Source of the DNA: an uncultured Actinomycetes bacterium
Lineage (GTDB): Bacteria; Actinomycetota; Coriobacteriia; Anaerosomatales; CAVRZR01
Direction of reading: 5' to 3'
DNA length: 64,000 bases
Assembly: GCA_963725795.1 (NCBI GenBank)
Contig: CAVRZR010000003.1
Span: forward strand, 387,359-451,358
The position numbers were made by a program, and so were the translations under genes. Positions 1-64,000 of this stretch are shown piece after piece (the stretch's first letter is position 1; each line of letters opens with the position of its first letter). The notes beneath the pieces are model-generated. The model saw only the letters and a list, made by a program, of their open reading frames with translations, was not told the origin of the DNA and did not search any database.

Positions 1-701
1 GTCCCGATCCGCCTTGCGCCAAGCGCTGCCCGAAGAAGGCGATCAGCAAGAAGGACAACGGCGCAGTCGGACGTGGACTTCGCATTGTGCGATCCGACTG
101 TCTGCCAGATCAACGGCCAGTACCCGTGCGTTATCGACTGCCAGCGCGGTGGCTATCCCAAGATCGGTGTCGGCAGCGACAGCTACGCCGAGCCGGCAAG
201 GCGTTCAAGTGCACGCTGTGCAGCGAGCGGGCTGGCGTGACCGACACGTCCGTGCGCATTCCAGAACCCGCCGACCTCGCAGCACTACGCGAGCGGCTAC
301 GCGAGCACGCTTGTGTTCCCGGGCAGCGACAACGCCACGGTGATCCACGAGCTCAGCGCACGCGCCGATGTGCGTGTCCACCTGCCCGGCCAAGGCGATG
401 CAGTGGGACACGCAGGCGAACATCGTCAAGTACCTGAGGGCGAACTACGTCCTTGCCGGTGGCACACAGGGCTGGGTCGGCAACGGCGCGGTGTACTGGG
501 CCAGCAAGAAGGGCGCTCTCGCTCCGCCGAAGGCTGACCCGTTCGTTGAGGACCACCTCGCTCCCGGTGCTGCGGGCATCTTCTCGAGCCCCGTCGCCAA
601 GGCTGCGATCGTCCCGACGATCCTCGTGGGAGGTCTCATGGCACTCAGCGCCAGGCGCGCTGCCAACGAAGAAGCCTGCTGTCACAGAAGGGGAGGTGTA
701 G
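1..701 (+). pseudogene. 4Fe-4S dicluster electron-transfer subunit (NrfC/HybA/DmsB-like), 5' end outside window, frame-disrupted as assembled
   Basis: Cys motifs of ferredoxin-type subunits are read in three frames: PPCAKRCPKKAI (frame 3, nt 9-44), LCDPTVCQINGQYPCVIDC (frame 1), KAFKCTLCSERAG (frame 3, nt 198-236), MCVSTCPAKAMQWD (frame 2, from nt 368). C-terminal hydrophobic helix IVPTILVGGLMAL. Stop TAG 699-701. At least 5 frame changes by my reading. Confidence 0.65.
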
Positions 702-706
702 GCGTG

Positions 707-2004
707 ATGACGAAGAGACTTGCACTGCTGTTCGCGATCGCGACGCTCGCTGTACTGCTCGTGCCTGCCCTCGCCTTCGCCAACTTCGGTCCGCACGGCA
801 ACTACGTCCAGGACACGGACGCGTGCGCCGGCTGTCACCGTGCTCACACGTCAGTGAGCACGATCACTTGGCCGACGGAGAGAACGACCACAGCGCTTTG
901 CTGGTCTCCACCGCGACCGAGATGTACGAGTTCTGCTACGCGTGTCACGACGCCACCAGCCAGGGTGCCGACACCAACGTCCAGCAGGGCCTCTACGAGG
1001 GCACGCTGTACGGCGAGAATCGAGGCTATCCTGAACGGCGGCGGTTTCGACTCGCTCGATCTGACGTCCACCACCTCGACGCACATGTACACCGGTTCGT
1101 CGTGGGGTGCGTACGGCGGCGGCTACACCGGCGCGGGCACGACGGGAGCCGACGGTGTGTACGATGCGCCGGACGATCCGTTCGATGCCAACCTCGGCGA
1201 GTCTGTCCAGATCAAGATGGACTGCGGCTCGTGCCACGATCCCCACGGCAGCGCGAACTACCGCATTCTGAAGGCCGTACGTCAACGGCAACTACGTCGG
1301 TGGCTACACGCCGACTCTCGGCGACCCCAGCAACCCGAGCCCGAACGGCTTCGTCTCGTCGAACGAGACCGGCTGGCCGGCGACGGGCTTCCAGCTGCAC
1401 ACCGAGTACCCGGGCTACATCCCGAACTACACCACGCCGCTGTACGCCAAGGGCTACGACGATGCCACGACGCGACCGGCAGCGAGCCCGATCAGCCCGT
1501 CGAAAGGGCATGAGCGGTTGGTGCGTGGGCTGTCACAGCACCTACATGATCGACAACGCACAGGCACGCCGTTTAGCGGGACCGTCGGAACGGTCACCAG
1601 GTCTGACGCCACCACGTATGCCGCCATGGCTTGGAACTACCAGGCCAACGACGGCGGACCGCTGGCCCTGCGCCACAAGCACCCGGTCAACGTCGAGCTC
1701 TCGACGTACAACGGTCCCGACGAGTCGTCTTTCGACAACTCGCCAGTGCTCGGTCAAGGCGCACTGCCTCTCGCGCACGATCTTGGCGGGAACGGCACGG
1801 TTGCCAACGCCCAGGACGGACTGGATCGAGTGCCTGACGTGCCACCGTGCTCACGGTACGTCGGCTAACATGACCGGCTTTGCGGCTGACGGTTCGCTCG
1901 CAGTGGACCTCGACGGCACAGCTCGCAACAACTTCTTCGCGAGCCCGTCTGCACTGCTTCGACTCGACAACCGCGGCGTGTGCGAGGTTTGCCACAACAA
2001 GTAG
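707..2004 (+). pseudogene. secreted hexaheme c-type cytochrome, paralog A (frame-disrupted as assembled)
   Basis: RBS GGGGAGG then ATG 707. Signal peptide MTKRLALLFAIATLAVLLVPALAFA. Six CXXCH motifs spread over frames 2/1/3: CAGCH (824-838), CYACH, CGSCH, CVGCH, CLTCH, CEVCH. Ends RGVCEVCHNK-TAG 2002-2004. N- and C-termini nearly identical to the 11444-12793 gene. At least 6 frame changes. Confidence 0.8.
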
Positions 2005-2034
2005 CAGTCCTCTGCACGTAGCACGTGCGCTACC

Positions 2035-3648
2035 TTGGAAGGGCCGGGGATCGTCCCGGCCCTTCCTGTGTTGTCCGGAGGATATGGAGCGGAGGCGCCC
2101 TTGAAGTCGCGTTCAGCCGTGCTCGTAACGGCTTCGGTCGTCATAACGCTGGCCTTGCCGGCGAACTTCGTCGCGCAGACGGTGCTCGCGGACGAGCTGA
2201 GCGCTTCTCACCACGTTGCGTTGCTGGCCTTCGCGACGTTCATCCTGGTGTTCTTGATGACCGGGATCCCTCGGCGGGAGGAGCTTCGAGCGCTCGGCCG
2301 ATACGGTGCGCTGCGCGCGGCGGCGGCGGGGATACTCGGTGTGTACGCGTCGCAGCAACTCGTCCTCGCGAATCGCTACACCGACGCTCCTCCGGGGTCG
2401 GAGGTACTGTTCTTCACGACGGCGGCATGGGGCGTGATCGTCGTGCTCGCGTCGCTTGTCGTGCCCAAGAATCGACCTACCGCGCTCCAGGTGCTCTTGT
2501 CGGGTGTCGCGCTCCTTGGCGCGGCGGGCATCCTTGCGAATTGGGAACGCCCCAGCTCGTTCTCGCCCTTCGTCCGCTACCCGACCGAGCACGTGGCCAT
2601 GCTTTTGGCGGGCGCGGCGTGGGCTGGTTTCACGCTCCTGATCGCTCCTCTGGGCCGACAGCACAGATGGCGCGCGCTGCTGCCCCTCGCCACCGCCGCC
2701 GCGGCGATCGCGAGCGCCGTGCCGCTGCTGATCGATCCTCTGCGGGGCGACATCGTGGGTGAGGCGCTTTCCGTCGCACCCCAGCTGCTCGTAGCGACTA
2801 CCACGTTCGCCGCTATCGTCATTTCCTGGTCGTGGCTGGTGAGTACCACCGACACGGTACGTCCGGCCTCGCTTCTGTTCCTCCCGCCGGTCTCACTCAC
2901 CATACTGGGCGTGTTCGAGCGGGAGGTGGGTGCCTTCGGTCCGAGTCCTCTGCTGTGGAACGTCGTGTGGTGGGCCTGCGCCGTGACGGTCGCGGGCGCG
3001 CTGGGCGTCGCACTTCTCGGCCGAGCCTCGCTCCTTGGCAGGCACGTGGACGGGGTTTCTGGGACTGGGGAGGGTGGAAGGCGCCCGACACGCGATGTTG
3101 CGCGAGTCCTGGCCTATGTGGCGCTGATCCTGTCGACGACTGCGGTCGTCGCGGCGCTCGTCGCAGTTCGGGCGCCTGCGTTCGCCGCGAACGTCGTCGG
3201 GATTCGAGGAGACGGCTCGGCGTACGCGGCGTCATGGACGATGCCGGGCGCGGAGACGGTGGGCGACGTGCTTGTCGTCCTGGCTTCGCTCGCAGCACTC
3301 GTCGGCGCGGTCGGCTTCATCCGCTCGCAATGGAGAGAGATAGCGTTGCTCGAACTTGCCGCGATACTACTCGTTGCGCTTCTTGCCGTGCCCATTCTCG
3401 TTCGTACGCCGCTCAGGACGTGGACTCGCTGGATCCCTGGCGAGGTCCAGCAAGATTACGGTACGGAATATGCAAGGTTGACGCTTGAGCCAACGGACGG
3501 AACGGCCTCACGAGTCGCTGTGGCCGGGTCCGTCGCGGCAGTCGGGTTGCTTGCGACCGCGTCAGCCTTGCGCGTCATCCGACGACGCAGGTCGACGCCC
3601 ACCGCGCTCACGCCGGGTGCGAATGACGAGTCGGAGAGTGGCACGTAG
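2035..3648 (+). CDS. polytopic integral membrane protein, family not recognised (intact ORF)
   Basis: 537-codon uninterrupted ORF made almost entirely of hydrophobic helices (12 or more by eye), with a short charged C-terminal tail. The true start may be TTG 2101, after the hairpin and a GGAGG at about 2089. Confidence 0.6.
   Translation: MEGPGIVPALPVLSGGYGAEAPLKSRSAVLVTASVVITLALPANFVAQTVLADELSASHHVALLAFATFILVFLMTGIPRREELRALGRYGALRAAAAGILGVYASQQLVLANRYTDAPPGSEVLFFTTAAWGVIVVLASLVVPKNRPTALQVLLSGVALLGAAGILANWERPSSFSPFVRYPTEHVAMLLAGAAWAGFTLLIAPLGRQHRWRALLPLATAAAAIASAVPLLIDPLRGDIVGEALSVAPQLLVATTTFAAIVISWSWLVSTTDTVRPASLLFLPPVSLTILGVFEREVGAFGPSPLLWNVVWWACAVTVAGALGVALLGRASLLGRHVDGVSGTGEGGRRPTRDVARVLAYVALILSTTAVVAALVAVRAPAFAANVVGIRGDGSAYAASWTMPGAETVGDVLVVLASLAALVGAVGFIRSQWREIALLELAAILLVALLAVPILVRTPLRTWTRWIPGEVQQDYGTEYARLTLEPTDGTASRVAVAGSVAAVGLLATASALRVIRRRRSTPTALTPGANDESESGT
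2037..2066 (+). terminator. stem-loop after hexaheme cytochrome A (12-bp GC stem, 6-nt loop)
   Basis: GGAAGGGCCGGG-GATCGT-CCCGGCCCTTCC followed by TGTGTTGT. It overlaps the first codons of the longest form of ORF 2035..3648. Confidence 0.45.
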
Positions 3649-3649
3649 C

Positions 3650-4627
3650 ATGCGAGACCACATAGACGCACGGCGGCGATCTGCGAATTCCGCGCGGTCG
3701 ATACTGCCGCTGGTGACAGTCATTGCGCTGATCGCCACCCTCTCGATCGTCGTGTCTCTTTCGAGCGGGTGCGCCGAAAAGACGGTGACCGTCCAGACCG
3801 GAGAGCGCGTGGTGTGCACGTACGGCGAAGAAGTCTCGTCGACGGTGCACGCGGTCAAAGTCCCCGCCGACGAGGCGAACAAGTACTCCGTTCGCACGAA
3901 GCGCATCAAGTGCGATCGGCACGCTCAGCTCGAAGCACTCTATGGCGAGGCGCAGAACGCGATCTCGAAAGGCGATCTTGCGACAGCCGAGAAGAAGCTC
4001 GCTCAAGTAGTAGCGAGCGACACCTCATTCGCATCGGCGGCGAGCCAACTTGCCGACATCAAGAGCGGTCGAAAGCCCGCCGTTGACCGCGCAACGACCG
4101 GGTCGACGGCCCCCTCCTCGGGCGACGCTGGGGCGGGCGAATGAAGCGGATCGTCACCGGGCAGTGGAAGCGGTTCCGGTACGGGCGGCACCAAACCGGC
4201 CGATCCCGCCGTCCCTGAAGGTCCGGTCGCGAGTCTGCTCGTCTACACGCCCGATGTCCTGAGCGGCTATCGAGCCAAGAAGCCCAAGGCCGACGTCTTC
4301 TCTATCACGCGCGAGTACCTTCCGCTCGGGAGCCAAGAAGTCGTCGCGCTGGTGGTTCAGACGGAGCAGCACCGGTCGGATCAGGCGGCGAAACAGTGGA
4401 TTGCAGATAATGTAAAGGCGTTGTACGCACGTTCGGCACAGAATGTGCGAATCGAAGGCCGCGACGTCTACATGGGCACGGATGGCAAGCGCTTCGCCGT
4501 CGCGGGCTGGCGGGCGGCCCGGTGAGTGTCGGCGATCGAGGCGGAGGCGGCATCAGATCCCGCAGCGTACATTCCCGCACTGAAGGCCGTGTCGCCGAAG
4601 TGGCCCAGTGACGCCGACAAAGAGTAG
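3650..4627 (+). pseudogene. lipoprotein with Gly/Ser linker and conserved C-terminal domain (disrupted as assembled)
   Basis: ATG 3650. Signal peptide plus lipobox LSSGC. In-frame TGA at 4142-4144 and 4523-4525 with sensible protein continuing after each. Final stop TAG 4625-4627. The C-terminal domain resembles that of the 14612-15468 product. Confidence 0.5.
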
Positions 4628-4657
4628 CCGTCGCATAGCACTACCAGCGGGTTCGTG

Positions 4658-4686
4658 TTGACCTCCCTCAGAGGCGAGGGTATCGT
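4658..4686 (+). promoter_or_regulatory. sigma-70-like promoter upstream of TPR gene
   Basis: TTGACC (4658-4663), 17-nt spacer, TATCGT (4681-4686), about 80 nt upstream of ATG 4765. Confidence 0.35.
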
Positions 4687-4764
4687 CGTGAAGGTTTACC
4701 CCGTGCGGGGACGGTCCCGGCAGACCACCGTGCGGGGTCAGTAGCAGACAAGGGTCGCGCACAC

Positions 4765-5839
4765 ATGGAGCAGACACCGGAAGTACGCATTGCCACGCCC
4801 GGCTCATCGGGCCGGCTCGACACGCTCTTGCGTTGGCTCGTCGTGCTCGGCGTCGCCGTCGTTCTCGGCCTTGGCGGCCTCCTCGGCTACTCCGTCTGGC
4901 AAGCCCGCAACGCCGAGGATCTGTCCACGCCGGCGGGTCGAGCCATCGCGGACCTCAAGGACCGCGTCAAGGCGACGCCGAACGACGCCGAGCTGCGCGT
5001 CCGCCTCGGAGAGGCACTCGCCACGGCCGGCCTGATCGACGAGGCCATCGAGCAGTTCCGGACCGCCGTCAAGCTCGAGCCAGAAGCACACCGGGGCCTA
5101 CCTCGACCTCGGCATCATCGCGATGCAGAAGAAGCAGCCCAAGACCGCCGAGGGCTACTTCAACAAGGTCGTCGAGCTCACGACGAACAGCGAGATGCGA
5201 GAACGTCAACCAGCGGCAGGGAGACCGCGTTCTTCTACCTGGGCGAGATCGCCCTGGACGCGAAGCGCTACGAGGACGCGGTCGCCAACTTCAAGGCGTC
5301 GCTGCGCATTCGCCGAGACGCATCCGACACCTACTACCTGCTCGCGCAGGCCCTCAAGGGAATGGATCGTAACGACGCGGCACTGAAGCAGCTCGATGCG
5401 GCGCTCGCGTTCGATCCCAACTACGCCGAGGCGCACTACCTCATGGGCGAGATCTACCTGGACCGACGGCGACAAGATCAACGCGGCGGTGCATTTCCGC
5501 CTAGCCGCCGACGAAGGCGCCGGACCAGGATCTTCCGCAGGAGGCGCTCGCGTCTCTCGGCACGGCCGACGAGGCTCTCGCGCGCGGGCAGGAGTACCTC
5601 GTGAAGGAAGAACCAGATGAGCAAGGCGATCGACGAGGCGCTGCTCGCACGCGCTCTCGACCCGAAGAGCGTCGACGCCGCGCTGTTCCACGGCGGACCG
5701 CCGACGCGTCCGGCAAGACCTCGGCGGCGGTGACGGCGTACACGGCGGTCGCGAACTCGAGCTTTCGAAGAACGCAACGGCCAAGGCCGCGCTCGCGAGG
5801 CTAAGCCAAGACCGCACCCAAGAAGAAGAAGCTAGATAG
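4765..5839 (+). pseudogene. membrane-anchored TPR-repeat protein (frame-disrupted as assembled)
   Basis: N-terminal TM helix LLRWLVVLGVAVVLGLGGLLGY. TPR-like helices: AELRVRLGEALATAGLIDEAIEQFRTAVKLEP, FFYLGEIALDAKRYEDAVANFKASLRIRRD, YYLLAQALKGMDRNDAALKQLDAALAFDPNYAEAHYLMGEIYL. Followed through frames 1/2/1/2/3/2 to TAG 5837-5839. Confidence 0.65.
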
Positions 5840-5850
5840 AGGGAGCACCC

Positions 5851-7399
5851 GTGACTCGCAGGCGCAGGCGTCTGGTGATTGCTCTTGCATTGCTCGCGAT
5901 CCTGATCGCGCTGCTGAGCGTCGCCTACATCAACTACCGGGCGACCCGCAACATCGGGTTCGGTCTCGACCTGAACACCGGCGCCAGCTCGGCGCAGCCC
6001 GAGTTCATGTACTCGTTCGGCAGGTACGGGCGCGAACCGGCTCTCAAGCACCCGCTTGGCGTGCTCGTCTGACGACGACCGCGTGTACGTCACGGACTCG
6101 CGAGACGGCGAGGTCTACGTCTTCACGCTCGCGGGCAGGCTGATCGAGCTCGTTCGGCAAGGGCAAGCTCCTCGTCCCGCTCTACGTCGCGAAGAACCCC
6201 AAGACCGGCGAGCTCTGGGTCACCGACCGCCGTCTGCGGAGCATCGAGGTCTTCGACCGCGGATGGCAAGTGGCTTCGGACGTTCGATCCCGAAACTCCC
6301 CAAGAACCAGCTGCCCACGTTCGAACCGGCAACGTCCAGTGGGCGCCGGTCGCACTCGACTTCGCACCGGACGGCACTCTCTACGTGACCGAGATCCTCA
6401 ACGGCCACAGGCTGCTCGAGTTCGACCCCGACGGCAAGTTCGTGAAGTCGACGGGCACCATGGGTCTCGGTGACGAAGGCCGACCAGGCGCCCGACGCGT
6501 TCCAGTTCCCGAACAGCGTGAAGGTCCTCGGCAACGAGGTCTGGGTCGCCGACAGCAACAACCGCCGGCTCAAGGTCTACGACCGGAACCTCGAGTTCAA
6601 GCGCTTCCTGGTCACCTCGGGTCTGCCGCGAGGCTTCGTCTTCCTGCCCGCGCAAGCGAAGGAGCCGCAGCGACTCGTCGTCGTGGACACGCTGTCGCAC
6701 GACGCGACGATCTGGGAGGCGCAGATCGGGCAAGAAGGTGCTGACTTTCGGGCAGCATGGCGTTCTGGACGGGCCAGTTCAGCTACCCGAACGACGTCTC
6801 CACCGACGGCGTCCGCCGGATGTTCGTCGCCGACACGTCCAACGGTCGCATCCAGGTGTGGGGTTGGCCCGTCAGAGGCGACTCCGATCCCGACGCCGCG
6901 CACGCCGCTTCAGTGGCTGCTGTGCCTGTCGCCCGCTGCTGCTCCTGCCGCTGCTCCTGCTCCTGCGCGTCGCAAGCGGTTCTTCGCCACCGCCGACTTC
7001 GTGCGAGCTGATGTACGACGCCGAGGAGATCGAGCTCTTGCCGGGCGGGCGGCGAAGTGGTTCGTGACGCCGGACGTACTACGAGGCCTTCAAGGCCGCG
7101 TCCAGGGCGACATCGAGATGTCGGAGCTGCTGAATCCGAGGAGCACTCCGAGTCCGACGCGCAGGCACTCATGGAGCGCTTCGAGCTCGACTACCCGTCA
7201 GCGGTCGGCACTCTCGATCGCGCAGCGCTCGAAGGTGTTCTGCACCGAGGATCCCGAGCTCCGTCGCCTTGCTCGCGTCATGGAAGTCGACGTCGTGAAC
7301 CGCGTCGAGTACATCGAGCGGTTCGTGAAAGAGCAGGCGCGATCAGCCCACGGCGCCGAGGACACGCCTCCGCCGCCCGACATCGGTGAGGATGCATAA
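5851..7399 (+). pseudogene. NHL-repeat beta-propeller protein with N-terminal anchor; the 3' third (TM helix plus soluble tail) may be a separate gene (frame-disrupted as assembled)
   Basis: RBS AGAGGGAG, GTG 5851. TM helix LVIALALLAILIALLSVAY. NHL-type blades: DRVYVTDSRDGEVYVF, GELWVTDRRLRSIEVFD, DGTLYVTEILNGHRLLEFDPDGKF, NEVWVADSNNRRLKVYD, RMFVADTSNGRIQVWGW. Then a Leu-rich helix LQWLLCLSPLLLLPLLLLL, RRKR, and an acidic tail ending TAA 7397-7399. Confidence 0.6.
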
Positions 7400-7412
7400 C
7401 TGACTCCAGAAC

Positions 7413-7456
7413 ACGGTCCCGGGTGAGCTCGCGACGCCTCCGGGACCGTTTCTTTG
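7413..7456 (+). terminator. Rho-independent terminator after NHL gene
   Basis: ACGGTCCCGG ... CCGGGACCGT (10-bp stem, 17-nt loop) followed by TTCTTTG. Confidence 0.6.
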
Positions 7457-7529
7457 CACTTGTACGCAAGGGATATGCGGTCGGAGACCGTTAGGAATCG
7501 CAAGATTTCCAGAATTAGCTGCTAACGCA

Positions 7530-7558
7530 TTGACTCAGGCCGACTGCGGGAATAGGAT
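7530..7558 (+). promoter_or_regulatory. sigma-70-like promoter of hydrogenase operon
   Basis: TTGACT (7530-7535), 17-nt spacer, TAGGAT (7553-7558), in a locally AT-richer 400-nt intergenic region. Confidence 0.45.
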
Positions 7559-7569
7559 ATGCGAGGGGC

Positions 7570-7589
7570 CATGTAACTTCTGTTACATG
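7570..7589. promoter_or_regulatory. 20-bp inverted repeat CATGTAAC-TTCT-GTTACATG (Rex-type operator candidate)
   Basis: Perfect 8+8 palindrome 12 nt downstream of the -10 box. It has the same TGTAAC-N4-GTTAC core as the site in the rex promoter (43761-43776). Confidence 0.45.
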
Positions 7590-7703
7590 ACGCTTGAGAC
7601 ACCACATACAGGCACGATGGGTCGGAGCCGGCACTTGGCCCCTCGGAAGAGTCCCGACGCGCGGAATGACTACCGTGAGCTGGGCGTTGTTCTCTAGTTG
7701 TAG

Positions 7704-7757
7704 GCCGCCTCCACCCGTATCGGGCGCTCGGCACGCGCTAAGGAGGTGGCCTTTTTC
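7704..7757 (+). promoter_or_regulatory. terminator-like hairpin plus U-tract inside the hydrogenase 5' leader (possible attenuator)
   Basis: GCCGCCTCC (7704-7712) pairs with GGAGGTGGC (7742-7750), followed by CTTTTTCT. A 7-codon uORF ATG 7759..TGA 7782 follows. The structural gene starts at 7825. Confidence 0.3.
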
Positions 7758-7824
7758 TATGCCGGGTTCGGAACAGGTATGAGGCGTTAGCTTTTTACGA
7801 GCAAGCGAAGGAGGTATGGAAGGC

Positions 7825-9213
7825 ATGGCGATAACCAGGCGTCAGTTTGTAACTAGGCTTGGTGCACTCGCTGCTGCCATGGGCGTTAGCCAGGTCGATC
7901 TGGCGAAGATGACCGAGGCTCTGGCGCACGGCGGCAGCAGCGGCGCGTGGGCAGGTGGCGACTGGACCAACAAGCCCAAGGTCATTTGGGTCCACGGCGC
8001 TGAGTGCACGGGATGCTCGACCTCGCTCCTCAGCCTCTTCGAGGACGTCACGGGCAAGGCGATCGAGGGCACGACGGTCTCGACGCTCACTGCGCTCGAC
8101 CTGTTAGCCGGTGGCGGCAGACGGCCAACGGTGCCAGGGTCGCCTCACCGGCTCGGTATCGACGCGGACACCTTACGGCCATCGCACGCTTGCTAGCGAC
8201 AGCAGCGGCTGCGGTAGCCACGGGTCTGTGACTTCGACAACGCTGCAACAGCACGCCCTACATCGCGAACATCGCCGACGTGCTGATCGACTTCATCGAC
8301 CTTCAGTATCACGAGACGGTGGGCAACGCAGGCGGCGACCTCGCGTCCAAGTTCCTCGCGGACCAGATGACAACGGCGGCACGACCCGTTCGTGCTGGTC
8401 GTCGAGGGCGCCGTGCAGGACAAGAGCAGTACGGGTCGGCGCGTGGGCACGACGACCGGCGCAGCTCCGTGGTGCTCGATCGGCGAGTCCGAGACAGGCA
8501 TCGGCCTCGGTGGACGCACCGCGAACTCAGCTTCGACGACGTGGTCTTCGACATCGGCACGAAGGCGAGCTGCGCGGCCATCATCGCGATCGGCCAGTGC
8601 GCCACGTTCGGCGGCTACCCGGCCTGCACGTCACCGGCGTTCGGCGCGAGCCAGACCGGTGCGAAGGGCGTCTACGACTTCTTCGTCTCGACGCCAACGA
8701 CGCTTGGCCGGCGGCCGCGAACAAGGTCATCAACGTCCCCGGCTGCCCGACGAACCCGTGGTGGTTCGTCCTGACGGTCGTCGCATGGCTCGTCGATGCG
8801 ACGCCGTGCTCGCCGGCGGCACCGGCCCGCTCGCAGATCCTCAACGGCGACCTGGCCTCGCCATCAAGGCGCACTGCGGTCGACAGCACTCGTCGTCTCA
8901 AGGCCGTCTACGGCACGCCGATGCACGGCCGTACTGCACGCGGTATCAGGACTTCCTGAACAACAGCTTCGCGCGAATCCCGGCGACGCCGGCTGCCTGC
9001 AGCTGATCGGCTGCAAGGGTCCGTCGACGATGACGCTGTGTGGAGCCGCATGGCTGGAACAGCCAGCAGCCGCACAACACCGCATCGTGGGAGCAGGGTC
9101 TTCGCAGACTTCAGGGCAACAAGGGCGGCAACTGCATCGCCGGTGGTCATCCGTGCATGGCATGCACGGAAAAGGGCTACCCGGACGCGTTCGTGCCGTT
9201 CGTTGTCCGCTAG
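7825..9213 (+). pseudogene. [NiFe] hydrogenase small subunit, Tat-exported (frame-disrupted as assembled)
   Basis: RBS GAAGGAGG. MAITRRQFVTRLGALAAAMG twin-arginine signal. VIWVHGAECTGCSTSLLS proximal-cluster motif. Later segments in other frames: IAIGQCATFGGYPAC, VINVPGCPTNPWW, IGCKGPSTMTLCG, CIAGGHPCMACTEKGYPDAFVPFVVR-TAG 9211-9213. At least 6 frame changes. Confidence 0.85.
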
Positions 9214-9237
9214 CGCAAGGAAGGAGGGAAGACGTAA

Positions 9238-11417
9238 ATGGCTATCAAAGAAGTCGACCCGATCTCACGAATCGAAGGTCACCTCGGCGTCAATGCGACG
9301 TCGAACGCGAGTCGACTACATCACCGAGGCCGACGTCCACGGCAACCTGTGGCGCGGCTTCGAGAACTTCCTGCTCGGCCGCGAGCCCAACGACGCGATC
9401 ACGTTCACGCAGCGCATCTGCGGTGTGTGCCCGGTGCCGCACGGTCAGACCTCGACGTACGCGGTCGAGGCTGCTCTCGGCTACAACGACAACTTCCAGA
9501 CTTAGGTCGGTCAGGGGCAACTACAGCCTGATGGGCCGGTCGTGCGAACGCCGTGACCGGTGGAGCCTCACCGACGATCGGCACGTCGGTCGGCAACGGG
9601 CATTCCGCTCAAGGCCGTCTACATCCGCAACCTGATCCTGTCGGCCGAGTTCCTGATGTCGAGCATCACGCACCAGTACCACCTGGCTGCGCCGAGCTAC
9701 ATCCAGGGACCGAACATCCCGCCGTGGACGCCGTACTTCACGAACAGCTACTACCACCCGCTGCTTCTGGCGACCGATCACGGCATCAACGCCGCGACGA
9801 CCAACGCGAACCAGCGCTGCCCAGCACGGGCTCGACGGCGCTACCGCTGCGCTCAACAGCCGGCTTCTCGGCGGACCTGTGGTCGGCCGTCATCAAGTCG
9901 TACGTGCACGCGCTGCGCATCCGTCGCCTCACCTTCGAGGCCGGCGCCATGTTCGCAGGACGCATGCCGATGACGTCGTCGTTCGTCGCCGGTGGCGTCA
10001 CCACCAGGAAGCAACGAGAACCTCTCGACGTCAAGTGCACGAAGTTCCGCAACCTCATCGCCGAGGTCGGCGACGTTCATCGTCCGGGAGTACGTACCGA
10101 TCTTCCTCGCGCTGGGTGCTCTGTATCCGAACTTCGACAACTTGGCGAATGCCACTCGCTCGCGGCGTCAACGTCACCATCAAGGACGCAGCGGTCGCCG
10201 GGGGCGTGGCGACGCCGGTCAACCTTTGGAGCGTCGGTAACAAGAGCGGCGATCCGCTGTCCGCAACCAGCACCGGATGGGGCGCAGGCCTCGGCAACTT
10301 CCTGTCGTGGGGCGGTTTCCCGCAGCCCAACGGTACCTGGGCATGACGCGCGGATACAAGATCGGTGATGGTGCGTTCACGACGATCAACGACACCACGG
10401 ACGTTCCCGCAAACTTACGGGAAGTCATCACCTACAGCCGCTACCAGAACCTTGGCGGCTACGTGGCCGGCACCGACAGCGCCTTCCCGGGCAATGTCTC
10501 TCGCACGATTCCGGAGCGAAACGACACCACGAAGTACTCGTGGATGAAGGCACCGCGCTACACCCAACGGCGTGCGAGGTCGGTCCGCTGGCCCGCATGG
10601 TCGTCGAGGGCTACGTGGTTCCGGCTCGACGCTTGCGTCGACTGTTCCGGGCTTCGGCGCCTACACGGTCGCCGCGGCGGCACCGAAGCCATGACCGGTC
10701 TCGACCCGGAGATGATCGGCCCGACATCGCCGTCGCGCTCGTGCGCGCCGGTCTTGCGACGCTGCACACATCGCTGACGGTGGGGCCACCGTGACAGTTG
10801 TCGACTACACCAATATCAACACGCTGACCAAGGCGGAGATCGTGGCTGGCTACACGTTCTACAACGCCGCTGGCGTCGGCGACTCGACATGCGCACATCC
10901 AGGGCGTCTCGGGAATCTGGGCACATGCGGAAGGGTGGCCTGTCGACGATGGACCGCCTGCGCGCTCGCGCGCTCGAGTCACTGGTGCTTGTTCAGAGCA
11001 TGATCGGCGCCGTCTCCAAGACCGCGACCGGTGTCAGTTTCCCGCTCTGGGTGGCTGGGTCGGCGAGCTCGCGGCTGCCGGTGGCGTACCTACACCAACA
11101 TCCTACCCGGTCACCACGACCTCGGATGGGGTGCCACGGAGGCACCTCGAGGCGCACTCATGCACGTCTGCACCCAGAGCCGGCAAGATCACCAAGTACC
11201 AGTGCGTCGTTCCCACGACGTGGAACGGTTCTCCCAAGGGCCGACCACCGGTGATCGCGGCGCGATCGAAGGCGGCCATCGACGGCGCCAAGTACGCCCC
11301 GACGAACCACGCCTTCACGGGTGGCGGTGGCAGCAATGCTTGAGCGCAGGTGGTGGCGTCGAAGCCTTGCGTGTTGCCCAGTCATTTGACCCGTGCATCG
11401 CATGCGCGGTTCACTAG
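9238..11417 (+). pseudogene. [NiFe] hydrogenase large subunit (frame-disrupted as assembled)
   Basis: RBS AAGGAAGGAGGG, ATG 9238. MAIKEVDPISRIEGHLGV; RICGVCPVPHGQTS (RxCGxCxxxH); GWGATEAPRGALMH; YQCVVPTTWNGSPKG; SFDPCIACAVH followed directly by TAG 11415-11417. About 726 codons. At least 8 frame changes. Confidence 0.85.
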
Positions 11418-11443
11418 AAACCGAAGAACAGGAGGTGAACAGG

Positions 11444-12793
11444 ATGAAGAAGCTAAGCTTTGTGATCGTACTCGCATTCGCGCTCGTCCTGCTCTTCGGT
11501 GGAGCAGCCTACGCGAACTTCGGCCCGCACGGCGGGTTTGCAACCGACACTGATTCATGCGCCGGTTGTCACCGTGCACACACGTCGTTCTCGAGTGTGA
11601 CGTGGAACGATGGCGACAATGACCATAGCGCGCTGCTCGTCTCGTCGGCGACGACGATTCTCGAGTTTTGCTACGCGTGCCACGGTGACGACGCTCCTGG
11701 CGCTGCGACCAACGTCGAGTCTGGCATCTTCAATCCCGGCCCAACGTCGGCGTAGGCTCGCCGGCAGGTTCGTACGCGTATGCGTCAGACTCTGCGTTCG
11801 GCGCTCCGCTCAACGGCGGCGGTTTCGCTGAGGCTGGATACACGGTCGAGACTCCGACACCGTGACCTTCGGCCCGTCACGTCCATGCACGATATGGATA
11901 CGGGCACTGCGACGGACCCGATGTGGGGCGACGGCTCGTCGGCTCCGCCGGCACGAACCTCACCTGCACGAGCTGCCACGACGTCCACGGTTCGTCGAAC
12001 TACCGACTCCTGAAGGACTTCGTGAACGGCAACCCCGTCGGTGGCTATGTCGGTACCGACGGCGAAACCCCGAACCCGGTCGTCAGGTCGACCGAGACGA
12101 ACTACCCGGTCGTCGGCTGGCTGAAGCATCACGCCGGCTCTGTGCAGATGAGCTCTTATCTGCCGAACTACACGTCGGAGCAACAAGTACAACGGCATCG
12201 CTCCTCGAACGACCCCGTAGGCGGCGACATCGCGTTTGCTGGTACGCACCTTTCAATCTCCACCTGGTGCGCTGCGTGTCACGAGGAGTATGACGATCAT
12301 GGCGCAGCCGTCGGCAGCACCGAGTTCTACGACTACGGTGACTACGAGAAGGGCAGCATCACAGGGATCGGCGGCGGTAACATGACCACGCCGAACTCAG
12401 TGACGGCGACCGGCACCGACTCTATCGGCAACCGCGCCCGTCATCGCCACCCGGTCAACATCTCGTTGGCTGCTGGTGTCGGTCCGGACCGTGCCCTGCA
12501 GCAGGAGGTCATCACGAGCGACGTTCTGCCGCTCGAGGATGGTCCTGACGCCGATGACGGTCCGTGGACGACGCACGACTACATGGGCTGCCTCACCTGC
12601 CATCGTGCACACGGTACCGCGTCGACCATGACCGGTTGGGCAGAGGCCCGCTACATCACGAACGCTTCTGCGGTCGTGACCTGGCTGCCTGGAGATCGCG
12701 CAGCCCGCCCAGAGTGGCGTGAACCCGAACTTCACCAGCGCCCTCCTGCGTACCAACAACCGCGGCGTGTGCGAACGCTGCCACAACAAGTAG
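11444..12793 (+). pseudogene. secreted hexaheme c-type cytochrome, paralog B, directly downstream of hydrogenase (frame-disrupted as assembled)
   Basis: RBS GGAGG, ATG 11444. Signal peptide MKKLSFVIVLAFALVLLFGGAAYA. CAGCH, CYACH, CTSCH, CAACH, CLTCH, CERCH. Ends RGVCERCHNK-TAG 12791-12793. At least 3 frame changes. Confidence 0.8.
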
Positions 12794-12842
12794 ACTGCGG
12801 GGTCAGGCCTGCAGCCCGCCCTTCATCCAGTCTGCTTGACGG

Positions 12843-12870
12843 CGAGGCCCCGGAGCGATCCGGGGCCTCG
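12843..12870 (+). terminator. stem-loop terminator after the hydrogenase-cytochrome operon
   Basis: CGAGGCCCCGG-AGCGAT-CCGGGGCCTCG (11-bp stem). A perfect TATAAT follows at 12906-12911. Confidence 0.55.
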
Positions 12871-12997
12871 CTCGGTATCTGAGTGCGCACGCGCAATTTG
12901 GTAAATATAATCTCTGGTGCGGCGTTCGGAATGGATCCACCGCTCATGCCCACGCTAGATGCGTCTCCAACCCGCACGTTAAGAGAAGAGAGCGACT

Positions 12998-14416
12998 GTG
13001 ACTGTCTCGTCCGAGATTGAACCTTCGGCAAGTGGCTATGGGGCCTGGGCCTCATCGGGAATCCATTCGAGCCTCATGAACCCTTTGAGGAGTACGACGA
13101 CCCGGGCGTCAAGCTCATCGCGCATGCGGCCGCGAACACGTTCCTCTGCGTCGTGGACCGGATCGCAGACGAAGCCGAGCCGGCTCCGATCTGGATCGAG
13201 AAGGCAGGCGATCTGCCGGCGGCGTACTATCTGGCTCCGCTTGCCGAATCGTTGGGCGTCCTCGGCTCCAACAGCGCAGCTCACGACATCATCCCGGCTT
13301 ACGTTCCGCTCGACACGATGCGCATGGGGCGCGTTCGGGCGGCGCTGTCGGCTGTTGCCGAGCGCATCGCGGGCGTGGACGTCGATCTTACCCTCGCCAT
13401 CTGGCTCGGCAAGACGCTCGAGAATGCTGACGACAGCCTCGAGGAATACGCCGCAATCTCCGAAAGCGACCTGGACGGGCTGATACAAGGCCCTGCGGTC
13501 GGATCCGAAAGGCACGATGGAGCGCTACCTGGGCGCGTGCGAGGAAGAGCGAGAGGGCCTCAACGACATCGATATGCTCATGCGTATCTCGACGGCCCGA
13601 ATCGAAGCCCTGGACGCCGACCCGGAGGAGACTGCTGAGGCGAAGACGACCGAAGCGCCCGACGATCAAATGTCAGAAGTCTTCACCCAATCGCTCGCTC
13701 CTGTGCCGGAAGCGGATGCGGAGGGCAACGGTCAGCAGCCGGAGGAATCGGAACCGGACGACGATCTCCCGCGACGGGACGCCCTGGTCGCCTACTTCGT
13801 CGCGCATGTTACGAAGCACCTTTCTCCCGTGATCGCGCGCGCGATACGTGCCTATCGGGCGCAGGGGATCACATCGATGACCGAAGAGCTGAAGGTCACC
13901 AAAGCCCCAACGAAGACACTGGCCGCGCTCGTTCGCTTCGCGACGTGCCGCTACCGCAAGGTCGTCATACTGTTCGATCGCTTCGAGATGTGGCCGGCGA
14001 TCCCGCAGGATCTGCAGCTGAAGATGCTCGGCACCTTCTCGCAGCTGCGGTGGGCGTTGAGAGACGGTGGTCTGCTCGCATTCGTGGTCAAATCCGGCGA
14101 AGTCCGGGAGCTGGACGAGCAGTTCGGCAATGCAACACGGGTGGTATGGGATATGCCGGGGCTCGCCGAACTTGAGGGCAATGCGCCCCCATATGATCCT
14201 GGCTTCGCGCAGGCGTGGGTGGACGCCGCGACGCTGGCCGGTCGCGAGCCGATCGACATGTCCGCCGATCCGGTCACCAGAGTGATCGCCGGCTCAGACG
14301 GGTCCCTCAGGTCTGCGGCGATCCTTCTTGCGGCTGCAGTCGACGACGCTGCGAGGCGTGGGGCCTCCACCATCGACGCCGCTGCTGCCGAGGCCGCGCT
14401 CACGACCGGGGAGTAG
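12998..14416 (+). pseudogene. hypothetical cytoplasmic protein, degenerate AAA+/ORC-Cdc6-like (two frame changes as assembled)
   Basis: RBS AAGAGAAGAGAG, GTG 12998. GNPFEPHEPFEE near the N-terminus. No GxxxxGK(S/T) motif. Acidic low-complexity insert (EADAEGNGQQPEESEPDDD). VVILFDRFE Walker-B-like strand. C-terminal helix bundle GSLRSAAILLAAAVDDAARRGASTID reminiscent of an AAA+ lid. Confidence 0.3.
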
Positions 14417-14611
14417 CCGCTACGCGGGGGGGAGACCCCCTCGGCGGTCTCCGCTAGCCGCAGAAACCGGACGCCACCTCTTGGTCGGAGGCTGGGTGAC
14501 GCCCGCTTGAGACAACTGGCACATGGCGTGCTGAACTTGTGCCTGTTGCACCTACCACGATGCCGCGACCAGGCGTCGGCTCTTCCCAGCTCGCTGAAGG
14601 CTCAAGGAGTC

Positions 14612-15468
14612 ATGCCAAAGGGACCAGATACGTCGAACGAGCCGATTGCCCGATCCGACCGCCGGACACTGCTGTGGACGGTCGGGTCTATCGTCGCGCT
14701 CGCCCTGGTCATTTACGGCACGGCTGCTATCTCCGCGCCACGGGGCTCCGACACCCTCAAGGATCGTGCGTCGGTCGAGACCCCTTCCGATGGCGCAACC
14801 GCTACGAGCGCGTCGCTCTACGATCAGGCACTCCAGGCAGAGCGCGGCTGGAGACACGACGCGCGCTGCCGAACTGGCGCACCAGGCCACTGAGGCTGAT
14901 CCGGGGAACACCCGGGCCCTTCAGCTGAGTGTGAGATTGGCTTCAGCGCCCAGTGGCGAGAAAGGCGGCACCCAGCCGGTCGCAACATCACCCGAGCAGC
15001 CTGCGAAGACACCTGGATCGACAGCAGGCCCCCACGTCGAGCTCGGCGCCATCGCAACCGCGCGTCGCTAAGATCACTTCGTTGTTGCCGGTGTCGGTCG
15101 CCGGCTACTGGCTCGGCACGGTTCAGGCGGATTCGGAGGACGCAGTCCTGTCGGCGGAGCCGGACGTGGGCTCGGTTCCTTCACGCACGGTCGTTCGAGC
15201 GCTTCTGTGTGTTCACGACCGCAAGAGCGATGCAGCTGCGCTCGAGTGGGTCGACAAGATGAGCAGACGCGTATACGCGAAGGGCCTGAGCGACGTTTCC
15301 GTTGCCGGCTCTCCGGCGGTCTTCGGCACTGATGGCACTCGCCTTGCGTGGTGTGCGTACGCAAGTGGTCCCTACGTCTTCGAAGTTGTCGTCACGGCTT
15401 CGGCGAGCCCTGTCGCGGCGAAGCAAGTCACCCTCAAGCTCGCCGAGGCATTTCGTACGAAACGCTGA
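14612..15468 (+). pseudogene. membrane-anchored hypothetical protein, paralogous C-terminal domain to the 3650-4627 product (frame-disrupted)
   Basis: RBS AAGGAG, ATG 14612. TM helix LLWTVGSIVALALVIYGTAAI. TPR-like helix pair. C-terminal domain ...DRKSDAAALEWVDKMSRRVYAKG...FGTDGTRLAWCAYASGPYVFEVVV. Read through frames 2/3/1. Confidence 0.45.
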
Positions 15469-15483
15469 CAGGAGGCACTCCAC

Positions 15484-16807
15484 GTGAAAGCTCGACGCCT
15501 GCTACCCCTCCTCGCTCTTGCCCTTGCGTTGTCCGCTCTCGTACCTGTGGTTGCGGCGGCTGACGGCCCGAGCGCGCCTTCCCTGAGTCCCAAGACGATC
15601 CTGACCGAGGGCTTTGAGCAGCCGAGAGTCCCTCGTCGCCCCACTACCCGTTGAGCAGTCTAAGCTCGATCTACTTCGTCCCGGTACTGCGTGGTGGGGT
15701 CGAATTACCGCTGCAGGTTCCTACCGCACCGGTGCTTACGGTCTGTGGTGCGCCGGGGCACGAAGGGGACGTGGCCGACGTACCCCGTGAGACTCTGCCG
15801 GCTACGCCATCTTCACGGTCGACACCGCACAGTACTACTCTGCGTACGCGGACTTCTGGTACCGCATGCCGTCGCGCGGAGCAGCGGATCAGAACTCGTT
15901 CAGAATCGACTGGCTTGCCGACGTACCGGCGCGCAGAACCGGTACGTCCAAGACTTCGCCAAGACGAGCTCTTGGAGCCACCGCGTCATCGACGTCACGC
16001 CCACGTTGCTTTCGAGCAGCGAAGGACGGGAACCTGTCTCGCACGAACGGCATCGTTCGAATCCGTTGGAACGACTCCGCCGAGGGCGGTGCCCAATCAC
16101 CGATGACCGGCGCGGGACCGTGCGTAGACGACTTCGCGATCACAGGCTGGAAGTACGGACCCGTTCGGGACTTGGCGTGGACAGTGAGTCCCGCCTCCGT
16201 GACGCTCACGTGGAAGCGACCGTACCGGACAACCGCGAACACCGTTCTCGAGGATCGAACCATCGGCTATCGGGTCTTCCGTGCGGTGAGAGGGACGTCG
16301 ACCTGGACACAGGTGACGCCCTCGCTTCTGCAGAATGCCGGAGCGGCACTGACGTATACGGACAACTCTGTCTCGGCCGGGGTGCTCTACACATACGCGG
16401 TCCAGACATTCGACGCAGCAGGCGGGTACGGCATGCCCAAGCTGCTCGGACAGGCCCCGGCGACGCCTGCGCGCGTGAAGGCGTCGCTAAGCGCGCCGAA
16501 TCCCTCGGCGAGCAGGATGACGCGCAACCGATACTACTCGGCCTACGGTTTCCTCAAGCCTCGGCATACCGCTGGGACCTACCCGGTTCGCATCTATGCA
16601 TATCGCTGGGAGAAGTACCACGGCAAGTACCAGTGGAGATCGAAGGTCAGCTTCTCGGCTCGCGCCTACAACTACTCCACCTACACGATGTACAAGGGCA
16701 ACGTCCGCCTGACGGTCGCTGGTACGTGGAAGGTGCGCGCCTACCACACCGACTCGGGGCACCTCCCGACGTGGAGTGCCTACTCTCGCAACCTCTACGT
16801 GAAATAG
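15484..16807 (+). pseudogene. secreted protein with jelly-roll-like N-domain, fibronectin-III domain and C-terminal beta-domain (frame-disrupted in the 5' third)
   Basis: RBS CAGGAGG, GTG 15484. Signal peptide VKARRLLPLLALALALSALVPVVAAA. FN3-like segment VRDLAWTVSPASVTLTWKRP...YRVFRAV...YTDNSVSAGVLYTYAVQTFDAAG. Intact from about 16100 to TAG 16807. Confidence 0.5.
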
Positions 16808-17314
16808 CCCCGTTCGGCGCATCGAGCGACGATTCGACAAGCGTCGCATTCTGCCAGGAATGCGGGTTCGGCACGAAGCGCGGGCGCCCGGATTGCCTGA
16901 CTCCACGTGAGCTTGAGCGCAAACCACTTCTTCCACTATCGGTTTCTGCTGCTCAGCCCGTATAATCGATTCCAAATGCCCGCCGATTTGGCAACGCGGG
17001 CGGAAAGACGGCCGACCGAGTCTGCCGCCGGTCGATTGTGTGCTGCACGCCGCATCCGGCTGAAGGGCCCACGTGGAAGATAGCAACGCCCAAAGAACCT
17101 GCCTGGGGTCGACGGTGTTCGTGCAGCCCAGCCAGCCCTCGCGCGCTCGGACGGGTCGATGAGTAGACACGGGCGACATTCTCGTGCGTCGGGCGCTTCC
17201 CGGCTTCGGGTGTATGCGCGCGCTCACTCGCTTGCGCTCGTTGGAGCGGCCGTCATCGTGGCGCTGGCCATGGTGGTCATCGGCGCGATCGTGAGCGCTT
17301 CGGCGGCCGACACG

Positions 17315-20270
17315 CACGAGATCACGGCCTCTGCCGGCGCGGGAGGAACGATCTCGCCCTCAGGCGCCGTGACCGTCCCCGATGGGTCGACGGAGACCTT
17401 CACCATCACGCCAGCCAAGGGATACGTCGTAGCCGATGTGGTCGTCGACGGGGGCAGTCAGGGCGGCCTGCTTAGCTACGCATTTAGCAACGTCACTGCC
17501 GCGCACACGATTTCAGCGACGTTTGCGGTGGCCTCGGCAACCGGCGGCACCGTTACGGAGATTCTGGGCTATCGGATCCACCGGTTCACGACGACCGGTA
17601 CGTTCACGCCGAACGGTGCGGGCCTGATAGACGCCCTCGTCGTCGGAGGTGGAGGCGCAGGCGGCAGTGTTTCCGCGGTGGCGAACTACTACGCCGGCGG
17701 CGGCGGAGGAGGCGGGTTCCGCACTCAGACAGACGTGAGCCGTCGACTCCGCAACAAGCGTTGTCGTTGGCAGCGGGGGCATCGCCGCAGCCGGCGCGCC
17801 GGGCGGCTATGGAAGCTCTTCGGCATTCGGCTCGATCGTCGCGACAGGTGGCGGTGGTGGCGGTGCCGCGACCGGCTCCACGACAGTGTACGCCGGCCTC
17901 AGCGGAGGCTCGGGCGGCGGAGGAGCACGATTCGGGACGTCATACGGACCGGGCGGTCTCGGCGCGCTCGGGGAAGGCTCGGACGGAGCGGCAGCAGCGG
18001 CGAACCGAGGCGGCGGTGGTGGCGGTGCGAGCGCGGCCGCGACCACGCAGAATGGTGGCGCCGGGCAGTCAAGCACGTTCTCGGGCGCGACCGTTCGCTA
18101 CGCCGGTGGTGGCGGAGCAGGCGGGCTCACCGCCGGTACGGGCGCTGACGGCGGCGGCAACGGCGCGAGCACGGCGAACGGATCGCCGGGCGCCGTCAAC
18201 ACCGGTGGCGGCGGCGGTGGCGCCGGCACCGGCGGCGCCACGCCGAGAACCGGGGGCAACGGCGGCAGCGGCGTCGTGATCGTCCGCTATGCGATTCCCA
18301 CGTACGTAGTGACAGCCACAGCCGGAGTCGGCGGGACGATCTCTCCGAGCGGTGTGACGACTGTGAACGTCGGCGCGAATCAGTCCTACACGGTCGCAGC
18401 CAATAGCGGCTACTGCATCGTCGACGTGAAGGTCGACGGTGCGAGCCAGGGTCCCGTCTCGGGATACACCTTCAGCAACATCGCGGCGGATCACACGATC
18501 GCCGCCACCTTCGCGACCTTCCCGGCCACGGGTGGCAGCTCGCCCGTGCAGGATGGCACGCACGTCGTCCAGACGTTCACCTCCAGCGACGTGTTCACTC
18601 CGGTGGCGCCCCTGACGGCCGATGTCCTCGTTGTCGGAGGAGGAGGCGCGGGCGGAGGCAACTCAGCTAACGCAGGCTTCTACGGCGGAGGTGGGGGCGC
18701 CGGAGGATTCCGGGCTGCCACAGACGTCGAGGTGAGCGCGTCTGCGACAGTCACCGTCGGTCCGGGAGGTCTCGGCGCTTCGGCGGCGCGGGGCGGCTCG
18801 GGTGGCGCATCTTCGTTCGCGACGATCACCGCCGTGGGTGGCGGTGGCGGAGGCGCGGGCTCGGCGACGAATGCCGACGGTCTCGGCGGCGGGTCTGGAG
18901 GCGGCGGTGGCCACTACACCGCTAACGGCTCCGGCTGGTGCGGGGACATCCGCTGAAGGGAATGCGGGAGCAGCTGCCGCGTCCGGCCCCGATCGGGGCG
19001 GCGGTGGTGGCGGAGCGGGATTGGCGGCCACGTCGCAGAACGGCGGGGCGGGCCAATCCAGCAGCATTTCGGGCGCGAGCGTCACCTACGCCGGCGGCGG
19101 AGGTGCTGGCGCAGCGACTCCTGGGACCGGGGCAGCTGGCGGTGGCAACGGCAGCGGTGCAGGCAACGGATCCGCCGCTACCCCGAATTCGGGAAGTGGC
19201 GGCGGTGGCAGCGGCACGGGCAACGCCAATGCGCGCTCAGGCGGGAATGGCGGGAGCGGTATCGTGATCGTTCGCTACCAGCTGCCGTCCACGACCCACA
19301 CGATCGCCGCCTCTGCGGGCGCCGGTGGATCCATCTCGCCGAACGGGGTGGCTACGGTCTTCGCGGGCGGCAGCCAGACATATTCGATCACACCCAACAG
19401 CGGCTACTACATATTCGATGTCGAGGTCGACGGCGTGAGCCAGGGATCCGTTGTGGCTTACACCTTCTCGAATGTGACTTCGGACCACACGATCACGGCG
19501 ACCTTCGCCGCGCTACCAGCGAGCGGTGGTGGCACTATCACGCGCGACGGCGACTTTGTTGTGCATACGTTCACGAGTGGCGGCACCTTCGCGCCCGTCG
19601 TACCGGTCAATGCCGAAGTCCTGGTGGTCGCCGGAGGCGGCGGCGGCGGACGTCAGCCAGGCACCAACGGCAGGTTCGCCGGCGGCGGCGGCGCTGGCGG
19701 AGTGACGACCGCAACAGTTGCTGTTGCGTCGCCGGCCACCGTAGTTGTTGGTACTGGCGGGATAGGACCTGGCAACGTCAACCCGGGGTCTGACGGCGGC
19801 GCCTCTTCATTCGGCGCGGTCACTGCCGTGGGCGGAGGCGGCGGCGGGTCCCTGGCGGGGCGAAGCGGCGGATCCGGCGGCGGCGGTGGATGTACTTCTG
19901 CGGCCCAGGGCGTGGGCGGATCCGGCACGGCGGGGCAGGGCTTCGCGGGCGGATCCGGACTGACGAACACGGCCGCCGGTGGCGGCGGTGGCGCAGGAGG
20001 CATCGGCGCGGGAGGTGCGGTCGGCGGGCAGGGCGGCGTTGGCGGGAGCGGCACGCCGAGTTCCATCTCCGGCTCGCTGCTCTACTACGCGGGTGGAGGC
20101 GGCGGCGGCGGTGCGTCCGCCGGTGCCGGGGGAACCGGCGGCGGCGGGGCGGGAGGTGCCGGAGCATCAGCAGGAGCCAACGCGACCTTCTATGGCGGCG
20201 GCGGTGGCGGCGGCTCTCTCGGTGGCAGCGGCTACAGCGGCGTCGTTGTCGTCCGCTACGAGATCCCCAG
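17315..20270 (+). repeat. three tandem ~1-kb coding modules, each [InlB-B-repeat-like beta domain + ~230-aa glycine-rich domain]
   Basis: Module starts at about 17315, 18300 and 19294. B-repeat consensus: H(T/E)I(T/A)ASAGAGG(T/S)ISP(S/N)G...G(Y)...DV.VDG.SQG....YTFSNV...HTI.ATFA. Gly-rich consensus: TGG......H.FTS.G.F.P.....D/EVLVVGGGGAGG...GGNGGSG(V/I)VIVRY.(I/L)P. Confidence 0.7.
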
Positions 20271-21568
20271 CTACGCCGTCACGGCCACGGCGAGCGCCGG
20301 CGGTTCGGTGTCGCCGAGCGGCACGACGAACGTGCTCTACGGCGGAAACCAGACCTTCGCGATCACGTCCTGACGTCGGCCATCATACCGTTGACGTCCT
20401 CGTGGACGGCGTGAGCCAGGGCGCTCTGTCCGCGTACACGTTCTCGAGTGTCACGGCGAGCCACACGATCTCCGCGAGCTTCGCCGCGGACACCTTCACC
20501 ATAGCGACGGAACCGAGCGTGAATGGCACGATCACGCCGTCCTCGCCGACGGTGGAGTATGGCTCCAATCAGACGTTCCTGATCCAGCCGGATCCCGGCT
20601 ACCACGTCGCGGACGTCCTGGCTGACGGCGCGAGCCAGGGTGCGGTCAGCTCCTACACGTTCTACAACGTGAGCGCCGCCGGTCACACGATCTCGGCGGT
20701 GTTCGAGCTGGACGCAGCGACGGTGCTGGGAGTCTCCTCGGCGCACCAGCCTCCGGCAGCATTCGCTGCGCGCTCCAGCAGGCGCGCGGTGGATGGATTC
20801 ACACTCGCGCGCGTCTCAGGCTCGGATCCCATCTCGGCCACGGGCGTCACTGTCACGAACAGCGGTACGTCGCCTGAGGCGAACGTGAGCGGGGTCTATG
20901 TCTACCGTGACGACGGAAATGACGAGTTCGGGGTGCCCGACATCGCGCTGAACGTCACGGCCGGCAGCTTCAACAGTCCGACTGCGACGGTGACATTCGA
21001 CAGTCCGGAGTCCGTCGGCACCACGCCGACCCAGTACTGGCTGGTGTACGAGTTCGCGCCTCTCGCGAACGACGGTGTCACCACGGATTCGCGCATCGCC
21101 GAAGTGAACGCCGGTCCGATTCCGGTCGATTACACCGTGACGGCCGGCGCAACGTTCACCGTCGACGCCATTGGCCCCAGCGTGGCGATCGACGCTCCGA
21201 CGAATGACGCGACTCTCCTCGGCGCGTCCACCGTCATCTCCGGGACCGCGTCGGATTCCGGCTCCGGTGTAGGCCTGGTAGAGGTCTCGATACTGCGCTC
21301 CGACGGCAAGTTCTGGACGGGCTCCGATTGGTCTGCGACCCAGACGTGGCGCTCGGCGATCGGTACGTCCACGTGGACCTATGGCTGGGTCCTCGATGCG
21401 GAGCAGAGCGGTCTTCAGACCTACACCATCTCAGCGCGTGCGACCGACGGCGTCGGCACCGGGGGAGACGAGGCGCTCGTGACCGGTGTTCGGGTGGAGA
21501 ACTCCACCCCGATCGAAGTCTCCGACGTGCCTCCGCCGCACGTCAGTACCGGCGACGACACGGACGCG

Positions 21569-22396
21569 TGCGCGATGTGCCACCGCTCCCATACCTCGGC
21601 CTCGACCGATACATGGCAGAGCGGGGAGGCGTCGGCCGCGCAGCGGACGTCACTCAGTGTCGGAACCGGAACGTACGACGCCGGCATGTGCTACTCGTGT
21701 CACGGCGTCGAGTTGCTCGGTTCTGGGACGGACATCCAGACCCCATTCCAGAGCGGCTCCGGCCATGTCCTGGCCCCTGACACGAGCCCGTACGGGCCCT
21801 CCCCCAAGGAGTGCAGCGACTGCCACGATCCGCATGGCACCGACCATACCTCCGGCGGGACGCCATATCCGGCGCTCCTACGCTCAATGGACGCGAGCGG
21901 AAGTCCCGTATACCAAGGCGACGTCTACTGCGTGAGCTGCCATGAAGTGCGACCCGGCAGCACGTGGGACGGGTTGGGCGTCTGGCGCACAACGGCGCAC
22001 GCGGGCATGCCCGGCCCCGCTTCGGGCACGGGCATCGTCTGCTCCGACTGTCACGACCCGCATGGGTCACCGAACGCCCCGACGATCGCGCCTCGCGTGT
22101 ATCCGCCCTCAGCGCCGGCTACGGCGGCGGTGACGGCGAACGATCGGACGCTGTGCGTGGCGTGCCACGCCGAAGCGACGGCCACCTGGGGTGGCTCCTC
22201 GCTCTACTCCTCCAGCTCGCATGCCTCGTCCAACGCGACCGTCGGCATTCCTGGCGAGTGGCCGGATCCGGATGCCTCTCGAAAGGTCGGAGAGTGTCAG
22301 GTCTGTCACAACCCGATGGGAGAGGATGACGGTACGGGACGCGCCCTTCCCAAGCTCACGCGGATCTCGGGCGAGAACCTCTGCTACACGTGCCAC
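21569..22396 (+). other. heme block 1 of giant protein: 8 CXXCH motifs
   Basis: CAMCH (21569-21583), CYSCH, CSDCH, CVSCH, CSDCH, CVACH, CQVCH, CYTCH (22382-22396), all in frame 2. Confidence 0.85.
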
Positions 22397-22479
22397 GGTG
22401 CCACCGGCCCCGCCCGGACGGACATGCGCACGGTAGCGGTCGAAACCACGCTGACGAGCGCGTTCGAGGTCGTGGCGAG

Positions 22480-23610
22480 CTTCAGCGCCGCCGGTGACAT
22501 GCCGGACTACGGGCGCGTGCTCTATTACTCGCAAGACAGCTCCGCGACACCGCCGAGGCCTCTCCTGGGCGCGAGGCCGCTCCGGACTGCGGCGGGCGTC
22601 GGCGCCGTCGCGGCGGGTGACATCGACGGAAACGGTCGTGCCGAGATCCTCGTGGCAGACTCCGCCTCGCTGCAGATAGACGTCTTCGCGTACGACAAGC
22701 TTCGCGGCGTGTCCGACCGTGTCGGTCCGGGTCTCCTGCCGGTGGCCGCCACTGCCGAGTACCTCGCTGTTGGTGACGTGCTGCTGGACTCATGGGGATT
22801 GCCGGAAGTCGTGATGATCGACAGGGGCGCGAACGAGCTGTACGTCTATCGCTACGCAGCCGCGACGTGGACTCTGGTCGATGGGCCGATCGCGGTCGGC
22901 AACGTGAGCGGGATGACCATCGGTGATGTGACCGGGACGTCTCAGGCCGATGTCGTGCTCACCGTTCACGGGCCGGATCGTGTCGTCGTCCTGTCGGAGG
23001 ACTCAGGCCACCTGCTCGAGAGCTCAGTGTTCGGTGCGCGCGCGGGCGTGCGCGGTCCGAGCATCGGCGATGTGTTGTCGGAGCCGGGCAATGAGATCGT
23101 CGTGGCCAATGCCGACGAAACGAGCGACACCGTGTCGGTCTATCGTGCCGACGGCACGACGCTCGGCCACCTCAACGGTGATGAGCTGCCCGGTCAGCGT
23201 GCGACGGCGTCCGCGATAGGAGACGTCCTGCCTGAGGTTCCCGGCCCCGAGGTTCTTGTTTCTTACGCGGATCCTCTGGCGGGCAGTCGGCTGGACGTGT
23301 TCTCGCTCGATGCTACGACCGGTGTGGGCACCGTGGTCGGCTACGACGCGGGAGAGCGTTTCAACCCGGCTGCGATCGCGGTCGGGGACGTGAATGGAGA
23401 CGGGCACAGCGAAGCGCTGCTAGCAAACGCCGGGGCGTTCACGCGTGACGGATCGCGCGAGCGCGCCTCGGTCTCTGTGTTCCGCGCAAACGGAACGGGG
23501 GACGGGCTTGTCGGGCCTCAGATCCTCTCTGGCGGTGGCGCGGAACTCGCGAGCGGGACTGTCCAAGTCGCGATCGCGGACGTGGGAGCGACCCCTCAGA
23601 CTGGACACCC
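22480..23610 (+). other. FG-GAP/VCBS-type beta-propeller region of giant protein
   Basis: About seven repeats of the GD(I/V)(D/N/T)G.G..(E/D)(I/V/L)(L/V)V type: GDIDGNGRAEILVAD, GDVLLDSWGLPEVVMID, GDVTGTSQADVVLT, GDVLSEPGNEIVVAN, GDVLPEVPGPEVLVSY, GDVNGDGHSEALLAN, IADVGATPQ. Confidence 0.6.
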
Positions 23611-23674
23611 GATCGGCGCGGTCCCGGATACGCATGTGTCGACCGAGACGTTCACTCTCGCTCGCCACGTCGAG

Positions 23675-24382
23675 TGCGTCGACTGCCACTCTCACGACGC
23701 TGACAGCGCGGACGCCTCCGCCCCTGTCGTCTTCGGCGCGCTGAAGGGCGCGTGGGGAGTTGCGGTTCAGAATCAGTCATCGGCTGCATACGACCTGACA
23801 CAGCAGCAGGGAGTCCGCTACGAGTACGAGCTCTGCCTGAAGTGCCATTCGCAGTGGTCGGCTCTGGAAGGCAGCGCCGACCTGGCGTCTCTGGTAAACA
23901 CGCGGAACGCGTCGGTGCATGCGATCGAAGAGCCGTCCGCCGACGCGAGCATCCCGGCTGGTTCGTTCCAGGACGGCTGGAGTGACGACTCGGCGCTTTA
24001 TTGCACCTCGTGTCATGGGAACTCGAATCCTTCAGAACCCGCAGGCCCGCATCGCTCGGGTGAGGCGCCCATCCTCGTTCGACCGTACTGGGGCGTCGCC
24101 CCGGACGATGCGGCGGGTCTGTGCTACGAATGTCACCGATATGCCGTGTATCTGACGGGAGCGGAAGACACGTTGGCGGATCCGAAGAGCGCCTTCTACC
24201 TGTCCACGGGTTCGGGCTCCACGGGCCAAGAGGCGCTGCACTCCTACCACGCAGATACACTCGGGTTCGCCTGCGGCTCGTGTCACGTCTCACACGGCTC
24301 GCGGCAGGAGCTGCACTTGCTGCGTTCGGACATCGGCTACACGCCCGATGCGAGCGGCGGCTCGTGCGCGAATCAGTGCCAC
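23675..24382 (+). other. heme block 2 of giant protein: 5 CXXCH plus 1 CX3CH
   Basis: CVDCH (23675-23689), CLKCH, CTSCH, CYECH, CGSCH, CANQCH (24365-24382). Confidence 0.8.
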
Positions 24383-24451
24383 GGAACCGGAGGCGCGACC
24401 AGGTCGTACCTCAGGCCGTAGCCGCGAACGCCTGCGACAGTCGGTGGTCGG

Positions 24452-25510
24452 CTAGCGGACCACGTAGACAGCCGTTCCCACGTTCACGATGTCGTACAAC
24501 TCCTCGACGTTCGCGCGCAGCATTCGGATGCAACCGTGGCTCGCGGCGGTGCCGATGGAGCCGACCTTGTTCGTGCCATGGATGCGGATTCCGGACGCAT
24601 TCAGGTTCAACGCCCGCGTGCCGAGCGGGTTGCCCGGCCCGGGAGGGATATACGCGGGCATGCTGGCGGCCCATGCACTCCCCGGATTCGACCATGAAGG
24701 CCTGTACCGCTTGAGCACGATCTTGAACTGCCCGAGCGGAGTCGGGTAGCCCGGCATTCCGACGGCGACGCGGTACGACTTCACGAGTTTCGCGCCGTTG
24801 TACAAGTAGAGACGCCGCTCCGACTTGTCCACCACGATCGTCTTGCCGAAGGAGGCCTCCGTGACTTTCGGTTTGATGATCGTGACCGGCACGGCAACGG
24901 TCTTCGGCAGCTTCTTAGAAGAGACGATCGCTGTCCTGATCGCGGTCGTGGCCTTCCACCGTTGCAGCTGCTCGCCCTTGACTGAGGCGCGTATCGACAC
25001 ACGGTTGCCGGAGACTTTGCGTACCGCATTCACCGGTGCCTTGTCGATCTTCTTGGCAAGACCATTCACCCAGACTTGGATTGCGGTGGTGTTCACGGTG
25101 TACCGTGGCTTGATGTCGACGGTCTGCGTGGTGCCCGCCAGGCTCTCAATGACGCGCGAGGCGAACGTGCTCGCCTCCCGCACCCGGAACGCATCTTCGA
25201 TCATCGCGCTCTGGTTGACGGTCACGAACTTGCCGGCGTCCATGAAGTAGGTCCGCTTGTAGCGAACGTAGACTGGTCGCTGAAGCCAGTCGGCAACGCT
25301 CGTCTCGATACAAGCGCTCAGTTGTTCCCTCGTCATGCCGCCGATGTCTATGGGCGAACCCACAGGACGCGTGAGGCGGACACCCTCAGGCACGGTTTGG
25401 GCGGTGTCGAGGTCCGAGGCAACAGCCCATGCCATCGTTCCGGACAACATGAGCAACGCGATCGCGAGCAGACCTACGAGGAACCGTCTCGCCTTGCTGG
25501 GTGCTTCCAT
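24452..25510 (-). CDS. L,D-transpeptidase (YkuD domain) with N-terminal anchor
   Basis: MEAPSKARRFLVGLLAIALLMLSG anchor. C-terminal YkuD signature GIRIHGTNKVGSIGTAASHGCIRM. ATG taken at 25510; the ORF is open to 25651. Confidence 0.85.
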   Translation of the reverse strand: MEAPSKARRFLVGLLAIALLMLSGTMAWAVASDLDTAQTVPEGVRLTRPVGSPIDIGGMTREQLSACIETSVADWLQRPVYVRYKRTYFMDAGKFVTVNQSAMIEDAFRVREASTFASRVIESLAGTTQTVDIKPRYTVNTTAIQVWVNGLAKKIDKAPVNAVRKVSGNRVSIRASVKGEQLQRWKATTAIRTAIVSSKKLPKTVAVPVTIIKPKVTEASFGKTIVVDKSERRLYLYNGAKLVKSYRVAVGMPGYPTPLGQFKIVLKRYRPSWSNPGSAWAASMPAYIPPGPGNPLGTRALNLNASGIRIHGTNKVGSIGTAASHGCIRMLRANVEELYDIVNVGTAVYVVR

Positions 25511-25758
25511 CAAGTCCTCCTGCCGAGCGCCTGGGCGATCACCCGATATGTGCCCCGAAGCGGCTCGCGCCTGAAGCGAGCTGCCACTCGGGCGTATTCT
25601 ACAATGGATTGCGAGAGCAGATTGCCTCCCCGGGTGACGGCTCATCAGCAAAATCGAGGCCGCAGCCTCAGGGATTGCTCCGGTTATGGCCGTGGACGCT
25701 GATCGCGGTAGGGATCCGGCCGTTCGTGAAGATGGTGCAGGGATCAGGAGAGCGCGAC

Positions 25759-26138
25759 GTGCCCAGATCCATCCTTGTGGTAGATGATGCGGTCTTCATG
25801 CGGCGGCTCCTCCGCGCGGTGTTCCTTCAAGCCGGCTACCAGGTCCACGAGGCGGTAGGGGGACGAGACGCGTCGAGAAGTACGCCGAACTCCGACCGGA
25901 TCTTGTCACGATGGATCTGGCGATGCCGGGAATCGGGGGCTTTGACGCCATCGCTCGCATCCGCGCACACGATTCGGACGCGCGCATCGTGGTCATCAGC
26001 GCGGAGACCTCCGATGCGGCAGCCTCTCGAGCCACTGAGCTGGGGGCGGTCGCCTTCGTCCGCAAGCCGTTTCAGCCGGAAACCGTGCTCGACGCCGTGC
26101 GGAAGGGACTGCTCGTGCCGCGAGCCCCTCGCTGCTAG
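25759..26138 (+). pseudogene. CheY-like single-domain response regulator (one frame change near 25865)
   Basis: VPRSILVVDDAVFMRRLL...(frame 1) continues as VEKYAELRPDLVTMDLAMPGIGGFDAIARIRAHDSDARIVVISAE...AFVRKPF (frame 3). The shift lies in the G-run gtaggggga. Confidence 0.7.
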
Positions 26139-26143
26139 ACTGG

Positions 26144-27694
26144 TTGGTAGTCCTGCAACAGATGCGAGAGCGGAGGGGCATGGAGGCCGCCGAGTCTTCG
26201 GCGAGGGCGCTCAAGGGGGTCAGGGCTGCGACCAGCATGGCGATCGTCGGCGGAAGCGATCACGCCGCGGCCATTGTGCGGCTGCTGGTGAAGCTTCCCG
26301 GCGTCTCGATCACCTCCGTCTGTGCGGAAGCCTCCCAGCCTGCCGGCCGCTTTGCCGAGGCATCGGGAATCAGGCTCGTGGGCGAGCCACTGGACGCGCT
26401 CGCGTCAGATCCTGCACCGGACATCGTTCTCGACCTCTCGGAGGACGTGGTTACGCGCGCCGCGCTTGAGAGCGCGCTGCCTCCCAGCACCGAACTCCTG
26501 GGCGGAGCCTCTGCCGATCTACTCCTGGAAGTGCTCAGCGGCGCGGTTCACCAGCCGCCCGAGCACCCCCGGCAGTTCTCCGAGCTCGCGCAATCTGAGG
26601 CGATCGGCCGCGCTCGCCGCATGGAGGCGTCGAATGCCGCGCTTGCGCGTGCGAATCGTGATCTGGAAGCGCGTCTGGCCGAGGTCTACTTCATGCACGA
26701 GTTCGTGAAGGCGCTGGTCGCGTATCGCCGGATCGAGGACGTGTCGAGCGTCGTCGTTGATGCGTGCGCGGGTATCGTGGGCGCCGACCTCACGGCGGTC
26801 TACATTCTGGATCGCGAGGAATGGGTACTCCGGCTGGCCCAAGTTCAGGGCAGACCCATGTCGGGTGTCACCGCCGAGGTCCAGCTCTCGGATCCGCTGT
26901 TCGGACTCGCTGTCTCTGAGGGCAGCGCACGACTCGAAGACGGGCAGGCCTGCTCGGCCTGGCTGGCATCGGGTTCCGGTCGCGTTCGCACGCAGGTGGC
27001 ACTTGCCCTGCGGGCCGGAGGCGAGCCGATCGGCGTGTTGGCGCTGGGTTGGTCCGCACACCGCGGGTTGGAGACGCCGGAACTCGAGAGACTGCGCGTG
27101 ATGGCCGACCAGTCCGCTCTGTCGTTGCAGAACGCGCTGTTGCACGCAGAACTCGAGCAGATGTCGGTCACGGATCGCCTTACGGAACTCTTCAATCACG
27201 GCTACGTGACGCAGCGCTTGGATCAGGAGCTAGGGCGTGCCGGCCGCTTCGGCCACCCGCTCTCCGTGATCATGCTCGACATCGATGACTTCAAGGGGTT
27301 CAACGATCGCTACGGCCACATCATCGGGGACGAAGTGCTGCGGTCTGTGAGCAAGCTCATACGCGAGAACCTCCGTGAGATGGACGTTGCCGCCCGATAT
27401 GGCGGCGAGGAGTTCCTCGTTCTCGTGCCGGAGACAGGGCCCCGGGGCGCGCGAGCGGTTGCCGATCGTATCCGTGAGAGTGTTGCCAACAACGTGTTCT
27501 TGCGCGACGCCGCTGGGGAAGACGTTCACGCCTCAGTCTCGGTCGGCGTCGCGACCTTCCCTGCTGCGGGCGAAACGGTCGAGTCGCTCATCAGGGCCGC
27601 CGACGATGCGATGTACGCCGCCAAGCGCGCGGGTAAGAACCGGGTGACGCTATCGGACTTGAACCCCGACACGGGGGCCGCCGAGGAGGTCTGA
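26144..27694 (+). CDS. diguanylate cyclase: N-terminal domain, coiled coil, GAF, GGDEF (GGEEF active site, RxxD I-site)
   Basis: DRLTELFNHGYV...MLDIDDFKGFNDRYGHIIGDEVL...LREMDVAARYGGEEFLVLVPE. The preceding about 150 aa are GAF-like. Start codon uncertain (26144/26162/26180). Confidence 0.85.
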   Translation: MVVLQQMRERRGMEAAESSARALKGVRAATSMAIVGGSDHAAAIVRLLVKLPGVSITSVCAEASQPAGRFAEASGIRLVGEPLDALASDPAPDIVLDLSEDVVTRAALESALPPSTELLGGASADLLLEVLSGAVHQPPEHPRQFSELAQSEAIGRARRMEASNAALARANRDLEARLAEVYFMHEFVKALVAYRRIEDVSSVVVDACAGIVGADLTAVYILDREEWVLRLAQVQGRPMSGVTAEVQLSDPLFGLAVSEGSARLEDGQACSAWLASGSGRVRTQVALALRAGGEPIGVLALGWSAHRGLETPELERLRVMADQSALSLQNALLHAELEQMSVTDRLTELFNHGYVTQRLDQELGRAGRFGHPLSVIMLDIDDFKGFNDRYGHIIGDEVLRSVSKLIRENLREMDVAARYGGEEFLVLVPETGPRGARAVADRIRESVANNVFLRDAAGEDVHASVSVGVATFPAAGETVESLIRAADDAMYAAKRAGKNRVTLSDLNPDTGAAEEV

Positions 27695-27719
27695 GGCCGT
27701 TGCGGCCGACGCTATCCGG

Positions 27720-28061
27720 ATGAGCCTGAAGAGCGCCCTTCGCGCGCTACCTGACGACCGTGTCACGTTCACCACGACTGAGACCGTGGTGCGGTATCTC
27801 GATGGCCACCGGGCGGTCAGCGTCGACGCCTTCAAGATCGCCTCGGTCACGGGGCTCGACCCTGCCCGGATCCAACAGATCCTCACAGTCCTGGCCGAGG
27901 GCGGAGTGCTAGACTGCTTTGGCGAACCGCCCGGGTACAAGTTCGTCCGGGACAAGGTGCTGGAGATAGAGACCCAACTCTTCCTTCGGTCATCGCACAG
28001 CCACACGGATTCGCTCCAGTCGAACGTCGAGCGCTACAGACGGCTCTACGGCGGCAGGTAG
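27720..28061 (+). CDS. small hypothetical protein (possible winged-helix)
   Basis: 113-codon ORF in the same orientation, immediately after the cyclase. Segment IQQILTVLAEGGVLD resembles a recognition helix. No firm motif. Confidence 0.35.
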   Translation: MSLKSALRALPDDRVTFTTTETVVRYLDGHRAVSVDAFKIASVTGLDPARIQQILTVLAEGGVLDCFGEPPGYKFVRDKVLEIETQLFLRSSHSHTDSLQSNVERYRRLYGGR

Positions 28062-28086
28062 CGCGAGATACCCGGAGCGAGGGACG

Positions 28087-28983
28087 ATGGAACCCATCAA
28101 GGTGGGCGATCGCGGGCCCGCCGTGGAAGACATACAGCAGCGTTTGTCGTTGCTCGGCTACGACCTCGGAGCGGCCGGCATCGACGGCGTGCTCTTGGGC
28201 GACACACTCTCGGCGATCCGTCAGTTCCAGGCCGAGCGGGGTTTGCTCCCAGAGGGCGTGGTGGGCGACAAGACATGGGCGGCTCTCGTCGACGCGACGT
28301 TTCTCTTCGGCGACCGCATGCTCTATCTCCGAGTGCCTCACTTCCACGGGCGCGACGTGCTCGTGCTGCAGCAGGCCCTGAACGTGCTCGGTTTCCCATG
28401 CGCGCTCGACGCCATCTTCGGCACCCGTACGGAGAAAGCGCTGCGGGAGTTCCAGCGCAACGTGGCGCTGCCCGCCGATGGGATCGTCGGTCCCGACACC
28501 GTCTCCGCGATCCGCAACCTGAGACACCTGTGGGAGGGCAAGCACACGCACTTGCTGGATGCAGGGCTTGGGAACGAGGTTGCCAACGCGCGCCTGTTGG
28601 AGGCCACCGCCATCGATGTCCGTCCGGAGGACGCCGCGTCTGAGGAATTCACCGCGCGCGTGGCGAACCTCGCGTTCGCTCTCACAGACGACGCCCGCAT
28701 CAGCTTGCTCGCGCGGGCCGAGGAGCCAGCGGCGGACGCGGATGTGCTCGTCAGAGTTCAGGGCGGTGGCACGGACCTCGCTGTACCCGACGTGCCTTTC
28801 GTCATAGTCGGCGACGCAGTACCGGACGTCTTAGCCTCTCGGATGCGAATCGCATTCGCCGCGTCTGATGCGAAGCCGCGGGAGGTGCTGGTCGATGTCT
28901 CGTCGGCTATGAGCGGAGGCGAACGGGAGGCCCAGCAGGCGGCGGTACTTCTCCTCGACGCGCTCTGTGCGGCTTTGGACTGA
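28087..28983 (+). CDS. protein with two peptidoglycan-binding (PG_binding_1-like) repeats
   Basis: GDRGPAVEDIQQRLSLLGYDLG...IRQFQAERGLLPEGVVGDKTWAAL and GRDVLVLQQALNVLGF...LREFQRNVALPADGIVGPDTVSAI. Confidence 0.7.
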   Translation: MEPIKVGDRGPAVEDIQQRLSLLGYDLGAAGIDGVLLGDTLSAIRQFQAERGLLPEGVVGDKTWAALVDATFLFGDRMLYLRVPHFHGRDVLVLQQALNVLGFPCALDAIFGTRTEKALREFQRNVALPADGIVGPDTVSAIRNLRHLWEGKHTHLLDAGLGNEVANARLLEATAIDVRPEDAASEEFTARVANLAFALTDDARISLLARAEEPAADADVLVRVQGGGTDLAVPDVPFVIVGDAVPDVLASRMRIAFAASDAKPREVLVDVSSAMSGGEREAQQAAVLLLDALCAALD

Positions 28984-29045
28984 GCAGACCGGCAATGCTA
29001 GCCTAGAATGGTTCGACTGCATTCGATCATCCAGGGAGGCCTGTT

Positions 29046-30101
29046 CTGAGGGGCCGAAGCAGGACATACCTCATCTTCTTTCTCGCATGCCTCGTCGCTC
29101 TCTCAGCGAGTCCGGCTCTCGGGGCGCCCACCTCATCCAGTAAGCGGGCCGATGCCCGCGAGGTGAAAGCGCAGATCGACAGGCTCGATCGCAGGGTCGA
29201 GATCGCCGCGGAAGACTACAACGAGGCTTCCGAGCGCTTGGCCGAGTTGCGCAAGGGCGTGCGGGCGGAGCAAAAGCGCGTAGCGAAGGCTACCAAGCGG
29301 ATCGATGCCCTGCAGACAGACTTGAACGCACGCGTTTGGAGCATGTATCGCAGCGGTCCGGTGACGTTCGTTGAGGTTCTTCTCCAAGCCGAGGACTTCG
29401 ACGAATTCGCTTCGACCTGGGACACGCTGCGCAAGCTCAACGTACGCGACGCGCAAGACGTGGTCGCGCTCAACGAGGCGCGCGCCGAAGCCCGCGCGGC
29501 ACGCAAGGCGCTCGCGCTGAAGGAGGCCAAGGCCAAGCGCGTCGTCAAACGGATGGCTGAGCGCAGGGCGAGCATCCAGTCGCAGCTGGCGTCACGCAAG
29601 CGAATGCTTCAGGGTCTCGAGAGTCAGATCGCTGCTCTTGAGGCTGCCGAGGAAGCGCGAGCCGCCGCAAGGGTGCGAGCCGCTGCGGCAGCCGCCGCAG
29701 CATCCGTGGCGCGCTACGTGCCGGTCGTCGAACGCTACTTCCCGCCCCCCACCCGCGCGGCGCGCGGTGAAGTCGTCTCGGTCGCCCAACGTTACCTCGG
29801 GGCTCCCTACCGGTGGGGCGCTTCGGGTCCGAACAGCTTCGATTGCAGCGGATTCACGATGTACGTCTACCAGCAGGTGGGCGTATCCCTGCCCCACAAC
29901 TCGGGTGCTCAGTACGGCAGCGGAGAACATGTCTCGCGCGCGGATCTGCAGCCGGGCGATCTCGTCTTCTTCGGCTCGCCGATACACCACGTCGGCATCT
30001 ACGTCGGCGGCGGAGCATACATCCACTCGCCCCACACTGGGGACGTGGTGAAGATCTCCCCGCTCGATCGCGGAGACTACGCAGGCGCCGTCCGCCCGTA
30101 G
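29046..30101 (+). CDS. secreted NlpC/P60 peptidoglycan endopeptidase with coiled-coil N-domain
   Basis: Signal peptide RGRSRTYLIFFLACLVALSASPALGAP. Long coiled coil. C-terminal YRWGASGPNSFDCSGFTMYVYQ...GDLVFFGSPIHHVGIYVGGG. No ATG/GTG/TTG in frame between stop 29004-29006 and 29163; CTG 29046 follows GGGAGG. Confidence 0.75.
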   Translation: MRGRSRTYLIFFLACLVALSASPALGAPTSSSKRADAREVKAQIDRLDRRVEIAAEDYNEASERLAELRKGVRAEQKRVAKATKRIDALQTDLNARVWSMYRSGPVTFVEVLLQAEDFDEFASTWDTLRKLNVRDAQDVVALNEARAEARAARKALALKEAKAKRVVKRMAERRASIQSQLASRKRMLQGLESQIAALEAAEEARAAARVRAAAAAAAASVARYVPVVERYFPPPTRAARGEVVSVAQRYLGAPYRWGASGPNSFDCSGFTMYVYQQVGVSLPHNSGAQYGSGEHVSRADLQPGDLVFFGSPIHHVGIYVGGGAYIHSPHTGDVVKISPLDRGDYAGAVRP

Positions 30102-30223
30102 CCGAATTCCCGTTCGAGGCCAGCTCGCTTCACTGAGAAGTGCCCGTCATCGCTACAGTGACCCTCTCATGCTGCCGAAAATCGTCACGTGGGGGTACAA
30201 GCTGGGGTACGAGGGAGTGTGAG

Positions 30224-31327
30224 ATGGCGGACATCGGTGGGCTACTGCGAATCATGGTGAGTCTCGGAGGCTCCGACCTGCACATTAAGGCCGGCGCTCC
30301 TCCTTCCGTTCGAGTGGACGGCGTACTCAGGGTGCTGAGAGACATGCCTGCATACACGCCCCAAGAGGCTGAAGCGCTGGCTGCAAGCATCATGAACGAC
30401 CGGCAGCGCCTGCAGTTCGAGAATCAGCACGAGGTTGATTTCGCCTACTCAGTACACGATGTGGGCCGATTCCGGGCCAACGTGTTCCATCAGCGTGGCA
30501 CGGTGGGCGTCGCGTTGCGTCGCGTCGTCAAGGGCAACGCGACCATCCATGAGCTCGGGCTGCCGGCCACGGTTCTCAAACTGGCAGACGAGCCGCGCGG
30601 GCTCGTTCTGGTCACGGGCACCGCTGGATCGGGAAAGACGACAACGCTGGCCTCGATGATCGCGCACATCAACTCCTCGCGCGAGGGACACATCGTGACC
30701 ATCGAGGACCCCATCGAGGTGCTACACACCGATGACCGATGCGTCATCAATCAGCGGGAGATCGGTCTGGACACGGATTCCTACGCCGATGCACTGCGAC
30801 ACGTCGTCCGGCAGGACCCGGACATCATCTTCATCGGCGAGATGCGCGACCACGAGACCGTGTCGGCGGCCCTCACTGCCGCAGAGATCGGCAACCTGGT
30901 GCTCTCGACGCTACATACGATCGACGCCACGGAGACTATCAGCCGCATCATCGACTTCTTCCCTCCATACCAGCAGAAGCAGATCCGGCTCATGCTGGCA
31001 TCCACGCTCAAGGGGATCATTTCGCTCCGGCTCATCCCATCAGTCAGTGGTGGGCTCGTGCCTGCGGTTGAGATCATGGTCATGACCGGCACGATTCGCG
31101 AGTACATAACGGATCCGGAGCAGACGTACAAGATCCGTGACGCCATGGAAGACGGTGTCTACTACGGCATGCAGACGTTCGATCAGAGTCTGCTCCGGCT
31201 CTTCCAGGAGGGACGCATCGCCCTGGACGACGCCATCGCCATGGCGGCCAACGCGCATGACTTCAAGATCAAGCTGCGGCAGATCGGCGTATCGGCGGCC
31301 GAGACGGCTCGAAGCGGCGTCTACTGA
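30224..31327 (+). CDS. pilT: type IV pilus retraction ATPase PilT
   Basis: LVLVTGTAGSGKTTTLASMI Walker A; IVTIEDPIE; DPDIIFIGEMRD Walker B; VLSTLHT; typical PilT length of 367 aa. Confidence 0.85.
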   Translation: MADIGGLLRIMVSLGGSDLHIKAGAPPSVRVDGVLRVLRDMPAYTPQEAEALAASIMNDRQRLQFENQHEVDFAYSVHDVGRFRANVFHQRGTVGVALRRVVKGNATIHELGLPATVLKLADEPRGLVLVTGTAGSGKTTTLASMIAHINSSREGHIVTIEDPIEVLHTDDRCVINQREIGLDTDSYADALRHVVRQDPDIIFIGEMRDHETVSAALTAAEIGNLVLSTLHTIDATETISRIIDFFPPYQQKQIRLMLASTLKGIISLRLIPSVSGGLVPAVEIMVMTGTIREYITDPEQTYKIRDAMEDGVYYGMQTFDQSLLRLFQEGRIALDDAIAMAANAHDFKIKLRQIGVSAAETARSGVY

Positions 31328-31725
31328 GCGCCGCTGCGGCGCATCTGCCAACGACCTACCCTACCCAGCAGCCACGTCGCACACAGCGCGCCCACGCACG
31401 CGCCGAGCGTGTCCACCCCCCAGTCGGCGATATCCGGTGTGCGCATCGGGACGAACGCCTGGTGGAACTCGTCAGTGACTCCGTAGATCGAAGCCACGAG
31501 CACTGCGAGCGCGACCGCCGTGCCCGGCGTATGACTCCGGCGGAGAGGGAGCACGAGTAGCGCTCCGAGGCCGGCATACACGACGAAGTGACCGAGTGTC
31601 GCGTATCCACCCGGCAGCTTCGACCCGGGAACGGCCGAAAGCCTGAAGATCAGCGCCATCCACGCCGCCGACGGCAGCCACCGGAGCAGGAGGCCGGCTC
31701 GCGATACCCGACTGCGTGCACACAC
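31321..31725 (-). CDS. VanZ-like membrane protein
   Basis: WMALIFRLSAVPG...LGHFVVYAGLGALL...IYGVTDEFHQAFVPMRTPDIADWGVDTLGA. Start taken at GTG 31725; the ORF is open to 31833. Confidence 0.55.
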   Translation of the reverse strand: MCARSRVSRAGLLLRWLPSAAWMALIFRLSAVPGSKLPGGYATLGHFVVYAGLGALLVLPLRRSHTPGTAVALAVLVASIYGVTDEFHQAFVPMRTPDIADWGVDTLGACVGALCATWLLGRVGRWQMRRSGAQ

Positions 31726-31800
31726 GTCGCTCGTCCTCCGCTCCGCACAAGTTGTGCGCGAGTCTAGCACTCGATCCTCGCGAGGCGCTTCGGGTCGGGG

Positions 31801-32772
31801 TTGACGCACCTCCCTCTCGATGGGACGGTGCACACTCGGGCCGTAGAGCGTTCGCGCGGGAGGGCAGCATTGAGTCGAAACGCATCGGTGGCGGCGGTGG
31901 TGATCGCGGCGGCGTGCTTCGGCACGCTTGCGGTTCTGACTACCCTTGCGTACGAGCAGGGAGCTCGACCGCTCCCGCTTCTTACATGGCGCTTCGCGCT
32001 CGCATCGGTCCTTCTCTTCGGCTACCTGGCTGTCAAGCGGCCGCGGTCCGTGCTCGCGCCACTGTCAGACGTCATCCGCTACGGGGCACTGGCCGTCTTC
32101 GGCTACGGTGCCGCTTCGATCTGCTTCTTCTACGCCCTGAAGTTCACTGATGCCTCGGTAGTGGCAGTGCTTCTGTACACGTATCCCGCGATGGTCGCTC
32201 TTGCCGAATCCGTACTGTCACGGCGTCCCCTGACGCCGATGCGCGCACTTGCCGTGGCGCTGACCTTTGGCGGTTGCGTGCTGGTCCTCAACCCCTTCGG
32301 GGCGGGTGCGGCCGTGCAGCCCGTCGGGGTCGTGCTTGGACTTGGCGCCGCGGTCGGCTACAGCGTCTTCAACATGCTCTCGCACCGGTGGCTTCCTGGC
32401 CGCTCGCGTCTCGTGCTGATGGCCTACACCTTCGGGATCGCCGGCATCGGGATCGGTCTCATCACATTGCTTCGGGGAGACACGCTCTCGACAGCCGGCT
32501 GGACGTCCGCTGTGTGGGCGTTGCTGGGAGCGATCGTCTTGCTGCCGACGTTCCTTGCTGTCGTGCTCTACCTGCGGGGCATCCAGGAGCTCGGACCCTC
32601 GCAGGCGTCGATTCTCTCGACCTTCGAGCCCATCTTCACTATCCTGCTCGCGGCCGTCGCTTTGGGCGAGCGGCTCACGCTCGTCCAGTGGGCAGGCGCC
32701 GCGCTCGTTGTGGCAGGAGTGATGACGGCGGAGCGAGAGGCGCGTCCGACCGAGGATCTGGCTCTCATCTAG
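31801..32772 (+). CDS. EamA/DMT-family transporter (10 TM)
   Basis: Two EamA-like halves, e.g. FGYGAASICFFYALKFTDASVVAVLLYTYPAMVAL and AVVLYLRGIQELGPSQASILSTFEPIFTILLAAVALGERL. Start uncertain. Confidence 0.7.
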   Translation: MTHLPLDGTVHTRAVERSRGRAALSRNASVAAVVIAAACFGTLAVLTTLAYEQGARPLPLLTWRFALASVLLFGYLAVKRPRSVLAPLSDVIRYGALAVFGYGAASICFFYALKFTDASVVAVLLYTYPAMVALAESVLSRRPLTPMRALAVALTFGGCVLVLNPFGAGAAVQPVGVVLGLGAAVGYSVFNMLSHRWLPGRSRLVLMAYTFGIAGIGIGLITLLRGDTLSTAGWTSAVWALLGAIVLLPTFLAVVLYLRGIQELGPSQASILSTFEPIFTILLAAVALGERLTLVQWAGAALVVAGVMTAEREARPTEDLALI

Positions 32773-32785
32773 CGAGGAGACACAC

Positions 32786-33100
32786 GTGGCGGACCGTCGC
32801 GTCGACTACTACCGCGTCCTGCAAGTCCGTCGCGACGCGGAACCTGAAGTCATCGAGCGCGCGTACAAGGCGCTCTCGCTCAAGTACCACCCTGACGTCG
32901 CTCCGCCGCATCAAAGACCTGCTGCGACGAAGCGGATGCAACTCATCAATGAGGCGTATGGAACCCTCAAGGACCCTTCGGCGCGCCGACGCTACGACGC
33001 GACGCTCCCGCCGGAGGGGATGCCGCGTACTGCGTGGGACGAGTTCTGGGAGAAAGGTCTTGTCGGGCTCTTCCGGGAACGCTACTCCGCTCGGCGCTAG
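32786..33100 (+). CDS. J-domain (DnaJ N-terminal domain only) protein
   Basis: DYYRVLQVRRDAEPEVIERAYKALSLKYHPDV...INEAYGTLKDPSARRRYD. Confidence 0.7.
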   Translation: MADRRVDYYRVLQVRRDAEPEVIERAYKALSLKYHPDVAPPHQRPAATKRMQLINEAYGTLKDPSARRRYDATLPPEGMPRTAWDEFWEKGLVGLFRERYSARR

Positions 33101-34285
33101 CGATCCGCGTTTGTGCGCGGTCCGGCTCGGCGAATGCCGAGCGTGTGCCTGCCCAGGGTCCGGGCCAGTATCGGTGCAGAGAGCCCGATGACCTGGGGCG
33201 GGCAGAGCTCCTGGCAACAGTAGCAGCGGATGCACGTGCGGTGATCGAACGTCGGGCCCCCCTGACCAATCGCGATCGCACCGACCGGGCACGATCGTTC
33301 GCACGTGCGGCACTTCGTGCAGCCGCTTGTGCGTGCGAGATACGGTCTCGCTGTCGTCCACTGCCGGAGCCGCCTGCCGAGCCAGCGCGGCATCCTGCTC
33401 GAGAGATCGCGTGAAGGCAGCTCGAACTCGGCGGGAGAGAGTGCTCGCCAGTCCTCCCCGAGCATCTCGACCGCGTCCGCGCCGCTTGGACCCAAACCGC
33501 GCCGGGACGCCGCCTTGTTCGTGTAGACCTCGAGAGGGTCGAGCCCGGCCATCGCCGAGGCAACCACATCCAGGGCCACCGAATCGGTCGACGCAATCAA
33601 CGCTCCGATGGCGCGCGGTTTGCCGCCGGCAGGTCCATCGCCCTCCATACCGACGACGGCGTCCATCACTGCGAGGGCGGGTCGGCAGGCGAGCATGAGA
33701 TCGACGAGCATCTCGCCGAAGTCATCGCGGTCCGGCACCTTCAGATGGTATTGCGCTTTCTCCAGAGCCCGGGATGCAACCAAAGAGGTTCTTCACAGCA
33801 CCCGTGAACATCATGAAGCCGTGCGTCTTGAACTTGGGCACTGAGATCAAGACGTCCGCCTCGGCGACCAATCGTCCGACTGTGAACGCGCCGTAGAGCG
33901 TGCCGCTCGGGTTCGCGACCCTGATCGCGTCATCGTCGAACAGAACGAGTTCGGCCTCTTCTTCCGAGCAGACGGCGGCCATGCCCGTCGCCGCGTGCAA
34001 GGACCTGATCTGCGCGGAGGTGTTCGGACCGCCGGGACTGTCCCCGACCATCGGGAGACCGCCTGCTGCGCGCACCGAACGGACGAGAGCCCGGACGACT
34101 TCGGGATGCGTGGTGACAGCGCGCTCGGGCGTCGCCTTGGCGAGAAGGTTGACCTTGATCAGTACGCGGTCTCCCTCGCCGACGAATGCGCTCATGCCTC
34201 CGAGGGGAGCCAATGCGGCGTCGAGCGCAGCCGATACCGCCTCCGGATCGTAGGTGGCGCAGTGCGCGATGCTGACGCCGCTCAC
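33097..34285 (-). pseudogene. DUF362-domain protein with C-terminal 2x[4Fe-4S] ferredoxin domain (one frame change near 33775)
   Basis: GTG 34285. ...VLIKVNLL...VTTHPEVVRALV...ISVPKFKTHGFMMFTGAVKNLFGCIPG then a shift (G-run) to LEKAQYHLK...MDAVVGMEGDGP... and CTKCRTCERSCP / CIRCYCCQELCP. Confidence 0.7.
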
Positions 34286-34309
34286 CGGAGGGCGCGGCTC
34301 AGACGCCGA

Positions 34310-34648
34310 CTATGCTTCGACAGCATCGAGCTTGGTCTGAACGGCGCGCATGATCGCGGGATAGGACACCGCGCCATCGTAGAGCGGCGTGCCGTCGACC
34401 ACGGTTACCGGGTACAAGAGCCCACGCAGCTCGATCTCGTCGATCAGGCGGCGATGCTCGGCCTGTACGTCTGCTTGTGCGACATCGAGATAGACGATCC
34501 GAACGGAGTCGCCGAAACGGCGCTCGAGTTCGGCACGGACGATGGCCGTGATCTCCTCCGGAGACCACGACGGACCTCAACCGCCGCTGAAACATGAGGT
34601 CTGCGCGGGAAGATCGAGAACTTGGATTTTCACGGCCGGTTCTGCCAT
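34310..34648 (-). CDS. ArsD/YuzD-like thioredoxin-fold protein with in-frame UGA (candidate selenoprotein, C-X4-U)
   Basis: RBS AGGAG, ATG 34648. MAEPAVKIQVLDLPAQTSCFSGG-TGA(34579-34577)-GPSWSPEEITAIVRAELERRFGDSVRIVYLDVAQ...YPVTVVDGTPLYDGAVSYPAIMRAV...-TAG 34312-34310, all in one frame. Resembles ArsD (VFDPAMCCSTGVCG...LPLLLLDGE). Confidence 0.5.
34545..34571 (-). promoter_or_regulatory. SECIS-like hairpin 6 nt downstream of the in-frame UGA
   Basis: mRNA sense GUCGUGGUCUCC-GGA-GGAGAUCACGGC: 12 bp including two G-U pairs that would be mismatches on the opposite strand. The GG of the apical loop lies 17-19 nt after the UGA. Confidence 0.4.
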
Positions 34649-34674
34649 GTCTACTGCTCCTGTTCGCTCGTCGG

Positions 34675-34879
34675 CTAGTTCGATGATATCGCTTGGCCCG
34701 GACATACCCGCGCGCACACACCACAGCCCGCACACAGTTCGTCGAGAACGGCGTATCCGTTGGCGCCGGGGTAGGGCCCGCCGGGAACGGGGATTATTGC
34801 GCCTTTCGGACATACACGGCGCGCCGGGCAGCCCGGGTGATCTGTCGCAGGCGCTGGTGTCGATGCTGACGATACTCAT
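34675..34879 (-). pseudogene. small 2x[4Fe-4S] ferredoxin (frame change in first cluster motif)
   Basis: RBS GGAAGGA, ATG 34879. MSIVSIDTSACD... then a shift to ...GCPARRVCPKGAIIPVPGGPYPGANGYAVLDELCAGCGVCARVCPGQAISSN-TAG 34677-34675. Confidence 0.55.
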
Positions 34880-34923
34880 CGTGATCCTTCCGTTCACATG
34901 TGATGCCCTACTCTTGACTTCGG

Positions 34924-34952
34924 AATATACCCCATGGGGTATCGGTTGGCAA
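34924..34952 (-). promoter_or_regulatory. sigma-70-like promoter of the ferredoxin / Sec-protein / DUF362 operon
   Basis: Minus-strand TTGCCA (34952-34947), 17-nt spacer, TATATT (34929-34924), about 45 nt upstream of ATG 34879. Confidence 0.45.
34927..34942. promoter_or_regulatory. perfect 16-bp palindrome ATACCCCATGGGGTAT (operator candidate, CsoR/RcnR-like shape)
   Basis: Fills the spacer and overlaps the -10 of the minus-strand promoter. It sits in the divergent intergenic region with ridA. Confidence 0.5.
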
Positions 34953-35026
34953 GCACACGTGACTCTCGACGGAGCGGGATGGCGCGCGCAGTTGGTAGAC
35001 TCGAGCCGGCTAAGAGAGGAGCTGCC

Positions 35027-35497
35027 GTGACATCATCGAGGATCGTTGCCGGGCGCCTGGCCGACGCGGGACTTGAACTGCCGACCCCGCCCGCTGCGCT
35101 GGGGCAATACGTGCCCGCCGTGCGTTGGGCGGATGTCGTCTTCACGTCGGGCCAACTCCCGTTGCGCGAGGGGGATTTGATCGCCAGCGGGCTCGTCGGA
35201 CAGGAGGTGTCCGTGGAGGTGGCGGCCCTGTGTGCTCGGCAGGCCGTGCTGAACGCACTTGCGGCGGCTGCGACCGTATGCGATCTCGACGAAGTCGATC
35301 GCGCGATCAAGCTGGTCGGGTACGTTGCCAGCGCCGAGACATTCACAGCGCAGCCGACAGTCGTCAATGGCGCGAGCGAAGTGCTCGCGATCGCGTTCGG
35401 CGAAGCCGGAAGGCATGCACGGGAGGCCGTGGGCGTGGCCAGGCTCCCGCTCGACTCGCCCGTGGAGCTGTCACTCGTCCTGGGTCTCGCTACCTGA
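35027..35497 (+). CDS. ridA: RidA/YjgF-family reactive-intermediate deaminase
   Basis: RBS GAGAGGAG, GTG 35027. ...VVFTSGQLPL...QARQAVLNALAA...VKLVGYVAS...ARLPLDSPVEL typical of YjgF/RidA. Confidence 0.75.
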   Translation: MTSSRIVAGRLADAGLELPTPPAALGQYVPAVRWADVVFTSGQLPLREGDLIASGLVGQEVSVEVAALCARQAVLNALAAAATVCDLDEVDRAIKLVGYVASAETFTAQPTVVNGASEVLAIAFGEAGRHAREAVGVARLPLDSPVELSLVLGLAT

Positions 35498-35758
35498 ACG
35501 GACCTCAAACGAAGCGCCGTGGGAAGCGTGAATCGTCGCACGGAGCTGCAGTCGACCCGCACTCGACGCTGGCGCGCGTGATTCGAAACACGGTGCACGT
35601 GCGGGCAGGGAAGATGCGTGCGGCGTCGAATCTCGTGGCAGATGCTGGACTGTGCGGTTGAGGGCGGCCAGCGGTTTCAGATATCGTTAGCTTTCAGGAA
35701 TGGGAGCGGGCGCTGCCCGTTCTTGTCGTGCGCGGCGAGAGCACCCGGGAGAGGACAC

Positions 35759-37792
35759 ATGGCGAAGATCTCGTTTGCTGGATGGAAGGACCCGGTCCGG
35801 AGGCCCCGGTACATCATCTGGACCGGTGTCGCGGTTCTCGTGATCGCGGTTTTCGCGATTCTCGCGTTAGGGGCGACCTCGACCTACTGGTTCTGCGCCA
35901 GCATCTGCCACAAGGTCCAAGACGACAGCATCATCGCCTACAACCGCTCCAGCCATAGCCAGATCTCATGCATGTCATGCCACGAGCCGGTGAACGCCGA
36001 TCCGGTGACGTTCATCCTCGCCAAGGCGGAAGCCCTCGGCGAGTTGTATCTCACGGCCCTGAACAAGTACGAGCTGCCGCTGAACGCGGAGAGCCACTAC
36101 TCCCTGGAGCTGGAGTCCAGGCAGTGCACTCAATGCCATTCGGAGAACCGCATCATCACGCCGACACAGGGCGTGATCATCGACCACGATGTCCACGCCG
36201 AGAAGGAAGTGCAGTGTACGTACTGTCACAACCGGATCGCGCATCGGGAGGACTTCGAACTCACGCTGAAGAACCCGGACGGTAGTCCGAGTCACAAACA
36301 CGACGACTTCATGTCCATGACCGCGTGCTTCCGTTGCCACAGCCAGGGCGAGGACGGGCTCGAGCGTCCGCTCGAGGCGGCGGGAACATGCAGCCTCTGT
36401 CATCCGTCGAACTTCCAGCTCAAGCCCGCCAGCCACTTCGAGCAGGACTTCTACCCCAAGGGCCACGCCGAACTGGCAGCCGAGGTCCAGACCGAGACGG
36501 CCGAGGCGCGCAAGGAGGCTGAGGCCGAGGGCGAAGGCGAGGGCGGCGAGGAGCCTCTCGGCATGCAGCTCCCGACGGTGGCCGAGGTGAACTACTGCGA
36601 GACGTGCCACAACAAGGAGACCTTCTGCAACGGTTGCCACGGCATGGAGATGCCGCACCCGGCCGAATTCCTCGAACCTGCGAGTCCGACCGATCCGGCG
36701 GGCCACCCCGAGGTGTCGAAGAAGGCACCGGATAAGTGCGAGATGTGCCACCAGGTCAAGAAGACGGACTTCTGCAACAAGTGCCACCACGGTACGTACG
36801 TGAGCTGGGACTACAAGTCCGCGCCGCCGTGGATCAACCAGCACGCCACGGCGGTCAACAAGACCGGCATAGCGCCGTGCACCCAGAAGTGCCATACCAC
36901 GACGTTCTGTTCGGACTGCCACACCAAGCTCAAGCCGATACCGACGTCCCACAAGCAGAAGACGTGGCTGCACAACAAGACGACCGTGACTGTGCCGGGT
37001 CAGGCTGCGGCGAAGCCGACCGCGCTGCACGCGACCAACGCGCTGAACGACATGGAGACCTGCACGGTGTGTCACGGCAACAAGGACGCGAACGCGAAGT
37101 TCTGCAAGGCATGCCATAAGCTGGAGACGCCTCACCCCGAGCAGTTCAAGGAGTTCCACTCCAAGACTGGCAAGTCCAATCCGGCCGTGTGCCTGAACTG
37201 CCATCGATTCACCGAGATCTGCAGCAACTGTCACCACATCGGCTCGTCGCTCAGGGCCCCGTGGATGAACATCCATGGAGCCTCGGTGGCGAAGAACGGA
37301 GCGGCAGGCTGCATAGAGAAGTGCCACCAGAAGAAGGACTGCGTTGCGTGCCATACCTCTCGCAAGGTCGTTCCCGCATCGCACAAGACGAAGGACTTCG
37401 TGAAGCGTACGAAGCCCGACGTACCCGCGAAGCACACGACGCAGTACGAGCAGAACTCAGACGCATGCACCTACTGCCACGGCGACGGCGGTCCGAATGC
37501 CAAGTTCTGTAAGAGCTGTCACAAGCTCGACATGCCGCACCCGATCGACGAGAACAACAAGCAGAAGTTCCCGCACAAGGATCAGCTCAACAAGGGCGCG
37601 TACAAGAAGGTGCAGTGTACGAACTGCCATACGCAGTACTTCTGCGACAGCTGCCATCACGAGGGCGCCTCGGCTAAGCAGCCCTGGCGGACGTACCACC
37701 CCACTGTCGTGAAGAAGAACGGCGCGGAACCCTGCTTCGAGTGCCACGCCGAGACGTTCTGTTCGTACTGCCACGTGCGACTCAACAAGTAG
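35759..37792 (+). CDS. membrane-anchored 24-heme c-type cytochrome: NapC/NirT-like N-terminal module plus three hexaheme repeats (intact)
   Basis: ATG 35759. TM helix YIIWTGVAVLVIAVFAILALGA. 21 CXXCH plus 3 CX3CH (CASICH 35894, CTQKCH, CIEKCH) in 677 codons. The first four motifs are spaced as in NapC/NirT/CymA quinol dehydrogenases. Confidence 0.9.
   Translation: MAKISFAGWKDPVRRPRYIIWTGVAVLVIAVFAILALGATSTYWFCASICHKVQDDSIIAYNRSSHSQISCMSCHEPVNADPVTFILAKAEALGELYLTALNKYELPLNAESHYSLELESRQCTQCHSENRIITPTQGVIIDHDVHAEKEVQCTYCHNRIAHREDFELTLKNPDGSPSHKHDDFMSMTACFRCHSQGEDGLERPLEAAGTCSLCHPSNFQLKPASHFEQDFYPKGHAELAAEVQTETAEARKEAEAEGEGEGGEEPLGMQLPTVAEVNYCETCHNKETFCNGCHGMEMPHPAEFLEPASPTDPAGHPEVSKKAPDKCEMCHQVKKTDFCNKCHHGTYVSWDYKSAPPWINQHATAVNKTGIAPCTQKCHTTTFCSDCHTKLKPIPTSHKQKTWLHNKTTVTVPGQAAAKPTALHATNALNDMETCTVCHGNKDANAKFCKACHKLETPHPEQFKEFHSKTGKSNPAVCLNCHRFTEICSNCHHIGSSLRAPWMNIHGASVAKNGAAGCIEKCHQKKDCVACHTSRKVVPASHKTKDFVKRTKPDVPAKHTTQYEQNSDACTYCHGDGGPNAKFCKSCHKLDMPHPIDENNKQKFPHKDQLNKGAYKKVQCTNCHTQYFCDSCHHEGASAKQPWRTYHPTVVKKNGAEPCFECHAETFCSYCHVRLNK
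36596..37792 (+). repeat. three tandem intragenic repeats, six heme motifs each
   Basis: Repeat starts at TGC 36596, 37061 and 37466. Shared pattern CxxCH-x8-11-FCxxCHk(l)(e/d)mPHP ... CxxCH-x4-5-(F/I)CxxCHh ... PW ... C(x2-3)CH-x3-4-(F/D)CxxCH. Confidence 0.8.
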
Positions 37793-37817
37793 CGCAGACG
37801 CTCCAGGCAAGAAACAC

Positions 37818-37846
37818 GAGAGCCCGGGCCTTGTGCCCGGGCTCTT
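37818..37846 (+). terminator. stem-loop terminator after 24-heme cytochrome
   Basis: GAGAGCCCGGGC-CTTGT-GCCCGGGCTCTT (12-bp stem). Confidence 0.55.
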
Positions 37847-37927
37847 CGCTGTGGCACGCGGACCTCGGATTCGCTGGCGCGATTCATCTTTGCGCTGGTG
37901 TCGCGAGCGTGTATGATACGGCGGCGT

Positions 37928-38004
<77 letters not shown>

Positions 38005-38062
38005 GCCCGCACCTTCAACGGCAGGCCTCAGCGCCTGCCGTTGCCCATCTGGGGAGCAAGGT

Positions 38063-38737
38063 TTGTACGAAACGCTGCTCCAGCTGTTCGGCTACGGCCT
38101 GTGCCATCAACTGCCCGAACGCTCCTTGTTCGGCGGATCCGTACAGGTGCCCGTTTGCGCTCGGGACACGGGGATATACGTCGGCATCGTCCTGTCGCTC
38201 ATCCTTGTTGCTGCGCTGCAGTGGCGGCCGTCCTCGCTTCCGTCGATGCGTGTGGGACTGGTCATGGTCGCCTTCGTCGGCGTCATGGCGCTTGACGGCG
38301 TGACCTCCTATGCGGGCCTCCGACAGACGACGAACGAACTCCGACTGATCACCGGGCTGCTGTCCGGGTACGCGATCGGCGCTCTGATGGCGCCTCTTCT
38401 CAACGATCAGCTCTGGCGGCGCTCGTCGGCGGAGCGCGTGCTTGGCGACGCGAGGAGCTTCTGGCTCTGGCTCGCTTCGATTCCGGTGGCGTATGTCCTC
38501 ACGTGGTGGGGAGGCGACGTCTTGGGGCGGCTGTTCCCGCTATTGGTCGTTGTAGCCATCCTGTGGTCGTTCACGGTTGCCAACCTTCTGATCGTCACCC
38601 TGTTCCGCCGCTTCGAGCGGCGCGCTGACACCGTCATCCAGGCGTGGGCGCCGATAGGCATCGCTTTCGCGCTCGCGTGGATTGAGATCGCTGCCAGCGC
38701 CGGTATCAAGTTGGTGCTCGTGTCGCTCTTGTCCTGA
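38063..38737 (+). CDS. DUF2085-family membrane protein
   Basis: LFGYGLCHQLPERSLF...VPVCARDTGIY signature followed by 4-5 TM helices. TTG 38063 after GGGGAG; the ORF is open from 37898, overlapping the tRNA. Confidence 0.6.
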   Translation: MYETLLQLFGYGLCHQLPERSLFGGSVQVPVCARDTGIYVGIVLSLILVAALQWRPSSLPSMRVGLVMVAFVGVMALDGVTSYAGLRQTTNELRLITGLLSGYAIGALMAPLLNDQLWRRSSAERVLGDARSFWLWLASIPVAYVLTWWGGDVLGRLFPLLVVVAILWSFTVANLLIVTLFRRFERRADTVIQAWAPIGIAFALAWIEIAASAGIKLVLVSLLS

Positions 38738-38814
38738 TCGAGTGCTGGATCAGCGAACCGTGTCACACCGCGGACGTACTCTCCTAGCGAACACACGTTC
38801 GAGAGGAGAGAGTC

Positions 38815-39153
38815 ATGGATACCGATGATCGTGGCTGGCTGCTCTGGCCGCTGCTGTGCAGCCTCAAACGAGAAGCCCGTTCGGTTCGCCTTATGCCCGA
38901 GAAAGCCGTGGCCGTCGCTGTTCGTGCCGCCTCGGACAGGTTCGCGGATCTTGCACACGTACGCATGGACAACGCAACGACGCGACGTGTTGCCGCTTAC
39001 TTCTGGGGAACTGCACGCCGAGCCGCTCTTCGCTCGGATCGCGCGTACGCGCATCGGGTGGTTCGTGCGACGCTGGCCGCGGATCTGGCTGCGGCGGGGT
39101 GGGAACCCCGGGCGATAGACACAGAGCTCGAACGTGCCGGACTATCTGCCTGA
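38815..39153 (+). CDS. hypothetical protein
   Basis: 112-codon ORF with RBS GAGGAGAGAG 5-8 nt before ATG 38815. No motif recognised. Confidence 0.4.
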   Translation: MDTDDRGWLLWPLLCSLKREARSVRLMPEKAVAVAVRAASDRFADLAHVRMDNATTRRVAAYFWGTARRAALRSDRAYAHRVVRATLAADLAAAGWEPRAIDTELERAGLSA

Positions 39154-39585
39154 GGTTGCGGCCGAGAACAATACGTTGCCGTTGGCAGCGTCCAAGGCCC
39201 AGAGGCGTCTCGCGGAAAGAATCTCGCCCGGACCGCCGTAGACCTCGATCACGACGAGTGCGCGCGTTCCGTTGACAACGGCGTGCTCCACATACACTGG
39301 TACGGAACCCGTGTCCGCCGGAAGCGATCGCGTTATCGTGTTGGCCGCTTGAGCTGCGGTTGAACCGCGAGCCCTGAGTTGCACGAGGGCTTCGTGACGA
39401 AGCGAGGATGCATCTGCCGTTGGCTGCGTCGCAACATGGCCGACCTCCACGTCATCGAGGAGGCGCTCGAGATCCGGAGCGGTGTACGTTGATCCATCCT
39501 CGACGTAGCTGACGATGTTGTGCCCGCAGCCGGACAGTATCAGCGCAAGTGCAAACGCGATCGCGAGCCGTATTGAAGCGCTGAT
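39142..39585 (-). CDS. lipoprotein, hypothetical
   Basis: Signal peptide plus lipobox SASIRLAIAFALALILSGC. No ATG/GTG/TTG precedes it in frame (a TGA lies just upstream). ATC 39585 lies 9 nt after GAAGGGGG. Confidence 0.45.
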   Translation of the reverse strand: MSASIRLAIAFALALILSGCGHNIVSYVEDGSTYTAPDLERLLDDVEVGHVATQPTADASSLRHEALVQLRARGSTAAQAANTITRSLPADTGSVPVYVEHAVVNGTRALVVIEVYGGPGEILSARRLWALDAANGNVLFSAATSGR

Positions 39586-39694
39586 CGTGGTCCACCCCCT
39601 TCAGGCTTCGATTACGATAGCAGGCGTGCTATCACCAACGGGTATGCTGTGCGCGTAGCCGAAGTACGCAGGCGACTGGGAACCCTGGAGACCG

Positions 39695-40501
39695 ATGCAG
39701 CCTATCATCGCGTTCGTTTCTGATTTCGGCCTGGAAGACACCTGGGTCGGCGTGTGCCATGCAGTGATCCATCAGAGGTGTCCGGACGCTCGGGTGGTCG
39801 ACTTGGCACACCACATTCCGCCGTACGACATCTGGAAGGGTGCGGTTGTCGCGGCCGCCGGCACGTACCAGCTGCCCGATGCCGTTCACTTGATCGTGGT
39901 CGATCCGGGGGTCGGCGAGGGACGGCGCGATCTCTGTCTGGTGACTGCTCGCGGCACGCTCGTGGTCGGACCGGACAACGGCGTCTTGGTGCCCGCTGCT
40001 GCCCGGTCGGGTGGCATTGCGGAAGCGTATGTCCTGGACGCGCATCTCCTCTTAGTCGATCAACCTCTGGCAACGTTCCATGGCAGAGATATCCTCGCAC
40101 CTGCGGCCGCCGTATTGGCCTGCGGAGAGCCACCCTCGTCGCTCGGAGAGAGGATCGAACCGGACGCGTTGGTCGCCGCACCCTTCACGCCCGCCCACGA
40201 GGAGAACGGATACCTTGTGGGCGTTGTGCTCGAATCAGACCGGTTCGGTTCGATCCGCACCTCGGCGACCGCCGAGGATGCTGTGGCTCGCGGCTACATC
40301 GGTCGAATGCTGGAGGTCAGCGTCGGACACTCTCGCTTGGCCATGCTTTGCGGCACGACCTTCTCGGACGTGCCAGAAGGCGATCTGATCGCTCTGGTCG
40401 ACGCTTCAGGGTGGCTGACGATCGCGGAGAACACCGGCAGCGCGTTCGAACGCCTCGGCGTGGAGCCGGGCACGCACGTCAGGATCCTTGTTCTCGAGTG
40501 A
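39695..40501 (+). CDS. SAM hydroxide adenosyltransferase / SAM hydrolase family (DUF62)
   Basis: IAFVSDFGLEDTWVGVCHAVI...HLIVVDPGVG...VGPDNGVL...FHGRDILAPAAA typical of the fluorinase/chlorinase-like DUF62 family. Confidence 0.7.
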   Translation: MQPIIAFVSDFGLEDTWVGVCHAVIHQRCPDARVVDLAHHIPPYDIWKGAVVAAAGTYQLPDAVHLIVVDPGVGEGRRDLCLVTARGTLVVGPDNGVLVPAAARSGGIAEAYVLDAHLLLVDQPLATFHGRDILAPAAAVLACGEPPSSLGERIEPDALVAAPFTPAHEENGYLVGVVLESDRFGSIRTSATAEDAVARGYIGRMLEVSVGHSRLAMLCGTTFSDVPEGDLIALVDASGWLTIAENTGSAFERLGVEPGTHVRILVLE

Positions 40502-40555
40502 CTGTCACACCTCTCGGATACCGTCGGCTGGGTCGGCACCGACGGGAGAGGCAAC

Positions 40556-41560
40556 GTGAAGGCACAGTACATCGCTGAACTGACCGAGGGCAGCAGAGTC
40601 GATACGACGTTCGTGATGCGCGCCAAAGAGATGCGCGCCACGCGGGCCGGCGAGGCGTTCTTGGCGCTTGAGCTGGCCGATCGAAGCGGGCAGATTCCGG
40701 CTGTTTGGTTCCGACCGGACATCGCGGCCAGCGCCATCCCCATCTCCACTGTGGTGCGCGCTTGCGGCACCGTGACTCGCTTTCGGCAGGTAAGACGCAT
40801 ATCGCTCGACTCGATGAGGCCTGAAGACCGCTGGGCCGCCGATGATTTCCTCGCTCGCGGGCAGCGAGACGAAGATGAGCTGCTGGCCGAGCTCCGCGCG
40901 TTGGTGACATCGGTCTCGGACCCGACGCTGGCCAAAGTGCTTCGCCGTGTGTTCGGCGACAAGGCCTTCTTCGCACGGTTTCGCGAGTGCGCCGGTGCGC
41001 AGTCGTACCACCATGCGCACCTCGGGGGATTGCTCGAACACACCGTCGCCGTCGGCTCGCTCTGCAGCCATCTCGCCGCTGCCTACCCATCGGTACACCG
41101 CGACCTCCTCGTCACCGCGGCGCTCCTGCACGACATCGGAAAGGTGGACGAGCTCGCATCCGCGACCTCTATCGAGTACACGAATGAAGGACGTTTGTTG
41201 GGCCACGTGCTGCTCGGCATGCAACGCATCTCGGAGGCCGCTCGGCGCGCCGGTGCGGGCCGCAGCAACACGATCGTGCTTCAGCTCGAACACGCCGTTC
41301 TCTCTCACCACGGGGAACTCGAGTGGGGTTCCCCAAAACGGCCGTCAACGCTGGAGGCCTTGCTGCTACACCACGCTGACAACCTCGATGCCAAAGCCGC
41401 AGGATTCGCCTCGCTGACGGCTTGCGCTACCCGTGCCGACGAGGTGTGGACCGATGCCTCGAATCTGTTCAGACGGCCGCTCTACGCTCCGCGCCCCGCC
41501 GAGGATGAGCGCGATCGTCCCATCGCTGAAGAGGGGCAGGATCTGAGTCTGTCCGCGTGA
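40556..41560 (+). CDS. OB-fold plus HD-domain 3'-5' exoribonuclease (YhaM-like)
   Basis: N-terminal OB fold (FLALELADRSGQIPAVWF). HD domain HHAHLGGLLEHTV...LLHDIGKV...SHHGELEWGSP. Confidence 0.7.
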   Translation: MKAQYIAELTEGSRVDTTFVMRAKEMRATRAGEAFLALELADRSGQIPAVWFRPDIAASAIPISTVVRACGTVTRFRQVRRISLDSMRPEDRWAADDFLARGQRDEDELLAELRALVTSVSDPTLAKVLRRVFGDKAFFARFRECAGAQSYHHAHLGGLLEHTVAVGSLCSHLAAAYPSVHRDLLVTAALLHDIGKVDELASATSIEYTNEGRLLGHVLLGMQRISEAARRAGAGRSNTIVLQLEHAVLSHHGELEWGSPKRPSTLEALLLHHADNLDAKAAGFASLTACATRADEVWTDASNLFRRPLYAPRPAEDERDRPIAEEGQDLSLSA

Positions 41561-41700
41561 AGACAGCGCTGGGGCCGGATTGCCGCCCGGCTGTGGCTAG
41601 GCCACGCGCCGCACGAGGGCGACGCCTCGGTGGAGTGCGCGCGTCGATGCACTAGAATCGACTCGTTGCGCCGGGCCCAACAAGGAACAAGGGAGCGATC

Positions 41701-42495
41701 ATGTCGTTGCCGTCGGTCGAGATAGGCGTCTTCGGAGGAAGCGGCTTCTACGAACTGCTCGACGATCCCGAGGAGCACCGCATCAACACGCCCTTCGGGG
41801 CGCCGTCCTCGCCTGTGATGACGGGTTCCATCGGCGGCAAGGCCGTCGCATTCATGCCTCGGCACGGCACGAGCCATCAGTATCCGCCGCACATGATCAA
41901 CTATCGCGCGAACGTGTGGGCGATGAAGGAACTGGGCGTCGTACGGCTCATCGGACCGAACGCGTGCGGTTCCCTTCAGTCACACGTCCAGCCGGGCGAC
42001 TTCGTCGTCTGCGATCAATTCGTCGACCGAACGTGGGGCCGGAAGGACACGTATTTCGATGGTCCGATCACCACCCACGTGTCGTCGGCCGACCCCTACT
42101 GCCCGACGATGCGGCGTATCGCCCTCGACGCGGCGGCAGAGCTTGGCATCACGGCTCATGCGGCCGGAACTGTCGTGGTCATTCAGGGCCCTCGCTTCTC
42201 GACGCGGTCGGAGTCGCGGTGGTTCGCGTCACAAGGGTGGGAAGTGATCAACATGACGCAGTACCCGGAGGCCTACCTCGCGAGGGAGCTGGAGATCTGC
42301 TATCTGAACATCTCGCTTATCACCGACTACGACGTGGGTACAGAGAACGTGGGCCCAGTGAGCAACGACGAAGTCGTGAGAGTGTTCGCGGAGAACAACC
42401 ACAAGCTGAAGGACCTCCTATACAAGATCATTCCCGCCCTGCCAGCCGAGAGGCCGTGTCCGTGTGCATCGGCGCTGGACGGTGCCGCGTTCTGA
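41701..42495 (+). CDS. mtnP: S-methyl-5'-thioadenosine phosphorylase
   Basis: IGVFGGSGFYEL...TPFGAPSSPV...FMPRHG..H.YPPH.INYRANVWAMKELGV...NMTQYPEAYLARELEICY. Confidence 0.85.
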   Translation: MSLPSVEIGVFGGSGFYELLDDPEEHRINTPFGAPSSPVMTGSIGGKAVAFMPRHGTSHQYPPHMINYRANVWAMKELGVVRLIGPNACGSLQSHVQPGDFVVCDQFVDRTWGRKDTYFDGPITTHVSSADPYCPTMRRIALDAAAELGITAHAAGTVVVIQGPRFSTRSESRWFASQGWEVINMTQYPEAYLARELEICYLNISLITDYDVGTENVGPVSNDEVVRVFAENNHKLKDLLYKIIPALPAERPCPCASALDGAAF

Positions 42496-42563
42496 CCAGC
42501 CGGCAGTTCTCCTGCGCGACACGGTGTCCGCAACGAGTCGGTGCGCTCGGCCAGAGGAGTGCC

Positions 42564-43688
42564 ATGTTCAACCTGCCGTCCGTGCGCATCGGTGTCTTCT
42601 TCGGGATCCCCATCGAGCTGAACCCGACGTGGTTCATCATCTTCGTGCTCGTGGCGGCTTCCCTCGCGTTCGGGACCTTTCCTGCCAACCCCGAGTTCGC
42701 GGGTTGGGGCCAAGCGGGCTACATAGCGGCTGGACTGCTGACCGCCCTGCTCTTCTTTGCCTCCATCGTGTTCCACGAGCTGAGCCACTCGCTGGTCGCT
42801 CGCTCCGGAGGACTCAAGATCGAGCGGGTCACGCTATTCATATTCGGCGGAGTGGCGCAGATGGCCGAGGAGCCGCACACGCCTGGCGCCGAGTTCGTGA
42901 TGGCCATCGCGGGTCCGCTTGCAAGCCTCCTCCTGGCAGGGGTCTTCTTCGCCGCGGAGGTCGCAAGCCGGCTCGGCGGACTTCCCTCCTGGATCTGGGG
43001 TCCGCTCGCATACCTCGCTCAGATCAACCTGATCGTCGGCGTCTTCAACCTCCTGCCCGGTTTCCCGCTCGATGGCGGTCGCGTGCTGAGGTCGGTTCTT
43101 TGGGGGATCACCCACGATCAACTCAAGGCGACCAAATGGGCCGCGCGTTCCGGCCAGTTCATCGGCTACTCCATGGTCGCGTTGGCGGTATTCGGCGTGT
43201 TGCAGGGAACGCTCGGCCTCGTCTGGTTCGGCCTCATAGGCTGGTTCATCGCAGTCCTCGCGGACAGCTCGTACAGACAGGAGCTGCAGAAGAGCCGGCT
43301 CCACGCCATATCCGTGGCCACCGCGATGTCGCCCTCGCCCGTGGTTGCGCCAGGCGATATCACCCTCGAGCAACTCGCGCACGACTACTTCCTGGGCGGG
43401 CGGCATAGCCGATACCCGGTCCTCTTGGACGGCCAAGTGATCGGATTGATCTCACTCGCCGAAGCGAAGCGGTTGCCGCGTGAAGCTTGGGGCAGCACCC
43501 GCGTTGCCGACGTTGCCAACCGCGATATGCAGTCGCTGCTCGTCCAGGCGGAGGCGCCGCTGGACGCCGCCCTCCCGAGACTCATGGGGGAGAAGCCCGG
43601 CGCGCTTCTGGTCGTTTCGGGCGGACGCCTCGTAGGCATCCTCACGAGAGCCGATGTCATCTCGCGGCTGCGACGCAGCGAGATCTGA
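42564..43688 (+). CDS. site-2 protease family (M50) metalloprotease with C-terminal CBS pair
   Basis: HELSHSLVAR (HExxH), LPGFPLDGGRVL, multiple TM helices, then two CBS-like units. Confidence 0.8.
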   Translation: MFNLPSVRIGVFFGIPIELNPTWFIIFVLVAASLAFGTFPANPEFAGWGQAGYIAAGLLTALLFFASIVFHELSHSLVARSGGLKIERVTLFIFGGVAQMAEEPHTPGAEFVMAIAGPLASLLLAGVFFAAEVASRLGGLPSWIWGPLAYLAQINLIVGVFNLLPGFPLDGGRVLRSVLWGITHDQLKATKWAARSGQFIGYSMVALAVFGVLQGTLGLVWFGLIGWFIAVLADSSYRQELQKSRLHAISVATAMSPSPVVAPGDITLEQLAHDYFLGGRHSRYPVLLDGQVIGLISLAEAKRLPREAWGSTRVADVANRDMQSLLVQAEAPLDAALPRLMGEKPGALLVVSGGRLVGILTRADVISRLRRSEI

Positions 43689-43749
43689 CACGCCCTCGGC
43701 CGTTCGACGGACTTTCTCGCTGGAATGCGGAATTACCGCGGCAAACCCG

Positions 43750-43778
43750 TTGCCGAAGTATGTAACAGTTGTTACGAT
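43750..43778 (+). promoter_or_regulatory. rex promoter with embedded inverted repeat TGTAAC-AGTT-GTTACG (43761-43776)
   Basis: TTGCCG (43750-55), 17-nt spacer, TACGAT (43773-78). GTAACA-GT-TGTTAC palindrome at 43762-43775, 37 nt upstream of GTG 43812. Confidence 0.4.
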
Positions 43779-43811
43779 ATCTGCTACTTCGACCGGCACG
43801 AAGGGCTCACC

Positions 43812-44462
43812 GTGGTTGTAGCCAGCGAGCGAATTCCTGAGGGTGTGATCGAGCGCCTGCCAACCTATCTGGGCGCGCTGATGCAACTTCGGCAGGAGGG
43901 CCACAGCACGATCTCGTCGGCCAGCTTGGGCGACCTCATCGAGATCAACCCTGCTCAGATCCGCCGCGATCTCGCCTATTTTGGGTCGTTCGGCAAGCGT
44001 GGTGTCGGATACGATCTCATGACGCTGATCAACCGAATCCAGAGCATCCTCGGGTCGGACCACACGCACGGAATCGTGCTGGTTGGAGCGGGTAACCTGG
44101 GATCCGCGATCGCGGCATATGACGGCCTTCGGGCTCGCGGCTTCCGAGTCGCCGCCATCTTCGACAACGACCCGTCCAAGGTCGGGAAGCGGATTGGCGA
44201 CCTCATCGTCCAGGACATGTCGCACCTCGAGAAGACCGTACGCGAGCAGGATGTGAAGATCGGGGTGATCGCCGTGTCGCCCGAGGCGGCGCAGGCAGCG
44301 GCCGATGCGCTCTGCTCAACGGGGGTGAGCGTGATTCTCAATTACGCGCCCACCATTGTGCACGTGCCACGCGAGGTCACACTTCACAACACCGACCCCG
44401 TGAGGGAGTTGCTGCACACGCTGTACTACCTGTCGCGCGCGGAGGGCGTAGCCAGGGTATAG
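43812..44462 (+). CDS. rex: redox-sensing transcriptional repressor Rex
   Basis: IPEGVIERLPTYLGALMQL...ISSASLG...QIRRDLAYFGSFGKRGVGY...VLVGAGNLGSAIA...IFDNDPSKVG. Start GTG 43812; the ORF is open from 43725. Confidence 0.85.
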   Translation: MVVASERIPEGVIERLPTYLGALMQLRQEGHSTISSASLGDLIEINPAQIRRDLAYFGSFGKRGVGYDLMTLINRIQSILGSDHTHGIVLVGAGNLGSAIAAYDGLRARGFRVAAIFDNDPSKVGKRIGDLIVQDMSHLEKTVREQDVKIGVIAVSPEAAQAAADALCSTGVSVILNYAPTIVHVPREVTLHNTDPVRELLHTLYYLSRAEGVARV

Positions 44463-44550
44463 GCGTGATGGTACGCTTCCTGCGGTATGTCATCCGGCCA
44501 GCTAGACCGGTTGTAGTTTTCATCGGCGAACTCAAGAAGGTGGAGAGACC

Positions 44551-44799
44551 ATGGCGCTGCTAGGCATCCCGGGTTTGGGAACCGGCGAACTCGTCATCAT
44601 CCTCGTGATCGTGCTCGTCTTGTTCGGCCCCAAGCGGCTTCCGCAGCTCGGCAAGAGCCTTGGCAAGACGGTGAAGTCCATGCGCGATGGGCTGGAAGGT
44701 AAGGGCGAGGAAGAGGAAGAAGAGCCCGTCGTGAAGGCCAAGGCCGAGGTGGCCGACAAGCCGAAGGCGACTGAGTCCGAAGAGACTGACGAGCAGTAG
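44551..44799 (+). CDS. tatA: twin-arginine translocase subunit TatA/E
   Basis: GELVIILVIVLVLFGPKRLPQLGKSLGKTVKSMRDG followed by an acidic tail. Confidence 0.85.
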   Translation: MALLGIPGLGTGELVIILVIVLVLFGPKRLPQLGKSLGKTVKSMRDGLEGKGEEEEEEPVVKAKAEVADKPKATESEETDEQ

Positions 44800-44975
44800 G
44801 TTTCCCGCCGGGCGCGTGCGCCTGCCTGCACTTCTCGCTCCGGAGCTTGTGCACCGGATCAATTCGAGTATACTTTCCGGGACATTCTCGGGCTGCCCGG
44901 TACAGCGGGGCAGCCCGTCCGCTTGAGACGACGCGCGCAGGCCGTGGGCTGCGCCTTTGGACGACGGGGGTCCGC

Positions 44976-45452
44976 ATGCACAAAGAAATCGCGCTTACGC
45001 CAGAGGGGCAGACCAAACTCGAGGAAGAACTGCACCACCTCGAGACCGTGCGTCGTCGCGAGGTCGGCGAGCGCATCAAGGAGGCCAAGGAGTTCGGCGA
45101 CATCTCCGAGAACTCCGAGTACGACGACGCCAAGAACGAACAGGCGTGGGTCGAGAGCCGGATCGCCGAGGTCAGCCAGATCCTCGCTCACGCGACGATA
45201 ATCAGCAAGCCGAAGAAGACCGACAAGGTCACCTTGGGCTCGAAGATCCAGTTGCGCGACACCGTCAGCGGCACGGTCTTCGTATACCGGATCGTCGGAT
45301 CCGCCGAAGCGGATCCCGCGAACGACCGCATCTCGAACGAATCACCGGTGGGCCAAGCCGTCGTCGGCAAGAAGAAGGGCGAGAAGGTGACGGTCACCAC
45401 TCCGTCCGGCCGCGAGCTCGAGTACGAAGTCCTCTCGATCAGCACACGATAG
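44976..45452 (+). CDS. greA: transcription elongation factor GreA
   Basis: LTPEGQTKLEEELHHLETVRRREVGERIKEAKEFGDISENSEYDDAKNEQ...SNESPVGQAVVGKKKGE. Confidence 0.9.
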   Translation: MHKEIALTPEGQTKLEEELHHLETVRRREVGERIKEAKEFGDISENSEYDDAKNEQAWVESRIAEVSQILAHATIISKPKKTDKVTLGSKIQLRDTVSGTVFVYRIVGSAEADPANDRISNESPVGQAVVGKKKGEKVTVTTPSGRELEYEVLSISTR

Positions 45453-46958
45453 ATGTCCGACCTCGATAGCTCGCCGATCGCAGGGGGCCCGGCGGACGAT
45501 CCGTTCGCCGCCCGGCGTGCCAAGCTCCAAGCATTGCGTGAGGCGGGACTCGAGCCCTACAAGGACAGCTTCAACGCCACCCATCGCGCATCCCAAGTGA
45601 TCGACGAGTTCGGTTCGCTCGAGCCGGGCGGGGAGAGTGGCACCACGGTCTCGGTCGCGGGTCGACTTGTGGCTCGGAGGGATCAGGGCAAGCTGGCATT
45701 CCTGGTCATCCGTGACTCTTCCGGCGACCTTCAGCTGTTCTGCCGACAGAACCTCCTCGGCGGCGAGACCTTCGAGGCAGTGACCGCCCTGGATCTGGGC
45801 GATTGGATCGGCGCGACCGGGGAGGTCCTGCGAACCCGCCGCGGCGAGCTGTCGGTAGCTCCGCGTACAGTCGAGCTGCTCTCGAAGTCGCTGCGCCCGC
45901 TCCCGGAGAAGTTCCACGGCCTCACCGATACCGAGACCCGGTACCGGCAGCGCTACGTCGACCTCATCGCCAACCCTGAGGTGCGCGACGTCTTCCTTGC
46001 CCGGTTCAAGATCATCTCCGCCATCCGGCGGTTCATGGAGTCGCGCGGATTCCTCGAAGTCGAGACTCCGATGCTCCATCCCATCCCGGGAGGGGCCGCG
46101 GCCAAGCCGTTCGTGACACACCACAACGCACTCGACATGGAACTCTACCTGCGGATCGCTCCCGAGCTCTACCTCAAGCGCTTGCTGGTGGGAGGCTTCG
46201 AGCGTGTGTTCGAGATCAACCGTTCGTTCCGCAACGAGGGCATCTCCATCAAGCACAACCCCGAGTTCACGATGCTCGAGGCCTACCAGGCGTTCACCAA
46301 TATGACCGGAATGATGGAGTTGACCGAGTCGCTCATCACCACGGTCGCCGAAGAGGTCCTCGGTACGCTCAAGATCGTCTATCAAGGCACGGAGGTCGAC
46401 CTTGCTCCTCCGTGGCGAGTCGCCACGATGATCGCGCTCACGAGCGAGGCGGCGGGCGAGGATGTCTCGTTCGCGCGCACGCTCGAGGAGTTGCGGACGC
46501 TATGCGAGCGCCACGAGGTACCCGTCGAGCGTGCGTGGGGTCGGGGCAAGCTCATCAACGAGCTCTTCGAGAAACTCGTGGAGCACCGCCTGATGCAGCC
46601 CACGTTCGTCACCGAGTACCCACTCGAGACGTCCCCGCTTGCGCGCAAGAAGCCGGGCGAGCCGGACCTGACCGAACGCTTCGAGCTTCTGATCTGCGGG
46701 CGTGAGATGGCGAACGCCTTCTCGGAACTCGTCGATCCCGTGGACCAGCGCGAGCGTTTTGCCGCGCAGTCTGCGGCCAAGGCCGACGGCGACGAGGAAG
46801 CGATGGGCTACGACGAGGACTACCTGCGCGCGCAGGAGTACGGCATGCCGCCCGCGGGGGGGCTGGGCATAGGCATCGACCGACTCGTGATGTTGCTCAC
46901 CGACTCTGCCTCGATCCGCGATGTTCTGCTCTTCCCTCACATGCGTGCGGAAGCCTGA
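45453..46958 (+). CDS. lysS: lysine--tRNA ligase (class II)
   Basis: 501-codon intact ORF. FLEVETPMLHPIPGGAAAKPF, ELYLKRLLVGGFERVFEINRSFRNEG, GLGIGIDRLVMLLT. Confidence 0.92.
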   Translation: MSDLDSSPIAGGPADDPFAARRAKLQALREAGLEPYKDSFNATHRASQVIDEFGSLEPGGESGTTVSVAGRLVARRDQGKLAFLVIRDSSGDLQLFCRQNLLGGETFEAVTALDLGDWIGATGEVLRTRRGELSVAPRTVELLSKSLRPLPEKFHGLTDTETRYRQRYVDLIANPEVRDVFLARFKIISAIRRFMESRGFLEVETPMLHPIPGGAAAKPFVTHHNALDMELYLRIAPELYLKRLLVGGFERVFEINRSFRNEGISIKHNPEFTMLEAYQAFTNMTGMMELTESLITTVAEEVLGTLKIVYQGTEVDLAPPWRVATMIALTSEAAGEDVSFARTLEELRTLCERHEVPVERAWGRGKLINELFEKLVEHRLMQPTFVTEYPLETSPLARKKPGEPDLTERFELLICGREMANAFSELVDPVDQRERFAAQSAAKADGDEEAMGYDEDYLRAQEYGMPPAGGLGIGIDRLVMLLTDSASIRDVLLFPHMRAEA

Positions 46959-47117
46959 TCGCGTTCGATCGGCCACGCAATCTGAGTCATGGACACTCAC
47001 ATCTCGCTGGCACCACGCTTGCTCACCCTTCGATATGCCCGTTCGGCGTCAGGGCGGCGGGTATACTTACATCGACTACTCCGACCCGTCCGGGTCGTCT
47101 GTCTTCGGGAGGAAGCC

Positions 47118-49667
47118 ATGTTCGAACGATTTACTGAGAAGGCGCGCCGGGTGATCGTCTACGCCCAAGAAGAGGCGCGAATGCTGAACCAGAACTACAT
47201 CGGAACCGAACACCTGCTGCTCGGCCTCATTCGCGAGCAGGACGGGATCGCGGCGAAGGCCCTCGAGAGCCTCAACATCTCGCTCGAGGACGTGCACGCG
47301 CAGGTCGAGGAGCTCATCGGCCGAGGTACGTTCGTGCCGACGGGACACATCCCGTTCACCCCGCGCGCGAAGAAGGTCCTTGAGCTCTCGCTCCGAGAGG
47401 CCCTGCAGCTCGGCCACAACTACATCGGCACCGAGCACATCCTGCTCGGGCTCATCCGCGAGGGCGAGGGAGTCGCCGCGCAGGTGCTCCTCAACCTCGG
47501 TGCCGATCTGGAGAAGGTCCGGTCAGCGGTCATACAGCTGCTCTCGGGTCACTATGGCAAGTCGAGTGAGAGTGGCGAGGAACGTCGGGGTGGCGGGTCG
47601 ATGCTCGACGAGTTCGGCCGAAACCTGACCCGGCAGGCCAGGGACGGCAAGCTGGATCCTGTCATCGGCCGGCAAACGGAGATCGAGCGAGTCATGCAGA
47701 TCCTCTCGCGCCGCACGAAGAACAACCCGGTTCTGATCGGTGAGCCCGGAGTCGGCAAGACTGCGGTCGCGGAAGGCCTCGCGCAGCGGATCGCGGCGGA
47801 CGAGGTACCCGAGACGATCAAGGACAAGCAGCTCTACACGCTGGACCTGGCGGCACTCGTCGCGGGCAGCAAGTACCGCGGCGAGTTTGAGGACCGCCTC
47901 AAGAAGGTTATGAAGGAGATTCACGACCGCGGCGACATCATCTTGTTCGTGGACGAGATGCACACCTTGGTCGGTGCGGGTGCAGCCGAAGGCGCAATCG
48001 ATGCCGCGAGCATCATCAAGCCCGCGCTTTCGCGCGGAGAGCTTCAGACGATCGGCGCGACCACGCTGGACGAGTACCGCAAGTACGTCGAGAAGGATCC
48101 GGCCCTCGAGCGCAGGTTCCAGCCGATCATGGTCGGCGAGCCGACTGTCGCGGAGACAGTCGAGATCCTTCGCGGTCTGCGCGATCGCTATGAGGCCCAT
48201 CATCGTGTGTCCATCACCGATGGCGCCATCGACGCTGCGGCCGAACTGGCCAGCCGATACATCTCAGACCGCTTCATGCCGGACAAGGCCATCGACCTCA
48301 TCGACGAGGCCGGTTCGAAAATGCGCATCAAGATGATGACCGCGCCGCCGGACGTACGTGAGGTAGAGGAGCGTCTGAAGCGAGTACGCGCTGAGAAGGA
48401 AGCCGCCATCGAGGCTCAGGAGTTCGAGAAGGCCGCCTCGCTGCGCGACAAGGAAAAGCAGATTCTCGCTGAGAAGCGCACCATCGAGGAGGAATGGCTG
48501 AAGCCGGACAACCGCCGCATCGTGGAGGTGACCGAGAAGGAGATCGCCGAGGTCGTCTCGATGTGGACCGGTGTGCCCGTCACCGCGCTCACCGAGGAGG
48601 AGACAGAGAAGCTTCTGCGCATGGAAGCGTCGATCCACGAGCGCATCGTCGGTCAGGACGAGGCCGTCGTCGCCGTCTCCAAGGCCATTCGCCGCGCGCG
48701 CGCTGGCCTGAAGGACCCGCGTCGCCCCGCAGGGTCGTTCATCTTCCTCGGCCCGTCGGGCGTTGGAAAGACGGAACTCTCGAAAGCGCTCGCCGAGTTC
48801 TTGTTCGGCAGCGAGGACGCACTCATCTCGCTGGACATGTCCGAGTACATGGAAAAGCACACGGTCTCGCGGCTTATCGGTTCGCCTCCGGGCTACGTCG
48901 GCTTCGACGAGGGTGGCCAGCTCACCGAGCTCGTTCGCCGGAAGCCGTACTCGGTGATCCTCTTCGACGAGATCGAGAAGGCACACCCGGACGTGTTCAA
49001 CGTCTTGCTGCAGATCCTCGAAGAAGGTCGTCTCACTGACGCACAGGGGCGCAAGATCGACTTCAAGAACTCGATCGTCATCATGACGAGCAACCTGGGT
49101 GCGCGCGATATCGCAAAGAAGTCGATGCTCGGATTCACGCTGTCGACAGGCGAAGGTCTTGCATACAGCGATCTCAAGGACCGTGTGACGGGCGAGCTCA
49201 AGAAGCTGTTCCGTCCCGAGTTCCTGAACCGGGTGGACGAGGTCATCGTGTTCCACGACCTGTCCAGCGATGAGATCGAGCAGATCGTCGATCTGATGAT
49301 GGACCGGCTTCGCGAGCAGCTGCTCTCGCAGGGCATGGGGCTTACGCTGGCGGAGGATGCACGCGCCCTCCTGGCGAAGTCCGGTTTCGACCCTTCTCTC
49401 GGCGCTCGTCCGCTTCGTCGCGCGATCCAGCGTGCCGTCGAGGACCCGCTCTCGGAGCAGATCCTGGCCGGGCAGTGGAAGGCCGGCGACGTGATCGATG
49501 TCTACATGGAAGACGACGCCATCCAGTTCCGCAAAGGAGAGGGTCCCGTGGTCGCCCCGCTGGTCGAGGACGATGCGAAGCCGAAGGCGACCGTGCCCGC
49601 GCGTGGTTCCAGGCGGAGCGGTAGCCGAGCGGGCGGGCGCGCCTCCGGCGGCGCGGCCGGCGAGTAG
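47118..49667 (+). CDS. clpC: ATP-dependent Clp protease ATP-binding subunit ClpC
   Basis: [24 protein letters not shown] Clp-N repeats, two AAA modules ([18 protein letters not shown]), UVR-like linker. ATG 47118; the ORF is open from 46989. Confidence 0.92.
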
Positions 49668-49673
49668 GGCCGA

Positions 49674-51026
49674 GTGGGCTCGAAGCCGCGCACGGTATGG
49701 CGCTGCCAGCAGTGCGGCGCTACGGCCCTGCGGTGGTTCGGGCGATGCAACGAGTGCGGCGAGTACGGGTCGCTCGTGGAAGAGATCGAACGGCCGGCCA
49801 AGCCCGAAAGGGTGGCCGGCCGTTCTGCGCATGTGGCGCTGTCGGAGCTCGCGTCGGAAGACGACGCCGAACGCGACAGCACGGGCATCGGTGAATTCGA
49901 CCGGGTTCTCGGCGGCGGGCTCGTGAAGGGTAGTCTCGTGTTGCTCGGCGGCGAACCCGGCATCGGCAAGTCGACGCTCCTGCTTCAAGTCGCCGAGTCG
50001 CTTGCCGGTCGAGGCTCTCGCGTCCTGTATGTGTGCGGGGAGGAGTCGCCGCAACAGGTGGCGCTTCGTGCGCGGCGACTTGGGGCCAAGGCTGACTCGC
50101 TCTTGCTGCTCCCCGAGGTCGACATTGCCGCCATCGAATCCGCCACTGAGGAACTCGGACCCGACTTGCTCATCGTCGATTCGATCCAGACCGCGACCGA
50201 CGGCGATCTTGGTGGGGCCGCCGGAAGCGTCGGTCAAGTGAGGGCTTGCACGGCTCGATTGATGCGAGTCGCGAAAGATCGGAATGTCGCGACGGTCATC
50301 GTCGGCCACGTCACGAAGGAAGGCGCCATCGCGGGTCCGCGTGTGCTTGAGCACATCGTCGACACGGTCCTGTACTTCGAGGGAGATCGCGATCACGCGT
50401 TTCGCGTGGTCCGCGCTGTGAAGAACCGGTTCGGTTCCACAAGCGAGGTGGGCATCTTCGAGATGGGCGAACGCGGCCTCGTGCCCGTGGAGGCGCCCTC
50501 GGCAGCGCTTCTCGCCGATCACGCGGATTCTGTCGCCGGATCGGTGGTCATGGCGACCGTCGAAGGCTCGAGGCCGCTGCTCGTCGAGATACAGGCCTTG
50601 GTGAGTCCGAGCTATCTCCCCGCGCCGCGGCGATTGGCCACCGGTATTGACTCGGGACGCCTGCTTCAGGTGTTGGCCATCCTTGAGCGCCGGATGGGGT
50701 TGTCGTTCGGGGGGCAGGACGTCTACGTGAACGTCGCTGGAGGACTGCGTATTGCCGAGCCGGCGGCCGATCTTCCACTTGCGCTCGCGCTTGTGTCGGC
50801 TCTGCTCGATGCGCCGCTCGGACGGAGCTTCGCCGCCTTCGGCGAGCTCGCCCTGACTGGGGCGGTCAGGCCGGTAGGGCGGACCGACGCGCGATTGAAG
50901 GAATGCGCGAGGATGGGTCGGGATCGCGTGCTCGCTTCGGTCCGCTCAAAGGAAGACTCAGCCGGGCTCGTTCAGGTCTCGTCGCTGGCGGACGCCGTCG
51001 ACGCCGCGGGGTTGCCGACCCGCTGA
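49674..51026 (+). CDS. radA: DNA repair protein RadA
   Basis: CQQCGATALRWFGRCNECG zinc ribbon, GGEPGIGKSTLLLQ Walker A, KNRFG motif, Lon-like C-domain. Confidence 0.92.
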   Translation: MGSKPRTVWRCQQCGATALRWFGRCNECGEYGSLVEEIERPAKPERVAGRSAHVALSELASEDDAERDSTGIGEFDRVLGGGLVKGSLVLLGGEPGIGKSTLLLQVAESLAGRGSRVLYVCGEESPQQVALRARRLGAKADSLLLLPEVDIAAIESATEELGPDLLIVDSIQTATDGDLGGAAGSVGQVRACTARLMRVAKDRNVATVIVGHVTKEGAIAGPRVLEHIVDTVLYFEGDRDHAFRVVRAVKNRFGSTSEVGIFEMGERGLVPVEAPSAALLADHADSVAGSVVMATVEGSRPLLVEIQALVSPSYLPAPRRLATGIDSGRLLQVLAILERRMGLSFGGQDVYVNVAGGLRIAEPAADLPLALALVSALLDAPLGRSFAAFGELALTGAVRPVGRTDARLKECARMGRDRVLASVRSKEDSAGLVQVSSLADAVDAAGLPTR

Positions 51027-51120
51027 CGCCGGTCTGTGCCCGTCCGTGTGGGACAATCGAGGTGTCGGTGCGAGGCGCATCGGAGCCGGGACGTTCGGGG
51101 AACGTAGGGAGTGGCGCTCG

Positions 51121-52182
51121 ATGGACGCCAGGACAGATGAGCTGCTCCGCTTGGAGCTGAGCAAAGTCGCACCGGGCACACGGTTGCGCGAAGCGCTCGA
51201 ATCCATCATCGCCGGGGGTACCGGCGCGCTCATCGTCATCGGCGACGTCGCGAACGTCGCAGCGGTCAGCAATGGCGGTTTCGCCATCGACATCCCGTTC
51301 ACACCGCAACGTCTGTTCGAGCTGGCCAAGATGGACGGGGCGATAATCCTCGACGGCGACTGTGAGCGCATTCTCAAGGCGAACGTCCATCTCGTTCCGG
51401 ACCCGTCGCTGCCTACCTCCGAGACCGGGATGCGACACCGCACCGCCGAGCGTGTCAGCAGTCAGACGCGGGCGCTCGTCATATCCGTGTCGCAACGGCG
51501 CGAAGTCGTGAACCTGTATCTGGCAGGTCGCCGCCTGACGCTCGACGAGATCGTTGTCTCACTCGCCAAGGCCAACCAGGCCCTCCAGACGCTGGAGCGC
51601 TATCGCACGCGGCTGGACGCCGAGCTGTCGAGGCTTACCTCGCTCGAGTTCTATGATCTGGTCACCCTAGGCGACGTCACCCAAGCGATCGGCCGCGTCG
51701 AACTCGTGCAGCGCGTCTCGCGCGAGGTCTCGCGATTCATCGCTCAGCTTGGCACGGAGGGCCGGCTTATCCGCATGCAGGCAGACGAGCTGACCGCAGG
51801 GGTTGACGACGACTACGTCCTGCTGTTGCGCGACTATGCGTCGGACCCGAACGTGCGCAAGATCGCGGGAGTGCGTGCGAAGCTCAGCGAGGTGCAGACT
51901 GACCGCCTGTTCGAGCCCGACTCAGTCGCGCCGATCCTCGGTCTGTCCGCGGCGACGTTGGGTCCGGAAGACCACGTCCGCGCGCGGGGGTATCGCGCGC
52001 TCGCCAGGATACCCATGCTTCCTTCGAACATCGTCCATCGCATTGTCGAACGTTTCGGGTCGCTTCCGGTTATCCTCACGGCGAGTGCTGCCGATTTAGA
52101 TGATGTGGACGGCGTGGGCGCTCGACGCGCGCGGTCGATCTTGAATGGTCTCGCGCGGGTTCGGTCGCATGTGACCGCGTGA
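51121..52182 (+). CDS. disA: DNA integrity scanning protein DisA (diadenylate cyclase)
   Basis: GTGALIVIGD...DGAIILD...ETGMRHRTAERVS (DAC domain), C-terminal HhH (LDDVDGVGARRARSI). Confidence 0.9.
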   Translation: MDARTDELLRLELSKVAPGTRLREALESIIAGGTGALIVIGDVANVAAVSNGGFAIDIPFTPQRLFELAKMDGAIILDGDCERILKANVHLVPDPSLPTSETGMRHRTAERVSSQTRALVISVSQRREVVNLYLAGRRLTLDEIVVSLAKANQALQTLERYRTRLDAELSRLTSLEFYDLVTLGDVTQAIGRVELVQRVSREVSRFIAQLGTEGRLIRMQADELTAGVDDDYVLLLRDYASDPNVRKIAGVRAKLSEVQTDRLFEPDSVAPILGLSAATLGPEDHVRARGYRALARIPMLPSNIVHRIVERFGSLPVILTASAADLDDVDGVGARRARSILNGLARVRSHVTA

Positions 52183-52293
52183 CCTCTCTTGTCGCTCGTC
52201 ACACGTGATAACATCGTAGTTTAGCTGCGGAAACGCGAAATATGCGAGGGGGTGAGATGAAGGCCGGTACGCCTCGTGCGCCAGCCCTGAGCC

Positions 52294-53385
52294 ATGATCG
52301 CCGAGATAACGCGTTACACGTTTGTGGTCGCCGGAGCGATCGTCGGCTACAAGACGACCGGCCTCTTCGACTGGACGGAGACGACGGGCTTTTCCCAGAA
52401 TCTGGTCATCTTCCTCTTCGTTCTCCTTGGAGCCTCGATAGGCTACGTCTTCGGCGGCATCATCGGTCGCGAGTTCGCCATCATCTGGTCCAGGATCGAG
52501 GACAAGATCCGCCTCACAGCCCCGTCTGATCTCCTTCTCGGGACGGCCGGCCTGATCGCCGGGTTGATCGTTGCGCTTCTCATCTCGGTTCCGCTCAGGT
52601 TCGTGCCGGCGTCGTGGCTTGCGATCGTGATGTCGGCGATGCTGCTGGGCATCGGTGCCTACGCTGGGGTGAGGATCGCGCTCGTGAAGCGCCGCGACTT
52701 CGTGCACCTGCTCGCCGGCGCGTTCCCCGGTCTGCTGAACGATGAGAATGGAGGCGCCCCGAACGGGGACGTGCTAAGGCCACTGCTGCTCGATACGAGC
52801 GCCATCATCGACGCTCGTTTTGCCGAACTGGTCCGTCTCGGCTATCTGAGGGGGCATCTTCGTGTTCCGCGCTTCGTACTTGCCGAGCTCCAGACTCTCG
52901 CTGACTCGGCCGACGACATGAAGCGCGCGCGTGGCAGACGCGGCTTGGATCTGCTGGACACCCTTAGCGCCAAAGACCTTAAGGTCGAGACGTTCGAAGC
53001 AGACTTCCCCGAATTCCCGGCCGTGGACGACAAGCTCATCCGGCTCGCCACTCAGGTGCGCGGGACGCTCGTCACGGTGGACTTCAACCTCACCAAGGTG
53101 GCTCGGCTCGAAGGGGTCGAGGTCCTCAACATGAACGAGCTGGCCGCCAGCCTGCGGCCGACCTTCCTTCCCGGTGAGGTCCTCTCCATCCGCATCGCCC
53201 GCGAAGGCAGGGAGCCCGAGCAGGGCGTCGGCTACCTTGAAGACGGGACGATGGTCGTCGTGCAGCAGGGCAGGAACCTCATCGGCCAGGAGGTCGACAC
53301 GGAGGTCACGTCGGTCCTGCAGACGTCTGCCGGGCGAATGATCTTCGCCCGAGTGCGCAACGGTTCAAACGGAGAGAGCCGGTGA
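52294..53385 (+). CDS. membrane-anchored PIN/TRAM domain protein (YacL-like)
   Basis: Four N-terminal TM helices, PIN core LLLDTSAIIDARF, C-terminal TRAM (GEVLSIRIAREGREPEQGVGYLEDGTMVVV). Conserved position between disA and ispD. Confidence 0.75.
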   Translation: MIAEITRYTFVVAGAIVGYKTTGLFDWTETTGFSQNLVIFLFVLLGASIGYVFGGIIGREFAIIWSRIEDKIRLTAPSDLLLGTAGLIAGLIVALLISVPLRFVPASWLAIVMSAMLLGIGAYAGVRIALVKRRDFVHLLAGAFPGLLNDENGGAPNGDVLRPLLLDTSAIIDARFAELVRLGYLRGHLRVPRFVLAELQTLADSADDMKRARGRRGLDLLDTLSAKDLKVETFEADFPEFPAVDDKLIRLATQVRGTLVTVDFNLTKVARLEGVEVLNMNELAASLRPTFLPGEVLSIRIAREGREPEQGVGYLEDGTMVVVQQGRNLIGQEVDTEVTSVLQTSAGRMIFARVRNGSNGESR

Positions 53386-54108
53386 CATCGGGCGCCCTCT
53401 CGCCAACCCTCGGGCTGATCTTGGCGGCCGGTGGCTCCGCCAGTCGTTTCGGCCATGCCGAAGGGAAGCAACTTGCTCCGCTTGGGGGCAAGACGGTTCT
53501 GGCTTGGGCGCTCGACGCCTTCCTTTCGCTGGATTCGCTGCGAGCCGATCGCTCTCGTGACGCATCCGGAGCGACTCGACGAGTATGCTGCGCACGTCGA
53601 GCCGCTGCTCGGGCCGGGCGTGTCGCTCAGCGTCGTCGCGGGCGGAGACACACGGCAGCGGTCGGTGTCGGCGGGTTTGTCGTCTCTGCCCACGAGCTGC
53701 GATCTCATCGCCGTTCACGACGGAGCGCGCCCGCTCGTGACGGCGCCGCTGGTGCGATCGGCGATCTCGTGGCTCGAGCAGGACAACACGGCGGACGGCC
53801 TCGTCGTGGGCCATCCCAGCGTGGACACCCTGAAACACGTTGAGGACGGCGTCGTCGTAGCGACACCGGATCGCACGCTGTTCTGGTCCGTTCAGACTCC
53901 GCAGATCTTTCGCGGAGCGTCGTTGCGTCTCGCCCATGAGCGAGCTGAGGCCGAGAGGTTCGAAGGCACCGACGACGCCTCGCTGGTCGAGCGCCTCGGC
54001 GGACGGATCCTCGCGTTCGCCGGACCGCGCGACAACATCAAGATCACACACGCGGAGGACCTGCTGGTCGCGGAGGCGATCCTTTCCGCTCGGATGCCGG
54101 GAGAATGA
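53382..54108 (+). pseudogene. ispD: 2-C-methyl-D-erythritol 4-phosphate cytidylyltransferase IspD (one frame change near 53540)
   Basis: GLILAAGGSASRFG...KQLAPLGGKTVLAWAL (frame 3) continues as IALVTHPERL...VVAGGDTRQRSV...IAVHDGARPLV...TPQIF (frame 1). Confidence 0.8.
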
Positions 54109-54590
54109 TGGGCACGACCCGTATCGGCCTTGGCTTTGACGTGCATGCCTTCGTCGAGGGCCGGCCGCTCGTACTCGGTGGGGTGGAAGTCGCGCACGAG
54201 CGCGGGCTTGCGGGCCATTCGGACGCGGACGTCGTGACGCACGCGCTGATGGACGCGATCCTCGGAGCGATGCGTGCCGAGGACATAGGCACGCACTTCC
54301 CGGACAGCGACGCTCAGTACGACGGGGCGCGGTCGCTCGAGCTGCTCGTTCATGTCGCGCGTTTGATGGCAGACGAGGGCTGGCGCCTCGTCGATGCAGA
54401 CATCGTTGTCGCGCTCGAGCGGCCAAAGCTCGCGCCGCATCGAGATCGGATGCGCGATTCCCTTGCCGGCGCGCTGGGTGTCTCGATCGACCGTGTGGGC
54501 ATCAAGGCCACCACGACGGAGGGCCTCGGCTTCACCGGCCGTGAGGAGGGCGTGGCGGCATGGGCAGTCGCGCTCCTCGAACGCGACTGA
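54105..54590 (+). CDS. ispF: 2-C-methyl-D-erythritol 2,4-cyclodiphosphate synthase
   Basis: RIGLGFDVHAF...LGGV...GLAGHSDADVVTHALMDAILGA...DIG..FP. Confidence 0.9.
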   Translation: MMGTTRIGLGFDVHAFVEGRPLVLGGVEVAHERGLAGHSDADVVTHALMDAILGAMRAEDIGTHFPDSDAQYDGARSLELLVHVARLMADEGWRLVDADIVVALERPKLAPHRDRMRDSLAGALGVSIDRVGIKATTTEGLGFTGREEGVAAWAVALLERD

Positions 54591-54748
54591 CCGCCTGCTA
54601 CGGGGCTCTCGCGGCTGGGCGCTCGTCTTCACAGGAAACGAGAGCATGACGCGGTGGGCTCGCGTTGACACTGTTCGGACGCGGAAGCGATAGTTAGCGC
54701 GCACGTCGGCCAAGCCGTGAGTCACACCGTGGAGCGAGGCGCCATCAG

Positions 54749-55555
54749 ATGTTCGGCCGCATCCGAGAAGACATACGTGCCGTCAAGGAGCGCGATCCCG
54801 CGGCGACCTCGACCGCCAGCGTGCTGCTCAACTACCCTGGCGTTCACGCCATCTGGTGGCACAGATTCGACCACTGGCTCTGGATCCACGGACGTCGCGG
54901 GATTGCCAGGTGGTTGTCGCAAGCGACCCGGTTCTTCACCGGCATCGAGATCCACCCCGGTGCGGTCATCGGCGAGCGCTTCTTCATCGACCACGGCATG
55001 GGTGTGGTGATCGGCGAAACGACGATCATCGGCAACGACGTCACGCTGTATCAAGGAGTCACCCTCGGCGGCACGGGCAAGGAAACCGGCAAGCGCCATC
55101 CGACGCTTGAGGATTGCGTGGTCGTCGGCGTTGGCTCTGCAGTGCTTGGCAACATCACGATCGGCCGAGGTTCGCGCGTGGGTGGAGGTGCGGTCGTCAT
55201 TGACGACGTGCCGCCCAACTCCACGGCCGTCGGCGTACCTGCGCGAGTCGTGGTGCGCGCTGGCGAGCGCGTCGACGTCATCGACCTGCACCACGAGGAT
55301 CTACCCGACCCCGTCGTCGAGATGTTCCGCTGTCTGACGCGCCGACTCGACCGGCTGGAGCGGCGATTGTCGGCTGACGAGGCTACCGGGGACGAGCGGG
55401 GCGAGCCCGTGTTTCCCGCGGCGCTCTCCGGTGAGGACGCCGAGGTAAGCGACCACACGCCGGATACGGATACAATGCCCGCAGAGTGCGCGGCGGGCAA
55501 CGAGCCGGCCTCCGAAACGCAGCCCTCCGACACCAGGACTGACAACCGATCGTAG
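54749..55555 (+). CDS. cysE: serine O-acetyltransferase with about 90-aa acidic C-terminal extension
   Basis: ERDPAA.S...[14 protein letters not shown]...[39 protein letters not shown] hexapeptide repeats. Confidence 0.85.
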
Positions 55556-55620
55556 CCCGGTTCCCTCTCGGGTGCCGCCTGCGTTCCGGGTCGGTTCCCG
55601 CATCGACCACGAGGAATCCC

Positions 55621-57114
55621 ATGCGAGTCCACAACACGCTCACGCGACGCAAAGAGGAGTTCGTCACCCGCGAACCCGGGCGCGTGACCATGTACGTCTG
55701 CGGGCCGACCGTCTACAACCACATCCACATCGGCAACGCGCGAACCTTCCTCAGCTTCGACGTCATCAGGCGATACCTGACGTACCGCGGCTTTGAGGTC
55801 ACGTTCGTGCAGAACATCACCGACGTCGATGACAAGATCATCAACCGAGCCGCCGAGGAAGGCCGCTCGGCGGCCGAAGTGGCGGCCGAGTACAGCGAGG
55901 CGTTCATCTCGGCCATGGACGCCTTGGGCATCCAAGTGCCGACGGTGCGGCCTAGGGCCACCGAGACGATCCCGCAGATGATCGAGATGAGCGAGATGCT
56001 CATCCAGCGCGGACACGCCTACGTCGTCGATGGCGATGTGTATTTCTCGGTACGCAGCTTTCCCGGATACGGCAAGCTCTCCGGCCGCGATATCGACGAG
56101 CTGCAGGCCGGCGCCCGAGTCGACGTCGACCAGCGCAAGCGCGACCCGCTGGATTTCGCGCTCTGGAAGGCAGCCAAACCCGGCGAGCCGCATTGGCCGA
56201 GCCCGTGGGGCGAGGGCCGTCCGGGGTGGCACCTCGAGTGTTCGGTCATGTCCTATGAACAGCTCGGGCTGACGTTCGATATCCATGGCGGTGCCAGCGA
56301 CCTCATCTTCCCGCACCACGAGAACGAGCTGGCGCAATCGGAAGCCGCCTTCGGTGTGCCATTCGTGCGCTACTGGATGCACGGCGGCCTGCTCCAGGTG
56401 AATGCCGAGAAGATGAGCAAGTCACTCGGCAACTTCATGCTCTTGAAGGACGTGCTGGCCGCCTACGACGCACCGGTTGTCCGGCTCTTCATGTTGCAGA
56501 CGCACTACCGCAGTCCTCTCGAGTTCTCCACCGACCGGCTCGACGAAGCGAGCACCGCCTACGAGCGGCTCGCGAATCTCGTGAAGAACGTGCGTTGGGC
56601 GCGGGCCGCTTCGACGCGGGGCTCCGGCGCTCCCGAAACGGCACGAGAGCAGCTGGTCGCTGCCTCTCTGGCCGCGCGGGGCAAGTTCGAGCAGGAGATG
56701 GACGACGATTTCAACACAGCCGGGGCGCTCGCAGCCGTCTTTGGTCTTGCCAAGGCTGCAAACACGTTCCTTGCCGAGTATCACGCCGAGGCGTCGACGG
56801 ACGACCTTGTCGCACTCGCCGAAGCTGAGTCAGATGTCATCGAACTACTCGATGTCCTCGGTATCGCCATTCAGGAGACGGCGCATCATTCGGGCTACCC
56901 CCAGACCGTCGTCAGCCTCGCCGCGGACCTGGCCGGCTATGCGGGGTCCAGTCCTGAGGAAGCCGTGAGCGCGCTTCTCAGTGCGCGCTCGGTCGCGCGA
57001 TGCGAGAAGAACTGGGCGGCGGCAGATGCCGTTCGCGATGGACTGGTCGGGCTCGGTTTCACGATCGAGGACACCCCGCAGGGCGCTCGCGTCGAATACG
57101 CCCAAAGGGGCTAG
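55621..57114 (+). CDS. cysS: cysteine--tRNA ligase
   Basis: [18 protein letters not shown] (HIGH), KMSKSLGN (KMSKS), 497 codons intact. Confidence 0.92.
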
Positions 57115-57118
57115 GCCG

Positions 57119-57859
57119 ATGGCAGCGCTCGTCGAAGGGCGCCACGCGGTGCTCGAAGCGCTCCGGTCGGGCATGCCGCTCGAGCGGATCTACGTCGCGG
57201 AGGGCACCCGGCTGGCCGACGTGGCGCCCGAGTCAGCGTCGCTCGCCGCTTCCGCAGGCGTCCCCGTCGAGAGCGTCTCTCGCCGCTGGCTCGCGGAGCA
57301 TAGCGAGCGCGGCGCTCACCAGGGACTCATGGCCGCGGTCGCTCCGTTCAGGTACGTCGCACTCGAGCGGATCCTGGCCGAGGCGAGCAACAAGCCGGAC
57401 AGCCTGCTCGTCGCGCTCGATCAGGTTACCGACTCGGGCAACTTCGGTGCGATCGCGCGTTCGGCGGAAGTGGTCGGAGCCGACGGCCTGATCACGACCA
57501 AACGTCGGTCGGCCGCCATCGGCGCGGGCGCATACAAGACATCCGCAGGGGCCCTTTCCTGGCTGCCGGTCGCACAGGAGCCGAATCTGGTGCGGGCGTT
57601 GGAGGCATGCAAGCACGCCGGCTACTGGGTGCTTGGCGCGTCCGAGCATGCCTCCGAGACTATCTGGCGCCAGCCATTCGAAGGTCGTCTGGTCGTCGTG
57701 CTGGGCGCAGAGGGGGCGGGCCTGTCGCGACTGGTTCTGGAGACGTGCGACCTCACCGCGTCGCTGCCGGTGAGCGGTCATGTCGCGTCGCTGAACGTTG
57801 CTCAGGCGGCGGCTGTCTTCATGTACGAGTGGACGAGGCGCACCCAGAAGGAGCGCTAG
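57119..57859 (+). CDS. rlmB: TrmH-family 23S rRNA 2'-O-methyltransferase (RlmB-like)
   Basis: EGRHAVLEAL...LDQVTDSGNFGAIARSAEVVGA...VVLGAEGAGLSRLV...IPVSGHVASLNVAQAAAV. Confidence 0.8.
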   Translation: MAALVEGRHAVLEALRSGMPLERIYVAEGTRLADVAPESASLAASAGVPVESVSRRWLAEHSERGAHQGLMAAVAPFRYVALERILAEASNKPDSLLVALDQVTDSGNFGAIARSAEVVGADGLITTKRRSAAIGAGAYKTSAGALSWLPVAQEPNLVRALEACKHAGYWVLGASEHASETIWRQPFEGRLVVVLGAEGAGLSRLVLETCDLTASLPVSGHVASLNVAQAAAVFMYEWTRRTQKER

Positions 57860-58369
57860 ATGCGGACGCTCGTGGTCGATGGGTACAACGTGCTCCGCGC
57901 CTCTGGGCGCTATCGGAGACTGGCCGAATCCGATCTCGAGTCTGCTCGCGCAGCGCTGGTGAGAGACGTAGCCGCGTTTGCCGCCGGGACCTATCGCGCG
58001 GTGGTCGTGTTCGATGGGGCTGCCAATCCCGCATCTGACGGCGTGCCGCACCATGTCGCAGGGGCAGCGATCGTATTCTCGGCGCACGGAATCGATGCCG
58101 ACGCCGTGATCGAGTCCCTCGCACATCGGCACCGCGCTCGCGGCGAGGAGGTCACCGTGGTGACGTCCGATGCCCAGACGCAGTGGGCCGTCCTCGGAGA
58201 GGGCGTCCTGCGCATGTCGGCAAGCGAATTCGTCGACGCACTTGCCAGCGAGTCAACGGAGTGGGGCAGTCACAACCCGGCAGGGAGTACGCGGCAGACG
58301 CTCGATCTCAGGGTGGATCCCGAGGTCAGGGAGGCGTTGACGCGGTGGGCGAGGGGTGCGATTCCGTAG
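57860..58369 (+). CDS. NYN-domain ribonuclease (YacP/Rae1-like)
   Basis: LVVDGYNVL...VVVFDG...VVTSD... Position between rlmB and sigH as in Bacillota. Confidence 0.7.
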   Translation: MRTLVVDGYNVLRASGRYRRLAESDLESARAALVRDVAAFAAGTYRAVVVFDGAANPASDGVPHHVAGAAIVFSAHGIDADAVIESLAHRHRARGEEVTVVTSDAQTQWAVLGEGVLRMSASEFVDALASESTEWGSHNPAGSTRQTLDLRVDPEVREALTRWARGAIP

Positions 58370-58452
58370 CAGCATGCTTTTGCATGGATCCTTGCGGACT
58401 CATGCATGAGCGTCTTGTGGACACGGTGTGGAGATTCATTGGTAACAATCAG

Positions 58453-58482
58453 TTGACAGCGCGATGTACGTACGCCTATCGT
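58453..58482 (+). promoter_or_regulatory. sigma-70-like promoter upstream of sigH
   Basis: TTGACA (58453-58), 18-nt spacer, TATCGT (58477-82). Confidence 0.4.
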
Positions 58483-58560
58483 CGAGGAGTCCCTTCGTCA
58501 TGCCGGTGGCGATGCCCTCCCCCTGGGCGCTTCTGGGGGGTTCCTATGGGAGGGGTTTGA

Positions 58561-59211
58561 TTGTACGCACACAGTGGTGCCGCGTCCCTGCCTGGGAACC
58601 TTCGCGGCACAGAACTCGCACTGGTCCTTGCCGCACAGCAGGGCGACCAGCGGGCGAGCGGTGAACTCGTCCGAAAGTATAGAAGTCTCGTTCGATGCAA
58701 GGCTCGTTCGTATTACCTCGTTGGCGCGGATCGCGAGGACATCATCCAAGAAGGCCTCATCGGCCTCTTCAAGGCGATTCGAGACTACGATCCCACGCGG
58801 CAAGCGAGCTTCAGATCGTTTGCCGAACTCTGCGTGACCCGGCAGATGATCACCGCGGTGAAGACCGCCACCCGCCACAAGCACACGCCGCTCAACGGCT
58901 ACGTCTCGCTCAATCGCTCGACATCCGTGGACGAGGACGGAGAGCGGCTCCTGTCCGACATCCTCGCCGCGAAGGAGATCTGCGATCCTGCCGAGATAGT
59001 GATCTCGGCCTGGGAGAGCGAGTTCATACGGCAGGGGATCGTCGAGTCACTCTCATCGTTCGAGTCCAAAGTCCTTAAGCTCTACATGGACGGGCGCTCG
59101 TATCAGGAGATCGCCGAGAATCTGGGCCGGCACGCGAAGTCCGTGGACAACGCCTTGCAGCGCGTCAAGCGCAAGACGGAGGCCCAGATCAGCCGAGCAA
59201 GATTCTGCTAG
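58561..59211 (+). CDS. sigH: RNA polymerase sigma factor, Bacillus SigH (sigma-30)-like
   Basis: KYRSLVRCKARSYYLVGADREDIIQEGLIGLFKAIRDYD...SFRSFAELCVTRQMITAVKTATRHKHTPLN...YMDGRSYQEIAENLGRHAKSVDNALQRVKRK closely parallels B. subtilis SigH. Start (TTG 58561) uncertain. Confidence 0.8.
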   Translation: MYAHSGAASLPGNLRGTELALVLAAQQGDQRASGELVRKYRSLVRCKARSYYLVGADREDIIQEGLIGLFKAIRDYDPTRQASFRSFAELCVTRQMITAVKTATRHKHTPLNGYVSLNRSTSVDEDGERLLSDILAAKEICDPAEIVISAWESEFIRQGIVESLSSFESKVLKLYMDGRSYQEIAENLGRHAKSVDNALQRVKRKTEAQISRARFC

Positions 59212-59349
59212 CTAGCGTGCGGCGGAGCACAGGCGTCGGCTCCTCAGCTCACGTTTCCGAGTCGCGTCCACTGTCCAGCGTCGGCTCGCCGATTCGCCGC
59301 CTCGCCTCCTGACACGCGCCCAGACCTCTGCGTAGAATAGAGCCCGCTC

Positions 59350-59425
59350 GCTGGCGTAGCTCAATTGGCAGAGCAGCTGATTTGTAATCAGCAGGTTGTA
59401 GGTTCAAGTCCTATCGCCAGCTCCA
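59350..59425 (+). tRNA. tRNA-Thr (anticodon TGT)
   Basis: Acceptor GCTGGCG/CGCCAGC, anticodon arm GCTGA-TTTGTAA-TCAGC, T loop GGTTCAAGTCC, encoded CCA. Confidence 0.95.
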
Positions 59426-59435
59426 CAAGAACCAA

Positions 59436-59459
59436 AAGGCCCGGCTCCGGCCGGGCCTT
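59436..59459 (-). terminator. terminator of the cyclase gene (also closes the tRNA-Thr unit)
   Basis: AAGGCCCGGC-TCCG-GCCGGGCCTT. On the minus strand it is followed by TTTTGGTT. Confidence 0.55.
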
Positions 59460-59483
59460 CGCGTCTCCGGGCAAGGCCACACG

Positions 59484-61082
59484 CTACGCGTCGGCTGTCT
59501 CGAGTTCGGCCGAATCCGTCGTCTTGGGGGCAAGGAGAACACGCGGGTCGCACGGCACCTGTCCGTCACCCCACAGAACCTCCACCACCTCAACCGGATT
59601 CGCTATGTTCTTCAGCTCGAACTCGCCGTGGGATGCCGTCTTGATGCTGCGGTCCTTCGTCTTCGCTGCGATGTCGCGCGTCACCAGGACTTGTCCGCCG
59701 TCGCCGAGGCTCATCACGCGCGCGGCTAGATTGAGCGCAGCGCCGATGAACGGACGGCCGCCCTTGTCGAGCACGACCTCTCCGTCCGCGACGCCGATCC
59801 TGATGAGGATCTCGCGCTCGCGAGGATGGGCGGCGTTGTAGCGCTGAAGTGTCTGTTGCATGTCCACAGCGGCGCACACGGCGTTCTCGGCGGTTTCGAA
59901 CGAGGCGATGAGCCCGTCTCCTCCCGTCGACTTGCCCTTGCCGCCGCGTGCTTCGAGGACCGGCAGCAACAGGTCGCGGTGACGCTGGACCGCCTTCGCC
60001 GTCACGAAGCTGCCCTCCTCTTCGGTCATGCGGCTGAAGGACTTCATGTCGGTGATCATGACGACCGACTGCGTCGTGTGCTTGGTCGCGATCTTGTCTT
60101 CGGCAGAGGCGATCAGCCGAAGCAGCTCGTCCACGTCGGCGTCCTCGGTCGCCATACCTCGCTGCGTCGGCGCCGCATGTTGTCCGATTCGAGCGGGAAC
60201 GACCTTGAACGCGCGGTCCCAAACGAGCGCGCCCGCGACCGCGATCACCGCCGATAGCGCACCCATCAGAACGAGCGCGCCGGCATCGATCGGGACGTTG
60301 AATGCGGCTCTGACAGCCGCGCTCCCCAAGGCGGCTATGGCGACGCCCGCGCCAGACGCGACCATCGACATCCCGAACTGCCGCGGGTCGCCGGCAGGGC
60401 GGCGGAGGCGTCCGGTCACGGTCGCAGCGAGAGCCCACACGAGCGGCTGCAGCAACAGGACCGCGACGTGGGTGACCTCCGTGAGACCAGCCCAGACATC
60501 CTTAGCTGCAGCGGCGCCGATAGCGCCGAATGCGGGACCGACCCAGCCGAAAGCGAGAAGATTCTCAGGCGCCTTGGCGAAAGTGACCAGACCGTTGCCT
60601 CCCCCGAGGAAGACGGTGGCGGACCAGCCGCTGCCCATCACGATGCCTGCGACCTCGAGCGCTAGGCACGCGACGAAGGCGGCCAGGGCCCCTCGCGCGG
60701 AGCCAAAGACGTAGCCGGCAAGCACGGGGACGGCCCACGCAGGTCCGAGAGCGGCTCCAACGAAGGCAGCAGCCACGATCACTGCCGCAGGCACGATGCC
60801 GCCACCGAGGTATTGAGCCGCAGCGAGTCCGATGATCAGGAAGGCGAGTCCGACGATCGCGTTCGCTGCCATGAGCGGGATCGAAGCCACGATGACAAGC
60901 GCTGCCGTCGCGACCTCGGTGGAGAAGAGGGCGACTCCTCCGACCGCGACCGAGATCAGCGCTGCCGCCGCACTGGGACGGAAGTGGAGGGCGGAGAGCG
61001 CGAGCCATGTCCCCATCGCGAATGCGAACGCCACGAGCCACCGCAAGAGGTCGCGGTTCGTCCGTACCCCCTGCTCGGACAT
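59484..61082 (-). CDS. class III adenylate/guanylate cyclase with large polytopic N-terminal membrane domain
   Basis: About 300 aa of Ala/Gly/Val-rich TM helices, then the cyclase homology domain VVMITDMKSFSRMTEEEG...GKSTGDGLIASFE...IRIGVADGEVV...GRPFIGAALNLAARV. Confidence 0.8.
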   Translation of the reverse strand: MSEQGVRTNRDLLRWLVAFAFAMGTWLALSALHFRPSAAAALISVAVGGVALFSTEVATAALVIVASIPLMAANAIVGLAFLIIGLAAAQYLGGGIVPAAVIVAAAFVGAALGPAWAVPVLAGYVFGSARGALAAFVACLALEVAGIVMGSGWSATVFLGGGNGLVTFAKAPENLLAFGWVGPAFGAIGAAAAKDVWAGLTEVTHVAVLLLQPLVWALAATVTGRLRRPAGDPRQFGMSMVASGAGVAIAALGSAAVRAAFNVPIDAGALVLMGALSAVIAVAGALVWDRAFKVVPARIGQHAAPTQRGMATEDADVDELLRLIASAEDKIATKHTTQSVVMITDMKSFSRMTEEEGSFVTAKAVQRHRDLLLPVLEARGGKGKSTGGDGLIASFETAENAVCAAVDMQQTLQRYNAAHPREREILIRIGVADGEVVLDKGGRPFIGAALNLAARVMSLGDGGQVLVTRDIAAKTKDRSIKTASHGEFELKNIANPVEVVEVLWGDGQVPCDPRVLLAPKTTDSAELETADA

Positions 61083-61431
61083 AGCCCCTCCTCAGTAGTG
61101 CAGCGTTCCCGCCCAACGAACGTTGTCGAGTCAGAATGATGAACCAGTGAGAGGGGGCGTACAACGGCAATGGGGATCGGACGGGGGTACTCCGAACCCA
61201 TTCTTCGGCCGAAGGCGACGGGCTCCTCAAGGCATTCCGGGCGGGGGAGTCGTCCCGAGGTGGCCAGCCCGACACGCAGAGCCGAGTCAAAGGAGCAGCT
61301 AGACGGGTATTTCTTATGGGCACGCCCGGAGGCGTTGTCGTCGTTGACACCCTCTGGAGCCTGGGGTAGTATTCGTGTGCCTTTCTCAAGGCATGCAACT
61401 TGATAAGCGTACAGCGGGTCTATTTTTTTGT

Positions 61432-61516
61432 GGGAGTGTGCCCGAGTGGCTAAAGGGGACGGGCTGTAAACCCGTTGGCTACGCCTACCTTGGTTCGAAT
61501 CCAAGCGCTCCCACCA
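61432..61516 (+). tRNA. tRNA-Tyr (anticodon GTA), long variable arm
   Basis: Acceptor GGGAGTG/CGCTCCC, anticodon arm ACGGG-CTGTAAA-CCCGT, variable arm TGGCTACGCCTAC, encoded CCA. Confidence 0.95.
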
Positions 61517-61519
61517 CGT

Positions 61520-61595
61520 GCCCACATAGCTCAGTCGGCAGAGCACTTCCTTGGTAAGGAAGAGGTCATCGGTTCAAGTCCGATTGTGGGCTCCA
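61520..61595 (+). tRNA. tRNA-Thr (anticodon GGT)
   Basis: Acceptor GCCCACA/TGTGGGC, anticodon arm CTTCC-TTGGTAA-GGAAG, encoded CCA. Confidence 0.95.
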
Positions 61596-61635
61596 CGACT
61601 CACACCTGCCGACCGCGCGAGCGGTCGAGCGGTAC

Positions 61636-61711
61636 GGCGGTGTAGCTCAGCGGCTAGAGCACACGGTTCATACCCGTGGAGTCACTGGTTCGAATCCAGT
61701 CACCGCTACCA
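61636..61711 (+). tRNA. tRNA-Met (anticodon CAT), elongator type
   Basis: Acceptor GGCGGTG/CACCGCT, anticodon arm CACGG-TTCATAC-CCGTG, encoded CCA. Confidence 0.9.
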
Positions 61712-61853
61712 GGTTTTGCGCATCGCCCACGGGAGATGCTAGTACGGTACGTTACATTTCTTGTGTCAGGAGCACAGGCACACGACACCGAGGGTCGCTG
61801 AAGGCCACGAAGTGCCGGCTCCATCGAAAGCGATCCTTTGAAGGAGGAGACTC

Positions 61854-63038
61854 ATGGCGAAGAAGAAGTTCGAGCGTACGAAGACCCACGTGAACGTGGG
61901 TACCATCGGGCACGTCGACCACGGCAAGACCACGCTGACTGCCGCGATCACGAAGCGTCAGGCTTCGAAGGGCTTCGCGGACTTCACGCCGTTCGATCAG
62001 ATCGACAAGGCTCCGGAAGAGCGCGAGCGCGGCATCACGATCGCTATCGCGCACGTCGAGTATGAGACCGCGGCGCGTCACTACGCCCACGTCGACTGCC
62101 CGGGCCACGCGGACTACGTCAAGAACATGATCACGGGTGCGGCCCAGATGGACGGCGCCGTCCTCGTCGTGTCGGCCGCCGACGGCCCCATGCCGCAGAC
62201 CCGCGAGCACATCCTGCTCGCCCGTCAGGTCGGCGTTCCCTACATCATCGTCTACATGAACAAGATCGACATGGTCGACGATCCCGAGCTCATCGAGCTC
62301 GTCGAGATGGAAGTCCGCGAGCTTCTCTCCGAGTACGAGTTCCCGGGCGACGACACCCCGATCATCAAGGGCTCGGCCCTCAAGGCGCTCGAGGGCGATG
62401 AGGAGGCCATGACCTCGATCGACGAGCTCCTTGACGCGATCGACACCTACATCCCCGATCCCGTTCGCGACATCGACAAGCCTTTCCTCATGGCCATCGA
62501 GGACGTCTTCACCATCACCGGACGTGGCACCGTCGCCACCGGCCGTGTCGAGCGTGGCGTCGTGCACGTGAGCGACGAGGTCGAGATCGTCGGCATCCAC
62601 GAGACCAAGAAGACCGTCGTGACCGGCGTCGAGATGTTCCGCAAGCTGCTGGACGAGGCACAGGCCGGCGACAACATCGGCGTGCTGCTTCGCGGTATCG
62701 CCCGCACGGAGATCGAGCGCGGCCAGGTTCTCTGCAAGCCGGGCTCGATCACCCCGCACACCGACTTCACGGGTCAGGTCTACATCCTGACCAAGGACGA
62801 AGGCGGCCGCCACACGCCCTTCTTCGACGGCTACCGTCCGCAGTTCTACTTCCGCACGACCGACGTCACCGGCGTTGCCCACCTTCCCGAGGGCACCGAG
62901 ATGGTCATGCCTGGCGACAATATCGAGATCCGTGGCGAGCTCATCAACCCGATCGCCATGGAAGAGGGGTTGCGTTTCGCCATTCGAGAAGGCGGACGGA
63001 CCGTAGGATCCGGTCGAGTGATCAAGATCCTGAAGTAG
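61854..63038 (+). CDS. tuf: elongation factor Tu
   Basis: [33 protein letters not shown]...DCPGHADY...NKID; 394 codons. Confidence 0.97.
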
Positions 63039-63202
63039 CCACCGCGCTCAGAAGACATCCGACGCGGGGTCCGGGACTGCAAGACGCCCGGCCCCGCTTC
63101 GATGCTCACACAGGCGCGCACGTTTTGACACGGTCAAAAACGGGGTGCTAGAGTACCCTACCGCGCCCGGCCCTCCCTTGGGTCCGGCTGTATGGAGGAA
63201 CG

Positions 63203-63352
63203 ATGAGAACGCTCGTCACGCTGGCCTGCACGGAGTGCAAGCGCCGCAACTACACCACGAATAAGAACAAGCAGAACAACCCGGAGCGGATCGAGTACAA
63301 GAAGTACTGCAAGTGGTGCCGGTGTCACACGGTCCACAAAGAGACGCGATAG
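63203..63352 (+). CDS. rpmG: 50S ribosomal protein L33
   Basis: Below the ORF-track cutoff; translated by hand: [57 protein letters not shown]. Confidence 0.9.
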
Positions 63353-63389
63353 TTGTCACCCGAGGCGAGCAACGGACGGGACAATACGC

Positions 63390-63466
63390 AGGCCAGTAGC
63401 TCCAATTGGTAGAGCGCCGGTCTCCAAAACCGGATGTTGGGGGTTCGAGCCCCTCCTGGCCTGCCA
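63390..63466 (+). tRNA. tRNA-Trp (anticodon CCA)
   Basis: Acceptor AGGCCAG/CTGGCCT, anticodon arm CCGGT-CTCCAAA-ACCGG, encoded CCA. Confidence 0.95.
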
Positions 63467-63541
63467 GAAGCATCCCGCCGCAGCGGTGCGGCGTTTAGAC
63501 GAGCAACCCGATGCCGGTTGCACGAGACGGACAGGAAGAAC

Positions 63542-63772
63542 ATGGCCACAAAGGCAGTAGCCGCCAGCAAGCCGAACCTGTTTCAGCGGCTCGGCAAGTA
63601 CTTCAGCGACGTGCGCGCGGAACTCAAGCGCGTCGTTTGGCCGACGCGGCCCGAGGTGATCAACTCCAGCGTGGTCGTCATCATCACGCTCATATTCTTC
63701 ACCGTGCTCACCTTCCTGCTCGACCAGATCGTCGTCTTCCTCATCAACTCGATCGCGAAGATCGGGGGCTAG
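63542..63772 (+). CDS. secE: preprotein translocase subunit SecE
   Basis: FFSDVRAELKRVVWPTRPEVINSSVVVIITLIFFTVL; single TM; conserved position before nusG. Confidence 0.85.
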   Translation: MATKAVAASKPNLFQRLGKYFSDVRAELKRVVWPTRPEVINSSVVVIITLIFFTVLTFLLDQIVVFLINSIAKIGG

Positions 63773-63775
63773 CGC

Positions 63776-64000
63776 GTGGCTAAGAAGTGGTACGTGATCC
63801 ACACGTACTCGGGATACGAGAACAAGGTCAAGACCAATCTCGAGCACCGCATAGAATCCATGGGCATGGGCCACAAGATCTTCGACGTGCTCATTCCCAA
63901 GGAGACCGTCACCGATCTCAAGGCCGGCGGCAAGCGTGTCACCAGCGAGAAGAAAGTCTTCCCGGGCTACATCCTGGTCCAGATGGAACTGGATGATGAT
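63776..64000 (+). CDS. nusG: transcription termination/antitermination factor NusG (3' end outside window)
   Basis: VAKKWYVIHTYSGYENKVKTNLEHRIESMGM...VLIPKE...FPGYILVQM. Confidence 0.9.
   Translation, partial: MAKKWYVIHTYSGYENKVKTNLEHRIESMGMGHKIFDVLIPKETVTDLKAGGKRVTSEKKVFPGYILVQMELDDD

Follow-up and report, generated by a model that had tools for sequence, protein, structure and literature searches.

A 24-heme-motif membrane cytochrome with a NapC/NirT-type head and three hexaheme repeats, a candidate electron conduit of uncultured Anaerosomatales-like Actinobacteria

The window, by which we mean the whole 64-kb stretch of DNA analyzed, encodes a 677-aa membrane cytochrome on the forward strand at 35759–37792, stop codon included. 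The preliminary description of this DNA had called the gene intact, and we agree. The ORF runs without a frame break, and full-length homologs share 45–76% identity with its product; cluster P0001 is 100% identical to the window cytochrome. The mechanical ORF opens earlier, at GTG 35618 (724 aa). We place the start at ATG 35759 (677 aa) because it follows a Shine-Dalgarno sequence, GGGAGAGGA, at 35747–35755 (+), whose AGGAGAG is kept at equal distance in related loci, because the AGGAGAG box and the ATG are found in 71/78 of these loci, and because the homologs all begin with MAKIS or MPKIS. A tentative promoter-like element read from the sequence, TTGAGG-N16-GATATC, lies about 75 nt 5′ of the ATG (35658–35685, +) and is weak. 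Blocks of the form TTG...-TATATCGT between −80 and −110 were found in 12 of the 78 related loci as opposed to 4.4 in shuffles, a weak enrichment. Upstream of the gene, a consensus scan called no sigma-70 promoter and no Rex operator was seen by eye. Directly 3′ of the stop is a GC-rich, terminator-like hairpin (37819–37845) with a weak T-tail on the + strand.

Housekeeping genes flank the cytochrome gene in a fixed arrangement, with DnaJ/RidA on its 5′ side and tRNA-Pro(CGG) and DUF2085 on its 3′ side. The tRNA-Pro(CGG) gene (37928–38004, +) is an invariant downstream neighbour, found in the same place in 42/42 related loci scanned. The conserved DUF2085 membrane protein beyond it (38060–38737, +, start uncertain; PF09858, 93.9 bits) lies at about +2.3 kb in 69 of the 80 loci fetched, whose records are labelled Coriobacteriia, Anaerosomatales, Actinomycetota or “Eubacteriales”. 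The RidA/YjgF-family gene (34934–35497, +) is a frequent upstream neighbour, present in 47/80 loci and mostly directly upstream where listed. Both protein-coding neighbours are given as context only. The cytochrome had been proposed as the membrane entry or exit point of a multiheme island at 1–24 kb, a link that we could not uphold: it is not conserved, and the two are separated by about 11 kb of genes for cell-wall and housekeeping functions. A relative with the same synteny carries a DEAD helicase in the corresponding upstream position. Frame breaks elsewhere in the window also affect a non-respiratory DUF362 gene, and the orthologs in other long-contig MFD MAGs show them again; for these reasons they resemble assembly indels more than the result of selective decay.

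Motif counting and hydropathy reproduced the reported 21 CXXCH and 3 CX3CH motifs and single N-terminal TM helix over 677 codons. The 24 heme motifs, about one heme per 28 residues, account for all 48/48 Cys of the protein; those of the CX3CH type are CASICH at aa 46, which is the very first motif of the head, CTQKCH at aa 374 and CIEKCH at aa 518. Setting aside the window's multiheme genes (the 24-heme ORF and three others upstream), a six-frame scan of the 64 kb found just five scattered heme motifs, and the rest of the window contains no second NapC-like head and no other hexaheme repeat. The TM anchor claimed earlier is seen in hydropathy at aa 17–40 (35807–35878, +) and as an AF2 helix at aa 15–40; a net charge of +3 precedes it, and its region is the best-conserved stretch of the family (mean identity 0.66). 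It is followed by an acidic hexaheme head at aa 41–230 (35879–36448, +) and by an acidic, E/A/G-rich linker at aa 231–275 (36449–36583, +; mean identity 0.34) that separates the head from the repeats. The linker varies from 43 to 117 aa across the family, with 67–141 aa between motifs 6 and 7. The Lys-rich tail consists of three hexaheme repeats: R1 at aa 276–430 (36584–37048, +) with hemes 7–12 in three closely spaced di-heme pairs, R2 at aa 431–565 (37049–37453, +) with hemes 13–18, and R3 at aa 566–677 (37454–37789, +) with hemes 19–24, which is truncated past its last heme pair and is missing the two conserved His that trail R1 and R2. The resulting charge polarity, with a pI of 5.4 for the head, 4.2 for the linker and 8.7 for the tail, holds across the family. 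A model of the tail was confident (pLDDT 89.4, pTM 0.66). In the full-length model the head reached moderate confidence only (pLDDT 55–80) and the overall pTM was 0.48, so heme continuity from the head to the tail over the flexible linker is hypothetical.

The N-terminal module is NapC/NirT-like, as had been proposed. PF03264 (NapC/NirT) matched at 47.3 bits against a cutoff of 24.1 over aa 23–163 (profile positions 15–170 of 174), and homologs bear the same precomputed match. In a PDB sequence profile search with a 117-sequence alignment, the head matched NrfH only (2j7a_C, E = 2e-4, aa 22–163), its one solved relative. All four NapC/NirT heme motifs align to NrfH, the deviation being the CX3CH (CASICH) of motif 1, which is conserved family-wide. 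A CX3CH at heme 1 is atypical of NapC/NirT and counts against the explanation we favour below. The preliminary description was right about the NapC/NirT-type spacing of hemes 1–4, but the head holds six motifs (aa 46–215) and not four. Hemes 1–4 form a NapC/NirT core of the NrfH/CymA type and hemes 5–6 a c7-like extension; within the head, the PF14522 (c7) match is confined to aa 140–215 and the best PF14537 stretch is aa 117–159. The PF22113 profile for domain II/IV of MtrC/MtrF-type outer-surface decahemes also matched (35.8 bits against 30, aa 49–198), overlapping the stronger NapC/NirT match, and Foldseek returned no MtrC-like match, apo multiheme models being poor queries for it.

Membership of the NapC/NirT family raises the possibility that the protein is a conventional quinol dehydrogenase working for one or several soluble extracytoplasmic reductases whose genes lie elsewhere, with the tail as a docking or relay platform rather than a wire through the wall. 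There is precedent: in Coriobacteriia NapC/NirT-like cytochromes are known to work with reductases, Cgr1-type ones do so in Eggerthella, and NrfH serves NrfA. We nevertheless consider this quite improbable. On the strength of synteny we rejected a link to a soluble reductase, no reductase gene adjoining the cytochrome in the 80 loci or in independently called contexts, and no NrfA-like gene was found in the window neighbourhood or the 80 loci. Identity with NrfH itself was rejected as well, the TIGR03153 equivalog scoring 43.7 bits against a cutoff of 134.2. An 18-heme relay also far exceeds what any known partner-docking module requires. Overall, the head aligns to NapC/NirT, the TM helix is present and the homologs are unlinked to a reductase, the three points on which the preliminary description had said its reading could fail.

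The three tandem hexaheme repeats described earlier were highly significant in self-alignment, with Smith-Waterman scores against 300 shuffles giving z = 27.1 for R1–R2, 24.5 for R2–R3 and 17.7 for R1–R3. The replacement of the CX3CH of R1 and R2 by CFECH in R3 is likewise correct. Kinship between the head and the repeats was rejected (z ≤ 3.1). The only significant Pfam match for the tail was a marginal one to PF02085 (c3), whose whole-protein score of 25.8 against 22.9 is drawn from three stretches, the best in the tail being aa 430–483. The PDB profile search with the 117-sequence alignment found no sequence relative of the tail, and Foldseek searches of PDB with the full-length and tail-only models, poor queries without their hemes, gave only meaningless matches (E > 3). 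Judged by sequence comparison, the hexaheme unit of the tail is neither a c7 nor a c3 domain.

Relatives of the cytochrome are encoded in at least 269 species-level genomes. Exactly 24 motifs are present in 112/120 homologs and 69/78 species loci, and all 24 are invariant or nearly so. Together with 23 non-motif His that are invariant among 117 sequences, the family has 47 invariant His for 24 hemes, a ratio that fits an almost entirely bis-His, low-spin electron-transfer chain in which no more than one heme is ligated differently and no catalytic site is obvious. Other relatives have 12, 18 or 26–32 hemes, with a NapC-like head and 1, 2, 3 or more repeats. These shorter and longer forms show the hexaheme repeat to be a modular unit. 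In the literature, we found no described 24-heme actinobacterial cytochrome or NapC fusion beyond generic annotation and the EMTCatB1 transcriptome.

We propose, as a reading that we hold to be moderately probable, that the protein is a monocistronic, membrane-anchored multiheme c-type cytochrome acting as a built-in electron conduit that connects the cytoplasmic membrane with the extracytoplasmic space. As part of this explanation, the gene would be a vertically inherited core gene of the Anaerosomatales-like lineage of Coriobacteriia and not a piece of a mobile respiratory island. The single N-in TM helix places the acidic six-heme head at the outer face of the membrane, where it could exchange electrons with a lipophilic carrier (menaquinol/menaquinone) in the manner of NrfH or CymA. 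The variable acidic linker tethers the basic, Lys-rich 18-heme tail of three hexaheme units, each with three di-heme pairs, and the tail's heme chain may carry electrons into the cell wall or right across it. At its far end could lie extracellular multiheme cytochromes, minerals or electrodes. The earlier suggestion that the wire is long enough to cross a Gram-positive wall is not supported here. Extrapolated from heme wires of solved structure, a chain of 18 hemes would reach some 14 nm, which falls short of many monoderm walls. The reach of the wire may be set by how many hexaheme units it has (1, 2, 3 or more in relatives). Electron flow would be reversible, and the sole expression dataset points to uptake from a cathode.

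That dataset comes from strain EMTCatB1 on a methane-producing biocathode, where the ortholog 1d0898, mapped by the gene order dnaJ-tar-MHC-membrane protein, reached 2347 TPM under closed circuit as opposed to 137 and 130 TPM in the two controls, open circuit and BrES (about 17-fold; one study with two replicates). The authors of that study proposed 1d0898 for direct electron uptake, and its higher level under closed circuit lends support to the role in extracellular electron transfer (EET) suggested in the preliminary description. The same increase speaks for a protein dedicated to the inward direction rather than to the exit of respiratory electrons, an electron-uptake conduit and quinone reductase drawing on cathodes, Fe(0), reduced minerals or syntrophic partners. 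All-bis-His heme chains are typically reversible, which would permit such a role, although the sequence alone gives no direction. The lineage is also enriched on anodes and the order includes a cultured obligate Fe(III) reducer, which suggests outward flow in at least some members, and we regard a purely inward conduit as rather unlikely. Anaerosoma tenue has a similar multiheme set and does not reduce Fe(III), so the presence of such multiheme genes does not equal EET.

Menaquinol is an uncertain donor to the head: neither of the two cultured Anaerosomatales yielded respiratory quinones (“not detected”). This result, and the co-expression of hydrogenase and formate dehydrogenase with the multihemes in EMTCatB1, would suit a quinone-independent protein, in which membrane complexes feed the head directly (the cytochrome b subunits of group 1i [NiFe] hydrogenase or formate dehydrogenase are candidate donors) or the 24 hemes serve mainly as an electron store, or capacitor. 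However, conservation within the protein is highest in the TM helix and head, as expected of a lipid-facing quinol site, and K89 and E95 are invariant and align a few residues from the quinol-site Lys/Asp of NrfH, with the register uncertain. The genomes in question also carry Nuo-type complexes, which need a lipophilic carrier, and EMTCatB1 is annotated with menaquinone-type biosynthesis genes, namely a UbiA-type prenyltransferase and a demethylmenaquinone methyltransferase. With this evidence, quinone independence seems to us very unlikely.

Returning to the conduit that we favour, a wider version of it can be put forward tentatively, as a possibility that we think less likely than not. The family may be a single-polypeptide monoderm conduit, made of a NapC/NirT module, a flexible acidic tether and a basic rod of unsolved hexaheme fold, in which repeat number acts as a ruler for reach into or through the wall, and it may be the ancestral, bidirectional core EET device of the whole Anaerosomatales-type lineage. 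If true, this would explain the occurrence of these Actinobacteria on anodes, on cathodes and at iron-reducing subsurface sites. Gram-positive electron transfer over a thick, non-conductive wall is known only in outline, from only a few Firmicutes with several separate cytochromes; here a quinol-dehydrogenase-like module and a long heme chain make up one protein. Hundreds of uncultured subsurface Actinobacteria keep the cytochrome in fixed synteny, and on a working biocathode it is induced in the single strain for which this was studied. Its hexaheme repeat unit, which has no solved relative, occurs in 12-, 18-, 24- and ~30-heme proteins. The protein is a compact, well-defined target for structural, spectro-electrochemical and heterologous-expression work, which could test a single-protein link from the carrier pool to the cell exterior.

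Among known systems, NrfH of Desulfovibrio vulgaris (PDB 2j7a/2vr0) shares the single N-terminal TM anchor and four heme motifs that are ordered and spaced alike. NrfH, which is found bound to NrfA, fits four hemes into ~160 aa, whereas the window cytochrome has 24 hemes in 677 aa and no partner gene; it also differs in its CX3CH first motif, in lacking CXXCHxM and in scoring below the NrfH equivalog cutoff. CymA of Shewanella, a tetraheme quinol dehydrogenase of the NapC/NirT type that supplies extracellular electron transfer, shares the proposed role of a reversible membrane hub between the quinol pool and EET. CymA passes its electrons to separate periplasmic and outer-membrane cytochromes, while in the window protein the relay is fused in-chain and the host is monoderm. 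ImcH of Geobacter, with partial NapC/NirT similarity, is likewise an EET-dedicated inner-membrane cytochrome with extra hemes, but as described it is a heptaheme protein that has three TM helices and is devoid of a repeat tail. A 2018 survey of CymA listed no actinobacterial homolog.

Thermincola potens and Carboxydothermus ferrireducens face the same problem of moving electrons over a monoderm wall through multiheme cytochromes, but their chains comprise several separate cytochromes, and in none of these is a NapC head joined to a repeat tail. In C. ferrireducens the putative quinol oxidases either have CISM-type membrane anchors or are ActA-like, and the only CymA homolog is a plain one. The Carboxydothermus “quinol-oxidizing multihemes” cited for Anaerosomatales, being CISM-anchored or ActA-like, were rejected as members of the family. 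The window protein shares with the c7-type dodecaheme GSU1996, the c3-type 16-heme HmcA and the tethered-domain cytochrome PgcA a chain lengthened by tandem duplication of a small heme module. These known wires are soluble and have no quinol-dehydrogenase head, whereas the window protein has a NapC-type head and a hexaheme unit that is neither c7 nor c3. With PgcA it also shares a flexible, low-complexity tether between redox modules.

The gene for the 24-heme cytochrome runs on the plus strand from 35759 to 37792 (stop codon 37790-37792) and encodes 677 aa. The mechanical ORF begins at GTG 35618 and gives 724 aa; ATG 35759 is the real start, since GGGAGAGGA at 35747-35755 precedes it, homologs all begin MAKIS/MPKIS at the aligned position, and 71 of 78 related loci carry an ATG with an AGGAGAG box ahead of it. 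The product carries 21 CXXCH and 3 CX3CH motifs that take up all 48 of its cysteines, confirming the 24 heme motifs of the preliminary description. When all six frames of the window were scanned, heme motifs occurred only in this gene, three upstream multiheme genes and five scattered positions, which excludes chance for the 24. The earlier total of three CX3CH motifs (aa 46, 374 and 518) holds, with the placement amended in that one of them is the first motif of the head. The sole hydrophobic stretch (aa 17-40) is a helix in the AF2 model, as expected of the single N-terminal TM helix first described, and the N-terminus ahead of it has a net charge of +3, so the positive-inside rule predicts an outward-facing position for everything after the helix. 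After this anchor come an acidic head (aa 41-230, pI 5.4, hemes 1-6), an acidic E/A/G-rich linker (aa 231-275, pI 4.2) and a basic Lys-rich tail (aa 276-677, pI 8.7, 46 Lys, hemes 7-24), a charge polarity retained family-wide (median pI 6.1, 4.6 and 8.8 for head, linker and tail). Mean identity is highest in the TM helix (0.66) and head (0.63), followed by the repeats (0.54) and linker (0.34), and this conservation favours a functional, uncleaved anchor in the membrane over a signal peptide.

Pfam PF03264 (NapC/NirT) matches the N-terminal module at 47.3 bits (cutoff 24.1), covering essentially the entire domain model. The first four motifs are of NapC/NirT type as proposed, but the head has six motifs rather than four, with hemes 5-6 lying under a c7-like match at aa 140-215. 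Sequence and profile searches alike lead to a single solved relative, the quinol dehydrogenase NrfH (2j7a_C), with which the head shares four aligned heme motifs; identity as an NrfH equivalog was rejected (43.7 bits, cutoff 134.2). Confidence for the head in the full-length AF2 model is pLDDT 55-80.

The three tandem hexaheme repeats of the tail (R1, R2 and R3) are real, with repeat-to-repeat local alignments scoring z = 27.1, 24.5 and 17.7 against 300 shuffles; kinship of the head to the repeats was rejected by the same measure (z at most 3.1). Each repeat consists of three tight di-heme pairs, 9-14 residues separating the two motif starts of a pair, and conserved His follow each pair (PHP, CHH, SH...H). 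Across 117 sequences the 24 motif His are invariant or nearly so (H215 at at least 90%), and 23 further non-motif His are invariant. Such a supply of His suits an electron-transfer chain with almost exclusively bis-His ligation, leaving at most one heme of the 24 with another predicted ligand, and the 677 aa contain no CXXCK or other catalytic signature. R3 stops five residues past its last motif, without the two trailing His present in R1 and R2, so the terminal heme pair may have other ligands or lie exposed. Pfam offers no significant family for the tail beyond a marginal match to PF02085, and no PDB sequence relative was found even by family-profile search. AF2 modelled the tail alone with confidence (pLDDT 89.4, pTM 0.66) and the full-length protein at pLDDT 81.8 and pTM 0.48. 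Foldseek against the PDB detected no relative of these models; since heme proteins modelled without heme make weak queries, this is best read as 'no known relative detected' and does not prove a new fold.

More than 533 proteins match the cytochrome. Nearly all of the best 120 of these are full-length at 47-76% identity, and those with a name come from Coriobacteriia MAGs under the label 'NapC/NirT family cytochrome c'. Scanning one genome per species, relatives are encoded in at least 269 stretches. The records of the 80 loci we fetched are labelled Coriobacteriia, Anaerosomatales, Actinomycetota or 'Eubacteriales'. The last label is probably wrong, since MAGs filed as 'uncultured Eubacteriales bacterium' (L001, L003, L004, L006 and others) or as Clostridiales (protein cluster P0083) have a cytochrome and synteny identical in kind to those of Coriobacteriia MAGs. 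Exactly 24 motifs are present in 112 of the best 120 proteins and at 69 of 78 loci, the exceptions being mostly frame-broken genes of long-read MAGs and one tail-deleted ortholog. The latter (L068:7932-8921), a close relative with 76% identity over aa 1-299, stops after 8 heme motifs; DUF2085 lies ~1.1 kb nearer than usual with synteny otherwise unchanged, and most of the tail has been naturally deleted at this locus. With the tail as sole query, the full library yielded 450 clusters (clustered at 50% identity; E at most 1e-3), many of them differing in architecture. Relatives with a TM helix, NapC-like head and one repeat (12 hemes, ~320-445 aa), with a head and two repeats (18 hemes), or with 26-32 hemes and the PF03264 head still present show the hexaheme unit to be a modular building block, of which the 24-heme form is one fixed grade. 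The 12-heme paralogs at L079:6389-9152 and L080:6900-9197 lie directly 3′ of genes for 13-15-heme cytochromes, and a Rex-like regulator is encoded a few kb upstream (assigned by eye from sequence motifs, not by HMM). In contrast, the 24-heme gene stands alone.

Using tblastn of the window's neighbour genes (named by Pfam) against the 80 loci, we found one fixed gene order: EamA, a DnaJ-domain protein (55/80 loci), a variable DUF362 or MCP gene, RidA (47/80), the cytochrome, a DUF2085 membrane protein (69/80), a small minus-strand ORF (39142-39450, 102 aa; 62/80), SAM hydroxide adenosyltransferase (59/80), a YhaM-like HD protein (59/80) and purine/uridine phosphorylase (62/80). The same order appears among genes called independently around a 51%-identical homolog. 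A tRNA-Pro(CGG) gene (37928-38004) comes directly after the cytochrome, 90-160 bp from its stop, in all 42 loci scanned among L001-L078 (41-76% protein identity), an unusually stable adjacency. Neither the 80 loci nor the independent gene calls place a reductase, cytochrome-maturation gene or other cytochrome next to the 24-heme gene; the homologs are therefore not linked to a soluble reductase, the arrangement that would have spoken against the role first suggested, and such fixed synteny marks the cytochrome gene as a core gene of vertical descent. Given a strong ribosome-binding site of its own, a hairpin 3′ of the stop and then the tRNA gene, the cytochrome gene is most likely monocistronic. 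No Rex operator was seen 5′ of it on reading the sequence by eye. A Rex-type redox-sensing regulator (Put_DNA-bind_N and CoA_binding) lies ~6 kb downstream at 43725-44462 (+), and a similar gene is also downstream in L068 and L075.

The preliminary description made the cytochrome the membrane entry or exit point for the multiheme island at 1-24 kb, which genomic linkage fails to show. Some 11 kb separate the two (L,D-transpeptidase, GGDEF, peptidoglycan-binding, NlpC/P60, PilT-like, EamA, DnaJ, DUF362, RidA), and at the locus of the 51%-identical homolog a DEAD helicase stands 5′ of GGDEF, where the window has L,D-transpeptidase and then the island. The cytochrome may well serve the island multihemes, and the 64-kb window holds no second NapC-like gene. 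Within the intervening DNA, 24452-31327 combines cell-wall remodelling genes (L,D-transpeptidase, two peptidoglycan-binding, NlpC/P60) with GGDEF and a PilT-like ATPase, and its GGDEF-to-EamA part is syntenic in L081 and L082. A 1480-aa ORF of the island (19979-24421, +) with 14 heme motifs, FG-GAP repeats, an InlB-type B-repeat and an MtrC/MtrF domain II/IV match is a candidate cell-surface terminal cytochrome; Gly_rich_2-domain proteins (17159-18148 and 18802-20373) come before it, and NHL, TPR and Gly-rich proteins are also encoded. Two six-motif genes (824-2004 and 11558-12882, +), matching only Paired_CXXCH in Pfam, have CXXCH motifs that change frame (1/0 and 1/0/1) and are either frame-broken or mis-assembled. 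A DUF362 and 4Fe-4S gene (33097-34285, −) is likewise split into two overlapping frames by one indel near 33766, its L002 ortholog being a single 412-aa ORF, and cytochrome orthologs are frame-broken in other MFD long-contig MAGs (L065, L071, L072, L076). Breaks in a non-respiratory gene and in other MFD MAGs suggest assembly indels rather than pseudogenisation.

One relative, Coriobacteriaceae sp. EMTCatB1 (L009), comes from a thermophilic electromethanogenic biocathode. The order at its locus (DnaJ ORF, 381-aa MCP, 24-motif ortholog at 56% identity, DUF2085) matches its locus tags 1d0896 (dnaJ), 1d0897 (tar), 1d0898 (multiheme cytochrome) and 1d0899 (predicted membrane protein), identifying 1d0898 as the ortholog. 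Its expression is cathode-dependent, rising to 2347 TPM under closed circuit from 137 and 130 in the two control conditions (TPM table of the EMTCatB1 paper). The 102-aa minus-strand ORF that separates DUF2085 from the SAM hydrolase gene matches no Pfam family; at its L009 counterpart (~11326-11619, −) the annotation has two plus-strand hypotheticals, 1d0900 and 1d0901, also raised under closed circuit (1249 and 1127 TPM versus 151-348). On an anode biofilm, a genome of related Coriobacteriales ranked fourth in abundance (PMC7399161), and Anaerosomatales includes an obligate Fe(III) reducer (PMC9686372).

We propose that the head would exchange electrons with the membrane quinone pool, that these would pass along the 24-heme chain, and that the basic tail would sit in the anionic wall and give electrons to, or receive them from, extracellular partners. 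[quoted passage not shown] In the searchable literature we found no description of the fixed 24-heme architecture, the hexaheme repeat unit, the acidic tether with basic tail, the repeat-number series or the core-gene synteny. The solved wires MtrA and OmcS extend ~8 Å per heme, and at that spacing the 18 hemes of the tail would span about 14 nm. Full spanning of the wall by the 24-heme cytochrome is possible rather than likely, as this length would suffice for entry into a typical monoderm wall but not clearly for passage across it.
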